Shown here piece after piece: positions 1 through 64,000 of a stretch of DNA of 64,000 nucleotides. Origin of the DNA: Bacteroidota bacterium (GTDB lineage: Bacteria; Bacteroidota; Bacteroidia; AKYH767-A; OLB10); the NCBI GenBank assembly GCA_046303115.1, contig JBKCGZ010000166.1:6389-70388 (forward strand), read 5' to 3'. The position numbers were made by a program, and so were the translations under genes. Each line of letters opens with the position of its first letter. The first letter of the stretch is position 1. Below the pieces are notes generated by a model. That model was given only the letters and a program-made list of their open reading frames with translations, had not been told where the DNA came from and did no database searches.

Positions 1-612
1 GCGTATTGCACTAAATCGGGATTTACCTTTTCAACGAATGGTATTTTATTATACTTCGTAATAACCAACTCCCAGTTTTTGGTAGCTCCTACTTTATCTA
101 ATGATGTTTTTATAATTGGCTTGAAGGCCTCAACCAACATCGCTCTCGATTTCGCTTTCAAATATTCGGTTCCCGCATTATCAGCCCCTTTCACGATATT
201 AATTGCATCAGAAATGGTCATTTCCGAAATTACTTTGGTGAATATGTCTTTTGCAGATGAACCTGCATCTTCAGCGGCACGATTAACAGATAAAATTACA
301 TCATCGCATTCTTTGTTTAAACCAATGCTTCGTAATTTATCTTCAATCTTCTTGGCATCTGGAGGAAAAGGGATTTTGATTTTAGGATTTCCGAAATAGC
401 CATCCAATTTCGATACAGTTGCTGATCCATTCACAGCTCCTTTACTTAAGGCTTCTTTAAGAGCTTTACCTGCTTCTTCTTCAGTAAAACCTTTAGGAGT
501 TGATGGCAATGTAAGTTTCTTTTCTGCTTTCTTTTTTAAATCGTTAAAATTTTGCGCAGATACAGAAACGACTATTAAAAGGAATACCAGCGAGCATGTA
601 ATAGTTTTCATA
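1..612 (-). CDS. DUF4197-family secreted protein; partial, with the ORF start in the window and the 3' end beyond the window edge
   Basis: Reverse-strand ATG at 612..610. Translation MKTITCSLVFLLIVVSVSAQ... (signal peptide), then ...EAGKALKEALSKGAVNGSATVSKLDGYFGNPKIKIPFPPDA... typical of DUF4197. The ORF is open to position 1, which is why it is absent from the ORF track. Confidence 0.5.
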
Positions 613-690
613 TTTTGATTTTAATCTAAAACGTAAGAATTGCAATATTAATATATAGCTGCTTAAAAAGAGTTACTAAAAATTATTATT

Positions 691-716
691 CCATAAAAAA
701 GGGACTTGCGTCCCTT
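691..716 (-). terminator. Rho-independent terminator downstream of rpoD
   Basis: Hairpin aagggac-ttgc-gtccctt at 699..716. On the minus strand it is followed by TTTTTTATGG, the complement of 691..698. It lies immediately 3' of the rpoD stop. Confidence 0.5.
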
Positions 717-722
717 AACTTT

Positions 723-1586
723 TTACAAATATGATTTCAAAAACTTGTTACTTCTATTACTTTTTAGTTTTCGAAGAGCACCTTCCTTAATCTGACGAAC
801 ACGTTCTCTAGTCAATTGTACTTTAATACTGATCTCATCCAGCGACATGTTATGTGTATATCCGATACCGAAAAACATTTTTACAATCTGAACTTCTTTA
901 GGTGACAATACATTTAAATAACGATTGATGTCTTCTGTCATTGATTCCTGCATCATTACAGTATCTGTATTAACAGAATCGTTTCCATCTAATATATCCA
1001 ATAGGGTACTACTATCTTCACTAGTATCAAGCGGTGCATCAAAAGAAACTGGCCTTGCTGAAACACGCATCACATCATTAATATGATTAGTTGAAAAATT
1101 TAAAACCTGTGCTAATTCTTCTGCGCTTGGCTCTCGCTGAAAATCTTGTTCTAATTTTGAAAATGACTTACGAACTTTATTTAGTGTCCCTATCTGATTC
1201 AAGGGCAAACGGACTAAACGAGATTGCTCAGCAATAGCTTGTAAAATACTTTGACGAATCCACCAAACTGCATAAGAAATAAACTTAAATCCTTTAGTTT
1301 CGTCAAATCGCTGAGCCGCTTTAATTAAACCCAAATTACCTTCATTAATAAGATCGGGTAATCCGAGTCCTTGATTTTGATATTGTTTGGCAACAGAAAC
1401 CACAAAACGTAAATTAGCTCTTGTCAAACGATCAAGCGCATCAGCATCTCCATTTCTGATTTTCTGAGCTAACACCACCTCTTCTTGCGGGGTTATCATT
1501 TGCTCTTTACTAATGTCATGAAGGTACTTTTCTAAACTAGCACTTTCCCTGTTTGTGATGGATTGGGTAATTTTTAGTTGTCTCAT
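723..1586 (-). CDS. rpoD: RNA polymerase primary sigma factor sigma-A (short Bacteroidota-type sigma-70)
   Basis: 287 aa. Regions 2-4 are clear: RLTRANLRFVVSVAKQY, GNLGLIKAAQRFDETKGFKFISYAVWWIRQ, and the C-terminal region-4 HTH LDEISIKVQLTRERVRQIKEGALRKL. Confidence 0.93.
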   Translation of the reverse strand: MRQLKITQSITNRESASLEKYLHDISKEQMITPQEEVVLAQKIRNGDADALDRLTRANLRFVVSVAKQYQNQGLGLPDLINEGNLGLIKAAQRFDETKGFKFISYAVWWIRQSILQAIAEQSRLVRLPLNQIGTLNKVRKSFSKLEQDFQREPSAEELAQVLNFSTNHINDVMRVSARPVSFDAPLDTSEDSSTLLDILDGNDSVNTDTVMMQESMTEDINRYLNVLSPKEVQIVKMFFGIGYTHNMSLDEISIKVQLTRERVRQIKEGALRKLKSNRSNKFLKSYL

Positions 1587-1811
1587 GGTAAGGGTATGTT
1601 AAGGGTTAGAATTATTCTGTAAAAAACTACACTGCAACTATTGACTATCAGTTAGTGCGAAACGAGATACTAAAGTTGCAACAGCTTTCAAACGAGTCAT
1701 GAAGAATAATATTTTAACAATTATTAAAATACTTTGCATAAATCATCTTTTCACTCAATAAAACACACTCATTAGCGTTTTTGTTTTGATAATTTGAATA
1801 CCTTCGTTGTA

Positions 1812-2471
1812 ATGAAAAAACACACCTTTTACTTTCTTTTTTTAATGACTATTCCACTCTTAGGAATGGCGCAAAAAAAAGCAGAACAAAAAAATCCACT
1901 GATTCAATTTTCAGGAGTAGTTGTCAGTAGCGATTCATTACAACCAATTCCTTACGCTGCTGTGACAATTCACAAGTCAGGCAGAGGAACAATAACCGAT
2001 TTCTATGGCTTCTTTTCTTTCGTTGCAAAGAAAGGCGACACTATCGATTTTCATTATATCGGATACAAGCCAGTATTATTTATTATTCCAGATACCTTAA
2101 AAGAAGATCGATATTCACTGATTCAAGTCATGAATCGTGATACCATCTTATTGAAAGAAGCCGTTGTTTACCCATGGCCGTCAAAAGAAGAATTCAAAAG
2201 AGCTTTCTTAGAACTTAAAATTCCCGATGATGATTTAAAAAGAGCTGAAAAGAATTTACAGCTTGCAGAGATTAAAACTATTCAGGAAACGGTGGCCTAT
2301 GATGGTGCTATTAATTACCAATATCAATTGCAGCAAAAACAATCCAAGCTATACAGCGCTGGACAATATCCTCAAAACAATTTATTCAATCCAATTGCCT
2401 GGGCAGCTTTTATTAAAGCCTGGAAAGATGGTAGCCTGAAAAAGAAAGACGAACCTAAGATTGATGATTAA
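1812..2471 (+). CDS. CarboxypepD_reg-like domain protein, signal peptide (the ORF track starts at TTG 1794; ATG 1812 is preferred)
   Basis: MKKHTFYFLFLMTIPLLGMAQ signal. FSGVVVSSDSLQPIPYAAVTIHKSGRGTITDFYGFFSF matches the carboxypeptidase-regulatory-like fold seen N-terminal to SusC-type and TonB-dependent proteins. Confidence 0.55.
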   Translation: MKKHTFYFLFLMTIPLLGMAQKKAEQKNPLIQFSGVVVSSDSLQPIPYAAVTIHKSGRGTITDFYGFFSFVAKKGDTIDFHYIGYKPVLFIIPDTLKEDRYSLIQVMNRDTILLKEAVVYPWPSKEEFKRAFLELKIPDDDLKRAEKNLQLAEIKTIQETVAYDGAINYQYQLQQKQSKLYSAGQYPQNNLFNPIAWAAFIKAWKDGSLKKKDEPKIDD

Positions 2472-5007
2472 AAGAATGATTCGCCAGTTATCCTTTTTCA
2501 GAGTTTTCTTCATTAGCCTTCTAACATTATTAGCTAGTAATGTTAAAGGTCAAGATGGGATTATTAAAGGTTTTGTTAGCGACTCCTTGCGTAAGCCAAT
2601 CGAGGCCTGTAATGTTTCTATACAAGGAGAATCAAACGGAACGATTACGGATACTCGCGGTCGTTATGAATTAAAAGTTACTCCTTACAAAGAATTAACT
2701 GTTGTATATAGTTTTTTAGGATTCGCTCCACAGAAGTATACTATCAAATTAACGCCGGGAGAAATAAAAGAACTGAATGTTCAACTGCAATCAACCGTAA
2801 AAATGTTGGGACCAGTAAATGTATCTGGAGAGAAAAGCAGGGATTTATTAATGACCCCTATTCAACCTAAGACATTAGAATTAATGCCAAGCGCGAGTGG
2901 GAACTTTGAGGGCTCGCTAAAAACATTCCCTGGTGTTGTATCAAACAATGAACTATCATCTACCTATTCTGTTCGTGGTGGTTCGTTTGATGAAAATCTG
3001 GTTTATGTAAATGATGTAGAAATCTATCGTCCATTTTTAACGCGTAGTGGACAACAAGAAGGTTTGAGTTTCATCAACTCCGATTTAATTGCCAATATCA
3101 ATTTTAGCTCTGGAGGATTTAACGCGACGTACAGTGATAAGCTATCATCTGTACTTGATATTGAATATCGAAAACCTGAAAGCTTTGCAGGTTCTGCTTA
3201 TGTAAGTTTTTTAGGAGCGGGATTTCATCTTGAAGGAATATCAAAAAATGAAAAGTTTACATGGCTTACTGGTTTCCGTCAGAAGTCAAATCAATTTTTA
3301 CTAAAGAACTTAGACACTCGCGGAGAATATCGCCCATCGTTCACCGATTTACAATCTTTATTCAATTATAAATTCACAGACCGCACTTCCCTATCCTTCT
3401 TAGGTAATATTTCCATCAATGACTATCGAGTAATTCCAACAACACGTGAAACTGAATTTGGTAATATTAATGAAGCACTAAAGTTTACTGTTTACTTCGG
3501 AGGACAAGAACAAAACGCCTACTCTACTTCGCAAAGCGCATTGACATTAAACCATCGTGTGAATGATCATTTAAATTTGAAATTTATTGGAGCAGGATTT
3601 ATCACGAAGGAAAAAGAATTCTTTGATATACTTGGTGAATATTTCATTGATGAGTTAGACAAAGATTTAGGATCATCCAACTTTGGTAACGTTGCCTTTA
3701 ACAGAGGTATTGGTGCATTTCTGGACCATGCAAGAAATGAATTACAGGCAAGTGTAACTAGCTTTGAACATAAAGGAACGTATGTTCAGTCGAAGTATAA
3801 CTTTAAGTGGGGAGTAAAAGCGCAGCACGAAGAAATAAGTGACAATATTGACGAATGGCAGTATCGTGACTCCGCCGATTTTTCAATTGTACATCCGCAA
3901 GACAATCCAGGCGACTCTGTTGATTTTACCCAACAGATAGTATTGAATAATGTGATTAAAAATAAAATTAATTTAAATTCTAATCGCTTTAGCGGATTTT
4001 TAAATAGTACATGGCAGTTAGATAGCAGCTTTACATTACTTGCCGGTGTTCGTGCAACCTATTGGGATTTTAATCAAGAATTAAATATTAGTCCAAGAGC
4101 ATCGATTGAATACCGACCTAAAGGCAATAAGTATTTAAAACTAAGAGCAGCTAGTGGAGTGTATTATCAACCTCCCTTCTATAGAGAACTAAGAGGGCTG
4201 GATGGAAAAATCAATCCTGATGTTAAGGCACAACAATCCATTCATTTTATTGTTGGTGGCGACTATCAATTTTTATCATGGGGACGAGAATTTAAATTAA
4301 CGGCTGAAGCTTATTACAAAAAAATGAGCAACTTAAATCCATATAAATTGGAGAACACGCGATTACGTTATCTGGCTAAAAATAATGCCAACGGATATGC
4401 AACAGGGTTAGACTTAAGGGTAAATGGAGAATTTGTCAGTGGTATAGAAAGTTGGGCTTCATTGTCATTCTTAAAAACGGAAGAAGATTTAAATGATGAT
4501 GGCTATTATAAATACTATAATTCAGAAGGTGATTTAATTGTTCCTGGTTATACTTACAACAACATTGCTGTAGACAGTCAGTTTGTAACACCAGGAAATA
4601 TTCCCCGCCCTACCGATCAGCGTGTGACTTTTAGTTTATTCTTCCAGGACTACCTACCAAAAAATCCAACCGTTCGTATGCACATGACGTTAGTATTTGG
4701 AACTGGATTACCATTTGGCCCTCCGGGAAACGATCGTTACAAAGATATTTTAAGAGCACCAACCTATCGAAGAGTTGACATAGGATTTTCTAAGATTCTT
4801 ATTGATGAAGACAAGCCAAACACGAGCCGTTTAAAAGTAATCAGCAAGTTGAAATCGTTATCCTTAAGTTTAGAAGTTTTCAATTTATTACAGGTAAGCA
4901 ATACCATTTCATACACATGGATTACCGATGTTACGGGTCGACAGTATGGAATTCCAAATTACTTAACCTCGCGATTACTGAACTTAAAATTGCAAGCTAA
5001 ATTTTAA
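2464..5007 (+). CDS. TonB-dependent outer-membrane receptor with N-terminal CarboxypepD_reg domain
   Basis: 848 aa. Signal peptide, then IIKGFVSDSLRKPIEACNVSIQGESNGTITDTRGRYEL (CarboxypepD_reg), a plug-like region, and a long beta-barrel. Starts 4 nt after a TTG and overlaps the upstream gene. Confidence 0.75.
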   Translation: MIKRMIRQLSFFRVFFISLLTLLASNVKGQDGIIKGFVSDSLRKPIEACNVSIQGESNGTITDTRGRYELKVTPYKELTVVYSFLGFAPQKYTIKLTPGEIKELNVQLQSTVKMLGPVNVSGEKSRDLLMTPIQPKTLELMPSASGNFEGSLKTFPGVVSNNELSSTYSVRGGSFDENLVYVNDVEIYRPFLTRSGQQEGLSFINSDLIANINFSSGGFNATYSDKLSSVLDIEYRKPESFAGSAYVSFLGAGFHLEGISKNEKFTWLTGFRQKSNQFLLKNLDTRGEYRPSFTDLQSLFNYKFTDRTSLSFLGNISINDYRVIPTTRETEFGNINEALKFTVYFGGQEQNAYSTSQSALTLNHRVNDHLNLKFIGAGFITKEKEFFDILGEYFIDELDKDLGSSNFGNVAFNRGIGAFLDHARNELQASVTSFEHKGTYVQSKYNFKWGVKAQHEEISDNIDEWQYRDSADFSIVHPQDNPGDSVDFTQQIVLNNVIKNKINLNSNRFSGFLNSTWQLDSSFTLLAGVRATYWDFNQELNISPRASIEYRPKGNKYLKLRAASGVYYQPPFYRELRGLDGKINPDVKAQQSIHFIVGGDYQFLSWGREFKLTAEAYYKKMSNLNPYKLENTRLRYLAKNNANGYATGLDLRVNGEFVSGIESWASLSFLKTEEDLNDDGYYKYYNSEGDLIVPGYTYNNIAVDSQFVTPGNIPRPTDQRVTFSLFFQDYLPKNPTVRMHMTLVFGTGLPFGPPGNDRYKDILRAPTYRRVDIGFSKILIDEDKPNTSRLKVISKLKSLSLSLEVFNLLQVSNTISYTWITDVTGRQYGIPNYLTSRLLNLKLQAKF

Positions 5008-5012
5008 AGCGT

Positions 5013-5351
5013 ATGTCGAATAAGAATAAAGGCAAATCAGGATTAGTTTATTCTACCAATCCGAATTTTCAATATCAGGAAGAAGAAAATAATCAAGAAA
5101 CGTTACCACCGCAACAGCAATCATTAAAAATCTGGTTAGAACGAAAAGGCGGTGGAAAAATGGTGACAGTTGTAAAAGGATTCATTGGTTCTGATGATGA
5201 TTTAGAATCTCTTGGCAAAATGCTTAAAAGTAAATGTGGTGTTGGCGGAACAGCGAAAGATGGAGAAGTTTTGATTCAAGGTGATCACAGAGAAAAAGTA
5301 CTTGCATTGCTTATTCAAAACGGATATCAAGCAAAGAAAGCTGGTGGGTAA
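5013..5351 (+). CDS. yciH: SUI1/YciH-family translation initiation factor
   Basis: 112 aa. ...LKIWLERKGGGKMVTVVKGF...SLGKMLKSKCGVGGTAKDGEVLIQGDHREKV is a typical eIF1/SUI1 fold sequence. Confidence 0.85.
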   Translation: MSNKNKGKSGLVYSTNPNFQYQEEENNQETLPPQQQSLKIWLERKGGGKMVTVVKGFIGSDDDLESLGKMLKSKCGVGGTAKDGEVLIQGDHREKVLALLIQNGYQAKKAGG

Positions 5352-5352
5352 T

Positions 5353-6186
5353 TTATTTTAAAACTACCTGATAGAAATTATGTTGCTCCAGCCCTTCATA
5401 ATTTTTAATAGAAGAAAAACAAAAAGCGTTTTTAGAAATCCACGAAAGAGATTCAATATATTGTTTCTTTAAGTTGATTACTGTTGATAAGTCGAGACAA
5501 TAAGACTTCTTGTTTTTCACCACTTTTATAATGATTACTTCAGATTCTTTTTCTTCGTAAAACGCACTTGAATAACTAATAATATAATTGGTTGATTTAT
5601 TTGGCAAATAACCATTACTCCCTTCATCATAAGAGGATAAATCCTGTATCATATCACCAGAATTTATATCAATTAAATTGGTAGTTGAATAGGCTCCGTT
5701 AACATCTACAGTACTTACAATTGCTAAATTTAATTTAGGAATCATTCCCCAGTATGAAGGTAACACGCCATTAATTATTGTTGTATCACCTTTAACATTT
5801 TCCTGCTCACCTTCGATTTCTTTCGAAGAAAATAAATAGTAAAAACTATTACCCTTGATTATAAGTTCAGAATCGGATACGACATTTATTGCTGGATAAT
5901 TAGTTGTTGTATCAACGAAAAATTCCGCTTTGCTCATAAGCGAAGTAAATTGAATTGAATCAATAGAAAAAATAGTAAACGATTTATTATCGGCTTCAAT
6001 TAACTCATCTCTGTCGATATCCAAATCAATTAATACAGGATCATTTTCAAAAAGGCAAGTCGCATCAAGTCTTAATGAAGAGTTATTTCTTCGCTGACTA
6101 AATGCAAATGAATTAATCAGCATTAAGAATAAAAAGACAATACTAATTTTTCGATGCATCAATGATTTGCTGATAACACCTTTCAT
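5353..6186 (-). CDS. Hypothetical secreted protein (signal peptide)
   Basis: 277 aa. N-terminal KISIVFLFLMLINSFAFSQ signal. No recognisable catalytic motif. The 5' end overlaps the bshA stop by about 44 nt. Confidence 0.4.
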   Translation of the reverse strand: MKGVISKSLMHRKISIVFLFLMLINSFAFSQRRNNSSLRLDATCLFENDPVLIDLDIDRDELIEADNKSFTIFSIDSIQFTSLMSKAEFFVDTTTNYPAINVVSDSELIIKGNSFYYLFSSKEIEGEQENVKGDTTIINGVLPSYWGMIPKLNLAIVSTVDVNGAYSTTNLIDINSGDMIQDLSSYDEGSNGYLPNKSTNYIISYSSAFYEEKESEVIIIKVVKNKKSYCLDLSTVINLKKQYIESLSWISKNAFCFSSIKNYEGLEQHNFYQVVLK

Positions 6187-7276
6187 AAAACGGCATAATA
6201 TGATGAATATCGAAAGCCTTAGCTTGCTTCAATGCGGCTTGCCTGAACTCTGCTAATTTTTTATCATCGGTTAAAATAGCAAGTGCATTCGCAGCCATAT
6301 CATCAACATCACCAACGTTACTCATATAACCAGTCACACCATTAATATTTAACTCTGGCATGCCACCCGAATTGGATGAAATAACAGGAACCTGACAAGC
6401 CATGGCTTCGAGTGCAGCTAATCCAAAACTTTCCGTTTCCGAAGGCATCACAAACAAATCAGCAATAGATAACACCTCTTCTACCATTTCCTGCTTTCCT
6501 AAAAAGCGGACATCATTATAAAATCCTTTCTCACGAGTAAGCTCTTCAATTTTATGTCGCTCAGGACCATCACCAATCATGATTAACTTAGCAGGAATCT
6601 TTGAGCGAACTCTGTCAAAAACTTCCACTACATCTTGCACCCTTTTAACTTTTCTAAAGTTAGAAGTATGAACAATTAGTTTTTCATTATCAGGAGTAAT
6701 TGCTTTTCTAAAATGATCCTTTCTTGACTTAGCAAATCGTTTTAAGTCAATGAAGTTTGGAATAACTTCAATGTCTTTACTAATTTTAAAATTAGCATAG
6801 GTATCACGTTTCAAACTTTCAGAAACCGCAGTAACACCATCAGAATGATTAATAGCGAATGTTACAACAGGCTCATAACTTGAATCCTTACCAACAAGGG
6901 TTATATCGGTACCGTGAAGCGTTGTTACAATCGGCAAATACAAACCATGTGTTTTTAAGATCTGCTGCGCCATATAAGCTACAGACGCGTGCGGGATCGC
7001 ATAATGTACGTGAAGAATGTCTAACTTTTCATGTAATGCTACATCGACTAATTTGCTTGTTAACGCAGATTCGTAAGGTATGTAATCAAATAAAGCATAA
7101 GGTGTCGCGGTAACTTCGTGATAGAAAATGTTCTCCTTAAATCCATCTAAACGAACTGGCTGACTATACGTAATAAAATGAATCTGATGACCTTTTTCTG
7201 CGAGGGCCTTTCCCAATTCAGTAGCGACTACTCCACTACCACCAAAAGTTGGATAACAAACAATGCCTATATTCAT
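6143..7276 (-). CDS. bshA: N-acetyl-alpha-D-glucosaminyl L-malate synthase (GT4 glycosyltransferase, bacillithiol biosynthesis)
   Basis: 377 aa. MNIGIVCYPTFGGSGVVATELGKALAEKGHQIHFITY is a BshA-type N-terminus. The GT4 C-domain carries ESFGLAALEAMACQVPVISSNSGGMPE (E-x7-E). Confidence 0.85.
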   Translation of the reverse strand: MNIGIVCYPTFGGSGVVATELGKALAEKGHQIHFITYSQPVRLDGFKENIFYHEVTATPYALFDYIPYESALTSKLVDVALHEKLDILHVHYAIPHASVAYMAQQILKTHGLYLPIVTTLHGTDITLVGKDSSYEPVVTFAINHSDGVTAVSESLKRDTYANFKISKDIEVIPNFIDLKRFAKSRKDHFRKAITPDNEKLIVHTSNFRKVKRVQDVVEVFDRVRSKIPAKLIMIGDGPERHKIEELTREKGFYNDVRFLGKQEMVEEVLSIADLFVMPSETESFGLAALEAMACQVPVISSNSGGMPELNINGVTGYMSNVGDVDDMAANALAILTDDKKLAEFRQAALKQAKAFDIHHIMPFYERCYQQIIDASKN

Positions 7277-7338
7277 AAAACAAAGTTAAATAATTAAGTG
7301 AGAAAAATGTCAACAATAAGAAGTGACAAATGTTTCTT

Positions 7339-10275
7339 CTACTTTGAAAATGCTTTGTAGAAAATCTCCATAATATCCGTTCGGACATTCTTCTTTGCTA
7401 GCATCGTATTTTCAGCATCTGGATAAACCCTGTTCGAAAGAAACACAAACAAGAAATCATTCTTCGGATCCGCCCATACGCATGTACCTGTAAATCCTGT
7501 ATGTCCGAAGGTCATTTCTGAAGCACTTCTCGCTGCCGGACTCGACTTTTCTTTATTCATTTCCGCTTTATCAAAAATTAATCCTCTACGATTACTTGTA
7601 TTAGGTCCTGCTTGCGTAGTGAATAACTGAATCGTTTCTTTTTTCAAATAACGTTTCCCATCATACGATCCACCATTCATTAACATTTTAAATATAATAG
7701 CTAATGACTCTGCATTAGAAAACAAGCCTGCATGTCCTGCTACACCACCCATCATTGCTGCACCTGGATCATGGACAGTACCACGCACAACGCATTTGCG
7801 GAATAACTTATCATCTTCTGTTGGAGCGATTGTATTGATATCCGTTTTTTCGTGAGGATTAAATTGCATTTTCCATAAGCCCATTGGCTTATAAAAATTA
7901 TTCGTTACATATTCATCAATCGAAACTCCGCTGATATGCTCAATGACTTTCTGTAAAATAATCATGCTTAAATCAGAGTATACCATATTGCCAGGGGCTT
8001 TCACTTCGGACTCAATGATCTGTTTCCACATTTCTGATTTATAATTATCGCTGATGTATAAACTATCTGCAACCTTAGATGAAAATCCTTCCGACTTTTC
8101 CTTCTTATAAATACAAGAGTCTAAACCGTATTCACGCTCTGTACTTTTCCAAAATGCGATGAAGGGTTGTAAGCCTGCTTCATGCATCATTAACTGACGG
8201 ATGGTAATATCCTTTTTGTTTGTATTCTTAAGTTCTGTTAGATATTTACTTGCTTTCGCATCGAGATCTAATTTGTTTTTCTCATATAAATGCATTGCGC
8301 ACAAACTTGTTGAAGCTACCTTGGTTATTGATGCAATATCATACAAATCACTATTGGCAACTACATGCGTACTATCATAAGTGAAATGCCCGTATGATTT
8401 ATCGAACACCACTTTATTACCTACAGCAAACAATATCTGACATCCAGGAGTTACCTTACTTTTAATTGCACTATTGACAATTGAATCAATCGAATTAAAT
8501 TTCGACGAATTAACATTCAATGCTTCAGGAAAAGTATAACTATAAACATCATTTGTGGCTGACTTAATTCCGTCGCCAATACAAACATTATCCTCAATAG
8601 AAACTGAAAGATGTCCATTAAAAGAAGACGCTCCAAATATTTTCTGAGCCGTTAATTGTACAGGGTAATAAGTATCTTCAAATCCTTCAATCAATACTTT
8701 TACATGATCCGTCTTTTTTAATTTAGATAACACATAGGCATTACCGAAAACACATAAAATGGTATTATGCTGACTATTTAATTTCTCTACAGCCTCTAAT
8801 ACATCCGAAGATAAATTATAGTTTTTATGAGCATGGATTGTTGTATTATGAACACTTACAATGACACGATCATAATCTTTTAACTTAGTGATCAGCTTAT
8901 CCAACTCACGACTTGATACATCACGTTGAAATGCGAAGCAATCAACTTTTGCATACTTCAACAATTCAGATTGAAACACATTGTTGACGGTATCATTTAA
9001 AACGATAGACGCTATTTTTTGATTCTCATGAATTCGAATTGGAATTATATGATTGTTGTTTTTCAAAAGTGTTACTGCGTTTTCATATAAAGCATATGAT
9101 GTGTACTCGGAACTTGAATTATTTAAATCCTCTATTAGGTTCGCTAGATTAATAGGGGTATAATTATTAAGTCCTGTCCAGTACTTAGCCATTAAAATTT
9201 TACGAACGCGATTATTTAAATCTGACTCCGCAATTGTGCTATCAGCGACTGCGCTGCTAATTCTTTCAATACCTTTATCGATGTGATCAGAATATAACAA
9301 CACGTCATTACCAGCAAGGAATGCTTTTAATTCTAATTCACCTGGCTCGAAATAATCAGCTACACCTTTCATATTTAATGCATCGGTAAAAACTAATCCA
9401 TTAAACCCTTCATTGCCTTTTAATAAACTATCTACTACTAATGGTGATAAGCTACATGCTTTTTTACCCATAGAATCTAGAGCAGGAACATACAAATGAG
9501 CCACCATCACCGAAGCAACTCCCTTTTTAATAAGTTGACGAAAAGGATAAAGCTCTACCGAATCAAGCTGTAAAGAATCGGCAGTTACCAATGGTAAAAC
9601 ATAATGTGAATCGGTACTTGTATTACCATGACCCGGAAAATGTTTTGCGCAAGCTAATACATGTTCTGACTGCATGCCCAACATATATTCCATTCCAAAC
9701 ATTGTTACCTCTTCACGACGTTCACCAAAAGAACGATTGCAAATAATAGGATTTGAAGGATTTGTATTGATATCAACGGATGGTGCAAAATTAATTTGAA
9801 TTCCTAGTCGTTTACAGTTTTGAGCTATCGCCTTCCCCATTACATTTGCTAAGTATGGATTTCCAGATGCGGCAAGTGTCATTTGTCGTGGATATCTAAC
9901 GGTACTGTCTAACCGCATTTGCAATCCCCATTCGCCATCAATTCCAATCATCAATGGTATTTTTACTTTAGCTTGAAGATTATTGGTTAAAACAGCCTGG
10001 CGATAAGGAGTTCCTTTAAAGAAAATTATTCCACCTAATTTATACTTTGAAACTTTCTCTGCAATATCTTTCTCATAGCCAGCATCTCGGTTAGAAAAGA
10101 CATTAATCATAAAAAGCTGTCCTACTTTTTCATCAGTCGACATTGTTGCAAGGACGGAATCTGCCCAATGCGCACCATCAGCAGAATAATAAGCCGGAGT
10201 ATATTTTATTTTTTGAGCATAAATAGCATTAACTGACCAACTCAGTAAAAGGAAAATAAAATATCGAATCCTCAA
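7339..10275 (-). CDS. Bifunctional GH3 beta-N-acetylhexosaminidase (NagZ-like) / beta-lactamase-family serine hydrolase; apparent TTG start
   Basis: 978 aa. Signal peptide. GH3 N-domain motif KHFPGHGNTSTDSHYVLP. C-terminal serine-hydrolase domain with the S-x-x-K motif DIASITKVASTSLCAM. Confidence 0.85.
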   Translation of the reverse strand: MRIRYFIFLLLSWSVNAIYAQKIKYTPAYYSADGAHWADSVLATMSTDEKVGQLFMINVFSNRDAGYEKDIAEKVSKYKLGGIIFFKGTPYRQAVLTNNLQAKVKIPLMIGIDGEWGLQMRLDSTVRYPRQMTLAASGNPYLANVMGKAIAQNCKRLGIQINFAPSVDINTNPSNPIICNRSFGERREEVTMFGMEYMLGMQSEHVLACAKHFPGHGNTSTDSHYVLPLVTADSLQLDSVELYPFRQLIKKGVASVMVAHLYVPALDSMGKKACSLSPLVVDSLLKGNEGFNGLVFTDALNMKGVADYFEPGELELKAFLAGNDVLLYSDHIDKGIERISSAVADSTIAESDLNNRVRKILMAKYWTGLNNYTPINLANLIEDLNNSSSEYTSYALYENAVTLLKNNNHIIPIRIHENQKIASIVLNDTVNNVFQSELLKYAKVDCFAFQRDVSSRELDKLITKLKDYDRVIVSVHNTTIHAHKNYNLSSDVLEAVEKLNSQHNTILCVFGNAYVLSKLKKTDHVKVLIEGFEDTYYPVQLTAQKIFGASSFNGHLSVSIEDNVCIGDGIKSATNDVYSYTFPEALNVNSSKFNSIDSIVNSAIKSKVTPGCQILFAVGNKVVFDKSYGHFTYDSTHVVANSDLYDIASITKVASTSLCAMHLYEKNKLDLDAKASKYLTELKNTNKKDITIRQLMMHEAGLQPFIAFWKSTEREYGLDSCIYKKEKSEGFSSKVADSLYISDNYKSEMWKQIIESEVKAPGNMVYSDLSMIILQKVIEHISGVSIDEYVTNNFYKPMGLWKMQFNPHEKTDINTIAPTEDDKLFRKCVVRGTVHDPGAAMMGGVAGHAGLFSNAESLAIIFKMLMNGGSYDGKRYLKKETIQLFTTQAGPNTSNRRGLIFDKAEMNKEKSSPAARSASEMTFGHTGFTGTCVWADPKNDFLFVFLSNRVYPDAENTMLAKKNVRTDIMEIFYKAFSK

Positions 10276-10329
10276 TGTAAGGCGTGTTAACTAATTAAAT
10301 ACTGAATAGAAAACTTAATTCATTAAAAT

Positions 10330-11058
10330 TTATTGTTCTCCTTCTATCAATTGTTTAGATCGCAATTGTTTGTATTCTTCTCTACAATTTTTGCAGTAGA
10401 ACCAATCGCTCGTAAATGTTGTTGCTTCTTCTCTTCCACAACTATCACATTGCCGCATTGATTCCGTTCGTTGGTAGTGAAGTTTATTGATATGATCATC
10501 AAGATGAATTGGAGGATAATCAAAAAGATTAATTTCTTCTAATAATCGAGGATGAACAGGATAAAAACCATTGTTACCTTTTACATCAACCAAAACTACA
10601 CGTTTGCCCATTGAGCGAAGCTGTTTAATCAATGGTTGATAATCGATGTCGCCTGCTAGAATACAAGCCACATCAAATGATGTGTTTTGATAGGCCATTG
10701 ATATTGCGGTTGTAGCTAATCCAACCTCTAAACAATTTTCTCTTCGAGCAGCTACTTCTTTATTTTTGAAGTCATATTCGTAAATTTCAGTGTTGTAGTT
10801 ACAACGCTTCGCTAACATTTCATAAAACTGACGTTCGCGTAAATTATCATGCCCAGGTTTATTTATAGCAATTGTTCCAAAGTAATAAGTACGCATCAAA
10901 TCTACCTGAACATCAGCTGCTATTCCAAGCTGCTCCTTAACTAATTTTGGTAATGCTCGATAATCTAATTCGAATTCGGTGTCATCACAAAGACTTAAAA
11001 GGTAAGGGCGCACATGGTAAAGCCATCCACCATCGATAAATAACATTGCTTTCATCAT
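10330..11058 (-). CDS. NYN (LabA-like) domain protein with C-terminal Cys4 zinc ribbon
   Basis: 242 aa. AMLFIDGGWLYH...VACILAGDIDYQPLIKQLRSMGKRVVLV is a NYN/PIN-like core. C-terminal CDSCGRE...CKNC. Confidence 0.65.
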   Translation of the reverse strand: MMKAMLFIDGGWLYHVRPYLLSLCDDTEFELDYRALPKLVKEQLGIAADVQVDLMRTYYFGTIAINKPGHDNLRERQFYEMLAKRCNYNTEIYEYDFKNKEVAARRENCLEVGLATTAISMAYQNTSFDVACILAGDIDYQPLIKQLRSMGKRVVLVDVKGNNGFYPVHPRLLEEINLFDYPPIHLDDHINKLHYQRTESMRQCDSCGREEATTFTSDWFYCKNCREEYKQLRSKQLIEGEQ

Positions 11059-11131
11059 AAATGTAAAAATAGGAACAGATTAAAATCAAAAATTAATAAA
11101 TAATAAAGAATGATTAACAGGTTTTTAAACA

Positions 11132-11947
11132 TTAAACAGCCACCTGAAAATCTCTTAAAGCATCATTCAAGGAAGTTTTCTGATCAGTACTTTCCTTTCT
11201 TTTTCCAATAATTAATGCACAAGGTACTTGATATTCTCCAGCAGGAAATTTCTTTGCATAAGAACCGGGAATAACAACAGATCGAGAAGGAACAACACCT
11301 TTATATTCGATAGGAGCATCACCTGATACATCAATAATCTTTGTCGACATCGTAAGTACCACGTTAGCACCTAGCACAGCTTCTTTCTCTACACGAACTC
11401 CTTCCACAACTATTGATCGTGAACCTAGAAAACATCCATCTTCTATAATTACTGGTGCTGCCTGAACAGGTTCTAACACCCCGCCTATACCCACTCCACC
11501 GCTTAAGTGAACGTTCTTACCTATCTGAGCACACGAACCCACAGTTGCCCAGGTATCGACCATCGTACCTGCATCAACGTAAGCACCTATGTTTACATAA
11601 GAGGGCATCATAATAACACCCGGCGATAAATAACTTCCGTAACGAGCTATTGCATGAGGAACAACACGTACTCCCTGGGCAGCGTAATTATTTTTAAGAG
11701 GTATTTTATCATGAAATTCAAAAGGACCAACTTCAATGGTTTCCATTTTCATGATTGGGAAATACATAATAACTGCTTTCTTAATCCAATCGTTTACCTG
11801 CCATCCATCCTGAACAGGCTCTGCCACTCGAATTTTTCCTTCGTTCAATAAGGCAACCACACTTTTTACCGCATCTTGCGTTTCCTGTTGCTGAAGTAGA
11901 TCACGGTTCTCCCAAGTCTTCTCAATTATCGCTTGTATTTCTTTCAT
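11132..11947 (-). CDS. dapD: 2,3,4,5-tetrahydropyridine-2,6-dicarboxylate N-succinyltransferase
   Basis: 271 aa. Hexapeptide-repeat LbH region: SYVNIGAYVDAGTMVDTWATVGSCAQIGKNVHLSGGVGIGGVLEP. Confidence 0.9.
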   Translation of the reverse strand: MKEIQAIIEKTWENRDLLQQQETQDAVKSVVALLNEGKIRVAEPVQDGWQVNDWIKKAVIMYFPIMKMETIEVGPFEFHDKIPLKNNYAAQGVRVVPHAIARYGSYLSPGVIMMPSYVNIGAYVDAGTMVDTWATVGSCAQIGKNVHLSGGVGIGGVLEPVQAAPVIIEDGCFLGSRSIVVEGVRVEKEAVLGANVVLTMSTKIIDVSGDAPIEYKGVVPSRSVVIPGSYAKKFPAGEYQVPCALIIGKRKESTDQKTSLNDALRDFQVAV

Positions 11948-12010
11948 TTGTCTTGATTAGTAAAGTGGCGCAAAGTTATAAATAAGAACAGAACTTATTA
12001 CCTTTGCAAC

Positions 12011-12424
12011 ATGGGAAGAATTATGGCCATTGATTATGGAAGCAAGAGAACAGGATTGGCTGTAACGGACCCCTTAAAAATTGTTGCAAGTCCGTTGGAT
12101 ACAATCGCAACCCATTTGCTGGTAGACTTTCTAAAAGGCTATTTGGCAAAGGAAGAAGTGGAAAGTATCGTCATCGGTGATCCGCGTCGATTGAATGGCC
12201 AAATGTCGGAGACCACCCACCTGACCAATCAGTTTGTAAACAAGCTAAAAAAAGAAATCCCGACCATTAAAATAGTTCGAATGGATGAACGCTTCACTTC
12301 TAAAATTGCAGAGAAAAGCGTTTTGACCATGGGTCTACCGAAGATGAAACGACAAGATAAGTCGCTGATAGATAAGGTAAGTGCCACGATTATTTTACAA
12401 GATTATTTAAATACAATTGCTTAA
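12011..12424 (+). CDS. ruvX: Holliday-junction resolvase-like RuvX/YqgF
   Basis: 137 aa. IMAIDYGSKRTGLAVTD RNase-H-like motif. The start could be the internal M at 12023. Confidence 0.85.
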   Translation: MGRIMAIDYGSKRTGLAVTDPLKIVASPLDTIATHLLVDFLKGYLAKEEVESIVIGDPRRLNGQMSETTHLTNQFVNKLKKEIPTIKIVRMDERFTSKIAEKSVLTMGLPKMKRQDKSLIDKVSATIILQDYLNTIA

Positions 12425-12433
12425 TAAAAGATT

Positions 12434-12991
12434 ATGATTTACCCTATCGTTGCATACGGAGACCCGATTTTAAGAAAAGTGGCAGAACCTATTTCAGCCG
12501 ATTATCCGAAGCTAAATGAGATTATTCAAAATATGTTTGATACCATGCGCCGTAGTAACGGAATCGGATTAGCAGCCCCTCAAATAGGCCTTTCGATCCG
12601 ACTTTTTGTGGTTGATGCTACGCCTTATGAAAACGACGAACGTGACCTTGATGGATTCAAGCAGGTTTTTATCAATGCTCAGATTTTAGAAGAAGAGGGT
12701 AAAAAATGGAAATGTTCTGAAGGATGTTTAAGCATTCCGGGAATTCGAGAAGACGTAGATAGAAATCCGAATATAACAGTTCGTTACATGGATGAAAACT
12801 TTGTGGAGCATACGGAATCCTATACAGGTATGCGCGCAAGAATCATCCAGCATGAATACGATCATATTGAAGGTATTTTGATGACGGATAGACTTACTCC
12901 GATTAAAAAGCAATTATTGAAAGGACGTTTGAACGATATTATGAAAGGCCGTACTGATGCTGATTATAAGATGCGTTTTTACAAGAAGTAA
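12434..12991 (+). CDS. def: Peptide deformylase
   Basis: 185 aa. Motifs GIGLAAPQIG, EGCLSIPG and HEYDHIEG. Confidence 0.92.
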   Translation: MIYPIVAYGDPILRKVAEPISADYPKLNEIIQNMFDTMRRSNGIGLAAPQIGLSIRLFVVDATPYENDERDLDGFKQVFINAQILEEEGKKWKCSEGCLSIPGIREDVDRNPNITVRYMDENFVEHTESYTGMRARIIQHEYDHIEGILMTDRLTPIKKQLLKGRLNDIMKGRTDADYKMRFYKK

Positions 12992-12994
12992 TCA

Positions 12995-13510
12995 ATGAAT
13001 CGCGATAAAATTTTTCTGGTTGGTTTTTCTGGTGCTGGCAAGACGACGTTAGGTAAACAACTTGCTGAAAAGTTAAACTATGACTTTTTTGATATTGATG
13101 AATTGATTGAGCAGAGCGAAGGTATTTCTATTAGTACCATTTTTGAAAAAAAGGGAGAAATGGCATTTCGTAAAATAGAAAACAAAGTATTGACGAAAAC
13201 CATGTTTTTTCCTAAAACAGTCATTGCCTGCGGGGGCGGTACTCCTTGCTTTCATGATAATATGGATTTCATGCTAAAACAAGGGACAGTCATTTACCTT
13301 AAAGTTACTGAAGAAGAACTAGGAACTCGAATTCAGAATAGTGATACACCAAGACCTCTTTTCAGTGATTCGAAAGAATACGAAAAATCAGTTCGAAGAA
13401 TCAAGATAATGTTAGAAGAGCGAAAAAAGGATTATCAGCGTGCGCATATCACCATAGAAAATTCAAATAAGGATACTGAAGCTTTAGATAAAATTTTAAA
13501 AGCATTATAG
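12995..13510 (+). CDS. aroK: Shikimate kinase
   Basis: 171 aa. Walker A GFSGAGKTT. Short AroK fold. Confidence 0.88.
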   Translation: MNRDKIFLVGFSGAGKTTLGKQLAEKLNYDFFDIDELIEQSEGISISTIFEKKGEMAFRKIENKVLTKTMFFPKTVIACGGGTPCFHDNMDFMLKQGTVIYLKVTEEELGTRIQNSDTPRPLFSDSKEYEKSVRRIKIMLEERKKDYQRAHITIENSNKDTEALDKILKAL

Positions 13511-13513
13511 CAC

Positions 13514-14212
13514 TTACCACTCTTTTTCAGGTTTCCCACCTGTTGCATCAAACTTCTTAGCATTTTTCTTTTGCAATTTCTGCTCTTGATTCTTTAACGC
13601 TTGTAACATACGCTCAGCTTCTTCTTTAGAAATCTTAGGCTGTGCTTGCTGCTTCTGTTGTTGCTGTTGTTGTTGCTGTTGATCTTTTTTCTGATCTTGA
13701 TTTTTATTTTGCTGCTGCTGTTGTTGTTGCTGTTGCTGATCTTTTTTCTGATCCTGATTTTTATCCTGCTTATTATTTTTGTTTTGTTGCGCTTTCAATT
13801 TTGTTAAGGCATACGCTAAATTATAACGAGCATCTTCATCATTTGGATTTTGTCGTAAGGCCATTTTATAAGCATCGATACTTTCCTGATATTTTTCGGC
13901 TTTCAAATACGTATTTCCCAAGTTATAATAAGCCTTCGATTGCTCAATAGCATCTTTAGTTGTTCCAGCAGACTGCATATACTGTTTGCCTGCCTCTTCC
14001 ATATTATCTTGCTTATAATAGGCATTACCTAAATTGTAATTTCCAGCAAAGCTTTTTGGGTCGGAAGTTATAGCCGACTTATAATCGATCTCTGCATCTT
14101 TGAACTTTTTATTGTTATAAGCCCCATTTCCACGACGAATAGTAGAATTAGCATTTTGTGCCTGCGACCATAAATGCATTGAAACGAAAATCAAACAAAC
14201 AATAATTCTCAT
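13514..14212 (-). CDS. batC: TPR-repeat protein with a poly-Q/K/D low-complexity tail; last gene of the Bat-like operon (BatC-like)
   Basis: 232 aa. Signal peptide, then three or four TPR-like repeats: AYYNLGNTYLKAEKYQESIDAYKMAL and NYNLGNAYYKQDNMEEAGKQYMQ. C-terminus QDKNQDQKKDQQQQQQQQQQNKNQDQKKDQQQQQQQQQKQQ. Confidence 0.65.
   Translation of the reverse strand: MRIIVCLIFVSMHLWSQAQNANSTIRRGNGAYNNKKFKDAEIDYKSAITSDPKSFAGNYNLGNAYYKQDNMEEAGKQYMQSAGTTKDAIEQSKAYYNLGNTYLKAEKYQESIDAYKMALRQNPNDEDARYNLAYALTKLKAQQNKNNKQDKNQDQKKDQQQQQQQQQQNKNQDQKKDQQQQQQQQQKQQAQPKISKEEAERMLQALKNQEQKLQKKNAKKFDATGGKPEKEW
13655..13767. repeat. About 55-bp imperfect tandem duplication inside batC, encoding the poly-Q block
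   Basis: gctgctg(ttg)n...gatcttttttctgatc(t/c)tgatttttat occurs twice back-to-back across 13655..13767. Confidence 0.7.
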
Positions 14213-15258
14213 AAGTCCTGCTTTTTATTTTCTCCAAATAAATTCCATTTTGCAACCACTTTACTCTTGTTTTCTCCAATGATAAAATCAATGATAAATA
14301 AAAATAATGCGATTGCAAGAAAGAACTGAAATTGGTTTTCAAAACTTGTATACATTTTTGCTTTGAATTCTTTTTTATCCAAAGCACTTAATTCTTTTAA
14401 CACAATTGATAATCCATCATCACTATTCGTAGCGTGAATAAACTTTCCCTTCCCCGCTTCTGCAATATCCTCAAGCATGACACTATTCAACTTTGTCATG
14501 ATGGTTTGTCCTGAACGATCTTGACGATAACCTACCTTAGCTCCATTACTATAAATCGGAATTGGCGTTCCCTGCTCCGAGCCCATTCCAATAGTATAAA
14601 CTTTTACACCTTGCTCACTTGCCGACTTCGCAGCTTCAATAGCATCATCTTCGTGATTTTCTCCATCCGTAATAATCACTATTGCACTGTTCTTCTTTAT
14701 TGTATCAGTAAAAGAAGTCGTTGCAAGATCGATGGCAGCACCAATAGCAGTACCTTGTGTAGGAACGATGTCCGTATTTATTTGAGTTAGAAATAATTTT
14801 GCTGCTCCGTAATCTGTTGTTATTGGCAATTGGGTATAGGCATCCCCAGCAAAAACAATAAGACCTACCCGATCACCTTCCAGCTTGTCGATTAAACGAC
14901 TTATAGCTTGCTTAGCACGCTCTAATCGATTAGGCATTAGATCCTCAGCAAGCATACTATTTGATACATCTAAACAAATAATAATATCTGAACCTTTACG
15001 CTTTACTTCTTCCAACTTTGATCCGATTAATGGTCCGCATAATCCAATAATTAATGAAATAAAAGCAACCCATCTAATCCAGAATTTTAACGTAGGACGA
15101 GTAAGGCTAACTTCCGGAAATAGGTTGTTGATGATTTCCATTTTACCAAAACGAACTAAGGCTTTTTTCTTCCAGCGAATGAACATCCAAAACAACACTA
15201 CTAACAGTAATGCTGTAACGAAAAGATAAATCATCTCAGGGTTTTGAAATCGAAACAT
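14209..15258 (-). CDS. batB: von Willebrand factor A domain membrane protein (BatB-like)
   Basis: 349 aa. N-terminal TM, then VWA with MIDAS: IICLDVSNSMLAEDLMPNRLERAK...GLIVFAGDAYTQLPITTDY...IVIITDGENH. ATGA overlap with the upstream gene. Confidence 0.8.
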   Translation of the reverse strand: MFRFQNPEMIYLFVTALLLVVLFWMFIRWKKKALVRFGKMEIINNLFPEVSLTRPTLKFWIRWVAFISLIIGLCGPLIGSKLEEVKRKGSDIIICLDVSNSMLAEDLMPNRLERAKQAISRLIDKLEGDRVGLIVFAGDAYTQLPITTDYGAAKLFLTQINTDIVPTQGTAIGAAIDLATTSFTDTIKKNSAIVIITDGENHEDDAIEAAKSASEQGVKVYTIGMGSEQGTPIPIYSNGAKVGYRQDRSGQTIMTKLNSVMLEDIAEAGKGKFIHATNSDDGLSIVLKELSALDKKEFKAKMYTSFENQFQFFLAIALFLFIIDFIIGENKSKVVAKWNLFGENKKQDL

Positions 15259-15260
15259 GG

Positions 15261-16268
15261 CTATGGTAAACTTTTCAATAAGGTATAACGAAGAATTAAT
15301 TCACAGAAGATAAGTACAAATGCAATAAACGCAAATGGCAAATACTCTTCGGTATAACGATTGAACTCTGTCACTTCAATTTTTGATTTTTCAAGTCGAT
15401 CAATTTCGCGAAACACATTTTCAAGAGCTTTATTACCGGTGGCTCTAAAGTATTTACCGTCGGTATTTTGTGCTACTTGAGTTAAAAGTGCTTCATCAAT
15501 TTGGACTTCCATATTTTGATATTGAATTCCGAATGGAGTTTTAAATGGATATGGAGCCATACCTTTAGTTCCAACACCAATTGAATATACGCGCACATCA
15601 AATGCTTTAGCAATTTCTCCAGCTGTTGAAGGCGGAATAGCTCCTGAATTATTTACACCATCCGTAATTAAAACCACTACTTTACTTTTTGTTTTAGCAT
15701 CCTTTACTCGACTAATAGCTGTTGCTAATCCCTCTCCAATTGCAGTACCATCTACTAGCATCCCTGGCTGAACATCTTTTAATACATTACGAAGAACAGA
15801 ATGATCAGAAGTGATTGGACACTGCGTAAAACTTTCTCCGGAAAAAATCACTAACCCAATTAAATCATTCGGACGGCCATCAATAAATTGTTGCGCTACT
15901 TTCTTTGCTGATTCAATACGATTAGGTTTAAAGTCTTCTGCAAGCATACTCGCAGAAATATCTAATGCAATGACAATCGAAATACCTTCTGTAGTTACGT
16001 TAGAAGAGCTGGAAGATGATTGCGGACGATCTAAAGAAATTACTAAAAACACAAATGCGAACAAACGACAAAACAATGGCAGATTAATAATTCTACTCTT
16101 CCATGTTGGAGGAATTCGGGCGAAAGAATCTGTGCTACTAATCTGAATTGTTGGCGCTTTAAAACGCTTGAACTTCCAGAAGTAAATAACTAATATTGGA
16201 ATTATCAATAAAAACCAAAACCATTCAGGATTTTTAAATTGATAAAAATGCTCTTGCCACCAACTCAT
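15261..16268 (-). CDS. batA: von Willebrand factor A domain membrane protein (BatA-like)
   Basis: 335 aa. IVIALDISASMLAEDFKPNRIESAK...GLVIFSGESFTQCPITSDH...VVVLITDGVNN. Two TM segments. Confidence 0.8.
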   Translation of the reverse strand: MSWWQEHFYQFKNPEWFWFLLIIPILVIYFWKFKRFKAPTIQISSTDSFARIPPTWKSRIINLPLFCRLFAFVFLVISLDRPQSSSSSSNVTTEGISIVIALDISASMLAEDFKPNRIESAKKVAQQFIDGRPNDLIGLVIFSGESFTQCPITSDHSVLRNVLKDVQPGMLVDGTAIGEGLATAISRVKDAKTKSKVVVLITDGVNNSGAIPPSTAGEIAKAFDVRVYSIGVGTKGMAPYPFKTPFGIQYQNMEVQIDEALLTQVAQNTDGKYFRATGNKALENVFREIDRLEKSKIEVTEFNRYTEEYLPFAFIAFVLIFCELILRYTLLKSLP

Positions 16269-17230
16269 GCTTCCCCTCCTTTTTGATTCGACATTTCTTT
16301 TTCAGTAGCAGGTGTTGTTGCCTCCACAAACTGAACAGCATTAGTAAAACTCAATTCATGTTCTGAAATATGCGGAACAGCTTTCGCAAATTTTACTAAA
16401 TCAGCAAGACGTAAAAGGTATACTAATTTATCATTCTCGGCAGCATCAATTTGCTTTATAAATGCATGTTCTAAAATTTCATCAGAAGTAAATTCTAACG
16501 CTGGAATCATCCAACGATTTTGAATATAGGCACGAACAATCTCTGTTAATTCAGAATAATACAGTTTAACATCACCTTGCTGCCAAATCTCTTTCTTCTT
16601 TAATTGATCAAAACTTTCCATCGCAATCATATAGGCAGATTGCTTCGGTGCAACAATTACTTTTGCGGCATCATCGAGCTGTTTTGCTTTTTTCAAATAG
16701 CGAACAAGCAACAAAACAATAATGGCTAATGCAATAACTCCTAATGCAACTAAGCAAATAAACATCCAATCATAAGGAACATCTTGAATCGGATGGATAT
16801 CTTTTATCGCTTTGGTGGTATCAACCGGCATTAAAAAAACTTTTACTGATAATGGATCAGTATAAACTTTAGCCGTTGTATTTCTTACTTTATAATCGAT
16901 GGTAAATCCAGGTATCACAAAAATTCCTGTATCAAAAGCCATCAGTGTTACTTTCTGACTTCGCAATAACATCGTATTATCTTCAACAGGAATAGTATCT
17001 AATCCTTCATTCTTTACCACCTCTAACATTCCGATACTATCAGAGAAATAAGGCCAATCGATTTTTATATCTTTTGGTTGCGTGATTGAAAGTTCTAATA
17101 CGAAAGGTTGTCCCACCACCACAATATTAGTATCGAGCTTAGCAGTAGCTACAACACCTTGTGCATGACTCAAATTACTTAATAGCGTAAGACATGCAAT
17201 CAAAAAAAGATTTTTTATCAGTTGCTTCAT
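16265..17230 (-). CDS. Hypothetical single-pass membrane protein of the MoxR/DUF58/Bat operon
   Basis: 321 aa. Signal peptide. Central TM MFICLVALGVIALAIIVLLLV. Sits between the DUF58 and BatA genes with 4-nt overlaps. Confidence 0.55.
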   Translation of the reverse strand: MKQLIKNLFLIACLTLLSNLSHAQGVVATAKLDTNIVVVGQPFVLELSITQPKDIKIDWPYFSDSIGMLEVVKNEGLDTIPVEDNTMLLRSQKVTLMAFDTGIFVIPGFTIDYKVRNTTAKVYTDPLSVKVFLMPVDTTKAIKDIHPIQDVPYDWMFICLVALGVIALAIIVLLLVRYLKKAKQLDDAAKVIVAPKQSAYMIAMESFDQLKKKEIWQQGDVKLYYSELTEIVRAYIQNRWMIPALEFTSDEILEHAFIKQIDAAENDKLVYLLRLADLVKFAKAVPHISEHELSFTNAVQFVEATTPATEKEMSNQKGGEA

Positions 17231-18090
17231 CGCTGCTTAAATAAATTCATTAATGGTTTTACATACGATTGATCAGTACGGATTGCTACATGATCAACAC
17301 CTGATTTATTCAGTAACTCACTCGTTAAACGTGCTGATTGTTGAAAGTACAATCGGTAATTATTTCGAACATTTGCATCCGAAGTATCCATCACAGAAAC
17401 AAATCCAGTTTCAGCATCTTTAAATCGCACTAAGCCTACATCAGGCATTTCTTCTTCACGAGGATCCACAATGCGAAGTGCGGCAAGGTCATGTTTCTTT
17501 GAAGCCACTTTAATGGCATCATCAAATCCTGAATCCATAAAATCAGAAATCACAAAAGCAATACAGCGCTTTTTAATCATATTATTCAGATACTTTAAAG
17601 CAAGACTAATATCAGTTCCTTTTGACTCAGGCTTGAAATTAATCAGCTCACGAATAATTCTTAAAATATGCGATTTCCCTTTTTTAGGAGGAATGTACTT
17701 TTCAATCTTATCAGAGAAGAAAATCACTCCAGCTTTATCATTGTTCTGGATTGCAGAGAAAGCAATAGTAGCCGTTAATTCTGTTATCAATTCACGCTTG
17801 AGCATGGCAGTGCTACCAAACATTCCTGATTCACTCACATCCACCAGTAACATTACAGTAAGCTCACGTTCTTCTTCAAAAACTTTTACATACGGATTCC
17901 CGAATCTTGCAGTAACGTTCCAGTCGATATTTCTTACATCATCACCTTCTACGTACTCACGAACTTCACTAAACGCCATACCACGCCCTTTAAACGCAGA
18001 GTGATACTCTCCAGAAAAAATCTGTGAGGACAATCCCTTCGTTTTAATTTCGATTTTACGAACGCGTTTTAATAGCTCAGCAGAATCCAT
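17227..18090 (-). CDS. DUF58 (degenerate VWA-like) protein, MoxR partner
   Basis: 287 aa. FSGEYHSAFKGRGMAFSEVREYVEGDDVRNIDWNVTAR is the DUF58 hallmark. Confidence 0.85.
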   Translation of the reverse strand: MDSAELLKRVRKIEIKTKGLSSQIFSGEYHSAFKGRGMAFSEVREYVEGDDVRNIDWNVTARFGNPYVKVFEEERELTVMLLVDVSESGMFGSTAMLKRELITELTATIAFSAIQNNDKAGVIFFSDKIEKYIPPKKGKSHILRIIRELINFKPESKGTDISLALKYLNNMIKKRCIAFVISDFMDSGFDDAIKVASKKHDLAALRIVDPREEEMPDVGLVRFKDAETGFVSVMDTSDANVRNNYRLYFQQSARLTSELLNKSGVDHVAIRTDQSYVKPLMNLFKQR

Positions 18091-18099
18091 TTATAAATC

Positions 18100-19083
18100 T
18101 TAAGGAACTTCAACAATATTTAATACTTCGTTGATCACATCATCAGTCGTGATATTCTCTGCTTCCGCTTCATATGTTAATCCGATACGATGACGCATTA
18201 CATCATGACAAATAGCACGAACATCTTCTGGAATTACATAACCTCTGCGCTTAATAAATGCATAGGCTTTTGCTGCTAATGCTAAGTTGATACTTGCACG
18301 AGGAGAACCTCCATAACTAATCATGCTCTCCAACTTTCGTAAGTTACTTTCCTTCGGGAAACGTGTAGCGAAAACGATATCTAAAATATACTTTTCAATT
18401 TTTTCATCCATGTAAACATCGCGTACAGCATTGCGTGCTTTCACGATCGTTTCCGCTTGAATAATCGGATTTATTTTCGGAAACTCCTGAGCAATATTTT
18501 GACGAATAATTAATTTCTCTTCTTCTTTCGTTGGATATTTAATTACCACCTTTAACATGAAACGATCTAACTGCGCTTCAGGCAATGGATAAGTTCCTTC
18601 TTGCTCAATTGGATTTTGCGTTGCAAGCACTAAAAATGGCTCTGGTAATTTAAACGTTTCATCACCGATAGTCACTTGTCGCTCTTGCATAGCTTCTAGT
18701 AAAGCACTTTGCACTTTAGCAGGAGCACGATTAATTTCATCGGCCAAAATAAAGTTCGCGAATAATGGCCCTTTACGAACCGTGAACTGTTCTTGCTTTT
18801 GATTATAAATCATAGTACCTACTAAATCGGCAGGCAACAAATCAGGAGTAAATTGCAAGCGACTAAACTTAGCTTGAATAGCTGAAGAAAGCGATTTAAT
18901 AGCTAACGTTTTTGCAAGTCCGGGAACACCTTCTAAGAGTAAATGTCCGTTAGAAAGTAATCCTATTAAAAGTCGATCGAGCATGTATTTCTGCCCAACA
19001 ATTACTTTACCTAACTCTAAATTCAACAATTCAATGAAAGCACTTTCTTGTTGAATCTTTTCGTTAATCTCACGAATATCCAT
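18100..19083 (-). CDS. MoxR-family AAA+ ATPase (the ORF track extends to a TTG at 19113; ATG 19083 is preferred)
   Basis: Walker A LLEGVPGLAKT. Walker B FILADEINRAPAKVQSALLEAMQERQVT. Confidence 0.9.
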   Translation of the reverse strand: MDIREINEKIQQESAFIELLNLELGKVIVGQKYMLDRLLIGLLSNGHLLLEGVPGLAKTLAIKSLSSAIQAKFSRLQFTPDLLPADLVGTMIYNQKQEQFTVRKGPLFANFILADEINRAPAKVQSALLEAMQERQVTIGDETFKLPEPFLVLATQNPIEQEGTYPLPEAQLDRFMLKVVIKYPTKEEEKLIIRQNIAQEFPKINPIIQAETIVKARNAVRDVYMDEKIEKYILDIVFATRFPKESNLRKLESMISYGGSPRASINLALAAKAYAFIKRRGYVIPEDVRAICHDVMRHRIGLTYEAEAENITTDDVINEVLNIVEVP

Positions 19084-19187
19084 AAATTTTTCAGTTAAAA
19101 TTTCGAGACACAATATTAGTCCATTCGACTAAAAAAAATCAATAGTCTAAAAGGAGTTATGCGTTAATTTGATGTTAAAAACTTTAA

Positions 19188-20264
19188 CTACTCTACACGC
19201 ACTCGCGGATCTAAAAAAGCATAGAGTAAATCGACCAGCCAATTAATCAAAACAAAGAAGGCAGAGACCATAATAACAGCACCCATTACTACCGGAAAAT
19301 CATAGTGCTCTAATGCATCCACCGTTACTTTACCTACCCCTTTCCAACCAAAAATATATTCTATAAATACTGCTCCTGCCAGCAAGGAGCCAAACCAACC
19401 TGATATAGCTGTTATCACTGGATTTAATGCATTACGAAGGGCATGTTTATATAATACACTTTGATAGGACAATCCCTTTGCTTTAGCTGTTCGCACATAG
19501 TCGGTACTGATAGCATCCAACATAGAGCTTCGCGTAAGCTGAACGATAACTGCCAACGGACGAATACCCAATGTAAATGCTGGTAAAATGATATTCTTCA
19601 GATTTAAAATCTCTCCTTCAAACGGATCAATTTCATAGAGGCTTCCAGTCATACTTAAACCTGTCCAATCACTCAAAACAAATCCGAAAAACCAGGCTAT
19701 TAATATTCCTGCAAAAAATGAAGGTACTGACATACCAAGAATACTAATTATTAGATTTAAATAATCGGGCCATTGTTGGTATCGCGTAGCTGACCATACA
19801 CCGAGAATTATTCCAATGCAAGCAGCAATAAATAAGGCCACAACAGATAATATCGCAGTGCCAGGCAATGCATCTATTAAAATAACACTCACTAACTCCT
19901 GTGATTGATAGGAACGGTTTAAATATGGCTTTTTAAGTATTAACGACTTTTGACTTATCGTTAAAACTTTAAGAAATTCACCATACTTCTCACTACTTGC
20001 ATATACCCTGCTTGTAGAATCATTTAAATTATTAATTGATAAAGGAGAAATATCATTTAAGTAAAGTAAATATCTTTTTGAAATAGGTAAATCAAGTCCT
20101 AGTTGTTTATTAATTGCTTCGAGCGAAGCAACATCAGAACGTTGACCTAACATCAAACGACCTGGATCAGCAGGCAGAATATTAAACAAAAAGAAAACTA
20201 CGGTTACAACTCCAAAAATAATTAGAAGTCCACTCGTAGTTCTCTTTAAGATTAGTTTTATCAT
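19188..20264 (-). CDS. ABC transporter permease, DppB/OppB (BPD_transp_1) family
   Basis: 358 aa, six TMs. EAA-like loop ...YVRTAKAKGLSYQSVLYKHALRNALNPVIT. Confidence 0.8.
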   Translation of the reverse strand: MIKLILKRTTSGLLIIFGVVTVVFFLFNILPADPGRLMLGQRSDVASLEAINKQLGLDLPISKRYLLYLNDISPLSINNLNDSTSRVYASSEKYGEFLKVLTISQKSLILKKPYLNRSYQSQELVSVILIDALPGTAILSVVALFIAACIGIILGVWSATRYQQWPDYLNLIISILGMSVPSFFAGILIAWFFGFVLSDWTGLSMTGSLYEIDPFEGEILNLKNIILPAFTLGIRPLAVIVQLTRSSMLDAISTDYVRTAKAKGLSYQSVLYKHALRNALNPVITAISGWFGSLLAGAVFIEYIFGWKGVGKVTVDALEHYDFPVVMGAVIMVSAFFVLINWLVDLLYAFLDPRVRVE

Positions 20265-21343
20265 TTCTTGTTTAACACCTGAAGTAACTCTGGTTCCTTA
20301 AACTCCTTTTCAGCAGTGCCCACCCAATTCTTTACGATATTTCCATTCCACATATAAAATACGCCTGGAGTAGAACCACCATCACCTAAAACAGTCCAGA
20401 AGGTTGGAATATCTAAAACTCGATATGGTAATTGTGCACCTGCATACTGGAAGAACTCTGGAATTTTAAATGTCTCTTCATCCATAAAGAAAATATACAC
20501 CTTAGGAAATCCAGGGTTCTTTGAAAGCTTTACTAAAGTCTTAGCGGTATTCTGGCAATGATCACAACCAGCAGCAAAGAAACAAACGATTTTCTTTCCA
20601 TTATCGATATTTACTTTCTTATCTCCGAAAATGGCATAATCACTAAAACGTGATTTTACTTTCGCAGGACCTGGATCAACAGCAGCTGTATCCTTTTTTA
20701 GTGTATCAATTTTCGCTTTACTTGTATCACCTGGTAATATACCTAACACATCTTTACTAGTATTAGTAACAGAAGAAGCATCGTTTAATGTTTCTTCAAC
20801 TTCAACTGCAGGCAATGGATTGTTTGTGGCTTTTGCACATGGACAAAATGGAAATAAAACATACATCAAAAGCGTGCATATCAACCAAATTATTAGCAAT
20901 ACACTAAAACGATTTTTAGATTTTTTATCATCTTGAGTGTTTTTGTAAACAAACATTAATAAAATAATAGTCACTACATTTTTGATGAATGCCTCTAAAG
21001 GTGTCATTGGCAACAACTGACCGAAGCAACCACAATTACCACTCATAGCACCATGCTTTACCATTTCGATGGTAAGATGGGCACAAAACACCACTAACAA
21101 TCCGATAGTAGCAGGAATAACGATTCGCTTCAGATAATGTGGCTGAATGATCATTACACCTAAGGCAAGTTCTAAAGCAATTAACGCTCTCGAAAAATAA
21201 GGCGCCCAGCACCATGACATTAAACCTAAATCGACCAATTGCTTTTCGAATGCCCAAATAGGAAACATTTTAGCAACAGCAGAAAACACAAACAATACAA
21301 AAATCAAAAATCGAATGACAAGGGAAATGTTTTGTTTATTCAT
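20261..21343 (-). CDS. MauE/DoxX-family redox membrane domain fused to a thioredoxin-like (TlpA-like) domain
   Basis: 360 aa. Four-TM N-half with GNCGCFG. Soluble C-half with the CxxC motif FFAAGCDHCQN. Confidence 0.6.
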   Translation of the reverse strand: MNKQNISLVIRFLIFVLFVFSAVAKMFPIWAFEKQLVDLGLMSWCWAPYFSRALIALELALGVMIIQPHYLKRIVIPATIGLLVVFCAHLTIEMVKHGAMSGNCGCFGQLLPMTPLEAFIKNVVTIILLMFVYKNTQDDKKSKNRFSVLLIIWLICTLLMYVLFPFCPCAKATNNPLPAVEVEETLNDASSVTNTSKDVLGILPGDTSKAKIDTLKKDTAAVDPGPAKVKSRFSDYAIFGDKKVNIDNGKKIVCFFAAGCDHCQNTAKTLVKLSKNPGFPKVYIFFMDEETFKIPEFFQYAGAQLPYRVLDIPTFWTVLGDGGSTPGVFYMWNGNIVKNWVGTAEKEFKEPELLQVLNKK

Positions 21344-21359
21344 AGCAATAAAATTTAGT

Positions 21360-21905
21360 TTATTTTAATTCATCAAGCTTAATTAATGCAAAAACAGCGT
21401 AATTAATTATGTCTTGATAATTGGCATCAACTCCTTCACTAATTAACGTAGTACCGTGATTATCTTCAATCTGCTTAATTCGTTTTAATTTCATCAAGAT
21501 TAAATCAGTCATAGAACTAACACGCATTTCTCTCCAAGCCTCGCCATAATCATGGTTCTTATTCAGCATTAAATTTTTCACTTCTGAAATCTTTGAATCA
21601 TATAATGAAACAGCTCTTTGATATTCTAATTCTGAAGTATCATCAGTCCCCAATTCAATTTGAATGAGTGCCATTATGGAATAATTGATAATTCCGATGA
21701 ACTCACTATCAATCCCCTCAGTGACCTTTTGTTCGCCTTTGGTCTCAATACTTCTGATTCGGTTAGCTTTAATTTGAATTTGATCCGTTAATGAAGTGGC
21801 GCGTAAAATCCTCCATGCGCTTCCATAGTCCTTCATTTTGGCAATATAAATATCTTTACAGCGAGAAATAGCTTTGTCGTATTGCAGGGATGTTAATTCA
21901 GACAT
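21360..21905 (-). CDS. DUF1599 domain protein (tandem repeat of the domain)
   Basis: 181 aa. Two similar halves: MKDYGSAWRILRATSLTDQIQIKANRIRSIE and HDYGEAWREMRVSSMTDLILMKLKRIKQIE. Confidence 0.7.
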   Translation of the reverse strand: MSELTSLQYDKAISRCKDIYIAKMKDYGSAWRILRATSLTDQIQIKANRIRSIETKGEQKVTEGIDSEFIGIINYSIMALIQIELGTDDTSELEYQRAVSLYDSKISEVKNLMLNKNHDYGEAWREMRVSSMTDLILMKLKRIKQIEDNHGTTLISEGVDANYQDIINYAVFALIKLDELK

Positions 21906-21956
21906 AATTCTTTAATTCTATACAAATATCAATAATCAGTAGTTAAAACTTATCAC

Positions 21957-22808
21957 ATGAAGGGGAATCTTGCTAACAGCATTAACTGTGGAAACAAACT
22001 TATCAGTTTAGAGCATCCTATGGCGATGGGCATTCTGAATACTACTCCCGACTCCTTCTATGATGGTGGCAAATTTAATGAAGAATTAGCCTTTATCAAA
22101 CGGTTTGAGCAAATGTTAGATGAAGGAGCGATGATTATTGATATTGGCGGAGCATCATCACGACCAGGAGCAAATGCACTTAGCACAGACGAGGAATTAT
22201 TAAGGACGATCCCGTTTATTAAAAGTGCAATAAGGCATTTTCCAGATGCAATTATTTCAATCGACACCTATAATTCGATTGTTGCCAAGGAAGCAGTTTA
22301 TGCAGGAGCGCAAATTATAAACGATATTTCAGGAGGCTCATTAGATGAGAACATGTTTTCTATTGTTGAGGAATTAAAAGTGCCCTACATCCTGATGCAT
22401 ATGAAAGGAAGTCCTGAAAACATGAAAGACCTAGCAACCTATGATAATTTAGTTGCAGAAGTTTATCAATATTTCCAATCAAAAATTGTTGAATTGAAAA
22501 ACCGTGGTATTAATGACATCATCATCGATCCGGGATTTGGCTTTGCAAAGAATATTGATCAGAATTTTGTACTTTTAAAAAACCTAAACATTTTTAAAAA
22601 CCTTAACGTACCTATCCTAGCTGGCCTATCTAGAAAATCGATGATTTATAAATCGCTTGGAATAACGTCAGACGAATCATTAAACGGAACTACCGCCTTA
22701 AACATGATCAGCTTAATGAATGGTGCAAGTATCTTGAGAGTTCATGATGTAAAAGAAGCAGTTCAAACAATTCAATTGTATAAGCGATATAATGGCATTA
22801 CTAACTAA
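21957..22808 (+). CDS. folP: Dihydropteroate synthase
   Basis: 283 aa. Motifs GILNTTPDSFYDGG, IIDIGGASSRPGA, ISIDTY, IINDISGG and IIDPGFGFAK. Confidence 0.9.
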   Translation: MKGNLANSINCGNKLISLEHPMAMGILNTTPDSFYDGGKFNEELAFIKRFEQMLDEGAMIIDIGGASSRPGANALSTDEELLRTIPFIKSAIRHFPDAIISIDTYNSIVAKEAVYAGAQIINDISGGSLDENMFSIVEELKVPYILMHMKGSPENMKDLATYDNLVAEVYQYFQSKIVELKNRGINDIIIDPGFGFAKNIDQNFVLLKNLNIFKNLNVPILAGLSRKSMIYKSLGITSDESLNGTTALNMISLMNGASILRVHDVKEAVQTIQLYKRYNGITN

Positions 22809-23502
22809 ATCAACTTTTCTTAAAGGGCATCAATGCCATAAATACATTTACCTCGACAAGTACTATAAAAAAGAGAAAGATCCACTCACAGAAGAGCAAA
22901 GAAAAAAGTATGAAGGTGGACATATCGTTGGAGCTATGGCACAACATCTTTTCAGAGGCGGACTAGATATCAGTCTAATTTCGAAAAGTCGTGATGTACT
23001 TGTTGTGGAGACAAAAAAACTAATTGAACAAGGACATACTATTCTTTACGAAGCAACATTTGAGTTTAACAATGTCCTCGTAATGGCTGATATTATTATA
23101 AAAGATGGTGATGAGTGGAAAATTTATGAGATCAAATCGAGTCAGAAAATTTCAGAAACAAACCGTATCGATGCAGCTTTGCAATATTATGTGATTAACG
23201 GTAGTGGACTACCGATAAAGGAATTTCATTTGTCCTGTTTAAACTATCCGAGGCTAGAAGTAATTGAAATGAAAATGGAGGACATTCCAGCAGACTTATT
23301 TCAATTAGAAGAGGTGACCAGTTTTTGTAAAGAGCAACTCACAGATACGGAAGAAAAAGTAAAAGATTTAAAAACAACACTGGCTTTGCCTAGCATTCCA
23401 AATATACCGACAGGAGAACATTGCAATTCGCCATACACCTGTGAGTTCATCGGATTTTGTAATCGACCGCAAGAAGAAATTAACGAAGGATTATTTTCAT
23501 GA
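22792..23502 (+). CDS. PD-(D/E)XK-like nuclease-fold protein with Cas4/RecB-like cysteine cluster; function unknown
   Basis: 236 aa. ...VLVMADIIIKDGDEWKIYEIKSS gives a candidate D...E-x-K core. Cysteines sit at the N-terminus (GHQCHKY) and the C-terminus (EHCNSPYTCEFIGFC). Confidence 0.45.
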   Translation: MALLTKSTFLKGHQCHKYIYLDKYYKKEKDPLTEEQRKKYEGGHIVGAMAQHLFRGGLDISLISKSRDVLVVETKKLIEQGHTILYEATFEFNNVLVMADIIIKDGDEWKIYEIKSSQKISETNRIDAALQYYVINGSGLPIKEFHLSCLNYPRLEVIEMKMEDIPADLFQLEEVTSFCKEQLTDTEEKVKDLKTTLALPSIPNIPTGEHCNSPYTCEFIGFCNRPQEEINEGLFS

Positions 23503-25349
23503 ATAACAAATCGATAAAAAACATATTTAACTCCTACCCTTTTCGGTTAATTCTATTTCTGGAATTGACGTTCATATTATTTAGAGTATTATTTGTTGCG
23601 CTTGTATTTTTAAAAGACAAATCCATAGAAGCCATTGATATTCCATACTTATTCATCTATGCATTACGTCTTGATTTAGCAGCCATCAGCTATATTGCAG
23701 CCTTACCCATTTTAATCTGGATAATTTACCAATACAGTAACTGGTCATTATTATTAAAAATCAAGAATGCATTTCTTATAATCATTTTACCCCTCGTCGC
23801 AATTATTTTATTAGCCAATCTGGTTATTTATTTTGCCTGGGGAACTCTTATTAATGCAAGAGCTGTATCATTCTTAAGTAGCCCGAAAGAAGTAATCGCA
23901 TCTCTAAGCAGCATTCAACTTATTTTATTTATTGTTTTTGTTATTGGATTAGGCATCAGTATTAATTCAATTTATCGTAAAACAACCCAACCAAAATTTT
24001 CAAAACCATTACAACTGAACAAGCACTTAGTACTTTTATGGCTACCTTTTTTACCAATCAGTATTCGAGGTGGAATTCAACAAATACCCATAAATGAAAG
24101 CGTTTGTATGTTTTCTAAAAATGAGAATGCAAACCTGGCAACAGTAAATCCTTTTTGGTATTTAATCAATAGTGTTTATAAAGCTCAAAATATCGATAGT
24201 AAAGCTTATCGATTTATGGAAGATGCTGAAGCCAATAAAAACAGAGCTGTATTGTATAATACATCAACCGATAGTACTTACACAATTACAACGGTTTCAA
24301 ATCCCAATATTGTAACAATAATTTTAGAAAGCTGGACAGCGGATATCATAGAATCATTGGATGGCGAAAAAGGAGTTACACCATTTTTCAATTCGCTAGA
24401 AAAGAAAGGTTTGATGTTTGAAAATATTTACGCTTCAGGTAAACGTACCGACTTAATGTTCCCATCTTTATTTTCAGGATTCCCTGCAATGCCAAACATC
24501 AGTGTGATTAAATATTCCGATAAGTCAATACATCTTCCCTTTATCACACATGCGATAAAAAACAAAGGATACCAGACATCTTTTAATTACGGCGGTGAAG
24601 TCGAATTTGCCAATATGAAATCCTATTTAACACAAGCAAAATTTGATATTATACTTGGCAAGGAATCTTATCCTGTAGAACAATGGACCAGCAAATGGGG
24701 TGTTTACGATGAAGTCTTGTTCGATAAATCAATTGCTACAATTAACACTTTACAGCCTCCATTCTACTCTGCTATTTTAACACAAAGTACACATGAGCCA
24801 TTTGCAATTCCGATAGCGAATAAATTCAAAGGCAATAGTGAATCAATCAAATTTAAAAATGCCGCTTACTATACAGATTATTGTTTGAAGAAATTCTTTG
24901 AAAAAGCAAAGAAGGAAAAATGGTATAATAACACCCTCTTTATTTTAGTTGCTGATCACGGCCATATACTACCGCGCAATAATGATTACAGCTCACCCGC
25001 TGCCTTTAAAATTCCGTTGTTGATTTTCGGTCCTGCATTAAAAGATGATTTTAAAAATAAAAGGATAAGCAACATCGGAAATCAACAGGATTATGCAGCA
25101 ACAATTAAAAGCATCTTAAACCTTGAAATGGAGTTGCCTTTTAGTAACAATCTGCTTAATTATAACAGAAATGATTTTTGCTATATGAATTATGACGATG
25201 GATTGGTTTGGAAAAACAAAAAATCTACATTTAAAATAAACTACAGCAATAAGTCCGTAATACCTGTAATTAATCAACCCGACAGCACCAGTATTACAAA
25301 TGGAAAATCATTTATTCAATCGGCATATAATTATTTCATTAATCTTTGA
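23499..25349 (+). CDS. LTA-synthase/sulfatase-family membrane protein (alkaline-phosphatase superfamily phosphoglycerol/phosphoethanolamine transferase-like)
   Basis: 616 aa. Five N-terminal TMs plus an extracytoplasmic sulfatase-like domain: IILESWTAD...LVADHGH. Confidence 0.7.
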   Translation: MNNKSIKNIFNSYPFRLILFLELTFILFRVLFVALVFLKDKSIEAIDIPYLFIYALRLDLAAISYIAALPILIWIIYQYSNWSLLLKIKNAFLIIILPLVAIILLANLVIYFAWGTLINARAVSFLSSPKEVIASLSSIQLILFIVFVIGLGISINSIYRKTTQPKFSKPLQLNKHLVLLWLPFLPISIRGGIQQIPINESVCMFSKNENANLATVNPFWYLINSVYKAQNIDSKAYRFMEDAEANKNRAVLYNTSTDSTYTITTVSNPNIVTIILESWTADIIESLDGEKGVTPFFNSLEKKGLMFENIYASGKRTDLMFPSLFSGFPAMPNISVIKYSDKSIHLPFITHAIKNKGYQTSFNYGGEVEFANMKSYLTQAKFDIILGKESYPVEQWTSKWGVYDEVLFDKSIATINTLQPPFYSAILTQSTHEPFAIPIANKFKGNSESIKFKNAAYYTDYCLKKFFEKAKKEKWYNNTLFILVADHGHILPRNNDYSSPAAFKIPLLIFGPALKDDFKNKRISNIGNQQDYAATIKSILNLEMELPFSNNLLNYNRNDFCYMNYDDGLVWKNKKSTFKINYSNKSVIPVINQPDSTSITNGKSFIQSAYNYFINL

Positions 25350-25371
25350 TCAAAATAAATATCTTTGAAGT

Positions 25372-25869
25372 ATGAATTTTAAAGAGCGACTACAGAAAGT
25401 AAAGTGTTTTGTTTTTGATATTGACGGTGTTTTAACGGACGGTCAATTACACATTTTGCAAGATGGCACTATGCTTCGCAATATGAATATTAAAGATGGC
25501 TATGCACTGCGACAAGCATTTTTAAAGAACTATCCCATCTTTGTTATTAGTGGCAGTAATGCAGAAGGTGTTAAACAACGATTGAAGAATCTAGGAATTG
25601 AAGAAGTCTATTTAAACTGCAAAGACAAATTAGATCAGCTTTCGGTATTATTAGTGAAGCATCATCTAACCTACGATGATGTTTTGTACATGGGAGATGA
25701 CATACCAGATTTAGAAGTTATGAAAAAATGTGGTGTAGCTACTTGTCCTAATGATGCAGTTCATCAAATAAAAGCTATTTCGATTTATATTTCCGATTAT
25801 TGTGGTGGCAAAGGAGCTGTGCGTGATGTTATTGAACAAACACTAAAATTACATGGCCACTTCGAATAA
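25372..25869 (+). CDS. kdsC: HAD-IIIA phosphatase, KDO-8-phosphate phosphatase-like
   Basis: 165 aa. VKCFVFDIDGVLTDG...DG(x)..., DVLYMGDDIPDLEVM and ATCPNDA. Confidence 0.7.
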   Translation: MNFKERLQKVKCFVFDIDGVLTDGQLHILQDGTMLRNMNIKDGYALRQAFLKNYPIFVISGSNAEGVKQRLKNLGIEEVYLNCKDKLDQLSVLLVKHHLTYDDVLYMGDDIPDLEVMKKCGVATCPNDAVHQIKAISIYISDYCGGKGAVRDVIEQTLKLHGHFE

Positions 25870-26821
25870 CTTCTCTATGTCCGACTTTTTGAAATTAGTG
25901 CGTTGGCCTAATTTAGTAATGTTATTTATTGTTCAATATGCATTACGTTATTTCTATATACTTCCGCGACTAGAGGCTGCAGAAATGATTATTGCAGTTA
26001 ATCATTTACAATTCTTCCTTATTGCCTTATCAACTGTTTTAATTGCAGCGGGAGGTTATATCATTAATGACATTGAAGATGTAGCAAGCGACAGTATCAA
26101 TAAAAAAGAAAAACGAATAGTAGGTGTTAAAATCCACGAAAAAACCGCTAATAACTTATATACGTTTATTACTTTTTTGGGAGTCATTATTGGGTTTATT
26201 CTAACTATGCTTTATGATATTAAACTCATTGGATTTATCAATGTGTTTACGGCTGGACTACTTTATTTTTACTCAAACACCTATAAATGCGTAGCACTTA
26301 TTGGCAATATTGTCATCAGTATTTTAACAGGAATGACCATGATTGTATTGCTAATAGTGGAACCATCCGCTTTAGCAAATAATGAGATCAAGGTATTCAT
26401 TACCGGATACGCTGTATTCGCAGCTTCCTTTACTTTAATCAGAGAAATAATTAAAGACATAGAAGACATGAAAGGCGACTCTGTGGTGGGATGCAAAACG
26501 TTACCAATTATGATTGGCAGCGCACCTACTAAATGGTTGGTGGTTGTATTATCTGGATTTTTATGTTGCTTATTATTATTTGCTCAATACTCCTGGTATG
26601 AAACGGTTAATTATCTATCGCAGGGTATTTTAAAAACCGGATTCTACATCGTATTTAGTTATTTACTCTTATTCATTACCCTACCCGTTGGATATTTAAC
26701 TTACCTATTAGTTAAAGCTGACGAAAAAGAATCGTTCACTAATTGCTCCAAAATAGCCAAACTAATTATGGCTGCAGGTATATTTTCCATTCTTGTATTT
26801 TATTGTTCTCAATTTATCTAA
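25853..26821 (+). CDS. UbiA-family prenyltransferase (annotated in this phylum as geranylgeranylglycerol-phosphate geranylgeranyltransferase-like)
   Basis: 322 aa, 8-9 TMs. GGYIINDIEDVASD fits the N-D-x-x-D-x-x-x-D motif. Confidence 0.7.
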   Translation: MATSNNFSMSDFLKLVRWPNLVMLFIVQYALRYFYILPRLEAAEMIIAVNHLQFFLIALSTVLIAAGGYIINDIEDVASDSINKKEKRIVGVKIHEKTANNLYTFITFLGVIIGFILTMLYDIKLIGFINVFTAGLLYFYSNTYKCVALIGNIVISILTGMTMIVLLIVEPSALANNEIKVFITGYAVFAASFTLIREIIKDIEDMKGDSVVGCKTLPIMIGSAPTKWLVVVLSGFLCCLLLFAQYSWYETVNYLSQGILKTGFYIVFSYLLLFITLPVGYLTYLLVKADEKESFTNCSKIAKLIMAAGIFSILVFYCSQFI

Positions 26822-26824
26822 AAA

Positions 26825-27412
26825 ATGAATCCATTATCAGAAAAATTTAAAGGGTTAAAAGTAATCTTAGGTTCGAATTCCCCAAGAAGAAAACAATTGT
26901 TCTCAGAGCTAGGTATCGATTTCGAAGTGATTGTAAAAGACGTCGACGAAAACGTTGGCATGGCAATGCGTCCTGAGGACTTAGTTATGTTCCTAGCTCG
27001 TAAAAAGGGAATGGCCTTTAAAAATGAGACGAAGGATGGAGCTATCGTTATTACAGCTGATACCATTGTTGCACTAGGCGATCAGGTTATCGGTAAGCCG
27101 TCTTCGTTAGAAGATGCATCTGAAATGTTAAAAATGTTATCAGGTAAAAAACATCAGGTAATAACAGGTGTTGCAATTATGTCAGATAAAAAAGCGGAAT
27201 CGTTTTTTGTTAGAACTGAAGTTTGTTTCAAAACTCTGCGACCAGAAGAAATCGAGTATTACATCCATCAATTTAAACCGATGGATAAAGCAGGTGCATA
27301 TGGTATTCAAGAATGGATTGGTATGGTTGGTATCGAATATATTCAAGGATCTTATTACAATGTAATGGGACTTCCGGTAAAAGAGCTTTACGAGCAATTA
27401 CTGAAGTTTTAG
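26825..27412 (+). CDS. maf: Maf-family nucleoside triphosphate pyrophosphatase (septum formation protein)
   Basis: 195 aa. ILGSNSPRRKQLFSELGIDFEV...ADTIVALGDQVIGKP. Confidence 0.9.
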   Translation: MNPLSEKFKGLKVILGSNSPRRKQLFSELGIDFEVIVKDVDENVGMAMRPEDLVMFLARKKGMAFKNETKDGAIVITADTIVALGDQVIGKPSSLEDASEMLKMLSGKKHQVITGVAIMSDKKAESFFVRTEVCFKTLRPEEIEYYIHQFKPMDKAGAYGIQEWIGMVGIEYIQGSYYNVMGLPVKELYEQLLKF

Positions 27413-27415
27413 TAA

Positions 27416-28321
27416 ATGAGAAAAGCCTATCTGCAACTTCACCTCGCCATTTTACTTTGGGGTTTTACTGCGATACTTGGTAAATTAATTTTGCTGGATG
27501 AAGGCCTACTTGTTTGGTACAGAATGGGCATTAGTAGTATTTCTACACTCCTATTTGTATTGATATCTAAATCTTCCTTAAAAATCAGCAAACAAGAATT
27601 TATTCGTCTCGTAGGAATTAGTTTTTTAATCACCTTACATTGGATCACATTTTACGGAGCCATTAAAGCTTCGAATGTTTCTATTGCGATAAGCTGCTTT
27701 TCATCGATAGCATTATTCACTGCCTTAATAAATCCTATCATCAATAAAGTAAAGATTAATAAAACCGAAATTGTATTAGGACTTGGAGTCATTGCAGGAA
27801 TAGGTATAATATTTAGCATACATCAATTATATTGGAAAGGGATTTTACTTTCGATAATAAGTGCATTCTTGGGAGCATTATTTACGGTATTAAATAAAAA
27901 CATTTCAGAAAAAATAGATCCAGCCACAATTACCTTTTACGAATTGTTCTTCGGATTTATGCTATTGACTTTTGCATTACCATTATGGTTTGGAATTAAC
28001 CATACTGGGCTTATTTTACCAACTAGTATCGATTGGATTTATTTAATCATCCTGGCTGTACTTTGCACGACAGTTCCATTTACTTTATCAATGCATGCAA
28101 TTAAAAAGCTCGATGCATTTACCATGAACTTATCGCTTAATCTCGAGCCCGTTTATAGCATCATTTTAGCGATAATTCTCTTTAACGAGAATGAAGCAGT
28201 TGGCGTTAGCTTTTACATCGGGACAGGAATTATTTTATTAACTGTGATGTGGCACGCCTACTCGAAGACATCCGCCGCCATCGATAAAAAACTAGAGGAA
28301 GAAAAATACAAATACGACTAA
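27416..28321 (+). CDS. DMT/EamA-family transporter
   Basis: 301 aa, 10 TMs, two EamA-like halves. Confidence 0.65.
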   Translation: MRKAYLQLHLAILLWGFTAILGKLILLDEGLLVWYRMGISSISTLLFVLISKSSLKISKQEFIRLVGISFLITLHWITFYGAIKASNVSIAISCFSSIALFTALINPIINKVKINKTEIVLGLGVIAGIGIIFSIHQLYWKGILLSIISAFLGALFTVLNKNISEKIDPATITFYELFFGFMLLTFALPLWFGINHTGLILPTSIDWIYLIILAVLCTTVPFTLSMHAIKKLDAFTMNLSLNLEPVYSIILAIILFNENEAVGVSFYIGTGIILLTVMWHAYSKTSAAIDKKLEEEKYKYD

Positions 28322-28325
28322 TAAC

Positions 28326-28357
28326 AAAGGGTGTCTTTCGACACCCTTAACATTTTT
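28326..28357 (+). terminator. Rho-independent terminator, possibly bidirectional, between convergent genes
   Basis: aagggtgtc-tttc-gacaccctt at 28327..28348, followed by aacattttt. Confidence 0.55.
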
Positions 28358-28889
28358 AATTAACTCTTTTCCCTTTTGCTACTTTCTCTGTCTGCTTTAT
28401 ATCTTTTAGTGATTTCTTTTTGAAAAGTAATACTGCACCACCGCCAGAGTATAAATAATATTCCTGATTATTATAACTAATCTTGTATCTGCCACCATCC
28501 TGAATTGCCGCTAATCGATAGTAACCATTTTTGTCTCCTTTACTCATGAAAACAATTCCTTTGTTCATTCCATCTTCAAAAGCCACTTTTACTGTTGACA
28601 TATCTACTGTTTCATCAACTGTTCCAGGAGTTTTTGCTTTTATAACTACCAGTTCATCATTCTTACTTGTTTTGATAATCAACTTTCCATCTTCAACAGC
28701 TTTATCAACTTCTGTTGGAGCACCATTTTTTAAAGTCACTTCATCAGAGATATAAAACTGAAGCTTTGATAATTCTTGATTTGTTAATTTGTATTTTTCT
28801 CTGACTGCTTGAGTAAAAGGAATTTTAGGAGAACATGATGCAAGAAATGCAATTGCTAATACTCCTGATAGAAATTTAATGTTTTTCAT
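28356..28889 (-). CDS. Hypothetical lipoprotein (start trimmed to ATG 28889; the ORF-track N-terminus runs into the tRNA)
   Basis: MKNIKFLSGVLAIAFLASCSPK lipobox. No known motif. Confidence 0.4.
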   Translation of the reverse strand: MKNIKFLSGVLAIAFLASCSPKIPFTQAVREKYKLTNQELSKLQFYISDEVTLKNGAPTEVDKAVEDGKLIIKTSKNDELVVIKAKTPGTVDETVDMSTVKVAFEDGMNKGIVFMSKGDKNGYYRLAAIQDGGRYKISYNNQEYYLYSGGGAVLLFKKKSLKDIKQTEKVAKGKRVN

Positions 28890-28963
28890 AATGCTATTTT
28901 TAAGTCGCGCGCCGTTGGCAAATATTATTCCAAAGAATACTTCAGAAAAACCTGTTAAGTGCA

Positions 28964-29048
28964 TGGTGACCAGAACGAGACTCGAACTCGTACGCCTTGC
29001 AGCGCCACCCCCTCAAAGTGGTGCGTCTACCAATTCCGCCACCTGGCC
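28964..29048 (-). tRNA. tRNA-Leu (anticodon GAG), class II, encoded CCA
   Basis: GGCCAGGTGGCGGAATTGGTAGACGCA-CCACT-TTGAGGG-GGTGG-CGCTGCAAGGCGT-ACGAG-TTCGAGT-CTCGT-TCTGGTCACCA. Seven-bp acceptor stem with two GU pairs, 3-bp D-stem, long variable arm, T-loop TTCGAGT, anticodon loop U-U-GAG-G-G. Confidence 0.8.
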
Positions 29049-29105
29049 ATAAACTTTATTAGGGACTGCAAATATATTGAGTTTGCAGGTTCCATAAAAG
29101 TCATT

Positions 29106-30206
29106 TTACTTTTTAAGCCAATTCAGTGATGCGCGGCCAAGCTCCCCTCTTACATTCAAGGTATAATAACCAGGAGCTAAATTTTGTAATTCATCCAATT
29201 CAATTTTACCTTGATTTGCATTCTTCAATAGCGATGTGATCAAGGTGCCATTTACTGAATAAACAGCAATCTCGCATTGTCCGTTGTTTAAGTTTTCTAG
29301 CTCCATAAATACCTTATCTCCTGTTGAAGGATTAGGGAATATTTTAGCTGTTAATTCTTTCGTATTATCAGATAAACCAACCGATAAATCTCTGTAAATA
29401 TCCTTGTAGCGTACTGAAGTAACCGTTTCGTTTTGTCCATTTACATTCACATTGATCTGCAAAACAGGTATTTCCCCATTAGTAGTTAACCACTTATACT
29501 CTCTTGTTTTCGTTCTTGGAAAAGAAAAACCAAATCCGAAACTATTAATGAAAACAGAATCGCTTCCTGTTAATTCAGATACAACGCGCAATGTATTGAA
29601 TGTGCCTAAAGGAGTAATTAACGTTCCCCATCCATCTACATGATTCACTCGATGCTGCTGACCATCTGCATGTCCTTGATTAGGAATAGTGATAGAGTAA
29701 TCAGAGTCGGAAGAATCAATATTTCCATAGTTACAAGGAAAAGAATAAACAATATCTTTATTTCCATAAGGAACTGGAGTAGCAACGCCTGAAATGTTAG
29801 CGCCAAATCCTACTTGCTTATAACTACTAGTAGAATTATAATAAAAATTGTAAACATCGGTGATAGGTACCGCGCCTCCTCCAGCCGATAAATCCACACC
29901 ACGGGCTGCAATATTTGCTCTATTCGCATTGAATGAAAAATTCGCAAAATAAACTGAGTAGGTTAATCCTGTAGAAGTAACTGCTAAGAAAGTATCTATA
30001 TCCTGCCTTGATGGCACTAATGCACTATAATCCCATAGTGCATTGGCTCCGTTGGTGGTTAATGCTGTGCTTGAAGGAACTGTATTAGTTATACTTACTC
30101 TTAACGTATCACCTCCGGCAGCAAAATCACCAGTACCAATAGTAATCTGACTAAACAATTGGCTTGAAGAAAGAAGTAAAAAGAATGCAATAGCAATTTT
30201 TTTCAT
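29106..30206 (-). CDS. Secreted protein with T9SS type-A C-terminal sorting domain
   Basis: MKKIAIAFFLLLSSSQLFSQ signal. C-terminus KIFPNPSTGDKVFMELENL...YYTLNVRGELGRASLNWLKK is a Por_Secre_tail pattern. Confidence 0.65.
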   Translation of the reverse strand: MKKIAIAFFLLLSSSQLFSQITIGTGDFAAGGDTLRVSITNTVPSSTALTTNGANALWDYSALVPSRQDIDTFLAVTSTGLTYSVYFANFSFNANRANIAARGVDLSAGGGAVPITDVYNFYYNSTSSYKQVGFGANISGVATPVPYGNKDIVYSFPCNYGNIDSSDSDYSITIPNQGHADGQQHRVNHVDGWGTLITPLGTFNTLRVVSELTGSDSVFINSFGFGFSFPRTKTREYKWLTTNGEIPVLQINVNVNGQNETVTSVRYKDIYRDLSVGLSDNTKELTAKIFPNPSTGDKVFMELENLNNGQCEIAVYSVNGTLITSLLKNANQGKIELDELQNLAPGYYTLNVRGELGRASLNWLKK

Positions 30207-30283
30207 GATGTATTTTTTTTCAAATATAAAAAACAATAAAAAAGGAGGGTCGCCCATCATCTAATTTTTTTGATATTCTTGAA

Positions 30284-30751
30284 TTATAGCGACTCGATTA
30301 CTTTAGCGATAGCCTCAAAATTTGGAATATCACCAGCGCTTTCTAAAACCTCTGCATATTGAATAATACCATCTTTATCTGCTAAAAAGGCTGAACGACG
30401 AGCAGTCCCTTTCATTCCTAGTACAAAATCATCGTATTGTGATCCGAAAGAAGCACATACTGTTTTGTTATAATCTGATGCCAGGGTAAAATTAAGTCCT
30501 TGCTCCTCTTTGTACTTTGCCAAAGTAAAAAGTGTATCTGTTGAAACACCAATGACATTCACTGATGCATTTTTGTATCGAGCGATATCGTCTCGAACTG
30601 AACAAAGTTCTTTGGTACAAACTCCCGTAAATGCCGCGGGAAAAAATAAAAACAATGTTGCTTTTCCACTGATTGTTTCATTCGTGATTTCCTGTTTGTC
30701 GGAATCAAACATTTTAAATTCCGGTAATTTTGATCCTACTGTTAATTGCAT
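30284..30751 (-). CDS. Peroxiredoxin (AhpC/TSA/redoxin family); start trimmed to ATG 30751
   Basis: LFLFFPAAFTGVCTKELCSVRD is a peroxidatic Cys context (T-x-x-C). Confidence 0.75.
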   Translation of the reverse strand: MQLTVGSKLPEFKMFDSDKQEITNETISGKATLFLFFPAAFTGVCTKELCSVRDDIARYKNASVNVIGVSTDTLFTLAKYKEEQGLNFTLASDYNKTVCASFGSQYDDFVLGMKGTARRSAFLADKDGIIQYAEVLESAGDIPNFEAIAKVIESL

Positions 30752-30798
30752 TTGATTTATTTTTTTAATGATTTGGGTTAATTGTTTATTGAACAAGC

Positions 30799-31578
30799 CT
30801 ACAGGCCATTTTGTTTTGCCTGATTCCAAAACACATCCATTTCATTTAATGATAACTGATCGAAAGAAAGATTATTTTCCTTTAGTTTTTCTTCCATAAA
30901 TTGAAAGCGCCGAATAAACTTTTTATTGGTTCTTTCTAATGCTTCCTCAGGATTAATATTTTTAAATCGTGCATAGTTTACAAGCGCAAATAACAAATCG
31001 CCAAATTCATCTTCAGCTTTTTGCTGATCCCCTTTGTAAACCTCAACTTTAAATTCGTGCAACTCTTCCTCAACTTTTTCGAAAACTTGCTCGTCATTCT
31101 CCCAATCGAAACCTACTGCACGCGCTTTTTCCTGAATACGCATTGACTTTATTAATGCAGGTAATGAAATTGGCACACCTCCTAAAACCGACTTATTCCC
31201 CTCCTTTAACTTCAACTTCTCCCAGTTCTGACTCACTTCGGCCGCATCTTGAACTTTTACATCGCCATAAATATGAGGATGGCGATGAATTAACTTTTCA
31301 CAAATTCCATTTAGGACATCAGCAATATCAAAGTCGTTGGTTTCAGATGCAATTTTTGCATAAAAAACCATGTGTAGAATAATGTCTCCTAATTCTTTCT
31401 TTACTTCTTGAATATCATCTTCCATAATTGCATCCGTCAACTCATAGACCTCTTCAATGGTGAGATGACGTAATGTTTGCATCGTCTGCTTCTTGTCCCA
31501 GGGACATTGCGAACGAAGGTCATCCATAATATTTAACAACCTCTCAAACGCTGCCTTTTTATCTTCCATTGTATGCAT
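30799..31578 (-). CDS. mazG: MazG nucleoside-triphosphate pyrophosphohydrolase
   Basis: LTIEEVYELTDAIMEDD...ELGDIILHMVFYAKIA plus a second MazG repeat EFGDLLFALVNYARF. Confidence 0.85.
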   Translation of the reverse strand: MHTMEDKKAAFERLLNIMDDLRSQCPWDKKQTMQTLRHLTIEEVYELTDAIMEDDIQEVKKELGDIILHMVFYAKIASETNDFDIADVLNGICEKLIHRHPHIYGDVKVQDAAEVSQNWEKLKLKEGNKSVLGGVPISLPALIKSMRIQEKARAVGFDWENDEQVFEKVEEELHEFKVEVYKGDQQKAEDEFGDLLFALVNYARFKNINPEEALERTNKKFIRRFQFMEEKLKENNLSFDQLSLNEMDVFWNQAKQNGL

Positions 31579-31629
31579 GCGACAAAGGTAATAATTAACT
31601 GAATAGTTGTAATTTCGTTCTCTCAATCT

Positions 31630-32706
31630 ATGAAGCGGTTTTTATTAATTTCAGTTCTGGTTTTTGCTGCAATTTGCAGTAATAGTCAGTCCGTTAAGGA
31701 TTGGACCTACACCACAAAAATTGGAAACGGTTTTATTGTAGCCCATCGTCCATCTGTAGTTCATGTGCTACAAAAGCATACGCGTAGTTTTGAATTAGAC
31801 TTTACAAAGACCACTTCAAGAAAAAAAGGATGGGAAGAATTATACAATTACCCAGAGATCGGCTTGGGTTATCAATATTTTAATCTCGGAAATCCTCAGG
31901 AATTAGGAACGGCGCAAGGCCTGTTCGGCCTTGTTAAATTCAAACTTTTCAATCATAAAACAAATTATTTAAAAACACATTTAGGAATAGGTATTGGCTA
32001 CGTTTCCAAAACATTTAATATTACTGACAATTACAAAAATCTATTAGTTGGCTCCAATATTAATGCAACAATAACTTCTGGAATTGAATATCAAATTCAA
32101 ATAGGTAAAAAATCAATGTTAACAAGCGGCATTAATCTTACTCATTATAGCAATGGAGGAAGCAATGTTCCGAATATGGGTATTAACCTCGCCATGATAA
32201 ATGTGGGATTAGTTTATCACCTGAATGATATCAGTCAACCAACAAAAGACTCTTTGAGTATTGATAGAAAAAAAGCTTTTGAAGTCGTAGTTGCTGGTGG
32301 TATAAAACAAATCTATCCTCCGAATAGCCCTAAATACGGCGTAGGGATTTTAACAACTGATTACTTATGGCCAATAAAAAAGAAATCCCTTTTCACTATT
32401 GGCACAGATGCTTTTTTTGATGGGTCTCATAATACATTTCTAAAACAAGACTCACTATATACAGATGGAATAGATGGAATGATAAGAGGGGGGATTCATG
32501 TAGGATATGGATTAAAAGTAGGTAAATGCACAGGAATTCTACAAACTGGTTATTATCTATACAATCCGTATGAAATTGACGGACGTATTTATAACACTTT
32601 GTCTATCCGTTATCACTTAAACGAACATTGGTTCGCATGTTTTAATTTAAAATCGCATTATGCGCGAGCAGACTATTTTCAATATGGAATTGGCTATCAT
32701 TTATAG
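31630..32706 (+). CDS. Putative outer-membrane beta-barrel protein (acyloxyacyl-hydrolase/PagL-like family is a guess)
   Basis: 358 aa. Signal peptide, alternating amphipathic strands, C-terminal ...YGIGYHL. Confidence 0.35.
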   Translation: MKRFLLISVLVFAAICSNSQSVKDWTYTTKIGNGFIVAHRPSVVHVLQKHTRSFELDFTKTTSRKKGWEELYNYPEIGLGYQYFNLGNPQELGTAQGLFGLVKFKLFNHKTNYLKTHLGIGIGYVSKTFNITDNYKNLLVGSNINATITSGIEYQIQIGKKSMLTSGINLTHYSNGGSNVPNMGINLAMINVGLVYHLNDISQPTKDSLSIDRKKAFEVVVAGGIKQIYPPNSPKYGVGILTTDYLWPIKKKSLFTIGTDAFFDGSHNTFLKQDSLYTDGIDGMIRGGIHVGYGLKVGKCTGILQTGYYLYNPYEIDGRIYNTLSIRYHLNEHWFACFNLKSHYARADYFQYGIGYHL

Positions 32707-32722
32707 AAAACAATTTTTATTT

Positions 32723-33433
32723 ATGCTGCTTGTTATACTATCATTTACAAGCTGTGAAAAAATTTGCGACTGTGCAAAAGGGACTGGTGAAATCACTTCT
32801 GAATTTAGAACTATTTCAAGCTTTCATCAGCTGGAGCTTTATAACAATATTGATCTCGTTATTCATATTGACTCAAACCCTAAATTAAAAATCACTGCAG
32901 GAAAAAATTTAATTTCAGAAATCACAACCGACAATGATAATGGCGTATTAAGAATTCGAAATAAAAACAACTGCAACTGGGTAAGAGATTTTAATACAAG
33001 CATTGTTGTTGAAGTATGGACACCAACTTTAAACTATCTGATGGTCAAAGATGCAACTGGTGATATTTATCTCAAGGATTCCCTTTACTGCAACGGATTT
33101 TATTTTGATAGTTTTAGCAGTACAGGTCAGTTTCATTTTAAGCTTAAAGGACCAGAAGCTCATTTGAATATAAATAATGGTCCTGCTGATATTTCGGCAA
33201 TTGGCAAAGTCGACAACTTTTATTTGTATGGTGCGGGTTATGGCAGGTTAGATTGTGTAAATTTGCACTCCGATTACGTGTTCGTTACAAACAGAGGTAC
33301 AAACAACTTTTATGTAACTGCTCAACGGTTAATCGATGCAAGCATCTTCGGAACTGGAAATATTTATTATCAAGGCAATCCAACGACGATAGTTAAAAAA
33401 GAATTTGGACAAGGAAAATTAATCTCATTATAG
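32723..33433 (+). CDS. DUF2807 / head-GIN-like beta-helix lipoprotein
   Basis: MLLVILSFTSCEK lipobox. Repetitive beta-solenoid-like segments (LELYNNIDLVIHIDSNPKLKITAGKNL...). Confidence 0.45.
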   Translation: MLLVILSFTSCEKICDCAKGTGEITSEFRTISSFHQLELYNNIDLVIHIDSNPKLKITAGKNLISEITTDNDNGVLRIRNKNNCNWVRDFNTSIVVEVWTPTLNYLMVKDATGDIYLKDSLYCNGFYFDSFSSTGQFHFKLKGPEAHLNINNGPADISAIGKVDNFYLYGAGYGRLDCVNLHSDYVFVTNRGTNNFYVTAQRLIDASIFGTGNIYYQGNPTTIVKKEFGQGKLISL

Positions 33434-33437
33434 CAAA

Positions 33438-35357
33438 GTGTTAGTACTTCAAAATATTTTATTCGAATTTGGTTCTCGCGTTTTATACAGCGATTTGAAT
33501 TGGCATATTAAACCCAATGAAAAAATTGGACTTATCGGAGCAAACGGAACAGGTAAATCTACCCTATTACGTGTTATCAGTGGTGAATATAGTCCATCAG
33601 GTGGAACCATCTCGAAAAGAAATGATTTAGTATTAGGGTTCTTGAACCAAGATTTATTAAGCTACTTATCTGAAAAGTCGATTTTAGATGTTGCCATGGA
33701 AGCTTTTGAAAGAGCTAATGAATTACATCTAGAAATTGAAGAATGCTTAAAAGAATTAGAGCATGATTGCTCTGACTCCATACTTGATAGATTACACAAA
33801 GCACAAGTTGAATATGAAAATCTAGATGGTTATTCATTACAACATAAAGCTGAATCAATTTTAGAAGGATTAGGTTTTACTACTGCTGATTTATCCAGAC
33901 CATTAAAAGAATTTTCTGGTGGATGGAGAATGCGAGTTATGCTTGCAAAAACATTACTTCGCAAGCCTAATTTATTGTTGCTCGATGAGCCTACGAATCA
34001 CCTTGACTTACCATCGATTCAGTGGCTGGAAGAATATTTAAAGCAATATGAAGGAACAGTAGTTATCGTATCCCACGACCGTTATTTCCTTGATAAAATC
34101 GTGAATAGAATTGTAGAGATTGAACATCAAAAAATAACAATTTATACAGGCAACTACAGTTACTACCTTGAAGAAAAAGCTGAGCGACAAGAGCTACAAG
34201 CAAATCAGTTTAGAAATCAGGAAAAATACATCAAAGAACAAGAGCGATTTATTGAACGATTTAAAGCTAAAGCATCAAAAGCGAGTGCGGCTCAGTCAAG
34301 AATGAAAGCGCTTGAAAAACTCGAAAGAGTTGAAGCTGTTGAAGGTCCTTCTGCTGCAATTAGAGTGCGATTTGCAGTTGATAAAAACCCTGGAAGAGTT
34401 CTACAAAAATTGGAAATTGAAGACAAGCGTTATGGTAACCAAGTAATTTTTCATCACGCGCATGCAGAAGTATCAAGAGGAGATAAAATCGCATTTGTTG
34501 GAGCTAATGGAAAAGGAAAATCTACCTTACTCCGAATGTTATTTGGCTCCGAAAAATTTGAAGGGAAAGCAGAACCAGGTTACAATGTAGTTACTTCTTT
34601 CTATGCTCAGCATCAGTTAGAGTCACTTAACAAAGAAAGTTCAGCGTTAGAAGAGTTACAAATTTTCGCACCCGAAGAGTCGGATACTTACTTGAGATCT
34701 TTATTAGGTGCCTTCTTGTTGAAGGGCGATGATGTTTTTAAGAAAATCAAAGTTTTATCAGGAGGTGAACGTGCACGCGTTGCCTTAGCAAAAACAATTC
34801 TTGCAAAAGCAAATTTCTTATTACTTGATGAGCCTACCAATCACCTTGACATGCAAAGTGTGAATGTATTGGTGGATGTCCTTAACCGTTATGAAGGCTC
34901 TTATGTGGTAGTATCCCACGACCGTTATTTCTTATCTCGTATCGCTAATAAAATCTGGTATATCGAAGATCATTTATTGAAAGAGTATCCAGGGACTTAT
35001 GAGGAATTCGACCAATACATCGAATTGAAAAAGTCCAAAGAAAAAGAAAACGAAAAGTCTAAAAATGCTTCATCAAAGTTAGAGAAGAAAGAAGTTAAAG
35101 TTGAGCAGCCTACTAACGCATCCAACAAGAAGGAAAAGCAAAAACTCGAGCAAAAAGCTAAAAAAATTGAAGAGCAAATCAATTCATTGAAGCAAAAAGT
35201 AGAAGAACTAAATTTTAAAATGAGTCAACCAGATGTTTTAAAAAATGTAAATTCAATTAAAGAATTACAAGGAAAAACAGGCGAGGTTGAAAGTGAAATT
35301 AAATCATTAACGGCTGAATGGGAATCTATCTACGAGCAATTACTTTCAGAAGATTAA
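33438..35357 (+). CDS. ABC-F family ATPase (tandem ABC domains, no TM; EttA/Uup/YbiT-like); GTG start
   Basis: 639 aa. Walker A twice (GANGTGKST, GANGKGKST). Signatures LSGGWRMR and LSGGERAR. C-terminal coiled-coil K/E-rich tail. Confidence 0.88.
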   Translation: MLVLQNILFEFGSRVLYSDLNWHIKPNEKIGLIGANGTGKSTLLRVISGEYSPSGGTISKRNDLVLGFLNQDLLSYLSEKSILDVAMEAFERANELHLEIEECLKELEHDCSDSILDRLHKAQVEYENLDGYSLQHKAESILEGLGFTTADLSRPLKEFSGGWRMRVMLAKTLLRKPNLLLLDEPTNHLDLPSIQWLEEYLKQYEGTVVIVSHDRYFLDKIVNRIVEIEHQKITIYTGNYSYYLEEKAERQELQANQFRNQEKYIKEQERFIERFKAKASKASAAQSRMKALEKLERVEAVEGPSAAIRVRFAVDKNPGRVLQKLEIEDKRYGNQVIFHHAHAEVSRGDKIAFVGANGKGKSTLLRMLFGSEKFEGKAEPGYNVVTSFYAQHQLESLNKESSALEELQIFAPEESDTYLRSLLGAFLLKGDDVFKKIKVLSGGERARVALAKTILAKANFLLLDEPTNHLDMQSVNVLVDVLNRYEGSYVVVSHDRYFLSRIANKIWYIEDHLLKEYPGTYEEFDQYIELKKSKEKENEKSKNASSKLEKKEVKVEQPTNASNKKEKQKLEQKAKKIEEQINSLKQKVEELNFKMSQPDVLKNVNSIKELQGKTGEVESEIKSLTAEWESIYEQLLSED

Positions 35358-36625
35358 TTATAGCTCTATCTTTAGCACTCCTCTTTTGCAGTCAATTGTT
35401 CGCACAAGTGGTGACATCCGATTCATTATTGTTCGAGAATAAAATATTCGACGAGTCATTTAAGACAATTATCTTTTCTAAACTAAATAATAATTTAAGT
35501 GAACCTGTTTTGGCGTTAAACTCGAATGAAAAGTTAAAGCTACAGTTTGATGACCTAAGCGAAGAAACAAAAGATTTGAGTTTTACATTTATCCATTATG
35601 ATCGAGATGGAAAGAAAAGTAATCTTACAGAAAGCGACTACATAAATGGGTTTAACTTTGATCATATTCTTAATTATAAAAATTCATTCAATACCATTCA
35701 GAATTTTTACCATTATGAAATAATCATTCCGAATGAGAATATACAGCCGATTATTTCAGGAAATTATCTTTTGGTTGTTTATGATAATTCAAATCCGGAA
35801 AAAGTATACTTAACCCAACGTTTCTGGATTACCGAAAACACAGCCACGCTTAGTACGAAAGTACAAAGAGCCAACGACATTGAAATCAGAAACACCCATC
35901 AGGAAATAGATGTAAAAGTAAATATAGGCACTACCAAAATCAATAATCCCTACGAAGATAGCAAGCTTGTAATTGTTCAAAATAACAATTTCAAAAATGC
36001 TATAACTACATTAAAACCTGTTTTTATTGTAGATAAAGAATGGGACTACAACTACGACTTAGAAAACACATTTGAAGGTGGAAACGAATTCAGAAATTTT
36101 GATGTTCGAAGTATTAAATTTTTAACGCAATATATTGACCATGTACAAATAGACTCGCTTAATAAATTAACCAGTGTTTATTTGAAAAGAGAAGAGAAAA
36201 AGAATACGCAACGTTATGCAGTTTCAGACGATATCAATGGTCGTTTTTTAATTAAAATTTATGAAGGAAGTGATGACGCCCTAGAAGCTGATTATGTTTA
36301 CGTCAACTTTAATTTGCCTGTAATGGAAGCCTTCGATAGTGCTGAGGTGTTTTTATTTGGTGAGCTCTCTAACTGGGAATTCAATCCCGCTTACTCCATG
36401 AGTTACAACGAAGAAAATGGCTGTTATGATAAAACACTATTAGTTAAACAAGGCTATTATAACTACTTATACTTTGTGAAGGAGAAATCTTCTAATTTCC
36501 CTTCACCACTATTGGTTGAAGGCTCTCACTTCGAAACCAGAAACAACTATCAATTTTTCTTTTATTCGAGAGACATTGGAAGTCGCTATGATCGACTTTC
36601 AGGATACTTGGAATTGGAGAATTAA
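35318..36625 (+). CDS. Hypothetical secreted protein (possibly DUF5103/T9SS-plug-like; not verifiable here)
   Basis: 435 aa. Signal peptide RRLIIALSLALLFCSQLFAQ. Overlaps the ABC-F 3' end by 40 nt. Confidence 0.4.
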   Translation: MGIYLRAITFRRLIIALSLALLFCSQLFAQVVTSDSLLFENKIFDESFKTIIFSKLNNNLSEPVLALNSNEKLKLQFDDLSEETKDLSFTFIHYDRDGKKSNLTESDYINGFNFDHILNYKNSFNTIQNFYHYEIIIPNENIQPIISGNYLLVVYDNSNPEKVYLTQRFWITENTATLSTKVQRANDIEIRNTHQEIDVKVNIGTTKINNPYEDSKLVIVQNNNFKNAITTLKPVFIVDKEWDYNYDLENTFEGGNEFRNFDVRSIKFLTQYIDHVQIDSLNKLTSVYLKREEKKNTQRYAVSDDINGRFLIKIYEGSDDALEADYVYVNFNLPVMEAFDSAEVFLFGELSNWEFNPAYSMSYNEENGCYDKTLLVKQGYYNYLYFVKEKSSNFPSPLLVEGSHFETRNNYQFFFYSRDIGSRYDRLSGYLELEN

Positions 36626-36741
36626 TTTTTCACCCATCATAAAGGTCATTAACCTCTCATTTAATGCGCTTTGTCAAATTTTGACATGAGTAATTAATTT
36701 CCGCTATATTTTTGGGTAACCTAAAAAGCCATTCACCTACC

Positions 36742-37134
36742 ATGAATATATTTACAGAAGTAACAGCGGGGATAAAAGTAAGTGTAGAAACGTTTTACCA
36801 GCCAACACATAGTACTCCAGGATTCAGTCAATATGTTTTTGCTTATCGTATAACAATTACTAACGACAGCGACTACATTGTTCAACTAAAAAAGCGACAT
36901 TGGCATATTATCGGATCAGATAATTCTCATAGAGAAGTTGAGGGTGACGGAGTTGTTGGAGAGCAACCCTTTATTGCTCCAGGCGAGACCTACCGATATG
37001 TCTCGGGTTGTAATCTGAATACAGAAATAGGAAAAATGTACGGAACCTATCTTATGGAAAGAGTCACTGACAACAAACTCTTTTTTGTAAAAATTCCAGA
37101 ATTTAAAATGGTTGTTCCATCGCGATTAAACTGA
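36742..37134 (+). CDS. apaG: ApaG (DUF525) protein
   Basis: 130 aa from ATG 36742. YVFAYRITITNDSDYIVQLKKRHWHIIGSDNSHREVEGDGVVGEQPFIAPGETYRYVSG. Confidence 0.85.
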   Translation: MNIFTEVTAGIKVSVETFYQPTHSTPGFSQYVFAYRITITNDSDYIVQLKKRHWHIIGSDNSHREVEGDGVVGEQPFIAPGETYRYVSGCNLNTEIGKMYGTYLMERVTDNKLFFVKIPEFKMVVPSRLN

Positions 37135-37156
37135 CGCTCAACGAGCAGTTAACCAA

Positions 37157-37190
37157 GACCCCTGAAGCTCATCTCAGGGGTTAATTTTTT
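37157..37190 (+). terminator. Rho-independent terminator after apaG; overlaps the trmH stop
   Basis: acccctga-agctcatc-tcaggggt followed by taatttttt. Confidence 0.6.
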
Positions 37191-37936
37191 CTGCAATATT
37201 CGCTGCAGACAATACCCGCTGCAACAGCAACGTTTAACGACTCTGCTTTGCTCGGCTTATTGGAAGGCCGGGGAATATGAATTCCTTTAGTTATGAATGA
37301 ATTTAGTATTGGATTTACCCCACGACTTTCATTACCTAAAATCACAAAACTAGATTCGGCAAAACCAGTATTATAAATTTCCTCGCCAGTTAATAGAGTG
37401 GCATAAACAGGCCATTTATTTCCATTAGCATTTTTCAATAAAACATCTGCTAATGAGGAGTAATGAACTTTAACATTAAAAACGCTACCCATTGAAGCTT
37501 GAATTACTTTTGGGTTAAATACATCGGCCGTATCAGAAGAACAAATCACAGAGGATACCCCAAACCAATCTGCAATGCGAATAATAGTCCCAAGATTGCC
37601 AGGATCTTGAATCTGATCTAAAAGCAAGTGTAATCCATTAGAAAGAGTATTTACTGGACCTTCCAATATTGGCAACTCTACAACGGCCATCACCTTATTA
37701 GGGGTTTGAAGTCCACTCACCCGCTCCATCTCTGCATCTGATAATATTTCTATAGGTAATGATGTATTCTGATCAGGTGTCCAATTACTGGTTGCATATA
37801 GCTGCTTGACTTTGAAATCCGACTTTAAAACCTCGGAAACCATTTTAGGCCCTTCCACTATAAACAATCCTTCCTCATTTCTGAATTTCTTTTGTTGAAG
37901 AGAACGTAAAAAACTTATGGTTGATTTAGAAGCCAT
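37181..37936 (-). CDS. TrmH/SpoU-family RNA 2'-O-methyltransferase
   Basis: LLLDQIQDPGNLGTIIRIADWFGVSSVI...VILGNESRGV. Confidence 0.85.
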   Translation of the reverse strand: MASKSTISFLRSLQQKKFRNEEGLFIVEGPKMVSEVLKSDFKVKQLYATSNWTPDQNTSLPIEILSDAEMERVSGLQTPNKVMAVVELPILEGPVNTLSNGLHLLLDQIQDPGNLGTIIRIADWFGVSSVICSSDTADVFNPKVIQASMGSVFNVKVHYSSLADVLLKNANGNKWPVYATLLTGEEIYNTGFAESSFVILGNESRGVNPILNSFITKGIHIPRPSNKPSKAESLNVAVAAGIVCSEYCRKN

Positions 37937-37979
37937 TGAAATTTAATATTCGTTTAATATTGTATTTTTACAGCTGAAA

Positions 37980-40352
37980 ATGAAGAGCCATAAAGACAAT
38001 ATTCACTTAGTTGTCATTTTATCTTTTTTATCGATTATATTCCTTGCGGGATGCTCGGCCACCAAAAGTGTTCCTGATGGAAAGCACTTGCTTTGTAAAA
38101 ATACAATTAAAACAGACAGACCCGAATTAAAAGAAAACTTTAATGCGGTTATTAAGCAAAAGCCTAACAGGAAAATTTTCGGATTCGTGCGCTTTCATTT
38201 AAGCGTATACAATTTTGCCTTCGGCGGAAAGGAAACTAAATTCAATCATTGGTTAAAATCAACTGTAGGTGAAGAACCAGTATTAGTCGACACATCAAAA
38301 GTTCGCAAATCGAGTGAGCAGTTACTCACTTTATTACAGAACAATGGATTTTTTAATGCTGTGGTATCCGACTCCGTTGAATATTGGAAGAAAAAAGCAT
38401 TTGTATATTACAACCTTCAAGGTAATGTACCCTATACATTTCTAAAACTTAAGTATGATATTAATGACTCTTTGGTACGCCAAGTAGTTTTACAAAACGA
38501 CTCACTAACCTTCATTCATAAAGGAGACAATTATTCATCAGCTACCTTACAAAAAGAAAGAGACCGAATAACGTCATTATTAAGAAACACTGGATTCGCA
38601 GCTTTTAATTCGCAGTATATTCGATTTGTTGTAGATACAGGATTTAAATCCAATCAAGCAGAAGTTACTATGTTGATTTCTAATCCTAATCCGACGGAAG
38701 AACAAATCAAAAATGGGATTATTCCGAAGCATCAGCTAGGCGTAAATAAAAACATAAGCGTTGATATGGATTATGAGCCTATTGATTTAAATCGAATAAC
38801 AATTAACGATAGCGCTGTTTTTAATGATTATGTGTTTTACCCAAACCGTGATACTATATTCCTTTATAAATTTAATCGTTTAACAGATCATATTTACATT
38901 CAGCCGAACTCGCTATACTCACAAGAAAATATTGACTTAACCTACCAACGACTTGCAGACCTCGGTGTGTTTCGTTTTGTGAATATCAAATATCAGCAAA
39001 TTGATGGTTTAGATAGCCTTGGTAGAAATCAATACCATTGTAAGATTATGCTTTCACCGCAATATCGACAATCGTATAAATTCGAGGCGGAAGGAACGAA
39101 CAGCGGTGGTAATTTAGGTATATCCGGAAGCTTTGTCTACAGAAATAAAAATGTTTTTCGTGGAGCAGAACTATTGGAGTTTAAAATAAGAGGCGGATTA
39201 GAAATACAACGATCGTTAACAACGGAAGAAAATCAAGCTTATAAATTCGGACTCTTTAACACGTTTGAATTTGGTCCTGAATTAAGTTTAAGCTTTCCAA
39301 GAGGGCTATGGCCTTTCACAATCAGGAACTCTAGAAAAGTTAGCAACCCTATCACCTCTGTATCGATAGGTTATAATGTGCAAAGCCGACCAGAATATTT
39401 CCGTCGACTTGCCAACTTATCATACTATTATACAAAGCGTACTTCTAAATACAATCGCTTTTATTTTTATCCAGCAGAGATTAACTATTTGAAAGTAGAT
39501 TTAGATTCTGCATTTAACGAGCAATTATTATCATACAACAATATCAACTTGATCAACTCTTATACTGATCAGCTGATTATAAACGGACGCTTTAGTTATT
39601 TGTATAATAATCAGATTGTGGGCAAGGCAGGCAACTTCACTTTCTTCCGATTTAATATTGAGTTTGCAGGCAATACACTTTCTTTGCTTCCAACGAGTAC
39701 TTATAAAATTTCAGAATCAAATAGCCGCTTGATTGGAAAAGTACGCTATGCACAATATGTGCGACCTGATTTTGACTTCCGATACTATTTAAACTTCAAT
39801 AAAACATCTTCGTTGGTAACGAGATTAGTTTCAGGTGTTGGCTATGCATATGGTAACTCCACATTAGTTCCATTTGAGAAAGCCTTTTATGCTGGAGGCC
39901 CCAATGACATCAGAGCGTGGAGGTCAAGATCTCTGGGACCAGGATCAAATGTAACAACAGATTTATTCCAGCAGTTTGGAGAATTTAAAATAACAGGTAA
40001 TATTGAATACCGTTTTAATTTATACAAGTTTTTAAAAGGTGCAGTATTTTCTGATTTTGGAAACATTTGGTTATTGAATGATTCGGATGACAAGCCAGGG
40101 TCTGGAGTGAGTTTAAATACATTCGGAGATGAAATTGCAATTGGATCTGGTATAGGAATAAGAAGTGACTTTACCTTCTTTATTTTTAGATTAGATGCAG
40201 CGGTAAAAATGAAAGACCCTTCAAAACCTGTAGGGAGTCGTTGGATCGCTGGTGGTAATAACTTAACAGATGTTACTTTTAACTTCGGAATTGGTTATCC
40301 TTTTTTATTTTATTGCATTTGTGTGATTGATTTTTTGGACTTTATTAATTAA
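37980..40352 (+). CDS. BamA/TamA-family (Omp85, surface antigen D15) outer-membrane protein, lipoprotein-type N-terminus
   Basis: 790 aa. LAGCSATK lipobox. POTRA-like region, then a beta-barrel with C-terminal ...TFNFGIGYPF followed by a 15-aa extension. Confidence 0.6.
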   Translation: MKSHKDNIHLVVILSFLSIIFLAGCSATKSVPDGKHLLCKNTIKTDRPELKENFNAVIKQKPNRKIFGFVRFHLSVYNFAFGGKETKFNHWLKSTVGEEPVLVDTSKVRKSSEQLLTLLQNNGFFNAVVSDSVEYWKKKAFVYYNLQGNVPYTFLKLKYDINDSLVRQVVLQNDSLTFIHKGDNYSSATLQKERDRITSLLRNTGFAAFNSQYIRFVVDTGFKSNQAEVTMLISNPNPTEEQIKNGIIPKHQLGVNKNISVDMDYEPIDLNRITINDSAVFNDYVFYPNRDTIFLYKFNRLTDHIYIQPNSLYSQENIDLTYQRLADLGVFRFVNIKYQQIDGLDSLGRNQYHCKIMLSPQYRQSYKFEAEGTNSGGNLGISGSFVYRNKNVFRGAELLEFKIRGGLEIQRSLTTEENQAYKFGLFNTFEFGPELSLSFPRGLWPFTIRNSRKVSNPITSVSIGYNVQSRPEYFRRLANLSYYYTKRTSKYNRFYFYPAEINYLKVDLDSAFNEQLLSYNNINLINSYTDQLIINGRFSYLYNNQIVGKAGNFTFFRFNIEFAGNTLSLLPTSTYKISESNSRLIGKVRYAQYVRPDFDFRYYLNFNKTSSLVTRLVSGVGYAYGNSTLVPFEKAFYAGGPNDIRAWRSRSLGPGSNVTTDLFQQFGEFKITGNIEYRFNLYKFLKGAVFSDFGNIWLLNDSDDKPGSGVSLNTFGDEIAIGSGIGIRSDFTFFIFRLDAAVKMKDPSKPVGSRWIAGGNNLTDVTFNFGIGYPFLFYCICVIDFLDFIN

Positions 40353-40562
40353 AATCTTACAACGAATTTTAATTACTTAAACAAGATAATGACTAGCAAA
40401 ATATAATCGCCTAAATGTGATTATTCACTAAAACCCTGTCATTTCTTACACTTTTTAAAACACATAATTCCTTCAAAACATCACAATGTAAGAATCCAAC
40501 TATATTTTAAAAATCAAAGTTTTAAGCGAGGGTATTTTTACTGCATCAAATATTTCAAACCA

Positions 40563-41708
40563 ATGCATAAAATATTACTTGTAGACGACCGACCTGAAAA
40601 TTTATACTCGCTTGAGAATATACTCGCGAATGAAAACAGGATTATTTTAAAAGCTTCATCAGGTGAAGAAGCCTTGAAAATCGCTTTTAGCGAAGATATA
40701 TCATTAATACTACTTGATGTCCAAATGCCAGTAATGGATGGATTTGAAGTTGCTCATATGCTGAAGCAAACCAATAGAACGAAGAAAACGCCTATCATTT
40801 TTGTAACTGCAATCAGCAAGGAAAAAAAATACATGCTTAAAGGATATCAGGAAGGCTGCATCGATTATTTATTTAAACCGCTAGATGTAGATATTACACA
40901 AGCTAAAGTAAATACACTATTAAAACTTCACGATCAACAACGCGAATTGGAAATAAAAAATGCAGAGCTTGCGAAATTAAATCAAGAGAAAAATTATTTC
41001 CTTGGGGTAGCATCACACGATTTAAGAAATCCAATAGGTAATATTATTTCGCTAGTGCATATTCTTGAAGATGAAATGGGCGATACATTATCATTGGAAA
41101 TGAAAGAAATGCTTCAAATGATGCATGATTCAGGAAAGGATATGTTAGAACTATTAAATAACTTACTTGATGTTTCGAAAATAGAATCTGGTAAAATGAA
41201 TCTTAAGCTAAAGAATGATTCGATAGCTGGCATTATACAAAAATCAATTAATGATAATATCCGCACCGCCAATGCAAAAGCAATTATACTTGATTATAAT
41301 ATCGGAGATAATATTCCGCAAGTAGCCTTCGATAAAATACATTTACAACAAGTATTAAACAATTTAATTTCAAATGCAATAAAGTTTTCTTTCGGAAATA
41401 CTCATGTAGAGATTAATGTAATAAGAAAAGAAAATGATATTGTAATTTCAGTAAAAGATCAAGGACAAGGAATTCCGTCAAATGATATTCACAGAGTGTT
41501 TCTTCCTTTTGCAAGAACGAGTGTAGCAAGTACAAATGGAGAAAAAAGCACAGGCCTTGGACTAACCATCGCGAAGCGCATTGTAGAGGCACATGGCGGA
41601 AATATTTGGCTTAGTAGCGAAGTTGGGAAAGGCACTACCTTCTTCTTTAGCCTACCAATAAATGAATATAAGAGAGAACCAATCCCTCTCGAGTTTATAA
41701 AAAGATAG
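40563..41708 (+). CDS. Soluble hybrid two-component protein: N-terminal receiver (REC) plus HisKA/HATPase_c histidine kinase
   Basis: LLVDDRPENL...LILLDVQMPVMDGFEV (REC, phosphoacceptor Asp). H-box GVASHDLRNP. N/G1/G2 boxes LISNAIKFS and STGLGLTIAKRIVEAHGG. No TM. Confidence 0.85.
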   Translation: MHKILLVDDRPENLYSLENILANENRIILKASSGEEALKIAFSEDISLILLDVQMPVMDGFEVAHMLKQTNRTKKTPIIFVTAISKEKKYMLKGYQEGCIDYLFKPLDVDITQAKVNTLLKLHDQQRELEIKNAELAKLNQEKNYFLGVASHDLRNPIGNIISLVHILEDEMGDTLSLEMKEMLQMMHDSGKDMLELLNNLLDVSKIESGKMNLKLKNDSIAGIIQKSINDNIRTANAKAIILDYNIGDNIPQVAFDKIHLQQVLNNLISNAIKFSFGNTHVEINVIRKENDIVISVKDQGQGIPSNDIHRVFLPFARTSVASTNGEKSTGLGLTIAKRIVEAHGGNIWLSSEVGKGTTFFFSLPINEYKREPIPLEFIKR

Positions 41709-41726
41709 CTGTTTAATTTGAAAATC

Positions 41727-41757
41727 AGGGCACCTCAAAAGGGTGCTCTTTTTTTTA
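41727..41757 (+). terminator. Rho-independent terminator shared by convergent HK and paaJ genes
   Basis: agggcacc-tcaaaag-ggtgctct followed by tttttttt. Confidence 0.6.
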
Positions 41758-42963
41758 TGCGCGCTCGAGAATCATTGCATACCCCTGCCCTACGCCTATA
41801 CACATGGTCACCATTGCAAACTTCTTATTCCCTTCAGCTAATTGATGGGATGCAGAAAGTGCTATTCTTGCTCCGCTCATTCCTAATGGATGACCTAACG
41901 CTATCGCACCACCGTTCGGATTAATACGACTATCATTATCTGCCAATCCCCAACTACGAATACATGCCAAACTTTGAGCAGCGAATGCTTCATTCAATTC
42001 GATAATATCCATATCGTCCCAGGTAAGTCCTGCATTTTTCAATGCTTTATTTGCAGCTTCTACAGGGCCGATTCCCATAATACGAGGTTCAACACCCGCA
42101 ATACCAACTGAAACAATTCTACTTAATGCTTTGAGATTGTTTTTTTTCAAACCTTCTTCGGATGCTAGCAATATAGCAGCTGCACCATCATTTAATCCGC
42201 TTGCATTACCTGCAGTAACGGTACCGTCCTTACGAAAACTAGGCTTCAATTTAGCAAGCCCTTCGATAGACGTAGAAGGCTTTATAAACTCATCAGCCGT
42301 AAACAAAATCGGTTCGCCTTTTCGCTGTGGAATTTCAACTGCTATGATTTCATTTTCAAATTTACCTGCCTTTTGCGCTGCTACTGCTTTCTGTTGCGAC
42401 CATAAAGCAAATTGATCTTGATCCTCACGAGAAATACTATCACGAATAGCAAGATTCTCTGCTGTTTCACCCATAGCATCTACACCAAACTTTTCTTTCA
42501 TTAATGGATTGATAAATCGCCATCCGAAACTTGAATCGAACATTTGTGCATCGCGACCATAAGGTGTAGATGTTTTAGAAATCACCCAAGGGCCTCGTGT
42601 CATATGTTCTACTCCACCAGCAATCATTAACTCTGCCTCACCTAACATCAACGAACGCCCCGCAGAAGCAATAGCTGATAATCCTGATGCACACAAACGA
42701 TTTACTGTTTCTCCAGGAATTGAAACAGGCAAGCCAGCAAGCAAAGTAGCCATACGAGCAATATTTCGATTGTCTTCACCAGCCTGATTAGCGCAACCCA
42801 TTATCACATCACCTACAGCTGAAAAATCAACACCATTATTTTTTTCTGCCAGCTTTCTTAAAACCAAGGCAGCTAAATCATCTGCACGAATAGGCCCTAG
42901 CGTTCCACCAAAATTACCGATTGGTGTTCTAACACCATTAACTATGTATGCGTTCTTAATCAT
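41755..42963 (-). CDS. paaJ: 3-oxoadipyl-CoA / 3-ketoacyl-CoA thiolase
   Basis: 402 aa. Thiolase signatures: active-site Cys in NRLCASGL, ...GGVEHMT..., C-terminal GHPLGMSGARI and CIGVGQG. Confidence 0.85.
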   Translation of the reverse strand: MIKNAYIVNGVRTPIGNFGGTLGPIRADDLAALVLRKLAEKNNGVDFSAVGDVIMGCANQAGEDNRNIARMATLLAGLPVSIPGETVNRLCASGLSAIASAGRSLMLGEAELMIAGGVEHMTRGPWVISKTSTPYGRDAQMFDSSFGWRFINPLMKEKFGVDAMGETAENLAIRDSISREDQDQFALWSQQKAVAAQKAGKFENEIIAVEIPQRKGEPILFTADEFIKPSTSIEGLAKLKPSFRKDGTVTAGNASGLNDGAAAILLASEEGLKKNNLKALSRIVSVGIAGVEPRIMGIGPVEAANKALKNAGLTWDDMDIIELNEAFAAQSLACIRSWGLADNDSRINPNGGAIALGHPLGMSGARIALSASHQLAEGNKKFAMVTMCIGVGQGYAMILERA

Positions 42964-42964
42964 A

Positions 42965-43393
42965 TTATTTTTCTTGAGGGAACCATTCCTTTGATGTTCT
43001 GTAAACTACTCCTTTGAACAACGCAACTGTTTGTCCTTGTTCATTCGTTACAATGATGGAATAAATTCCGATTTTATTTGTTAAACTTTTTTCTTCTGAT
43101 GTTGCATAAATCACATCATCTTCTTTCAAAGAAACAGTATGTGATATAGAGGTTTCGACTGATACACTTTGACGACCGTGAGAGTTAGAAGAAAATGCTA
43201 AAGCACTATCGGCAAGTGAATAGGTAATTCCTCCATGAGCTATACCAAATCCATTCAGCATTTCCTTTCTGATTTTCATTTTTAATTTACAAAAACCTGG
43301 AGCCACTTCTAATACTTCAATACCTAACCACTGACTAAACCAATCGTGGTCATACATTCTTGAAACAATTTTATTGGCTTGATTAGCTTCCAT
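42965..43393 (-). CDS. paaI: Hotdog-fold acyl-CoA thioesterase, PaaI-type
   Basis: 142 aa. NGFGIAHGGITYSLADSALAFSSNS. Confidence 0.8.
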   Translation of the reverse strand: MEANQANKIVSRMYDHDWFSQWLGIEVLEVAPGFCKLKMKIRKEMLNGFGIAHGGITYSLADSALAFSSNSHGRQSVSVETSISHTVSLKEDDVIYATSEEKSLTNKIGIYSIIVTNEQGQTVALFKGVVYRTSKEWFPQEK

Positions 43394-43405
43394 GAATGAT
43401 GCTTA

Positions 43406-44578
43406 TTAATTAAAAAAAGATTTATTCTCTCTAACCATTTGGCGTAACAAAACAGATGCACGATAACGATCATCATGATACTCTATATACAGTGAATCTA
43501 AAATCGATAACACTTTCTCCAATCCTATTTCATCTGCCCATTTAAGCAATCCCTTAGGATAGTTCACACCTTTGGTCATTGATAAATCAATATCTTCTGC
43601 AGTAGCAATTTTATAATAAAGTGCATCCGCTGCTTCATTGATAAGCATAGCTAAAACACGAATAACAATTTCACTTGATAAATCATCATCCGTTTTCGCA
43701 ACTGGATTAACCGCATTTTCGCCGTAATCATAATAACCCTTGCCAGTTTTTCTTCCTAGTCGCTCTGACTCTACCATTTTCTTTTGAATTAAAGACGGAC
43801 GAAAACGAGCATCATAATAAAACTGCTTCCATACAGTTTCTGTCACCGTGTAATTGATATCATTTCCGATTAAATCCATCAATTCAAACGGTCCCATTCT
43901 AAATCCGCCTTTCTCTCGCATCGCTGCATCAACAGTAGCCATATCAGCAATTCCTTCTTCAACAATCTTTAATGATTCACCATAAAACGGCCGAGCCACA
44001 CGATTCACAATAAATCCAGGAGTATCTTTAGCAATTACAGGAACTTTTTTCCAAGCCTGCATTAATGATTTACAATCTTCTGCTAAACCATCTTTTGTTT
44101 GAAGCGCTGGAATTACTTCTACTAGAGGCATTAATGGAGCTGGATTAAAAAAATGCAATCCGATAACTCGCTCAGGATTAGTACAAGCGGCAGCAACAGA
44201 AGTCACTGAAAGCGATGAAGTGTTTGATGCAAGTATACATGAAGCATTAACTACTTTCTCTAATGCTGAAAATAGTTCTTTCTTCACTTCTAGTATTTCA
44301 ACGACTGCCTCAATGATTAAATCCGCAGAAGCAAATCCACTCAATGAATCGATAACTGTAATTCGGCTACACAGAGCCGTTACATCCTCCTGCGACATTT
44401 TTCCTTTCTCTACTAACTTATTCAATGAAGATTCTGTTTTCTTCAGTGCATTATTGGCAGCTCCTTCTTTGGCATCAAACAAAAAAACAGAATGACCAGC
44501 AGATGCTGCAACTTGTGTAATACCGCTTCCCATTGCTCCCGCACCTATAACTCCAACAATTGATTTTTCTGATAACAT
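43406..44578 (-). CDS. paaH: 3-hydroxyacyl-CoA (3-hydroxyadipyl-CoA) dehydrogenase; start trimmed to ATG 44578
   Basis: VGVIGAGAMGSGITQVAASAGHSVFLFD Rossmann fold plus a 3HCDH C-terminal domain. The trimmed start abuts the paaG stop. Confidence 0.85.
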   Translation of the reverse strand: MLSEKSIVGVIGAGAMGSGITQVAASAGHSVFLFDAKEGAANNALKKTESSLNKLVEKGKMSQEDVTALCSRITVIDSLSGFASADLIIEAVVEILEVKKELFSALEKVVNASCILASNTSSLSVTSVAAACTNPERVIGLHFFNPAPLMPLVEVIPALQTKDGLAEDCKSLMQAWKKVPVIAKDTPGFIVNRVARPFYGESLKIVEEGIADMATVDAAMREKGGFRMGPFELMDLIGNDINYTVTETVWKQFYYDARFRPSLIQKKMVESERLGRKTGKGYYDYGENAVNPVAKTDDDLSSEIVIRVLAMLINEAADALYYKIATAEDIDLSMTKGVNYPKGLLKWADEIGLEKVLSILDSLYIEYHDDRYRASVLLRQMVRENKSFFN

Positions 44579-44579
44579 A

Positions 44580-45356
44580 TTATTCTCCTTTAAATACAGG
44601 CAAACGTTTTTCAAGAAAGGCATTTACTCCTTCTTTATGATCATAAGTTTGGCCAGCTTGTGCCTGATAGACTTCTTCTAATTTAAGCTGTTGTTTTAAA
44701 TCTGATGTTGCTGATTGATTCAACAACATTTTCGTTAAGGCGATACCTTTAGTAGGCATATTCGCTAATTGAATACAAATCTTATCTACTTCCAATTTAA
44801 GTACATCATCTGCAAAACACTTATACACCATTCCCATTTCTGCAGCTTCTTTACCTCCTACCTTATCTGCCAGCATCATTAATCCTGCAGCACGTTGAAA
44901 ACCGATTAGTCGCGGTAAAAAGAAAGTTCCACCGCTATCTGGAATTAAACCTATTTTACTAAAAGCTTGTATGAAAGATGCCGATTCTCCTGCTAAAACA
45001 ATATCGCAAGCTAATGCGATGTTTGCACCTGCTCCAGCAGCAACACCATGTACCACTGCCACAACTGGCTTCTGCGCTTCACGGATTTTAATAATGATTG
45101 GGTTGTAATGCTCATCAACAATTTTTTGAATTCCTGGTCCATCAGGAGCAATAGCCTCTGATAAATCCTGACCAGCACAAAACGCTTTACCTTCTGCTTC
45201 AATCAAGATACATCGAACAACATTATCAGCAGAAAAATTGTCGATTGCGGCTTGCATTTGCAAAGCCATTTCGCGATTAAAACTATTAAACTTTTCTGGG
45301 CGGTTTAACTTGATTCGGCCTACCCCATTTTCAATCGTAGCAGTTATTAAGCTCAT
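44580..45356 (-). CDS. Enoyl-CoA hydratase/isomerase (crotonase) of the paa pathway, PaaF/PaaG-type
   Basis: 258 aa. FCAGQDLSE...VHGVAAGAGANIALACDI oxyanion-hole region. Confidence 0.8.
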   Translation of the reverse strand: MSLITATIENGVGRIKLNRPEKFNSFNREMALQMQAAIDNFSADNVVRCILIEAEGKAFCAGQDLSEAIAPDGPGIQKIVDEHYNPIIIKIREAQKPVVAVVHGVAAGAGANIALACDIVLAGESASFIQAFSKIGLIPDSGGTFFLPRLIGFQRAAGLMMLADKVGGKEAAEMGMVYKCFADDVLKLEVDKICIQLANMPTKGIALTKMLLNQSATSDLKQQLKLEEVYQAQAGQTYDHKEGVNAFLEKRLPVFKGE

Positions 45357-45423
45357 CTTTAAATTTCTTACTACAAAGAAAACTAAAAAAGGCTTTCGTT
45401 AAGCTATATTTATGAATGAAGTA

Positions 45424-45918
45424 TCAGTGACATTTGAACTGCTCAAATGGTTGTCGACAGCCATTACAAAAGTGTAAAGCTTTGCAAGCAGTGGAACCAA
45501 ATCGGCTGGTAAGTGAGGTGTCTGTTGAGCTACAAAAAGGACAAGCCACTGGACCTTTATCATTATTGGCAAAAGGATGTAAATTTTCGAAACTCAGTTT
45601 CTCAGGAGGTGCAATTCCATAGGCCTTTAACTTTTCCTTGGTTTCATCGCTCATCCAATCGGTTGTCCATGCCGGTTTATAAATCGTTTTGATACTTGGA
45701 GTTAAACCAACCAATAAAAGTTTTGCTCTTATTTGCTCCTCCATACTCTTCAAGGCAGGGCAACCAGAATATGTTGGGGTAATGTCAACATCCACATTTG
45801 AACCAGTAATTCGCACATCACGAACGACTCCTAATTCAACAATGCTAATAGCGGGAACCTCAGGATCAGGAATAGAATTTAACAAGTCCCAGATTTCACT
45901 AATTTCTAATGTTACCAT
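45424..45918 (-). CDS. paaD: 1,2-phenylacetyl-CoA epoxidase subunit D (DUF59-type)
   Basis: 164 aa. DPEVPAISIVELGVV...TPTYSGCPA, C-terminal Cys pairs CPFC...CNGC. Confidence 0.85.
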   Translation of the reverse strand: MVTLEISEIWDLLNSIPDPEVPAISIVELGVVRDVRITGSNVDVDITPTYSGCPALKSMEEQIRAKLLLVGLTPSIKTIYKPAWTTDWMSDETKEKLKAYGIAPPEKLSFENLHPFANNDKGPVACPFCSSTDTSLTSRFGSTACKALHFCNGCRQPFEQFKCH

Positions 45919-46682
45919 ACTGCGTCAGGATATGTTCTAGGCAGATATTGCATTTCAGCTAAAAGATAGCCTAAGTGCTCGCTATGTATGCCTTTCAAAC
46001 CTCCAGTTGGGGAATAAGTATTATTTTCAGGAACAGACAATGTTGCTTTAGCAAAAATTTCATGTACCATTTTTGTCCATTCATCACGCAACGTTGCTTT
46101 ATCAAATGCAATTCCGTTGCTTATTAATAAAGCATCTATACTATCTTGCTCAAAAAGCTCATTCGTATATGGCCATAATTCGTTTAAGGAATTTTGAATA
46201 CGCTGATGACTTTCTGCTGTGCCATCACCTAAACGAACTACCCAATCACCTGCATGTCGAACATGATAAGTAACCTCCTTAATTGATTTAGCTGCAAGTC
46301 CTGAAATTGTTTCATCAGTGCTCTTCATCAAATCACGAAACATCAGATAATCGAAACAACCATTTAAAAACAGTTTCATCATGGTAAATCCGAAATCTTT
46401 ATTATCGGGCTGCTCCACCATTAATTTATTTCTAAACTCTCTTTCTCCTCTGCGAAACGCATAAAAATCTTCTGTTTTTCCGTCGCCTTCTATCTGAGCA
46501 GCATACGTATAAAAGCCACGTGACTGACCAATTAGATCTAGTGCTACATTACTCATTGCAATATCTTCTTCAAGGATAGGTCCATGACCTGTCCACTCAG
46601 AAATTCGTTGCGCATGTATTAGTGAATTATCAGCGATACGTAGACAAAAATCAATTAACGCTTTATTTAAGTCCGTCATCAT
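45912..46682 (-). CDS. paaC: 1,2-phenylacetyl-CoA epoxidase subunit C
   Basis: 256 aa. Ferritin-like helical protein, collinear with paaB and paaD. Confidence 0.85.
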   Translation of the reverse strand: MMTDLNKALIDFCLRIADNSLIHAQRISEWTGHGPILEEDIAMSNVALDLIGQSRGFYTYAAQIEGDGKTEDFYAFRRGEREFRNKLMVEQPDNKDFGFTMMKLFLNGCFDYLMFRDLMKSTDETISGLAAKSIKEVTYHVRHAGDWVVRLGDGTAESHQRIQNSLNELWPYTNELFEQDSIDALLISNGIAFDKATLRDEWTKMVHEIFAKATLSVPENNTYSPTGGLKGIHSEHLGYLLAEMQYLPRTYPDAVW

Positions 46683-46969
46683 ATTTGTTTTAACCCGTCA
46701 GCTGTTTTGAAAAAGTTGGGAGAGCGATACATTTTATCATTTGCGGGGTCGAAGAATGCACCTGCATCTTCCGGAGAAGAAGCGATGATAGCATCACTTG
46801 GAACAACCCAAATATTAACCCCTTCTTGTCTTCTACTGTAAACATCTCTTGCATTTAAAAGAGCAATTTCACCATCAGGAGCGTGAACGCTTCCTGCATG
46901 CTCATGAGGTGCACCTTGTTTTTTTTGAGTGAACACTTCCCACGTAGGCCATTGATGATTTGATTCCAT
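46679..46969 (-). CDS. paaB: 1,2-phenylacetyl-CoA epoxidase subunit B
   Basis: 96 aa. WPTWEVF...GEIALLNARDVYSRR. Confidence 0.9.
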   Translation of the reverse strand: MESNHQWPTWEVFTQKKQGAPHEHAGSVHAPDGEIALLNARDVYSRRQEGVNIWVVPSDAIIASSPEDAGAFFDPANDKMYRSPNFFKTADGLKQI

Positions 46970-46990
46970 TATTACTAATCAATTAAATTA

Positions 46991-47941
46991 TTAATTCACT
47001 TTTTTCTTAGTTGCATATGCTTTTGCCGCATCACGTACCCATTGTCCGTTTGCATGTGCGTCATTACGTTGTTTCAATCGTAACTTATTACAAGGTCCAT
47101 TTCCATTGATAACCTGGAAGAATTCATCCCAGTTTATTTCACCGAAATCATAATGGCGAGTTTCCTCATTCCATTTCAATTTATCATCTGGAATTTTTAA
47201 TCCGATAGCCTGAGCTTGCTCCACTGTTCTATCAATAAAGCGCTGACGTAAATCGTCGTTCGTATATAATTTCACTTTCCATTTCAAAAGATCGGCGCTG
47301 TTAGGAGAATCTTTATCAGAAGGTCCGAACATCATTAAAGCAGGCCACCACCAACGATTCATCGCGTCCTGAGCCATGTCTTTTTGCTCTTGAGTACCAC
47401 GCATCAGGTAAGCTAAAATCTGATAACCTTGTTTATTGTGAAAGTTCTCTTCTCTACAAATACGCAACATCGCACGCGAATAAGGTCCGTAAGAACACTT
47501 AGCCAACACCGTTTGGTTTACGATTGCTGCCCCATCTACCAACCAACCGATGGCTCCAATATCAGCCCAAGTTAAAGTCGGATAGTTGAATATAGAGGAA
47601 TATTTTGCTTTCCCTGATAATAGTTGATCGATCATTTCTGAACGATCCATACCTAAAGTTTCTGCTGCGCTATAGATGTACAACCCATGGCCAGCCTCAT
47701 CTTGAACCTTGGCAATTAAGATAGCCTTGCGTGCTAATGAAGGAGCTCTTGAAATCCAATTACCTTCCGGCAACATTCCAACTACCTCTGAATGAGCGTG
47801 TTGCGACATCATTCTCAACAATTGCTTGCGATACTTTTCAGGCATCCAATCCTTAGGCTCGATTACCTTACCAGCTTGAATACTGTCGTTGAATGCATTT
47901 TCTTTTTCGGATAAATCCTCCGTTTTAACATTTATATCCAT
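46991..47941 (-). CDS. paaA: 1,2-phenylacetyl-CoA epoxidase catalytic subunit A; start at ATG 47941
   Basis: Near-collinear with E. coli PaaA: [37 protein letters not shown]...[20 protein letters not shown]. Confidence 0.9.
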
Positions 47942-48137
47942 CGGAATTAAGGGTCTTATTAACTTTGCTAAAATAATAGTTACGACTAACCTACGCAAAT
48001 GAGTTTAGTCAGAATAAATTAACATTTTAGTCAGCATAAAGTTTATTCGAAGATGTTTAGATTTTATGTAACATCGTAGAAAATTTTCAGTATAAAGTCC
48101 ACCCGAAAGGGTATATATAATCAAACCACACACACTT

Positions 48138-48920
48138 ATGAAAAAGATTCTCCAATCTTTTGTCGCACTTTCCTTTTTATTGTTTTTAAGCTCATGTAGA
48201 AATGTACTTGAGGTAACTTATTTTCAAGAATCAAAGGATACCGCTGTTGTTAGCAAACAGAAATTTATTGAAGAACATTATGTTTCTGTGATACAACCAT
48301 ACGATATTTTATCAATATATGTAAGCAGTTTGAATCCTGAAGCTACTTCTTTTTTTAATGTATTTAGTAAATCAGAGGGCCCAACTGTTGGGGATAGTTA
48401 CTCAACCCGTCCTAATGTAGGTTACCTTGTAGATGCTGAAGGAAATATAGATATGCCGTTAGTAGGTAAAATCAAACTTGTAGGACTATCAACCATTCAG
48501 GCGAAAAGTTATATAGAAAAGCAATTAGAAAAATACTTACAACAACCAAGCGTAAGAATTTACTTTGAAAATTTCAAAGTGACTTTACTTGGTGAGGTAA
48601 CACATCCAGGAGTTTACACGGTAACAAACGAAAAACTAACTTTACCTGAAGCAATAGGTTTAGCAGGTGATTTATCCATTTTTGGTAACAGAAAAGAAAT
48701 AATGCTTATCCGTGAAGTAAAAGGAGAGAAATTTTATATACCAATTGACTTAACAAGAAGAGATTTATTTTACTCGCCATATTACTACTTACATTCAAAC
48801 GATATTTTATATGTACCACCTGTGAAAGACAAGGTATCACAGTCAGACAACTTCTACAAAATAGCTCCTTTACTCATCAGTTTAGGAACGTTAGCCGCAT
48901 TTGTGTTATTTAACCGATAG
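48138..48920 (+). CDS. wza: Polysaccharide export outer-membrane protein (Wza/GumB family)
   Basis: 260 aa. Signal peptide. Poly_export motif PYDILSIYV, followed by an SLBB domain. Confidence 0.85.
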   Translation: MKKILQSFVALSFLLFLSSCRNVLEVTYFQESKDTAVVSKQKFIEEHYVSVIQPYDILSIYVSSLNPEATSFFNVFSKSEGPTVGDSYSTRPNVGYLVDAEGNIDMPLVGKIKLVGLSTIQAKSYIEKQLEKYLQQPSVRIYFENFKVTLLGEVTHPGVYTVTNEKLTLPEAIGLAGDLSIFGNRKEIMLIREVKGEKFYIPIDLTRRDLFYSPYYYLHSNDILYVPPVKDKVSQSDNFYKIAPLLISLGTLAAFVLFNR

Positions 48921-48948
48921 CATATTACTTACTTAATCTAATTGAACA

Positions 48949-51429
48949 ATGAATCAGGACACTACTAACGCCTACGACTACAAAGTAAACAACCCCAATA
49001 ACGATCAGAAAAACGAAAGTGAAAATACCATTAACCTTTCGCAAATAATAAACAAGTATTTCCTTCGCTATTGGTATTTATATGTTTATACATTAAGCCT
49101 TTCATTAGTTACAGCTTACTTTTATAACTGGTATGCAGACAGAGTTTATTTTTCATCATGTACCGTATTGATTAAAGACGAGAAGAAAAACGTTAACAGC
49201 AGTGATTTATTAACGCAGCTAGGGGCATTTAATAACGAAGGCGGTATTGAAAATGAAATAGGGATTATACGTTCAAGAATGCTCATATCCAAAACGATTG
49301 AAGAATTACAACTTTATAAAAGCTATTATCTAATTGGTGATGTAAAAACTTCTGAAATTTTTGCACTCAAGCCTTTTGAATTAAAAGAAGATACTCTTTA
49401 TAGTCTTGCTTTTAATACATCCATTAAATTGGAAATTATAAACAGTAATAAGTATAAACTAACTTACCAAAAGGGAAATACAGAACATATAGGTTATTAT
49501 TTATTTAATCGTAAAATAAGCAACGATTTAGGAATATTTTCAATCGATAAGACATCTGACTTTAGTCGACAGCCATACGATTCAAAAAATTTCACAAAAA
49601 GAAAATTCATTGTTAAAGTTGCAGATAAAAGTCTATTAACTGATATTTATCAAAGCGCTTTAAAAGCAGAGCCCATCAGCAAACAAGCTTCGATGCTTCA
49701 AATATCAATTCAGGGAGCTACTCCATCTAAGAATGAAGCATTCTTAAATAAACTTTGCGAGCTTTATGTAAAGAAAGGGATTGAAGTCAAAAATGAATAT
49801 GCTGTTAACACACTTAACTTCATTGAACAGCAGCTTGGGGCATTGACTGGTGAGATTAATGAGAATGAAGTTAACGTAGAAAGATTCAGAGTTTCAAGAG
49901 GGATAACTGATTTATCTATTGAAGCCAACGCATATTTAGAAAGTGTAAAAAACTTCAACGGACAAATTTCACAATTGGCAGTGCAAAGCAGCTTTCTTGA
50001 TTACCTTGGTGGTTATGTTAAATCAGACAATAAAAATTTAACAGGAAATATATCACCAGGAAGTATATTAGTTAATGATCCATTATTACAAAGCTTAGTT
50101 TTAAAACTAAATGAATTAGAAAACAAGAAAAAGTCGCAATCTAACTTATCTAAGGAAGACAATCCGTTAATGGTTAGTTTAAATACTGAAATTGCAAATA
50201 CTAAAGCGGCATTATCAGAAAACATTAAATCACTCAAAAGTGGAATTAATGCTTCCTTAAGCGAAGCCAGAAGTCAGCGAGGAAGTGTTGAATCTAAGTT
50301 AAGAAGATTACCAAGTGCACAACGAGAATTACAAGGGATGTTAAGAGGTTCAAATATTAAAGAACAGCTTTACTCCTACCTATTACAGAAAAAAGCAGAG
50401 ACAGCTATCTTATTAGCATCAACAACTGCTGATAACCGAGTAATTGATAATGCAAGGACATTTATCAAGCCTCTTAAGCCGATACAAAGTTTAAGTTACA
50501 CCATTGCCGTTATATTCGGTTTGATATTACCTGCGTTCTTTATTTATATCAGAACTGCTTTTAACGATCGCATTATCGACCGTAATGATTTAGACGCAAG
50601 AACAAACATTCCTGTAATAGGTATGATTGGATTAAGTGCCTCAAAGTCAAACTTGGTTGTAACTGAAAAGCCGAACTCTCATATTTCGGAAGCATTTAGA
50701 ACAATCCGTACCAACTTGCAATATTTCAATCAAGGCAATCAAAAAGCAACTATTCTCATAACATCATCAATCTCATCGGAAGGAAAAAGTTTTACGTCTG
50801 TAAACCTTGCGTGTATGATGGCTATGTCTGGTAGAAAAACAATCCTGGTAGGTTGCGACTTACGTAAACCTAAAATAGCTATCGGATTTGACTTCGTATC
50901 AGAGATTGGATTAAGTAATTATTTGATTGGATTAAATACCGAAAAAGAAATTATTCAAAACTCGGGAACGATTCCTAATCTTGATATTATCTTATCAGGA
51001 CCTAAGCCTCCTAACCCATCTGAATTAATTATCTCTCCAAAAATGGAAGAGTTATTCGTTTATTTAAAAGCGAATTATGATTATATCATTCTCGATACAC
51101 CTCCTGTTGGATTGATCACAGATGCGATGGTACTTTCAAAGTATGTAGATGTAAGTATATACATGGTTCGTCAGCGTGTAACCAGAAAACACCATTTGAA
51201 CTTTATCAATAAACTATATAACGAAGGTAAATTAAAAAATGTCTGCATTGTATTTAACGCTATCAAGGCATCTAACAGAAGCTATGGTTATGGATATGAA
51301 TACGGATATGGATATGGGTATGGATACGGTTATGGCTATGGTTATGGCTATTACGAAGAAGATAAGGAAAGAAAAAGTTTAAAATCTACTTTTAAAAAGC
51401 TATTTAAACGAAAGAGTTCCAAAGCCTAA
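48949..51429 (+). CDS. wzc: Polysaccharide co-polymerase / BY-kinase (Wzc-like tyrosine autokinase)
   Basis: 826 aa. Wzz-like N-domain with two TMs. Walker A-like TSSISSEGKSFTSVNLA. Walker B YDYIILDTPPVG. Tail SYGYGYEYGYGYGYGYGYGYGYGYY. Confidence 0.85.
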   Translation: MNQDTTNAYDYKVNNPNNDQKNESENTINLSQIINKYFLRYWYLYVYTLSLSLVTAYFYNWYADRVYFSSCTVLIKDEKKNVNSSDLLTQLGAFNNEGGIENEIGIIRSRMLISKTIEELQLYKSYYLIGDVKTSEIFALKPFELKEDTLYSLAFNTSIKLEIINSNKYKLTYQKGNTEHIGYYLFNRKISNDLGIFSIDKTSDFSRQPYDSKNFTKRKFIVKVADKSLLTDIYQSALKAEPISKQASMLQISIQGATPSKNEAFLNKLCELYVKKGIEVKNEYAVNTLNFIEQQLGALTGEINENEVNVERFRVSRGITDLSIEANAYLESVKNFNGQISQLAVQSSFLDYLGGYVKSDNKNLTGNISPGSILVNDPLLQSLVLKLNELENKKKSQSNLSKEDNPLMVSLNTEIANTKAALSENIKSLKSGINASLSEARSQRGSVESKLRRLPSAQRELQGMLRGSNIKEQLYSYLLQKKAETAILLASTTADNRVIDNARTFIKPLKPIQSLSYTIAVIFGLILPAFFIYIRTAFNDRIIDRNDLDARTNIPVIGMIGLSASKSNLVVTEKPNSHISEAFRTIRTNLQYFNQGNQKATILITSSISSEGKSFTSVNLACMMAMSGRKTILVGCDLRKPKIAIGFDFVSEIGLSNYLIGLNTEKEIIQNSGTIPNLDIILSGPKPPNPSELIISPKMEELFVYLKANYDYIILDTPPVGLITDAMVLSKYVDVSIYMVRQRVTRKHHLNFINKLYNEGKLKNVCIVFNAIKASNRSYGYGYEYGYGYGYGYGYGYGYGYYEEDKERKSLKSTFKKLFKRKSSKA
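51281..51354. repeat. Tandem hexanucleotide (GGN-TAY)n repeat encoding the (GY)12 tail of Wzc
   Basis: gctatggttatggatatgaatacggatatggatatgggtatggatacggttatggctatggttatggctattac. Confidence 0.8.
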
Positions 51430-51445
51430 CTTAATAAATTAGACG

Positions 51446-53959
51446 ATGAAACAAATTCGTGCTAAACTAAAATCTGTTTTAGACGGAGAGACCCAAACAC
51501 TATTTAAAAACAGTGTTTGGGTTTTTGTGTCAAACATTTATGGTGTATTGCTCGCCTTCCTGCGATCAATAGTGATAGCACGTGGATTAGGTGCTGAAAT
51601 CCTGGGAATTTACTCAGTCATAATTGCTTTTGTTTTAACTATTCAAGAAGTAATAAAACTAAATGTCCCATTAGGAATTATTAAATTCGGCGCACAATTT
51701 ATTTCACACAAATCACCTGAAAAAGTAATCAGCCTTCTAAAAAGAGGCATCATGTATAGCATGCTTTCTGCATTGCTATCGGTTATTGTCATTGCAATAA
51801 TAACTCATTTTTTATATCCGCACTTTTTCGATATTGTAGGACTACAGAAATTTATCATTCTTTATGCGGCAGTAAATGGAATTTGCTTTTTAGACAATAT
51901 AGGAAGAGCTGTATTAAAAATCTATTATCGATTTAAAGTGAATTCCATCGTTCAAATAATAATGGACACAATTGAATTTGCGGCCATAACACTTTCTATT
52001 TATTATTTCCCAAATAATCTTGACTATTTCTTTTATACAGTCATATCGACTAAATTATTGAATTCCTTAATCTGTAATTTGTCAGTTATTATTGAATTAA
52101 GAAAGGACTTGTTCCCTTATTTAAAAACACCTGTTAGTGCTATCAAAAGTCATTACTCCGAAATACGTCATTTTATATTTGGAAATTCATTTGGAAACAC
52201 TTTGAAAACTTTTTTAAATCAAGGCGATATTCTTCTATTGAATCTCTTAGGCACTCATGCCACTGTAGGATTTTATGCGGTATCCAAAAAACTAGCTTAT
52301 GCTATTTTAATTGTAACTGACCCTTTAGTAACTTCTATTTACCCTCAATTAGCTCACCTAGTTGCACAAAACAAATGGAAAGAATTAAAGTTAATGATAG
52401 GTAAAATTACCAGAATTGCATTAATCCCATCAGCAATTGCGACAATTATAATTTTCTTTTTGAAAGGAAATATTATAACATTTCTTTACGGGCCATCATT
52501 TATTCAATCTGTACCAACCTTCTTTATTCATTTTATGGGTGCTGCATCTGGCTCAATATTATTTTGGACGTTGCCATTAATGCAAGGCCTCAACCTAACT
52601 AACAAAAGAATTAAGATTTATTTGTTTGCAATTCTAATCAATTTCGTTTTAGCTTATCTTCTGACTTCACATTTAGGGCCTGTTGGGGTTGCAATTGGTT
52701 TGCTATCTGCTAATTTATTTATCAATTGCTATTTTGATTTTTATTGTCTGAAAAGAATAAATAAAAAAATTACGTTAAGTGATGATACTAGAGAAACAGT
52801 ATACATATATTTATCGCCATATGATATATTAAGACCGAGAACAAATCAACTAAGTGATGTTCGTTTTTGTGATGGGTTTGTACAAAATAATAGAACTATC
52901 CACCTCGTAGTTCCCTTTGTAAAAAGAGAAGATAATATTTCTAAAGAAGATGTTCCAAGAATTTATGGAATTTCAGACAAATTAAACATTCACTATTTAA
53001 ACACAAATTTTAAATCCGATGTAAAAGGGAAAATTAATCTAATAAAAATAGTTGTTCTTAATTACTTCAAAATAAGAAAACTCTCTAGTGATAAACAACG
53101 TAATTACATTGTTATTTCAAGGAGCCTTGCCATCTTATTTCCCTTTTTAATTACAAAGGCGTTTAACAGAAAAAATTTAAAGTTTACTTATTGGGCACAT
53201 GACTTTAGTAAGAAAAAATTATTTCATTGGAGCTACGGCTTATGCGATAATATAATTGCTACAAATTCTTCTATTACAAATTCAATTTATCAGCTTACCA
53301 ATTACCCTATTAACAAAACAATTATTTCATCAAATCCAATTACACAAAATCAAGCTGATGACTACATTGATAAAATTGAAGCCAGAGACTTACTTGAAAT
53401 AAAACATTCTAAACAAGTGGTTGTTTATACTGGAAAGTTAGCAATTGACTATAACTTAGAATTAGAATATATTTTAAAAGCCGCTAAGCGTTTACCAAAA
53501 TTTGAATTTATTTTTACCGGTGGCACTCCTTTAGCCGTTGATTATTGGAAAGAATGGTGCGATGATAATGGAATTGACAATGCGGTTTTCACTGGATATA
53601 TTCACGATTATCAAAAAATAAAATACTATCAGTTTGCTGCTGATATCCTTGTTTCATATTATACAAAACAGGGACATGATGTCAACTATAATTTCCCCAA
53701 TAAAATATGTGAATACATGCTCACTGGGAATCCAATTGTCACTCCGAACTACCCAGCCACTCAAGATATTTTAAATGAACACAACTGTTATTTCGTAGCA
53801 CCAGAAAATGATATCGAGTTAGCAAACAAAATAAAAATGGCTATAGAAGACGAAGAAAAATCAGCAATTATCGCTAGCCAGGCACGTTTTGATGTCCAAC
53901 AAAACACTTTTAAAATAAGAGTTTCAAATATTATTAACTTTTTAGAAAGCAATGACTAA
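51446..53959 (+). CDS. Fusion protein: Wzx-type polysaccharide flippase (MOP superfamily, about 440 aa, about 12 TM) plus GT4-family glycosyltransferase
   Basis: 837 aa, one uninterrupted ORF. The N-half is all TM helices. The C-half has a GT-B fold with the E-x7-E motif NKICEYMLTGNPIV and no TM. Confidence 0.7.
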   Translation: MKQIRAKLKSVLDGETQTLFKNSVWVFVSNIYGVLLAFLRSIVIARGLGAEILGIYSVIIAFVLTIQEVIKLNVPLGIIKFGAQFISHKSPEKVISLLKRGIMYSMLSALLSVIVIAIITHFLYPHFFDIVGLQKFIILYAAVNGICFLDNIGRAVLKIYYRFKVNSIVQIIMDTIEFAAITLSIYYFPNNLDYFFYTVISTKLLNSLICNLSVIIELRKDLFPYLKTPVSAIKSHYSEIRHFIFGNSFGNTLKTFLNQGDILLLNLLGTHATVGFYAVSKKLAYAILIVTDPLVTSIYPQLAHLVAQNKWKELKLMIGKITRIALIPSAIATIIIFFLKGNIITFLYGPSFIQSVPTFFIHFMGAASGSILFWTLPLMQGLNLTNKRIKIYLFAILINFVLAYLLTSHLGPVGVAIGLLSANLFINCYFDFYCLKRINKKITLSDDTRETVYIYLSPYDILRPRTNQLSDVRFCDGFVQNNRTIHLVVPFVKREDNISKEDVPRIYGISDKLNIHYLNTNFKSDVKGKINLIKIVVLNYFKIRKLSSDKQRNYIVISRSLAILFPFLITKAFNRKNLKFTYWAHDFSKKKLFHWSYGLCDNIIATNSSITNSIYQLTNYPINKTIISSNPITQNQADDYIDKIEARDLLEIKHSKQVVVYTGKLAIDYNLELEYILKAAKRLPKFEFIFTGGTPLAVDYWKEWCDDNGIDNAVFTGYIHDYQKIKYYQFAADILVSYYTKQGHDVNYNFPNKICEYMLTGNPIVTPNYPATQDILNEHNCYFVAPENDIELANKIKMAIEDEEKSAIIASQARFDVQQNTFKIRVSNIINFLESND

Positions 53960-54893
53960 TTTGTCGAAATATTTAAACTATGGTTATACCAACCGATTAA
54001 GTAAATACTTGTCAAAGTTATTACCTGATCGTTTAGTTTTTTCATTTTTAGTGAAAACGAATTCGGCTCAGCAAAACAACACTTCTTCAAATACAGAAAC
54101 AATAGAATTATCAACATTAAATCAAAACAATACTTTAGCTAAAGAACTTAAATTACTATGCTCATCTTATAATTTTGAAAACAACATATCACTTGTTGTA
54201 TTTGGAAGTTTTTCAACGGAAGAGCTGATTACCTATAGTGACTTTGATGGTGTATTGATTTATGACGAAACGAAATTCATCAATTTTAGATTGATAATTC
54301 AATTACGAAAGATAATCGAACAAATTAATTTATATGCACACCTTCAAGATAGTTTACAACACCACGGAATTTTAGTTGTCGGAAAAAATGAACTCCTGAA
54401 CAACTCAAATAGTATCATAAATCAATTAATTAAAGAGTCGAAAGTTATTTCTGGCGACAGAATAATAAGATTAAACATTCAAAGTAATTCAAACTACAGA
54501 GATTCATTAAACAAATTAATTAAAAGCATTCAATTAAAATTACATCAAGAAGCAAAATGGACGAACCAATACTTTTTTAAAAACTTATTGAGTGAATTAT
54601 TACTGCTCCCCTGTTCATATTTACAATACAAAACAGAGAACTACGTATCAAAAAAAGATAGTTTTGAATTAATAAAAAACCATTTATTGTCTAATGAAAT
54701 AAATTTAATTAGCGAGCTGGAAAAAATCAGAACAAACTGGACTCAACCAATTATAAATAATCAAGATTTATCACACACCTCCGTTGAAAAAATCAAAAAC
54801 AATTCTAAAACACAAATAGAAGCTATCTCTACATTATCAGAAATAAAAGAAGATTTGCTTTCATTTATTATTAGATTAAAACCGAATGATTAA
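53952..54893 (+). CDS. Pol-beta-superfamily nucleotidyltransferase-fold protein, function unknown
   Basis: 313 aa. LVVFGSFSTEELITYSDFDGVLIYDE matches G-S-x(9-12)-D-x-D. AT-rich, with N/S/K low-complexity flanks. ATGACTAA overlap with the upstream gene. Confidence 0.45.
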   Translation: MTNLSKYLNYGYTNRLSKYLSKLLPDRLVFSFLVKTNSAQQNNTSSNTETIELSTLNQNNTLAKELKLLCSSYNFENNISLVVFGSFSTEELITYSDFDGVLIYDETKFINFRLIIQLRKIIEQINLYAHLQDSLQHHGILVVGKNELLNNSNSIINQLIKESKVISGDRIIRLNIQSNSNYRDSLNKLIKSIQLKLHQEAKWTNQYFFKNLLSELLLLPCSYLQYKTENYVSKKDSFELIKNHLLSNEINLISELEKIRTNWTQPIINNQDLSHTSVEKIKNNSKTQIEAISTLSEIKEDLLSFIIRLKPND

Positions 54894-56286
54894 AATAGCA
54901 TTTATAATCGATAAAGGGTTTATGCAATCTCTAATTGAGAAATGCAGGAAACAACTTTTGTCTGATTTAAATTGCAGTATTGATACAATTCAATGGAATC
55001 ATGAATTACGAAAAAGCTTTTCAAAAGCCGATGAATATGATTTTGTGATTAATTTTTCAACGCATACATTATTTAAGAAAGATTATCCGCACGAAAATCT
55101 TATACAAATTCCATTTATTTCTAATTTGCGATCAGGAATATCTAGAGAATTATATCAAAGCATTATCAATAATGATGATAGTTTTTTACTGAATACAATA
55201 AAAACGTTTGCAGGAAAACAATCTTTTCAAATACATGGGCATCGCTATTTACTAATCCATCATTCGTATAATCGATCATTTAAATTTATAATTGATAAAA
55301 TTCCAAACTTATTGATTGAATCGATAAATCGTTTCCATATTGAGAACCAAACAATCTGGCAAGACAATCATCCGAAGTCAATACCAATTAGAAAATACAA
55401 GTTTGAACTATTCATTAAGAAGATAAAGCATTACCTTAAAACTGCATTTACCTACCATTATTGGAAAACTGGTATTATAGAAAACACCGTTTCGGAAGTG
55501 CTAAAAAACAAAATACTGCTTAAACAAGTACAGTGGATAAAAACTAAAAACAAACGAGATTTTATCGCTGACCCTTTTGGTTTTACTACAGGAAATGGTG
55601 ACTATATCATTTATGAGAAATACAATTGGAATAAAAAGAAAGGGCATATTGAAGTAAGCGAACGCTTAACACAAAGAATTGTATTTAAATTAAAAGCTGA
55701 TTTCCATTTTAGTTATCCGTTTGTATTGGAAGACTCAAACGAAATTTATATTATTCCAGAAACACACCAGACCAATTCGATTGACCTATACAAATGGAAT
55801 GATAATAAACAGGAAATGGAAATGACAAAAACAATAATTGATAATTTTCCTGGAGTAGACAATACCATCTTAAAACACAATAATAAATATTGGTTATTCT
55901 GCACGACATCAAAGTATAAAATGTCAGACCATCAATTAAATCTATTTTATGCAGATAAATTAACAGGAAATTGGACCCCACACCCCCTGAATCCCATTGT
56001 AACATCAATCACTAATTCAAGACCAGCAGGAAGCTTTATCAAAATAGGAGGAAAAATTATTCGTCCTTCACAAAATAGCGGATTAACCTATGGTGGCAAA
56101 ATAGTTTTCAATGAAATCATAGAACTATCAGAAACAAAATATGCTGAAAAGATTATTGAAGTGTTCTCTCCAGAAGATTTCAAAAATAAAAGTATAAAGG
56201 GTATTCATACGATAAGCCCATTGGGCAATTCAACTTTAATTGATGCCAAATTCACAGGATTTAAAATTGGTAAACTTCATTTCTAG
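54886..56286 (+). CDS. Hypothetical two-domain protein: N-terminal alpha/beta domain plus C-terminal GH43-like five-bladed beta-propeller-type domain
   Basis: 466 aa. The C-half starts FIADPFGFTTGNGDYIIYE and continues WTPHPLNPIV...GSFIKIGGKIIRP...GLTYGGKIVF, resembling a GH43/GH32-type propeller. Confidence 0.4.
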   Translation: MIKIAFIIDKGFMQSLIEKCRKQLLSDLNCSIDTIQWNHELRKSFSKADEYDFVINFSTHTLFKKDYPHENLIQIPFISNLRSGISRELYQSIINNDDSFLLNTIKTFAGKQSFQIHGHRYLLIHHSYNRSFKFIIDKIPNLLIESINRFHIENQTIWQDNHPKSIPIRKYKFELFIKKIKHYLKTAFTYHYWKTGIIENTVSEVLKNKILLKQVQWIKTKNKRDFIADPFGFTTGNGDYIIYEKYNWNKKKGHIEVSERLTQRIVFKLKADFHFSYPFVLEDSNEIYIIPETHQTNSIDLYKWNDNKQEMEMTKTIIDNFPGVDNTILKHNNKYWLFCTTSKYKMSDHQLNLFYADKLTGNWTPHPLNPIVTSITNSRPAGSFIKIGGKIIRPSQNSGLTYGGKIVFNEIIELSETKYAEKIIEVFSPEDFKNKSIKGIHTISPLGNSTLIDAKFTGFKIGKLHF

Positions 56287-56287
56287 T

Positions 56288-57265
56288 ATGCAGATCATCA
56301 ATTATCCTTTAACAGGCTATCAAAAAGAAGACTACTTTCATTTATATGAAAAAGTTGTTGATTCGCTGAAAACCAATCCAGCTATTAAATGCATCTGTAC
56401 TTTTGGAGGTGTAAATCAACCAGGCATTTCTGATATTGACTTGCTGATCACGTTTAAAAATGATTGCCGTTTTAGTGGTGATATAATTTCCGATCTGACA
56501 GAAAGAGAAAGATTGTTGTTTACACATGGAGTAATGGCACTTTCAGAGCAACATTGGTTTCAGAATAAATCCTACGCGATGTGGGACAATCAAAAATTAA
56601 TTTTCGGAGAACAACCTGACGGTAACAACATTTTAGTTTCGAATGAAGAATTATCAGCTCTAAAAAAACAAACCGCTTTAGAATTTCTATTTACTAACTA
56701 TATTGACTTGACGTTGCAGAAGGAATATGGAGTAATTAAATTGAGAGATTTACTTCAACATACCAAAGGACTAACGTACGATTTAAATTATTTGAATTTG
56801 TTGAACACTTCAATCGATAATTACATCTCAAATGCAAAAGAATGGATTGCTAACTGGCATCAGAAACAACCAAGCAATCGAGAGATTGAAAAATGGTTTA
56901 TTGATTTTCATCAAGCTTATTCAAAATTTATACAATCAGTATTTGAAGCAGACAAAATTTATTTGCCAGGATCTGTAAATAGAAATTTTTCAAAAAATAT
57001 TATACTTAAATCATCTAAAACAATCTCATATACACGCAGTGGATTACTTCTTCCTTCATTCATTGCTCCTCTAGGGCAAAAACGATATTTAAAATTAATG
57101 AACAAACTCAATAATTTTGAGTTTTCATTACCTTACACAGCTAACGCCGATAACAGTATATTAGAAAAAAGAATTCAGTTCTTTAAAGAAATGAAAATGT
57201 ACAATCAATTACATTTTCCAAAACTTGGATTACTTACAACAAGTTTAATGTCAAAATTAGTTTAA
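56288..57265 (+). CDS. Pol-beta-superfamily nucleotidyltransferase (NTP_transf_2-like) protein, function unknown
   Basis: 326 aa from ATG 56288. ICTFGGVNQPGISDIDLLITF is a canonical hG[GS]x(7-10)[ST]DxDhhh motif. Confidence 0.5.
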   Translation: MQIINYPLTGYQKEDYFHLYEKVVDSLKTNPAIKCICTFGGVNQPGISDIDLLITFKNDCRFSGDIISDLTERERLLFTHGVMALSEQHWFQNKSYAMWDNQKLIFGEQPDGNNILVSNEELSALKKQTALEFLFTNYIDLTLQKEYGVIKLRDLLQHTKGLTYDLNYLNLLNTSIDNYISNAKEWIANWHQKQPSNREIEKWFIDFHQAYSKFIQSVFEADKIYLPGSVNRNFSKNIILKSSKTISYTRSGLLLPSFIAPLGQKRYLKLMNKLNNFEFSLPYTANADNSILEKRIQFFKEMKMYNQLHFPKLGLLTTSLMSKLV

Positions 57266-57267
57266 CA

Positions 57268-57984
57268 ATGGAATTAAAAAACCCCGGTGCATTAATCGAA
57301 AATAATTGGAGATACAATTTTTTAAAAGAGTATTTTAAAAACAATCCATTTAAAGGTGCTACATTACTTGATTTAGGATGTGGACCACGCCCCTATTATT
57401 CGATTTACAAAAACTATTTCGACAAATCGATTGGAGCTGAAATGGCTGACATGCCTTTCCCACAAAAAGCAATTGATATTTACTGCTCAGCTACTGATGT
57501 TCCTTTGCCTGATGAAAGCATTGATTGTATCTTATGTACAGAGGTAATGCAAGACATGAAGGAGCCATCCGAATTAATCAATGAATGCTATAGATTATTA
57601 AAAAAAGGTGGAACATTAATTCTTACTACTCCATACCTTGTACCGATTGCTGATGGACAATGGGATAATTATCGCTTTACGCAATATGGATTAAAATACA
57701 CAATTGAAAAAGGTGGATTTAGAGAGCTATCTGTTTATCCTGTAAGCGATGTCGTTGGTGCCGGAATCACCTTACTAGTGAAGCCTGTATTGCGTTTCTG
57801 GAATTTATTAGCAAAAGCTACGCGCATTAAATTACTAGGACAATGGTATAATCCATTACTATTTATTACAGTAATGATTCCTCAATTAGTGTACATGGCT
57901 TTACGTCCATTACCAATTTTAAAATCTGCATTCAAAAATTTCAGCTACGGACCTATTGGTTATATAACTATATCAAAAAAATAA
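57268..57984 (+). CDS. Class I SAM-dependent methyltransferase
   Basis: 238 aa. Motif I ATLLDLGCGPRPY. Post-I acidic residue. LLKKGGTLILTTP. Confidence 0.8.
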   Translation: MELKNPGALIENNWRYNFLKEYFKNNPFKGATLLDLGCGPRPYYSIYKNYFDKSIGAEMADMPFPQKAIDIYCSATDVPLPDESIDCILCTEVMQDMKEPSELINECYRLLKKGGTLILTTPYLVPIADGQWDNYRFTQYGLKYTIEKGGFRELSVYPVSDVVGAGITLLVKPVLRFWNLLAKATRIKLLGQWYNPLLFITVMIPQLVYMALRPLPILKSAFKNFSYGPIGYITISKK

Positions 57985-57985
57985 A

Positions 57986-59062
57986 ATGAAAGTTTTACAT
58001 ATCATATGGTCGTCGAATATAGGAGGGATAGAAAGCGTTGTGCTTAATTTAGCATCAGCGCAGCAAAACCATGGTATAGTAAAACCTACACTCTTTGCAG
58101 CCAAATCAGAAGGTCCATTATTTGAAAAGGCACAAGAAAAAAATATTGATCTAATAAAAGGTAATTTCAAAAAAGGAAGCAGCAATATTTTCAAGATTAA
58201 TGAATGTATAAAGTTATTTCAGCAATTCGACATACTCCATCTTCATTCTTTCAATCCAATAATTGCACTTGCTGCTATTCGTTCAAAACGAAAAATTGTT
58301 TTTACCGAACATGGAAACTTTGCCTTTGAGAGAAAGCAAGGAATTTCAGAGAAATTTTCTAAAAAGCTTCAAGAATTATTTATAAATAAATGTGCCAATC
58401 ACATCACTTTCAATTCTGAATTTTCAAAAGCAACTGCAATTGCAAAATATCATCTAACTAAAAAACCATTGAGTGTTGTTTATAACGGAGTTGAATTACC
58501 CCCAACGGTTGAAAAGAAAACAAAATCATCTGATACTATTCGAATTGGATTTGTTGGTCGCTTAGTAGAAGTTAAAAGAGTTGATCGCCTAATTGAAGTT
58601 ATCTCAGCTATTAATGATAAATCTAAAATCAAGGTAGAACTCATAGGTGATGGTCCACTGAGGCAGAATATTCTTAATCAACTAGCTGAAAAAAATTTAA
58701 CAAATATTATTAAGCTTTTAGGATTCAAAAATAATTTATCGATTTATTATAGCCAGTGGGATCTACTACTTGCGCCTTCGACTAATGAAGCATTTGGACT
58801 TGTCGCAATAGAAGCATATTCTAACGGATGCGCGGTAGCTGTATTTAGTGATGGCGGGGGGTTAGCTGAATTAGTAAATCAATGTGAACCCAATATGGTT
58901 TTTAAATCAACTAACGAACTTACCGCGTTCATTGAATCACTAATCGAAAAGTCACAAGATCTGAACGAAATTAACATTCGAAATCATCGTAAAGCATTTG
59001 CTCAGCAATTCTCCATTGAAAAGATGGAATCAGCAATTAACCAAGTTTACTTATCTTTATAA
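57986..59062 (+). CDS. Glycosyltransferase family 4
   Basis: 358 aa. EAFGLVAIEAYSNGCAVAV (E-x7-E). IGDGPLRQ. Confidence 0.85.
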   Translation: MKVLHIIWSSNIGGIESVVLNLASAQQNHGIVKPTLFAAKSEGPLFEKAQEKNIDLIKGNFKKGSSNIFKINECIKLFQQFDILHLHSFNPIIALAAIRSKRKIVFTEHGNFAFERKQGISEKFSKKLQELFINKCANHITFNSEFSKATAIAKYHLTKKPLSVVYNGVELPPTVEKKTKSSDTIRIGFVGRLVEVKRVDRLIEVISAINDKSKIKVELIGDGPLRQNILNQLAEKNLTNIIKLLGFKNNLSIYYSQWDLLLAPSTNEAFGLVAIEAYSNGCAVAVFSDGGGLAELVNQCEPNMVFKSTNELTAFIESLIEKSQDLNEINIRNHRKAFAQQFSIEKMESAINQVYLSL

Positions 59063-59063
59063 C

Positions 59064-60962
59064 ATGTGTGGAATTAATGGATTTATGATGCTGGGAAACA
59101 GCTTGCCTATTGAAGCAAGTGAACACCTCGTGCGTATGAATCAACGTATTCAACACAGAGGCCCTGATGATCAAGGTGCTTATATCAACACTGAAAAAGG
59201 AATTGCTCTTGGACATTTACGACTAAGTATCATTGATTTGTCAGATGCCGGACATCAACCCATGTTTGATGAAAGAGGGAATTGCATTGTTTTTAATGGG
59301 GAGATTTATAATTATAAATCCATAAAAAAAGAAATCACTGACTGCGTTTTTAAATCCGACAGTGATACAGAAGTGTTATTACAACTTTATCACAAAGAAG
59401 GGCATGCTGCATTACAAAAGTTAAATGGAATGTTTGCATTTGCTTATTTCGATAACAAGAATAATGTATTAAAATTAGCAAGAGATAGGGCTGGTAAAAA
59501 ACCGCTCTACTACTCTGCTATGGGCGGAGTGTTTTCGTTTTCATCTGAAATAAAAGCGCTCTTAGAATTACCTTGGATAAAGAAAGAAATTGATGAAGAA
59601 GCGCTCTATCACTTTTTAACCTTTAATCATGTAGATGCGCCTTCTACATTTTTCAAAGGTATTAAAAAACTTGGTGCTGGTGAATACATGACCGTTAGCA
59701 ATAATGGAATTATAGAATTGAAATCCTATTATGACATACACTACGAGAATTTAAATCATTCAAGTGAAAAATTAATTGAAGAAACATTATTTGAAAAGTT
59801 AAATAAGTCGGTTGATTTAAGAATGTTAGCAGATGTACCTGTTGGTGCATTTTTAAGTGGTGGCGTCGACTCAAGTGCCGTTGTTGCAATGATGAGGGCA
59901 AGAACAGCAGGATCAATTAAAACATTCTCTGTTGGATTTGAAGGACAGCCAGACTACGATGAAAGGATATATGCTCAAAAAATAGCGAAGCAGTTTAACA
60001 CTGATCATTATGAAAAGATTGTAGGTAAAGAAGATATCGAAAACTTTTTGCCATCTGTTGTTTCCATATTTGATGAACCCATGGCGGATGCCACTTGTAT
60101 ACCTGTTTATTTTATTTCTGAATTAGCAAGGAAACACAATACCATTGTTGTACAAACGGGAGATGGTGCAGATGAGTTATTAGCAGGATATAATAGCTGG
60201 CAAAAATATGAACAGATATATCCTTATTACAATTTATTGAACAAGCTTCCAAAAAGTCTATTACAACTTGCGTCATCAACTATTGGATATGATGATAACA
60301 AAACAGGAATCAAAGAAATAATTTACCGTGCTGCTAACGGACAAGAATTATTTTGGGGAGGAGCAAAAGCATTTAAAGAAAATACTAAAAAGCAGATTCT
60401 ATCATCTGAATTTCTAAGCAATCATGCATCATTAGATTCTTATGCTGTAATCAAAAAGCATCTGAACGAATTTCAAAAAATTCGAGAGAAAAACAATTGG
60501 TTAAGTGATAAGGATTGGATGTGCTATCTGGGATATAAGTACTTAATTCCTGCTAAATACCTCTATCGGATGGATCGTATAGGAATGGCACATAGTATTG
60601 AAATCAGAAATCCTTTTTTAGATTATGAATTTGTAGATTATGCATTATCGATTCCATATTCGCTAAAGTCAAAAAACAAAATTCCAAAATACATTTTAAA
60701 AAAATCGCTAGAAGGGACATTGCCAAATGAAATTCTTTATCGAAAGAAAATGGGATTCTGTGTTCCATTGAGAGAATGGTCGCAAGATATTATTATCAGA
60801 AATATTGAAAGTGATTTAAGCAGCTTTTGTAAAAACACGAACATCTTTAGTGAGTCGGGATTAAGAACACAAATTAACGCGATGAAGAACGGGAAGAAAG
60901 ATTACACGAATAATCTTTGGACGATCTATTTCATCATGCAATGGTTTAAAAAATGGATGTAA
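59064..60962 (+). CDS. asnB: Asparagine synthase (glutamine-hydrolysing) family amidotransferase
   Basis: MCGINGFM (Ntn Cys2). PP-loop FLSGGVDSS. Confidence 0.88.
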   Translation: MCGINGFMMLGNSLPIEASEHLVRMNQRIQHRGPDDQGAYINTEKGIALGHLRLSIIDLSDAGHQPMFDERGNCIVFNGEIYNYKSIKKEITDCVFKSDSDTEVLLQLYHKEGHAALQKLNGMFAFAYFDNKNNVLKLARDRAGKKPLYYSAMGGVFSFSSEIKALLELPWIKKEIDEEALYHFLTFNHVDAPSTFFKGIKKLGAGEYMTVSNNGIIELKSYYDIHYENLNHSSEKLIEETLFEKLNKSVDLRMLADVPVGAFLSGGVDSSAVVAMMRARTAGSIKTFSVGFEGQPDYDERIYAQKIAKQFNTDHYEKIVGKEDIENFLPSVVSIFDEPMADATCIPVYFISELARKHNTIVVQTGDGADELLAGYNSWQKYEQIYPYYNLLNKLPKSLLQLASSTIGYDDNKTGIKEIIYRAANGQELFWGGAKAFKENTKKQILSSEFLSNHASLDSYAVIKKHLNEFQKIREKNNWLSDKDWMCYLGYKYLIPAKYLYRMDRIGMAHSIEIRNPFLDYEFVDYALSIPYSLKSKNKIPKYILKKSLEGTLPNEILYRKKMGFCVPLREWSQDIIIRNIESDLSSFCKNTNIFSESGLRTQINAMKNGKKDYTNNLWTIYFIMQWFKKWM

Positions 60963-62107
60963 TGAAGAAGGTCCTTTTAATTACCAACATACCCAACCCC
61001 TATCGCGTTCCGTTATTCAACGAGCTTTCTAAGCAATTAAAAAATGAGAATATCCATTTAAAAATAATTTTTGCAAATAAAACTTATAAAAGAAGGCTCT
61101 TTCAATTAAATGAAAATGAATTTCAATTTGATTATTCTTTTTTAGATAACGAAGCCATTACGATTGGGAACAACACAGAGAATTCTTATTTTACCTATAA
61201 AGGACTTAGTCAACATTTGAAAAAAGAAAAGCCAGATGCAATAGTTGTATCAGGATTTTCAAGCGCTACAGTAAAAGTATTTTTGTATTCGTTACTTACA
61301 CGGACACCTTACCTAATCTGGAATGGTTCAATAGCCAAAAAAGGAAGGAAGGATAGTCTCGTAAGAACGATGCAAAGAAAACTGTTAACTCGTTTCGCAT
61401 CTGCATTTGTTGCTTACGGAACTAAAGCAAAATCCTATTTAGCAAGTTTAGGAGCCCGAGAAGAAAAAGTTTTTATTGCAACTAACACAGTCGACACAAG
61501 TTTCTTTGAACAAGAAACAGAAAAACATCGAGCAACGTTGGTAAATGATGGTACGAATCATTTTATTTATCTTGGATATTTAGTACCAAGAAAAAATGTT
61601 GGTCAGTTAATTGAAATTGCTAAAATTTTAAAATCACAACGCAATGATTTTTGTATTGACATAATTGGTGATGGAGAAAGCAAACAAGCACTAGAAAAAA
61701 TGGTTGTTGATTATCAACTTTCGGATCAAATAAAATTTCACGGATTTAAGCAGAAAGAAGAACTTCCGCCCTACTTTGCTAAAGCAAAGGCATTGTTATT
61801 CCAAACCGACTTTGATATTTGGGGACTTGTACTAAACGAAGCTATGGCTGCGGGTGTACCTTGTCTATCTTCTATAAATGCTGGGGCAAGTGAAGATTTA
61901 ATCAACAATGGTGTTAATGGTTACATAGTAGATTATCAAAATAAAGAGGAAATAGTAGAAAAAATCAATTTTATTATCGAAAATCCGGAAAAAGCTCAGG
62001 AATTAGGGAAACAAGCTGGGGACTTTATCCGTAACAATGCTTCACTTTCAAAGGCCTCGACGGGGTTTGTGAAGGCTATAAAAACGTCATTGCACTTATT
62101 TATCTAA
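60953..62107 (+). CDS. Glycosyltransferase family 4
   Basis: 384 aa. DIWGLVLNEAMAAGVPCLSS. IGDGESKQ. Confidence 0.8.
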   Translation: MDVMKKVLLITNIPNPYRVPLFNELSKQLKNENIHLKIIFANKTYKRRLFQLNENEFQFDYSFLDNEAITIGNNTENSYFTYKGLSQHLKKEKPDAIVVSGFSSATVKVFLYSLLTRTPYLIWNGSIAKKGRKDSLVRTMQRKLLTRFASAFVAYGTKAKSYLASLGAREEKVFIATNTVDTSFFEQETEKHRATLVNDGTNHFIYLGYLVPRKNVGQLIEIAKILKSQRNDFCIDIIGDGESKQALEKMVVDYQLSDQIKFHGFKQKEELPPYFAKAKALLFQTDFDIWGLVLNEAMAAGVPCLSSINAGASEDLINNGVNGYIVDYQNKEEIVEKINFIIENPEKAQELGKQAGDFIRNNASLSKASTGFVKAIKTSLHLFI

Positions 62108-62155
62108 CAAAAACTATTTTTACAAAGCATAATTGCCGAGTAAAAATTAAAGATT

Positions 62156-63424
62156 ATGAACTTTCGAATTTGGCTCAAGTGGTTTAAGTCGCTGCACATT
62201 ACTAAAAAATGGTTTATTGTTCTGATATTAATCAGACCAATCGTCGATAATTTTTATGAGCTGAAAGAAACATCTTCGTTAGCAAGTCCGCTATACATTG
62301 TTGGAGTATTAACTCCCATATTAATTTTATTTAGCGCTACCTCTAATAAACTAGCACGCATTAAACAATCTGTTTATGACAGTCCGTTTAAATTATTTAC
62401 CTACTTCTTGGTCGGAAACTGTTTAATTTTCTATGCTACACAGTTGTCTATATCATCAATCGGTGATGTGATTAAGTATACTACACCAGCTTTAATTTTC
62501 TTCTATTGCAGGATGTTTGTTCAGACAAAAGCTGATCTCGATGGAATCTTATTCGCATGTTTACTAGCATGCATCTTCCCATTAGGAATGATGTTTTACG
62601 AATCGATTTTTAACCCAATTGCGGTTGAGTATGTGAGTGAAGGACGAGGTGGTGGTGCGCGAATTCGTGGTGCTTATGCAGACATTATGAATTATGCAAT
62701 CTACATCGAGATTTTATTTATCACGATAAGTTATTACTTCCTAACGTATATCTATAATAAAACAAAACTTAAAGTAACTCCATTTCATATTGTTATTACA
62801 CTAATGATTGTATTTTTTGGATTAACTAAAATTAAGCAGGTATCGACGTGGGCCGTAACATTAACAGTTTTTGTGTTTTTGATGGTACATAACCTTAAAA
62901 ATGTAAAAGGATTAATCGTAGTATTTTTTGTTTGTATTATTGGAGGATTATTCTTTGCTGAAGATATTTACAACAAGCAAATTGCTCCATTAATTGACAA
63001 AGAAATCAAAGTTGTAGATAATGAAAATGATAAGTCGCAAGCACTTAACGGAAGGATGAGTCGATGGGAAAAATATTTTGAGATATGGGAACAGATGCCA
63101 GTATTGAATCACTTTATAGGCGTACCTAGTTCTAATTTTAAAGAAACAGATAATATGATTAGTGCCGGCATGCACTCCGATTATGTGCGACTATTATTTT
63201 TAACTGGATTTATTGGAGTTGGTGCCTACACGCTTTACTTTATTCTAATTAACACCGCCTATTTCCAACTTTTAATTCCAGAAAAGTTTCTCTTAATATC
63301 GACTACTGCATCCTTGCTTTTATGGTCTGTCAGCACTATTCCAACATTATATGCACCATGGATGTACTTTATGTTTCCAGTAGTAGCTTATGCATCACTC
63401 CCTAAAAAAATGCAGTATTCATGA
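62156..63424 (+). CDS. Wzy-type polymerase / O-antigen-ligase-like polytopic membrane protein
   Basis: 422 aa, about 10 TMs, with a large periplasmic loop (KEIKVVDNENDKSQALNGRMSRWEKY...) typical of Wzy_C proteins. Confidence 0.55.
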   Translation: MNFRIWLKWFKSLHITKKWFIVLILIRPIVDNFYELKETSSLASPLYIVGVLTPILILFSATSNKLARIKQSVYDSPFKLFTYFLVGNCLIFYATQLSISSIGDVIKYTTPALIFFYCRMFVQTKADLDGILFACLLACIFPLGMMFYESIFNPIAVEYVSEGRGGGARIRGAYADIMNYAIYIEILFITISYYFLTYIYNKTKLKVTPFHIVITLMIVFFGLTKIKQVSTWAVTLTVFVFLMVHNLKNVKGLIVVFFVCIIGGLFFAEDIYNKQIAPLIDKEIKVVDNENDKSQALNGRMSRWEKYFEIWEQMPVLNHFIGVPSSNFKETDNMISAGMHSDYVRLLFLTGFIGVGAYTLYFILINTAYFQLLIPEKFLLISTTASLLLWSVSTIPTLYAPWMYFMFPVVAYASLPKKMQYS

Positions 63425-64000
63425 GCGATAAAAAAAACATATTACTCTTAGGCAAGCTGCCTCCACCGTATATGGGGCCATCTATTGCAACTGCATTGTT
63501 ATTACAGTCTGATTTATCACGTAATTTTAATTTGTTGCATGTTGATACGAAAGTAAATTCAGATTTAAAAAACATTGGTAAATTTAACTTCGATAAATTA
63601 AAAAGGAATATAGACATCTATAAGAAACTAATTAAGATCAATAAAAAATATCGACCTGAATTAGCACTTATACCATTTAGTCAATCAACAATAGGATTCA
63701 TAAAAGACTCCATTTATATTTATATCTGTTTACAACTAAAAACAAAAATTCTTCTTCATCTAAGAGGTAGTGAATTTAAAATCTGGATGAATCGATCCAA
63801 TGCGCTAACACGTTGGTATGTTAAATCCACATTGAAAAAATGTGAAGGTGTAATCGTACTAGGCAACAACTTGAAATATTTATTTGAAGAATATCTACCG
63901 GAAAATAAAATTTTTGTTTGTCCGAATGGTGGTACTTATGATTTACCAGTTAGAAAAAAAGTAAGTGACAAAATAAAAGTTTTATACTTGGGTAATTTAC
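63421..64000 (+). CDS. Glycosyltransferase (GT-B, GT4-like N-domain), 5' partial; continues beyond the window
   Basis: ATGA overlap with the preceding gene. MSDKKNILLLGKLPPPYMGPSIAT... Open to the end of the window. Confidence 0.55.
   Translation, partial: MSDKKNILLLGKLPPPYMGPSIATALLLQSDLSRNFNLLHVDTKVNSDLKNIGKFNFDKLKRNIDIYKKLIKINKKYRPELALIPFSQSTIGFIKDSIYIYICLQLKTKILLHLRGSEFKIWMNRSNALTRWYVKSTLKKCEGVIVLGNNLKYLFEEYLPENKIFVCPNGGTYDLPVRKKVSDKIKVLYLGNL

Follow-up and report, generated by a model that had tools for sequence, protein, structure and literature searches.

Mycobacterial MviN/MurJ is a MOP flippase whose cytoplasmic C-terminal pseudokinase domain has a regulatory, non-catalytic role and precedes further elements. 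The flippase WzxE of Escherichia coli exhibits 12 transmembrane (TM) helices arranged in two lobes (PMC11706664), while glycosyl transfer and membrane translocation are combined in a single polypeptide in BcsA, Alg8 and hyaluronan synthase (PMC8892547). The literature searched yielded no published description of a fusion between a Wzx flippase and a glycosyltransferase (GT). In fact, the preliminary description of the DNA analyzed here held that the two are normally separate proteins, and all relatives retrieved (87 of 87 for Wzx and about 120 for the GT) indeed stand alone.

The window, a stretch of 64,000 nt from a Bacteroidota bacterium, contains one ORF of 837 codons with an ATG start and without an internal stop, in which a Wzx flippase and a GT4-type GT are covalently joined (Table 1). 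The covalent fusion is genuine. The encoded protein is identical in sequence to NCBI MFN5347271.1, and the 90% cluster to which it belongs has 19 members. The unbroken frame, Pfam and fold matches bear out the single Wzx-GT4 ORF that had been proposed, with the domain boundary where it had been placed: the core of TM12 ends at residue 435, its helix at residue 445, and the first β-strand of the GT spans residues 451–456. The gene is preceded by wza and wzc in an operon-like array, and the locus holds at least three other GTs besides the fused one. A Wzy-like protein is encoded further downstream, its Wzy_C match lying under the Pfam cut-off (28 vs. 31.7 bits). With Wza, Wzc, GTs and a Wzy_C-like protein on one strand, this is, judging by homology, a Wzx/Wzy-dependent exopolysaccharide or capsule locus. 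The reading favored here, at a probability of roughly 0.8, is that the gene encodes a bifunctional inner-membrane protein of this locus which originated from a 756-nt deletion fusing Wzx and GT. At the inner leaflet, the tethered GT would extend the undecaprenyl-diphosphate-linked repeat unit by one sugar, after which the completed unit would be flipped by the Wzx module of the fused polypeptide. Retention of both enzymatic activities, like the nature of the substrate, is presumed from homology, and the fusion would impose 1:1 co-expression as well as membrane proximity.

Table 1. Coordinates of the fused gene, its parts and the neighboring genes within the window.
Feature	Position	Strand	Details
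Wza-type exporter	48138-48920	+	upstream, operon-like array
Wzc-type tyrosine autokinase/co-polymerase	48949-51429	+	upstream, operon-like array
Fused wzx-GT ORF	51446..53959	+	837 aa and TAA stop
Predicted Wzx (PST/MOP) flippase module	51446..52792	+	residues 1-449; Pfam PF01943, L012 identity, AF2 and Foldseek
Predicted membrane-embedded region, 12 TM helices	51515..52750	+	cores within residues 24-435; DSSP of AF2 model, hydropathy
Tether KRINKKITLSDDTRE	52751..52795	+	residues 436-450; native cytoplasmic tail of Wzx
Fusion joint	52792..52793	+	split relatives carry 756 nt here
Predicted GT4-type GT-B glycosyltransferase module	52793..53956	+	residues 450-837; Pfam PF00534/PF13692, stand-alone GT identity, Foldseek
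Degenerate E-x7-E region	53687..53713	+	Tyr748 (53687-53689), Glu756 (53711-53713); HepE alignment
NTP_transf_2-like gene	from 53952	+	downstream
GINT1_N-like gene	from 54886	+	downstream
341-aa ORF	from 56240	+	downstream
Methyltransferase	from 57268	+	downstream
GT4	from 57986	+	downstream
AsnB-type amidotransferase	from 58998	+	downstream
GT4	from 60953	+	downstream
Wzy-like polymerase	62156-63424	+	downstream

The nearest unfused relatives (65–80% identity) carry three separate genes encoding a Wzx of 449 aa, an O-methyltransferase of 247 aa and a GT of 389 aa. These split loci (L012–L014 and L018–L022) share their flanking genes with the fused locus (paa operon, wza and wzc), and their additional 756 nt consist of the wzx stop codon, a 6-nt spacer, the 744-nt methyltransferase gene and the GT start codon. 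Residues 1–449 of the fused protein represent the whole stand-alone Wzx and residues 450–837 correspond to residues 2–389 of the stand-alone GT; therefore, exactly 756 nt are missing. The size difference amounts to 756 nt for L018, L019 and L022 (72–77% relatives) and to 762 nt for L020/L021. The distant outgroups L001 and L007 exhibit the order Wzx-methyltransferase-GT too, and the split form is therefore ancestral. According to the favored reading, one in-frame deletion of 756 nt in the single ancestor from which a small clade of freshwater Bacteroidota descends removed the wzx stop codon, the gene for the 247-aa sugar O-methyltransferase and the start codon of the GT gene, leaving an entire 12-TM Wzx followed by an entire GT without any extra linker. 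Due to a sequence divergence of about 20–25%, the exact breakpoints cannot be fixed, and Glu450 may stem from residue 2 of the GT or, alternatively, from a mutated TAA. The polysaccharide probably changed as well by losing an O-methyl group. The tree of the Wzx half supports monophyly of the fused clade (200/200 bootstraps). The tree of the GT half shows the same topology, with monophyly weakly supported at 69/200 bootstraps, so that the clade may have undergone another fusion event or internal recombination. Between the window and L005, pS is saturated (0.73–0.77), and pN reaches 0.087 in the Wzx half, 0.14 in the GT half and 0.32 in the tether. Both the Wzx half and the GT half are thus under strong purifying selection, and the fusion is inherited with both halves selected.

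Residues 436–445 form a helical extension of TM12 and residues 443–449 are the most variable stretch in the protein, their length remaining constant; no indels are present at the joint among the aligned fused sequences. A conserved internal start able to give a separate GT was not found in the fused sequences. In the DNA alignment (MAFFT), the gap placed the tether over the 3′ end of the methyltransferase gene. A methyltransferase remnant within the fused ORF was nevertheless rejected, as the protein sequence of the tether fits the Wzx tail (IN..I.LS..T). The cytoplasmic location anticipated for the GT domain agrees with the topology prediction, which puts the GT inside, about 15 residues past TM12. 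The full-length model does not reliably predict how the two domains are oriented toward each other, its pTM being 0.69 as opposed to 0.86 for the N-terminal half alone.

The fusion may be a tolerated by-product because it arose through the loss of the intervening methyltransferase gene; rather than a new mechanism, it probably represents a consequence of this loss that was tolerated and perhaps mildly useful. One alternative, in line with the coupling suggested in the preliminary description, is an adaptive one, in which the GT active site would lie at the cytoplasmic entrance of Wzx such that the last sugar addition passes the complete lipid-linked unit straight to the flippase, and the fusion would have been selected for this reason. 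In its favor, gene fusion is a classic Rosetta-stone sign that two proteins interact functionally, the short tether has a constant length, Wzx prefers its cognate complete unit (PMC6436433) and a build-up of Und-PP intermediates is harmful (PMC11706664). However, the gene loss coinciding with the fusion explains the event by itself, and the length of the tail is equally constant in unfused Wzx (449 aa). Furthermore, fused proteins are limited to a single narrow clade and the remaining relatives all work unfused, the inter-domain geometry is of low confidence, and the locus holds at least three further GTs that may act last instead. Adaptive coupling is therefore regarded as unlikely.

An additional argument for such coupling comes from a distant family of only about 20% identity (P0236 relatives, loci L025–L104), where wzx adjoins a GT of the same subfamily in 59 of 64 informative loci. 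The spacing between the two genes has a median of −4 nt, often with overlap, and the distant GTs score 73–106 bits against the fused GT but 17–34 bits against the other GT4s of the window. Because the distant wzx and the same GT subfamily are adjacent and often overlapping, this pair suggests a functional link between Wzx and GT. The fusion might accordingly be pictured as the extreme of a partnership, old and specific, that links Wzx to Y-x7-E GTs. The GT would complete the unit and dock on Wzx at its cytoplasmic face, and in the fused clade this complex would be hard-wired, substrate hand-off coupling glycosyl transfer to flipping; this broader scenario is likewise considered unlikely. P0236 itself is fused (847 aa), is the sole member of its cluster and comes from a 3.4-kb contig. 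It was rejected as a second independent fused family, since a metagenome scan found 0 of 80 relatives fused and 59 loci with two adjacent ORFs, and it may reflect a true stop-loss or an error. No second replicated Wzx-GT fusion was found among the relatives retrieved. In the ten top-ranked loci of the distant pair, both genes are in frame with a single stop between them. This pattern is a ranking bias because only 10 of 59 loci are same-frame overall, less than the one-third expected by chance, and together with the mixed stop codons this led to the rejection of a conserved in-frame stop with programmed readthrough.

The GT half is 79–80% identical to the stand-alone 389-aa GTs P0015–P0018. 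According to Pfam, a Glycos_transf_1/Glyco_trans_1_4 domain spans residues 645–814 (PF13692, 52.1 bits; PF00534, 44.2 bits; PF13524, 28.4 bits), with Glycos_transf_1 over its gathering score. The N-terminal GT4 domain models (Glyco_transf_4; PF13439/PF13579) gave no match to the fused protein at E ≤ 0.01, and this domain is detectable by fold only. The AlphaFold (AF2) model over residues 451–837 shows alternating β and α elements, mostly with pLDDT >90, that make up a full two-Rossmann GT-B fold. A PDB sequence search with the GT half returned weak matches, and Foldseek matched it to HepE, MshA, BshA, PglA and PimA (TMt about 0.75–0.78).

A two-Glu E-x7-E motif is typical for many retaining GT-B enzymes, though not for every GT4. 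It had been ascribed to the fused GT; the GT-B fold assigned at the same time stands (Pfam, Foldseek), but the motif is incomplete. KICEYMLTGNPIV contains the second Glu (E756) only, and Tyr748 occupies the position of the first (Y748-x7-E756), as seen when EPFGRVIVE of HepE (EPFGRVIVEAM) is aligned over YNFPNKICE. This substitution, like the missing Pfam match of the N-terminal domain, could indicate that the GT half is catalytically dead and has a role in regulation or as a scaffold in the cytoplasm, comparable to the pseudokinase domain of mycobacterial MviN/MurJ. However, Tyr at this position is a family trait shared by stand-alone members and the distant wzx-adjacent GT family (YASPMKMFEYM). 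In addition, YNFPNKICEYM is unchanged and the donor-binding region invariant throughout the fused clade, pN of the GT half is low against saturated pS, and the complete fold is predicted with high confidence. A dead GT is thus very improbable.

For the Wzx half, sequence identity to the L012 Wzx is 77%. The Pfam match to Polysacc_synt (PF01943, residues 20–304) barely exceeds the cut-off (29.4 vs. 28.2 bits), and both the fused and the stand-alone orthologues are listed with PF01943 plus PF13440 (Polysacc_synt_3) in precomputed tables. A PDB sequence search with this half gave no match. Based on these weak or missing matches, the membrane half might be taken for a generic polytopic anchor of a GT4 enzyme rather than a flippase. 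This is contradicted by its orthology to the stand-alone 449-aa proteins, which sit at the wzx position after wza-wzc and are annotated as “oligosaccharide flippase” in their source. A separate AF2 model of the N-terminal half (pLDDT 91) was placed by Foldseek next to WzxE at ranks 1–4, followed by MurJ and MATE, the best match being WzxE 9g9p (TMq 0.79, TMt 0.86, rmsd 3.4). The 12 predicted TM helices equal the number in WzxE (PMC11706664), and no other Wzx candidate was seen among the locus genes examined. The generic anchor can consequently be considered highly implausible, and the Wzx-like character first ascribed to the TM half holds: by homology and fold it is a flippase, for which transport is predicted. 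Hydropathy combined with the positive-inside rule (31 Lys and Arg on the side of the termini vs. 4 on the opposite side) predicts an N-in/C-in topology with both Wzx termini in the cytoplasm.

All sources of the fused form are metagenome assemblies. At least six protein clusters (ENA, JGI, Logan and NCBI) contain it, as do three species-level MAGs representing GTDB species (L015–L017), with intact ORFs of 837–840 codons. The architecture, which was to be sought in related genomes, is thus present there, and fused proteins from dozens of independent assemblies show 78–93% identity. Given that these assemblies share the 837-aa frame, which is never broken despite many substitutions near the joint, that L016 and L017 are fused without the A7 run at 52763–52769, and that a whole-gene deletion of 756 nt and not a 1-nt shift separates the fused from the split form, a frameshift or chimeric assembly wrongly joining two genes, a concern raised earlier, with the entirely metagenomic data and this homopolymer 24 nt upstream of the joint as points in its favor, has a negligible chance of being correct. 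Programmed slippage at A7 yielding a Wzx-only product was rejected as well, since L016 and L017 lack the run. One A more or less at A7 leads to a stop within 2–4 codons, which is no sign of slippage because off-frame stops occur every 8–11 codons across the AT-rich fused gene anyway.

The fusion represents a clean case of gene fusion by precise removal of an intervening gene. It is not a new mechanism, being composed of ordinary modules and limited in its fused state to a few uncultured lineages. As a fusion kept by selection, it shows that fixing the N-terminus of a GT about 15 residues from TM12 of a flippase is compatible with its working. It thereby bears on how cytoplasmic GTs pass the finished unit to Wzx and on a possible physical complex between them, and the conserved distant wzx-GT pair nominates one GT subfamily as a likely Wzx partner. 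For cryo-EM, the fused protein is a candidate sample in a single chain; if the hand-off is true, it would offer a natural GT-flippase complex to visualize. Fused and split forms can be compared in nature thanks to the split sister loci.

The closest counterparts are these split sister loci (L012, L014, L018–L022), which share gene order, flanks and Wzx tail length with the window at 65–80% protein identity. They contain three tightly packed genes, whereas the window lacks the methyltransferase and carries the other two in one frame. The distant wzx-GT pair resembles the fusion in Wzx family, GT subfamily, order and immediate adjacency, but consists of separate ORFs in 59 of 59 loci with both genes. 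Stand-alone Wzx flippases likewise reside in loci with Wza, Wzc, Wzy and GTs. WzxE (9g9p/9g97) shares the 12 TM helices, two lobes and cytoplasmic termini at about 17% sequence identity, while the fused protein bears a full 388-residue GT-B enzyme at its C-terminus. The GT4 enzymes Anabaena HepE/Alr3699 (4xso–4xsu), MshA, BshA, PglA and PimA have the GT-B fold, the Glycos_transf_1 domain and the second Glu in common with the GT half (11–18% identity), which differs in having Tyr instead of the first Glu and an N-terminus joined to a transporter. Like MviN/MurJ, the fused protein combines a MOP flippase for lipid-linked glycans with a globular cytoplasmic C-terminal extension; the additional domain is regulatory in MviN/MurJ and, by homology, a pathway enzyme in the fused protein. 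The resemblance to BcsA, Alg8 and hyaluronan synthase, where one chain likewise contains both a GT domain and a module for membrane translocation, is conceptual only: the GT-B-type GT and the MOP-fold membrane part place the fused protein outside the synthase type. The synthases are processive GT2/GT-A enzymes with their own polymer channel, whereas the fusion unites a non-processive GT-B enzyme, as predicted, with a flippase for lipid-linked oligosaccharides.

The open reading frame at 51446–53959 (+) is a single uninterrupted one, running from an ATG through 837 codons to a TAA without an internal stop. In its product, residues 20–304 match Polysacc_synt (PF01943; Pfam, 29.4 bits against a cut-off of 28.2) and residues 645–828 match Glycos_transf_1, Glyco_trans_1_4 and Glyco_trans_1_2, as expected from the fusion of a Wzx flippase to a GT4 glycosyltransferase (GT) reported in the preliminary description. 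The array that holds it, comprising Wza, Wzc, the fused ORF, GT4s and a Wzy_C-like protein, is a Wzx/Wzy-type polysaccharide locus.

Genes of the polysaccharide locus and its upstream neighbor
Feature	Position	Strand or direction	Remark
Phenylacetate operon (paaABCD + beta-oxidation-like)	43406–47998	-	divergent, upstream of wza
Wza-type exporter	48138	co-directional with fused ORF	
Wzc-type tyrosine autokinase	48949	co-directional with fused ORF	
Fused wzx-GT ORF	51446–53959	+	after Wzc gene
NTP_transf_2-like ORF, 313 aa	53952–54893	+	next after fused ORF
GINT1_N-like protein, 466 aa	54886–56286	+	
341-aa ORF	56240–57265	+	after GINT1_N-like gene
Methyltransferase		co-directional	between 341-aa ORF and first GT4
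GT4	57986	co-directional	between methyltransferase and AsnB-type gene
AsnB-type amidotransferase	58998–60962	+	
Second GT4		co-directional	between AsnB-type and Wzy_C-like genes
Wzy_C-like protein	62156	co-directional	last of the array

The synteny of the phenylacetate operon and the polysaccharide (EPS) locus persists down to about 50% protein identity (loci L001, L002, L005, L007, and L014). The GINT1_N-like protein shows a strong GINT1_N match (PF24793, E 1e-32), a weak GH43 match and no NCBIfam match, and every locus, fused or split, has its gene at this place. In plants, GINT1_N forms the N-terminal domain of glucosamine inositolphosphorylceramide transferase 1; it is an odd part for a bacterial EPS locus. 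The 313- and 341-aa ORFs on both sides of it have faint NTP_transf_2/Polbeta matches and no NCBIfam family, and are kept in all related loci; the start of the former overlaps the fused-gene stop by 8 nt. Across 48138–62107, the best NCBIfam matches of several genes are XrtA/PEP-CTERM-associated EPS components, all below curated cut-offs (Wzc, pepcterm_TyrKin/ChnLen; Wza, pepcterm_export; the GT4 at 57986, stp2), including eps_aminotran_1 for the AsnB-like protein, which reaches E 1e-151 yet stays under its cut-off. As mechanically called, the AsnB-type ORF has a TTG start, a 65-nt overlap with the preceding GT4 gene and 654 aa; since its orthologues are called at 625–634 aa and family models start matching at residue 23, the true start probably lies about 20 codons further downstream.

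An assembly frameshift joining two genes, a concern raised in the preliminary description, is ruled out by independent fused homologues without an indel at the joint. Full-length fused homologues of 837–840 aa and 82–93% identity form five clusters (from ENA, JGI, Logan, and NCBI), and a sixth lineage (P0006, 78% identity) is a contig-truncated fragment whose frame is open across the joint. The exact window protein is found in a Bacteroidota MAG (NCBI MFN5347271.1), and almost all of the 19 proteins in its 90% cluster are 837 aa long. Three freshwater Bacteroidota MAGs that serve as GTDB species representatives (L015, 92%; L016, 87%; L017, 82%) also carry intact fused ORFs. No indel was found within residues 400–500 across the fused sequences compared; the protein varies most at residues 443–449, between flanks that are invariant on both sides. 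An A7 homopolymer lies at 52763–52769, 24 nt 5′ of the joint, where gain or loss of one A leads to a stop within 2–4 codons and a Wzx-only product of 443–445 aa. As this run, present in the window and L015, is missing from L016 and L017, and off-frame stops are frequent there, it is probably due to chance.

The closest unfused relatives carry three genes at the same locus: wzx (449 aa) is followed after a spacer of 6 nt by a methyltransferase gene (247 aa), the stop of which directly adjoins the GTG start of a GT gene (389 aa). Their proteins are 72–77% (Wzx) and 71–80% (GT) identical to the fused halves in L012, L013, L014, L018, L019, and L022, and 65% in L020/L021. The methyltransferase matches Methyltransf_24 as well as O-methyltransferase and rhamnosyl-O-methyltransferase-like families. 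The split junction reads ...KKINSEINLSLSTT, stop, methyltransferase, (V)NTVYIYISPYD, and the fused junction ...KRINKKITLSDDTR-ETVYIYLSPYD; by this correspondence, the fused protein equates to Wzx 1–449 plus GT 2–389 (449 + 388 = 837). At the DNA level, the split arrangement is longer by exactly 756 nt in L018, L019, and L022, and by 762 nt in the more distant L020/L021. The deletion would have spanned the stop codon through the start codon, or been shifted by one codon, the breakpoints being blurred at this divergence, and no methyltransferase remnant was found inside the fused ORF. More remote relatives, L001 (54%/50%) and L007 (~50%/46%), are likewise Wzx-methyltransferase-GT, so the split state is ancestral. 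Neighbor-joining trees unite the fused sequences in a single group, with 200/200 bootstraps for the Wzx half; the GT half yields the same topology, but at only 69/200. The simplest reading is a single deletion event followed by vertical inheritance. In the split-type MAG locus L014 (13127–16252), the two downstream GT4 genes are apparently present just as 133- and 162-aa fragments and the 238-aa methyltransferase is missing, which suggests decay or assembly gaps.

Between the window and the fused locus L005, which are collinear over 837 codons at 75% nucleotide identity, synonymous sites are saturated (pS 0.73–0.77), and pN amounts to 0.087 for the Wzx half, 0.14 for the GT half and 0.32 for the tether of 16 codons. 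Judging by this low pN against saturated pS, both halves have long been under strong purifying selection while fused. Furthermore, no conserved in-frame ATG, GTG or TTG was found where a complete separate GT could begin, and the GT is accordingly predicted to be made solely as part of the fusion.

Ordinarily, Wzx and GT are separate proteins, as had been stated: all 87 Wzx relatives retrieved (36–77% identity) and all of the approximately 120 GT relatives stand alone. When 1.84 billion cluster representatives were scanned exhaustively with phmmer, 6746 matches emerged, of which the best 150 included one protein with both domains in the same order, P0236 (847 aa, 19–23% identical). It is a one-member cluster, encoded as one ORF by an NCBI contig of 3.4 kb (GCA_040960975.1; L024, 209–2752), and was rejected as a second fused family, as its 80 best metagenomic relatives are all unfused (separate Wzx and GT ORFs in 59 loci, a GT without a related upstream Wzx in five). 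Since ten of these relatives have both genes in one frame with a single stop between them, P0236 could have arisen by mutational loss of a stop or through an error in sequencing. Further Wzx-GT fusions may exist beyond the best 150 of the 6746 matches. Several GT relatives are apparently fused to other domains (P0191, 762 aa; P0228, 622 aa; P0155, 807 aa; P0195, 744 aa), namely a methyltransferase, a second GT or an NTP_transf_2-like domain resembling the gene downstream of the fused ORF.

In the distant family of P0236 (~20% identical; L025–L104, e.g., L025 1028–3592), 59 of the 64 informative loci have the GT immediately after wzx. The spacing has a median of -4 nt, and 32 of 53 measured pairs overlap; this widely conserved gene pair is probably coupled in translation. 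Along their full length, the GTs of these pairs match the fused GT (73–106 bits), whereas their matches to the other GT4s of the window are weak (17–34 bits), and some carry the YxxPxKxxEYM and Y[TS]GHL signatures in common with it. Because the pair travels together across such divergence, wzx and this GT subfamily appear functionally linked, on evidence that is indirect but independent.

An AlphaFold2 model was built from a 106-sequence alignment of fused proteins, stand-alone Wzx and stand-alone GTs, in which the placement of each half was checked (mean pLDDT 93.3, pTM 0.69). The N-terminal half, modeled separately at pLDDT 91 and pTM 0.86, has as its best fold match the lipid III flippase WzxE (9g9p; TMq 0.79, TMt 0.86, rmsd 3.4 Å, 421 columns), followed by MurJ and MATE transporters, which excludes an unrelated membrane anchor of a GT4 enzyme. 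Its twelve long helices parallel the 12 TM helices of WzxE, the first experimental Wzx structure, arranged in two lobes (PMC11706664). The last helix (412–445) leads into GT strand beta1 (451–456). Residues 436–450, which make up the tether, are the tail native to Wzx, and ten of them prolong TM12. When the TM cores are defined by the model, the loops on the side of the termini contain 31 Lys+Arg against 4 opposite, which predicts a cytoplasmic location for both termini and hence for the GT. PDB matches of the full model are the GT4-type GT-B enzymes HepE/Alr3699, MshA, BshA, PglA, and PimA (TMt ~0.75–0.78). The E-x7-E motif first proposed holds for its second Glu (Glu756) and not for its first: EPFGRVIVEAM of HepE aligns with YNFPNKICEYM, that is, Tyr748-x7-Glu756. 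As the Tyr is conserved family-wide, it is a subfamily trait rather than decay.

The best-supported account is that deletion of an O-methyltransferase gene joined two already tightly coupled neighbors in frame, giving a product that would keep both activities. Acceptor binding in GT-B enzymes is assigned to the N-domain, and this acceptor-side domain would be pinned next to TM12. Repeat units linked to Und-PP would be glycosylated at the inner leaflet by the GT and, once finished, flipped by the Wzx module. As one polypeptide, Wzx and GT are necessarily co-expressed 1:1, which, we conjecture, could limit dead-end Und-PP intermediates; these are known to do harm when they accumulate (PMC11706664). 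The polymer probably changed when the methyltransferase was lost. The stronger proposal of the preliminary description, that the fusion physically couples the last sugar addition to translocation, is neither refuted nor shown: the locus encodes at least three further GTs, the relatives all function without the fusion, and how the two domains are oriented to each other is not a reliable part of the model. Thus, apart from the motif detail, the original observation is confirmed, and its interpretation is partly supported.

The fused and split sister loci constitute a clean natural experiment, and the fusion is a plausible single-chain sample for studying GT work beside a Wzx flippase. The covalent Wzx-GT combination is a lineage-restricted variant, for which we found neither a published description in the literature nor replication elsewhere. 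It is not a new mechanism, and its Wzx and GT modules both belong to well-known families.
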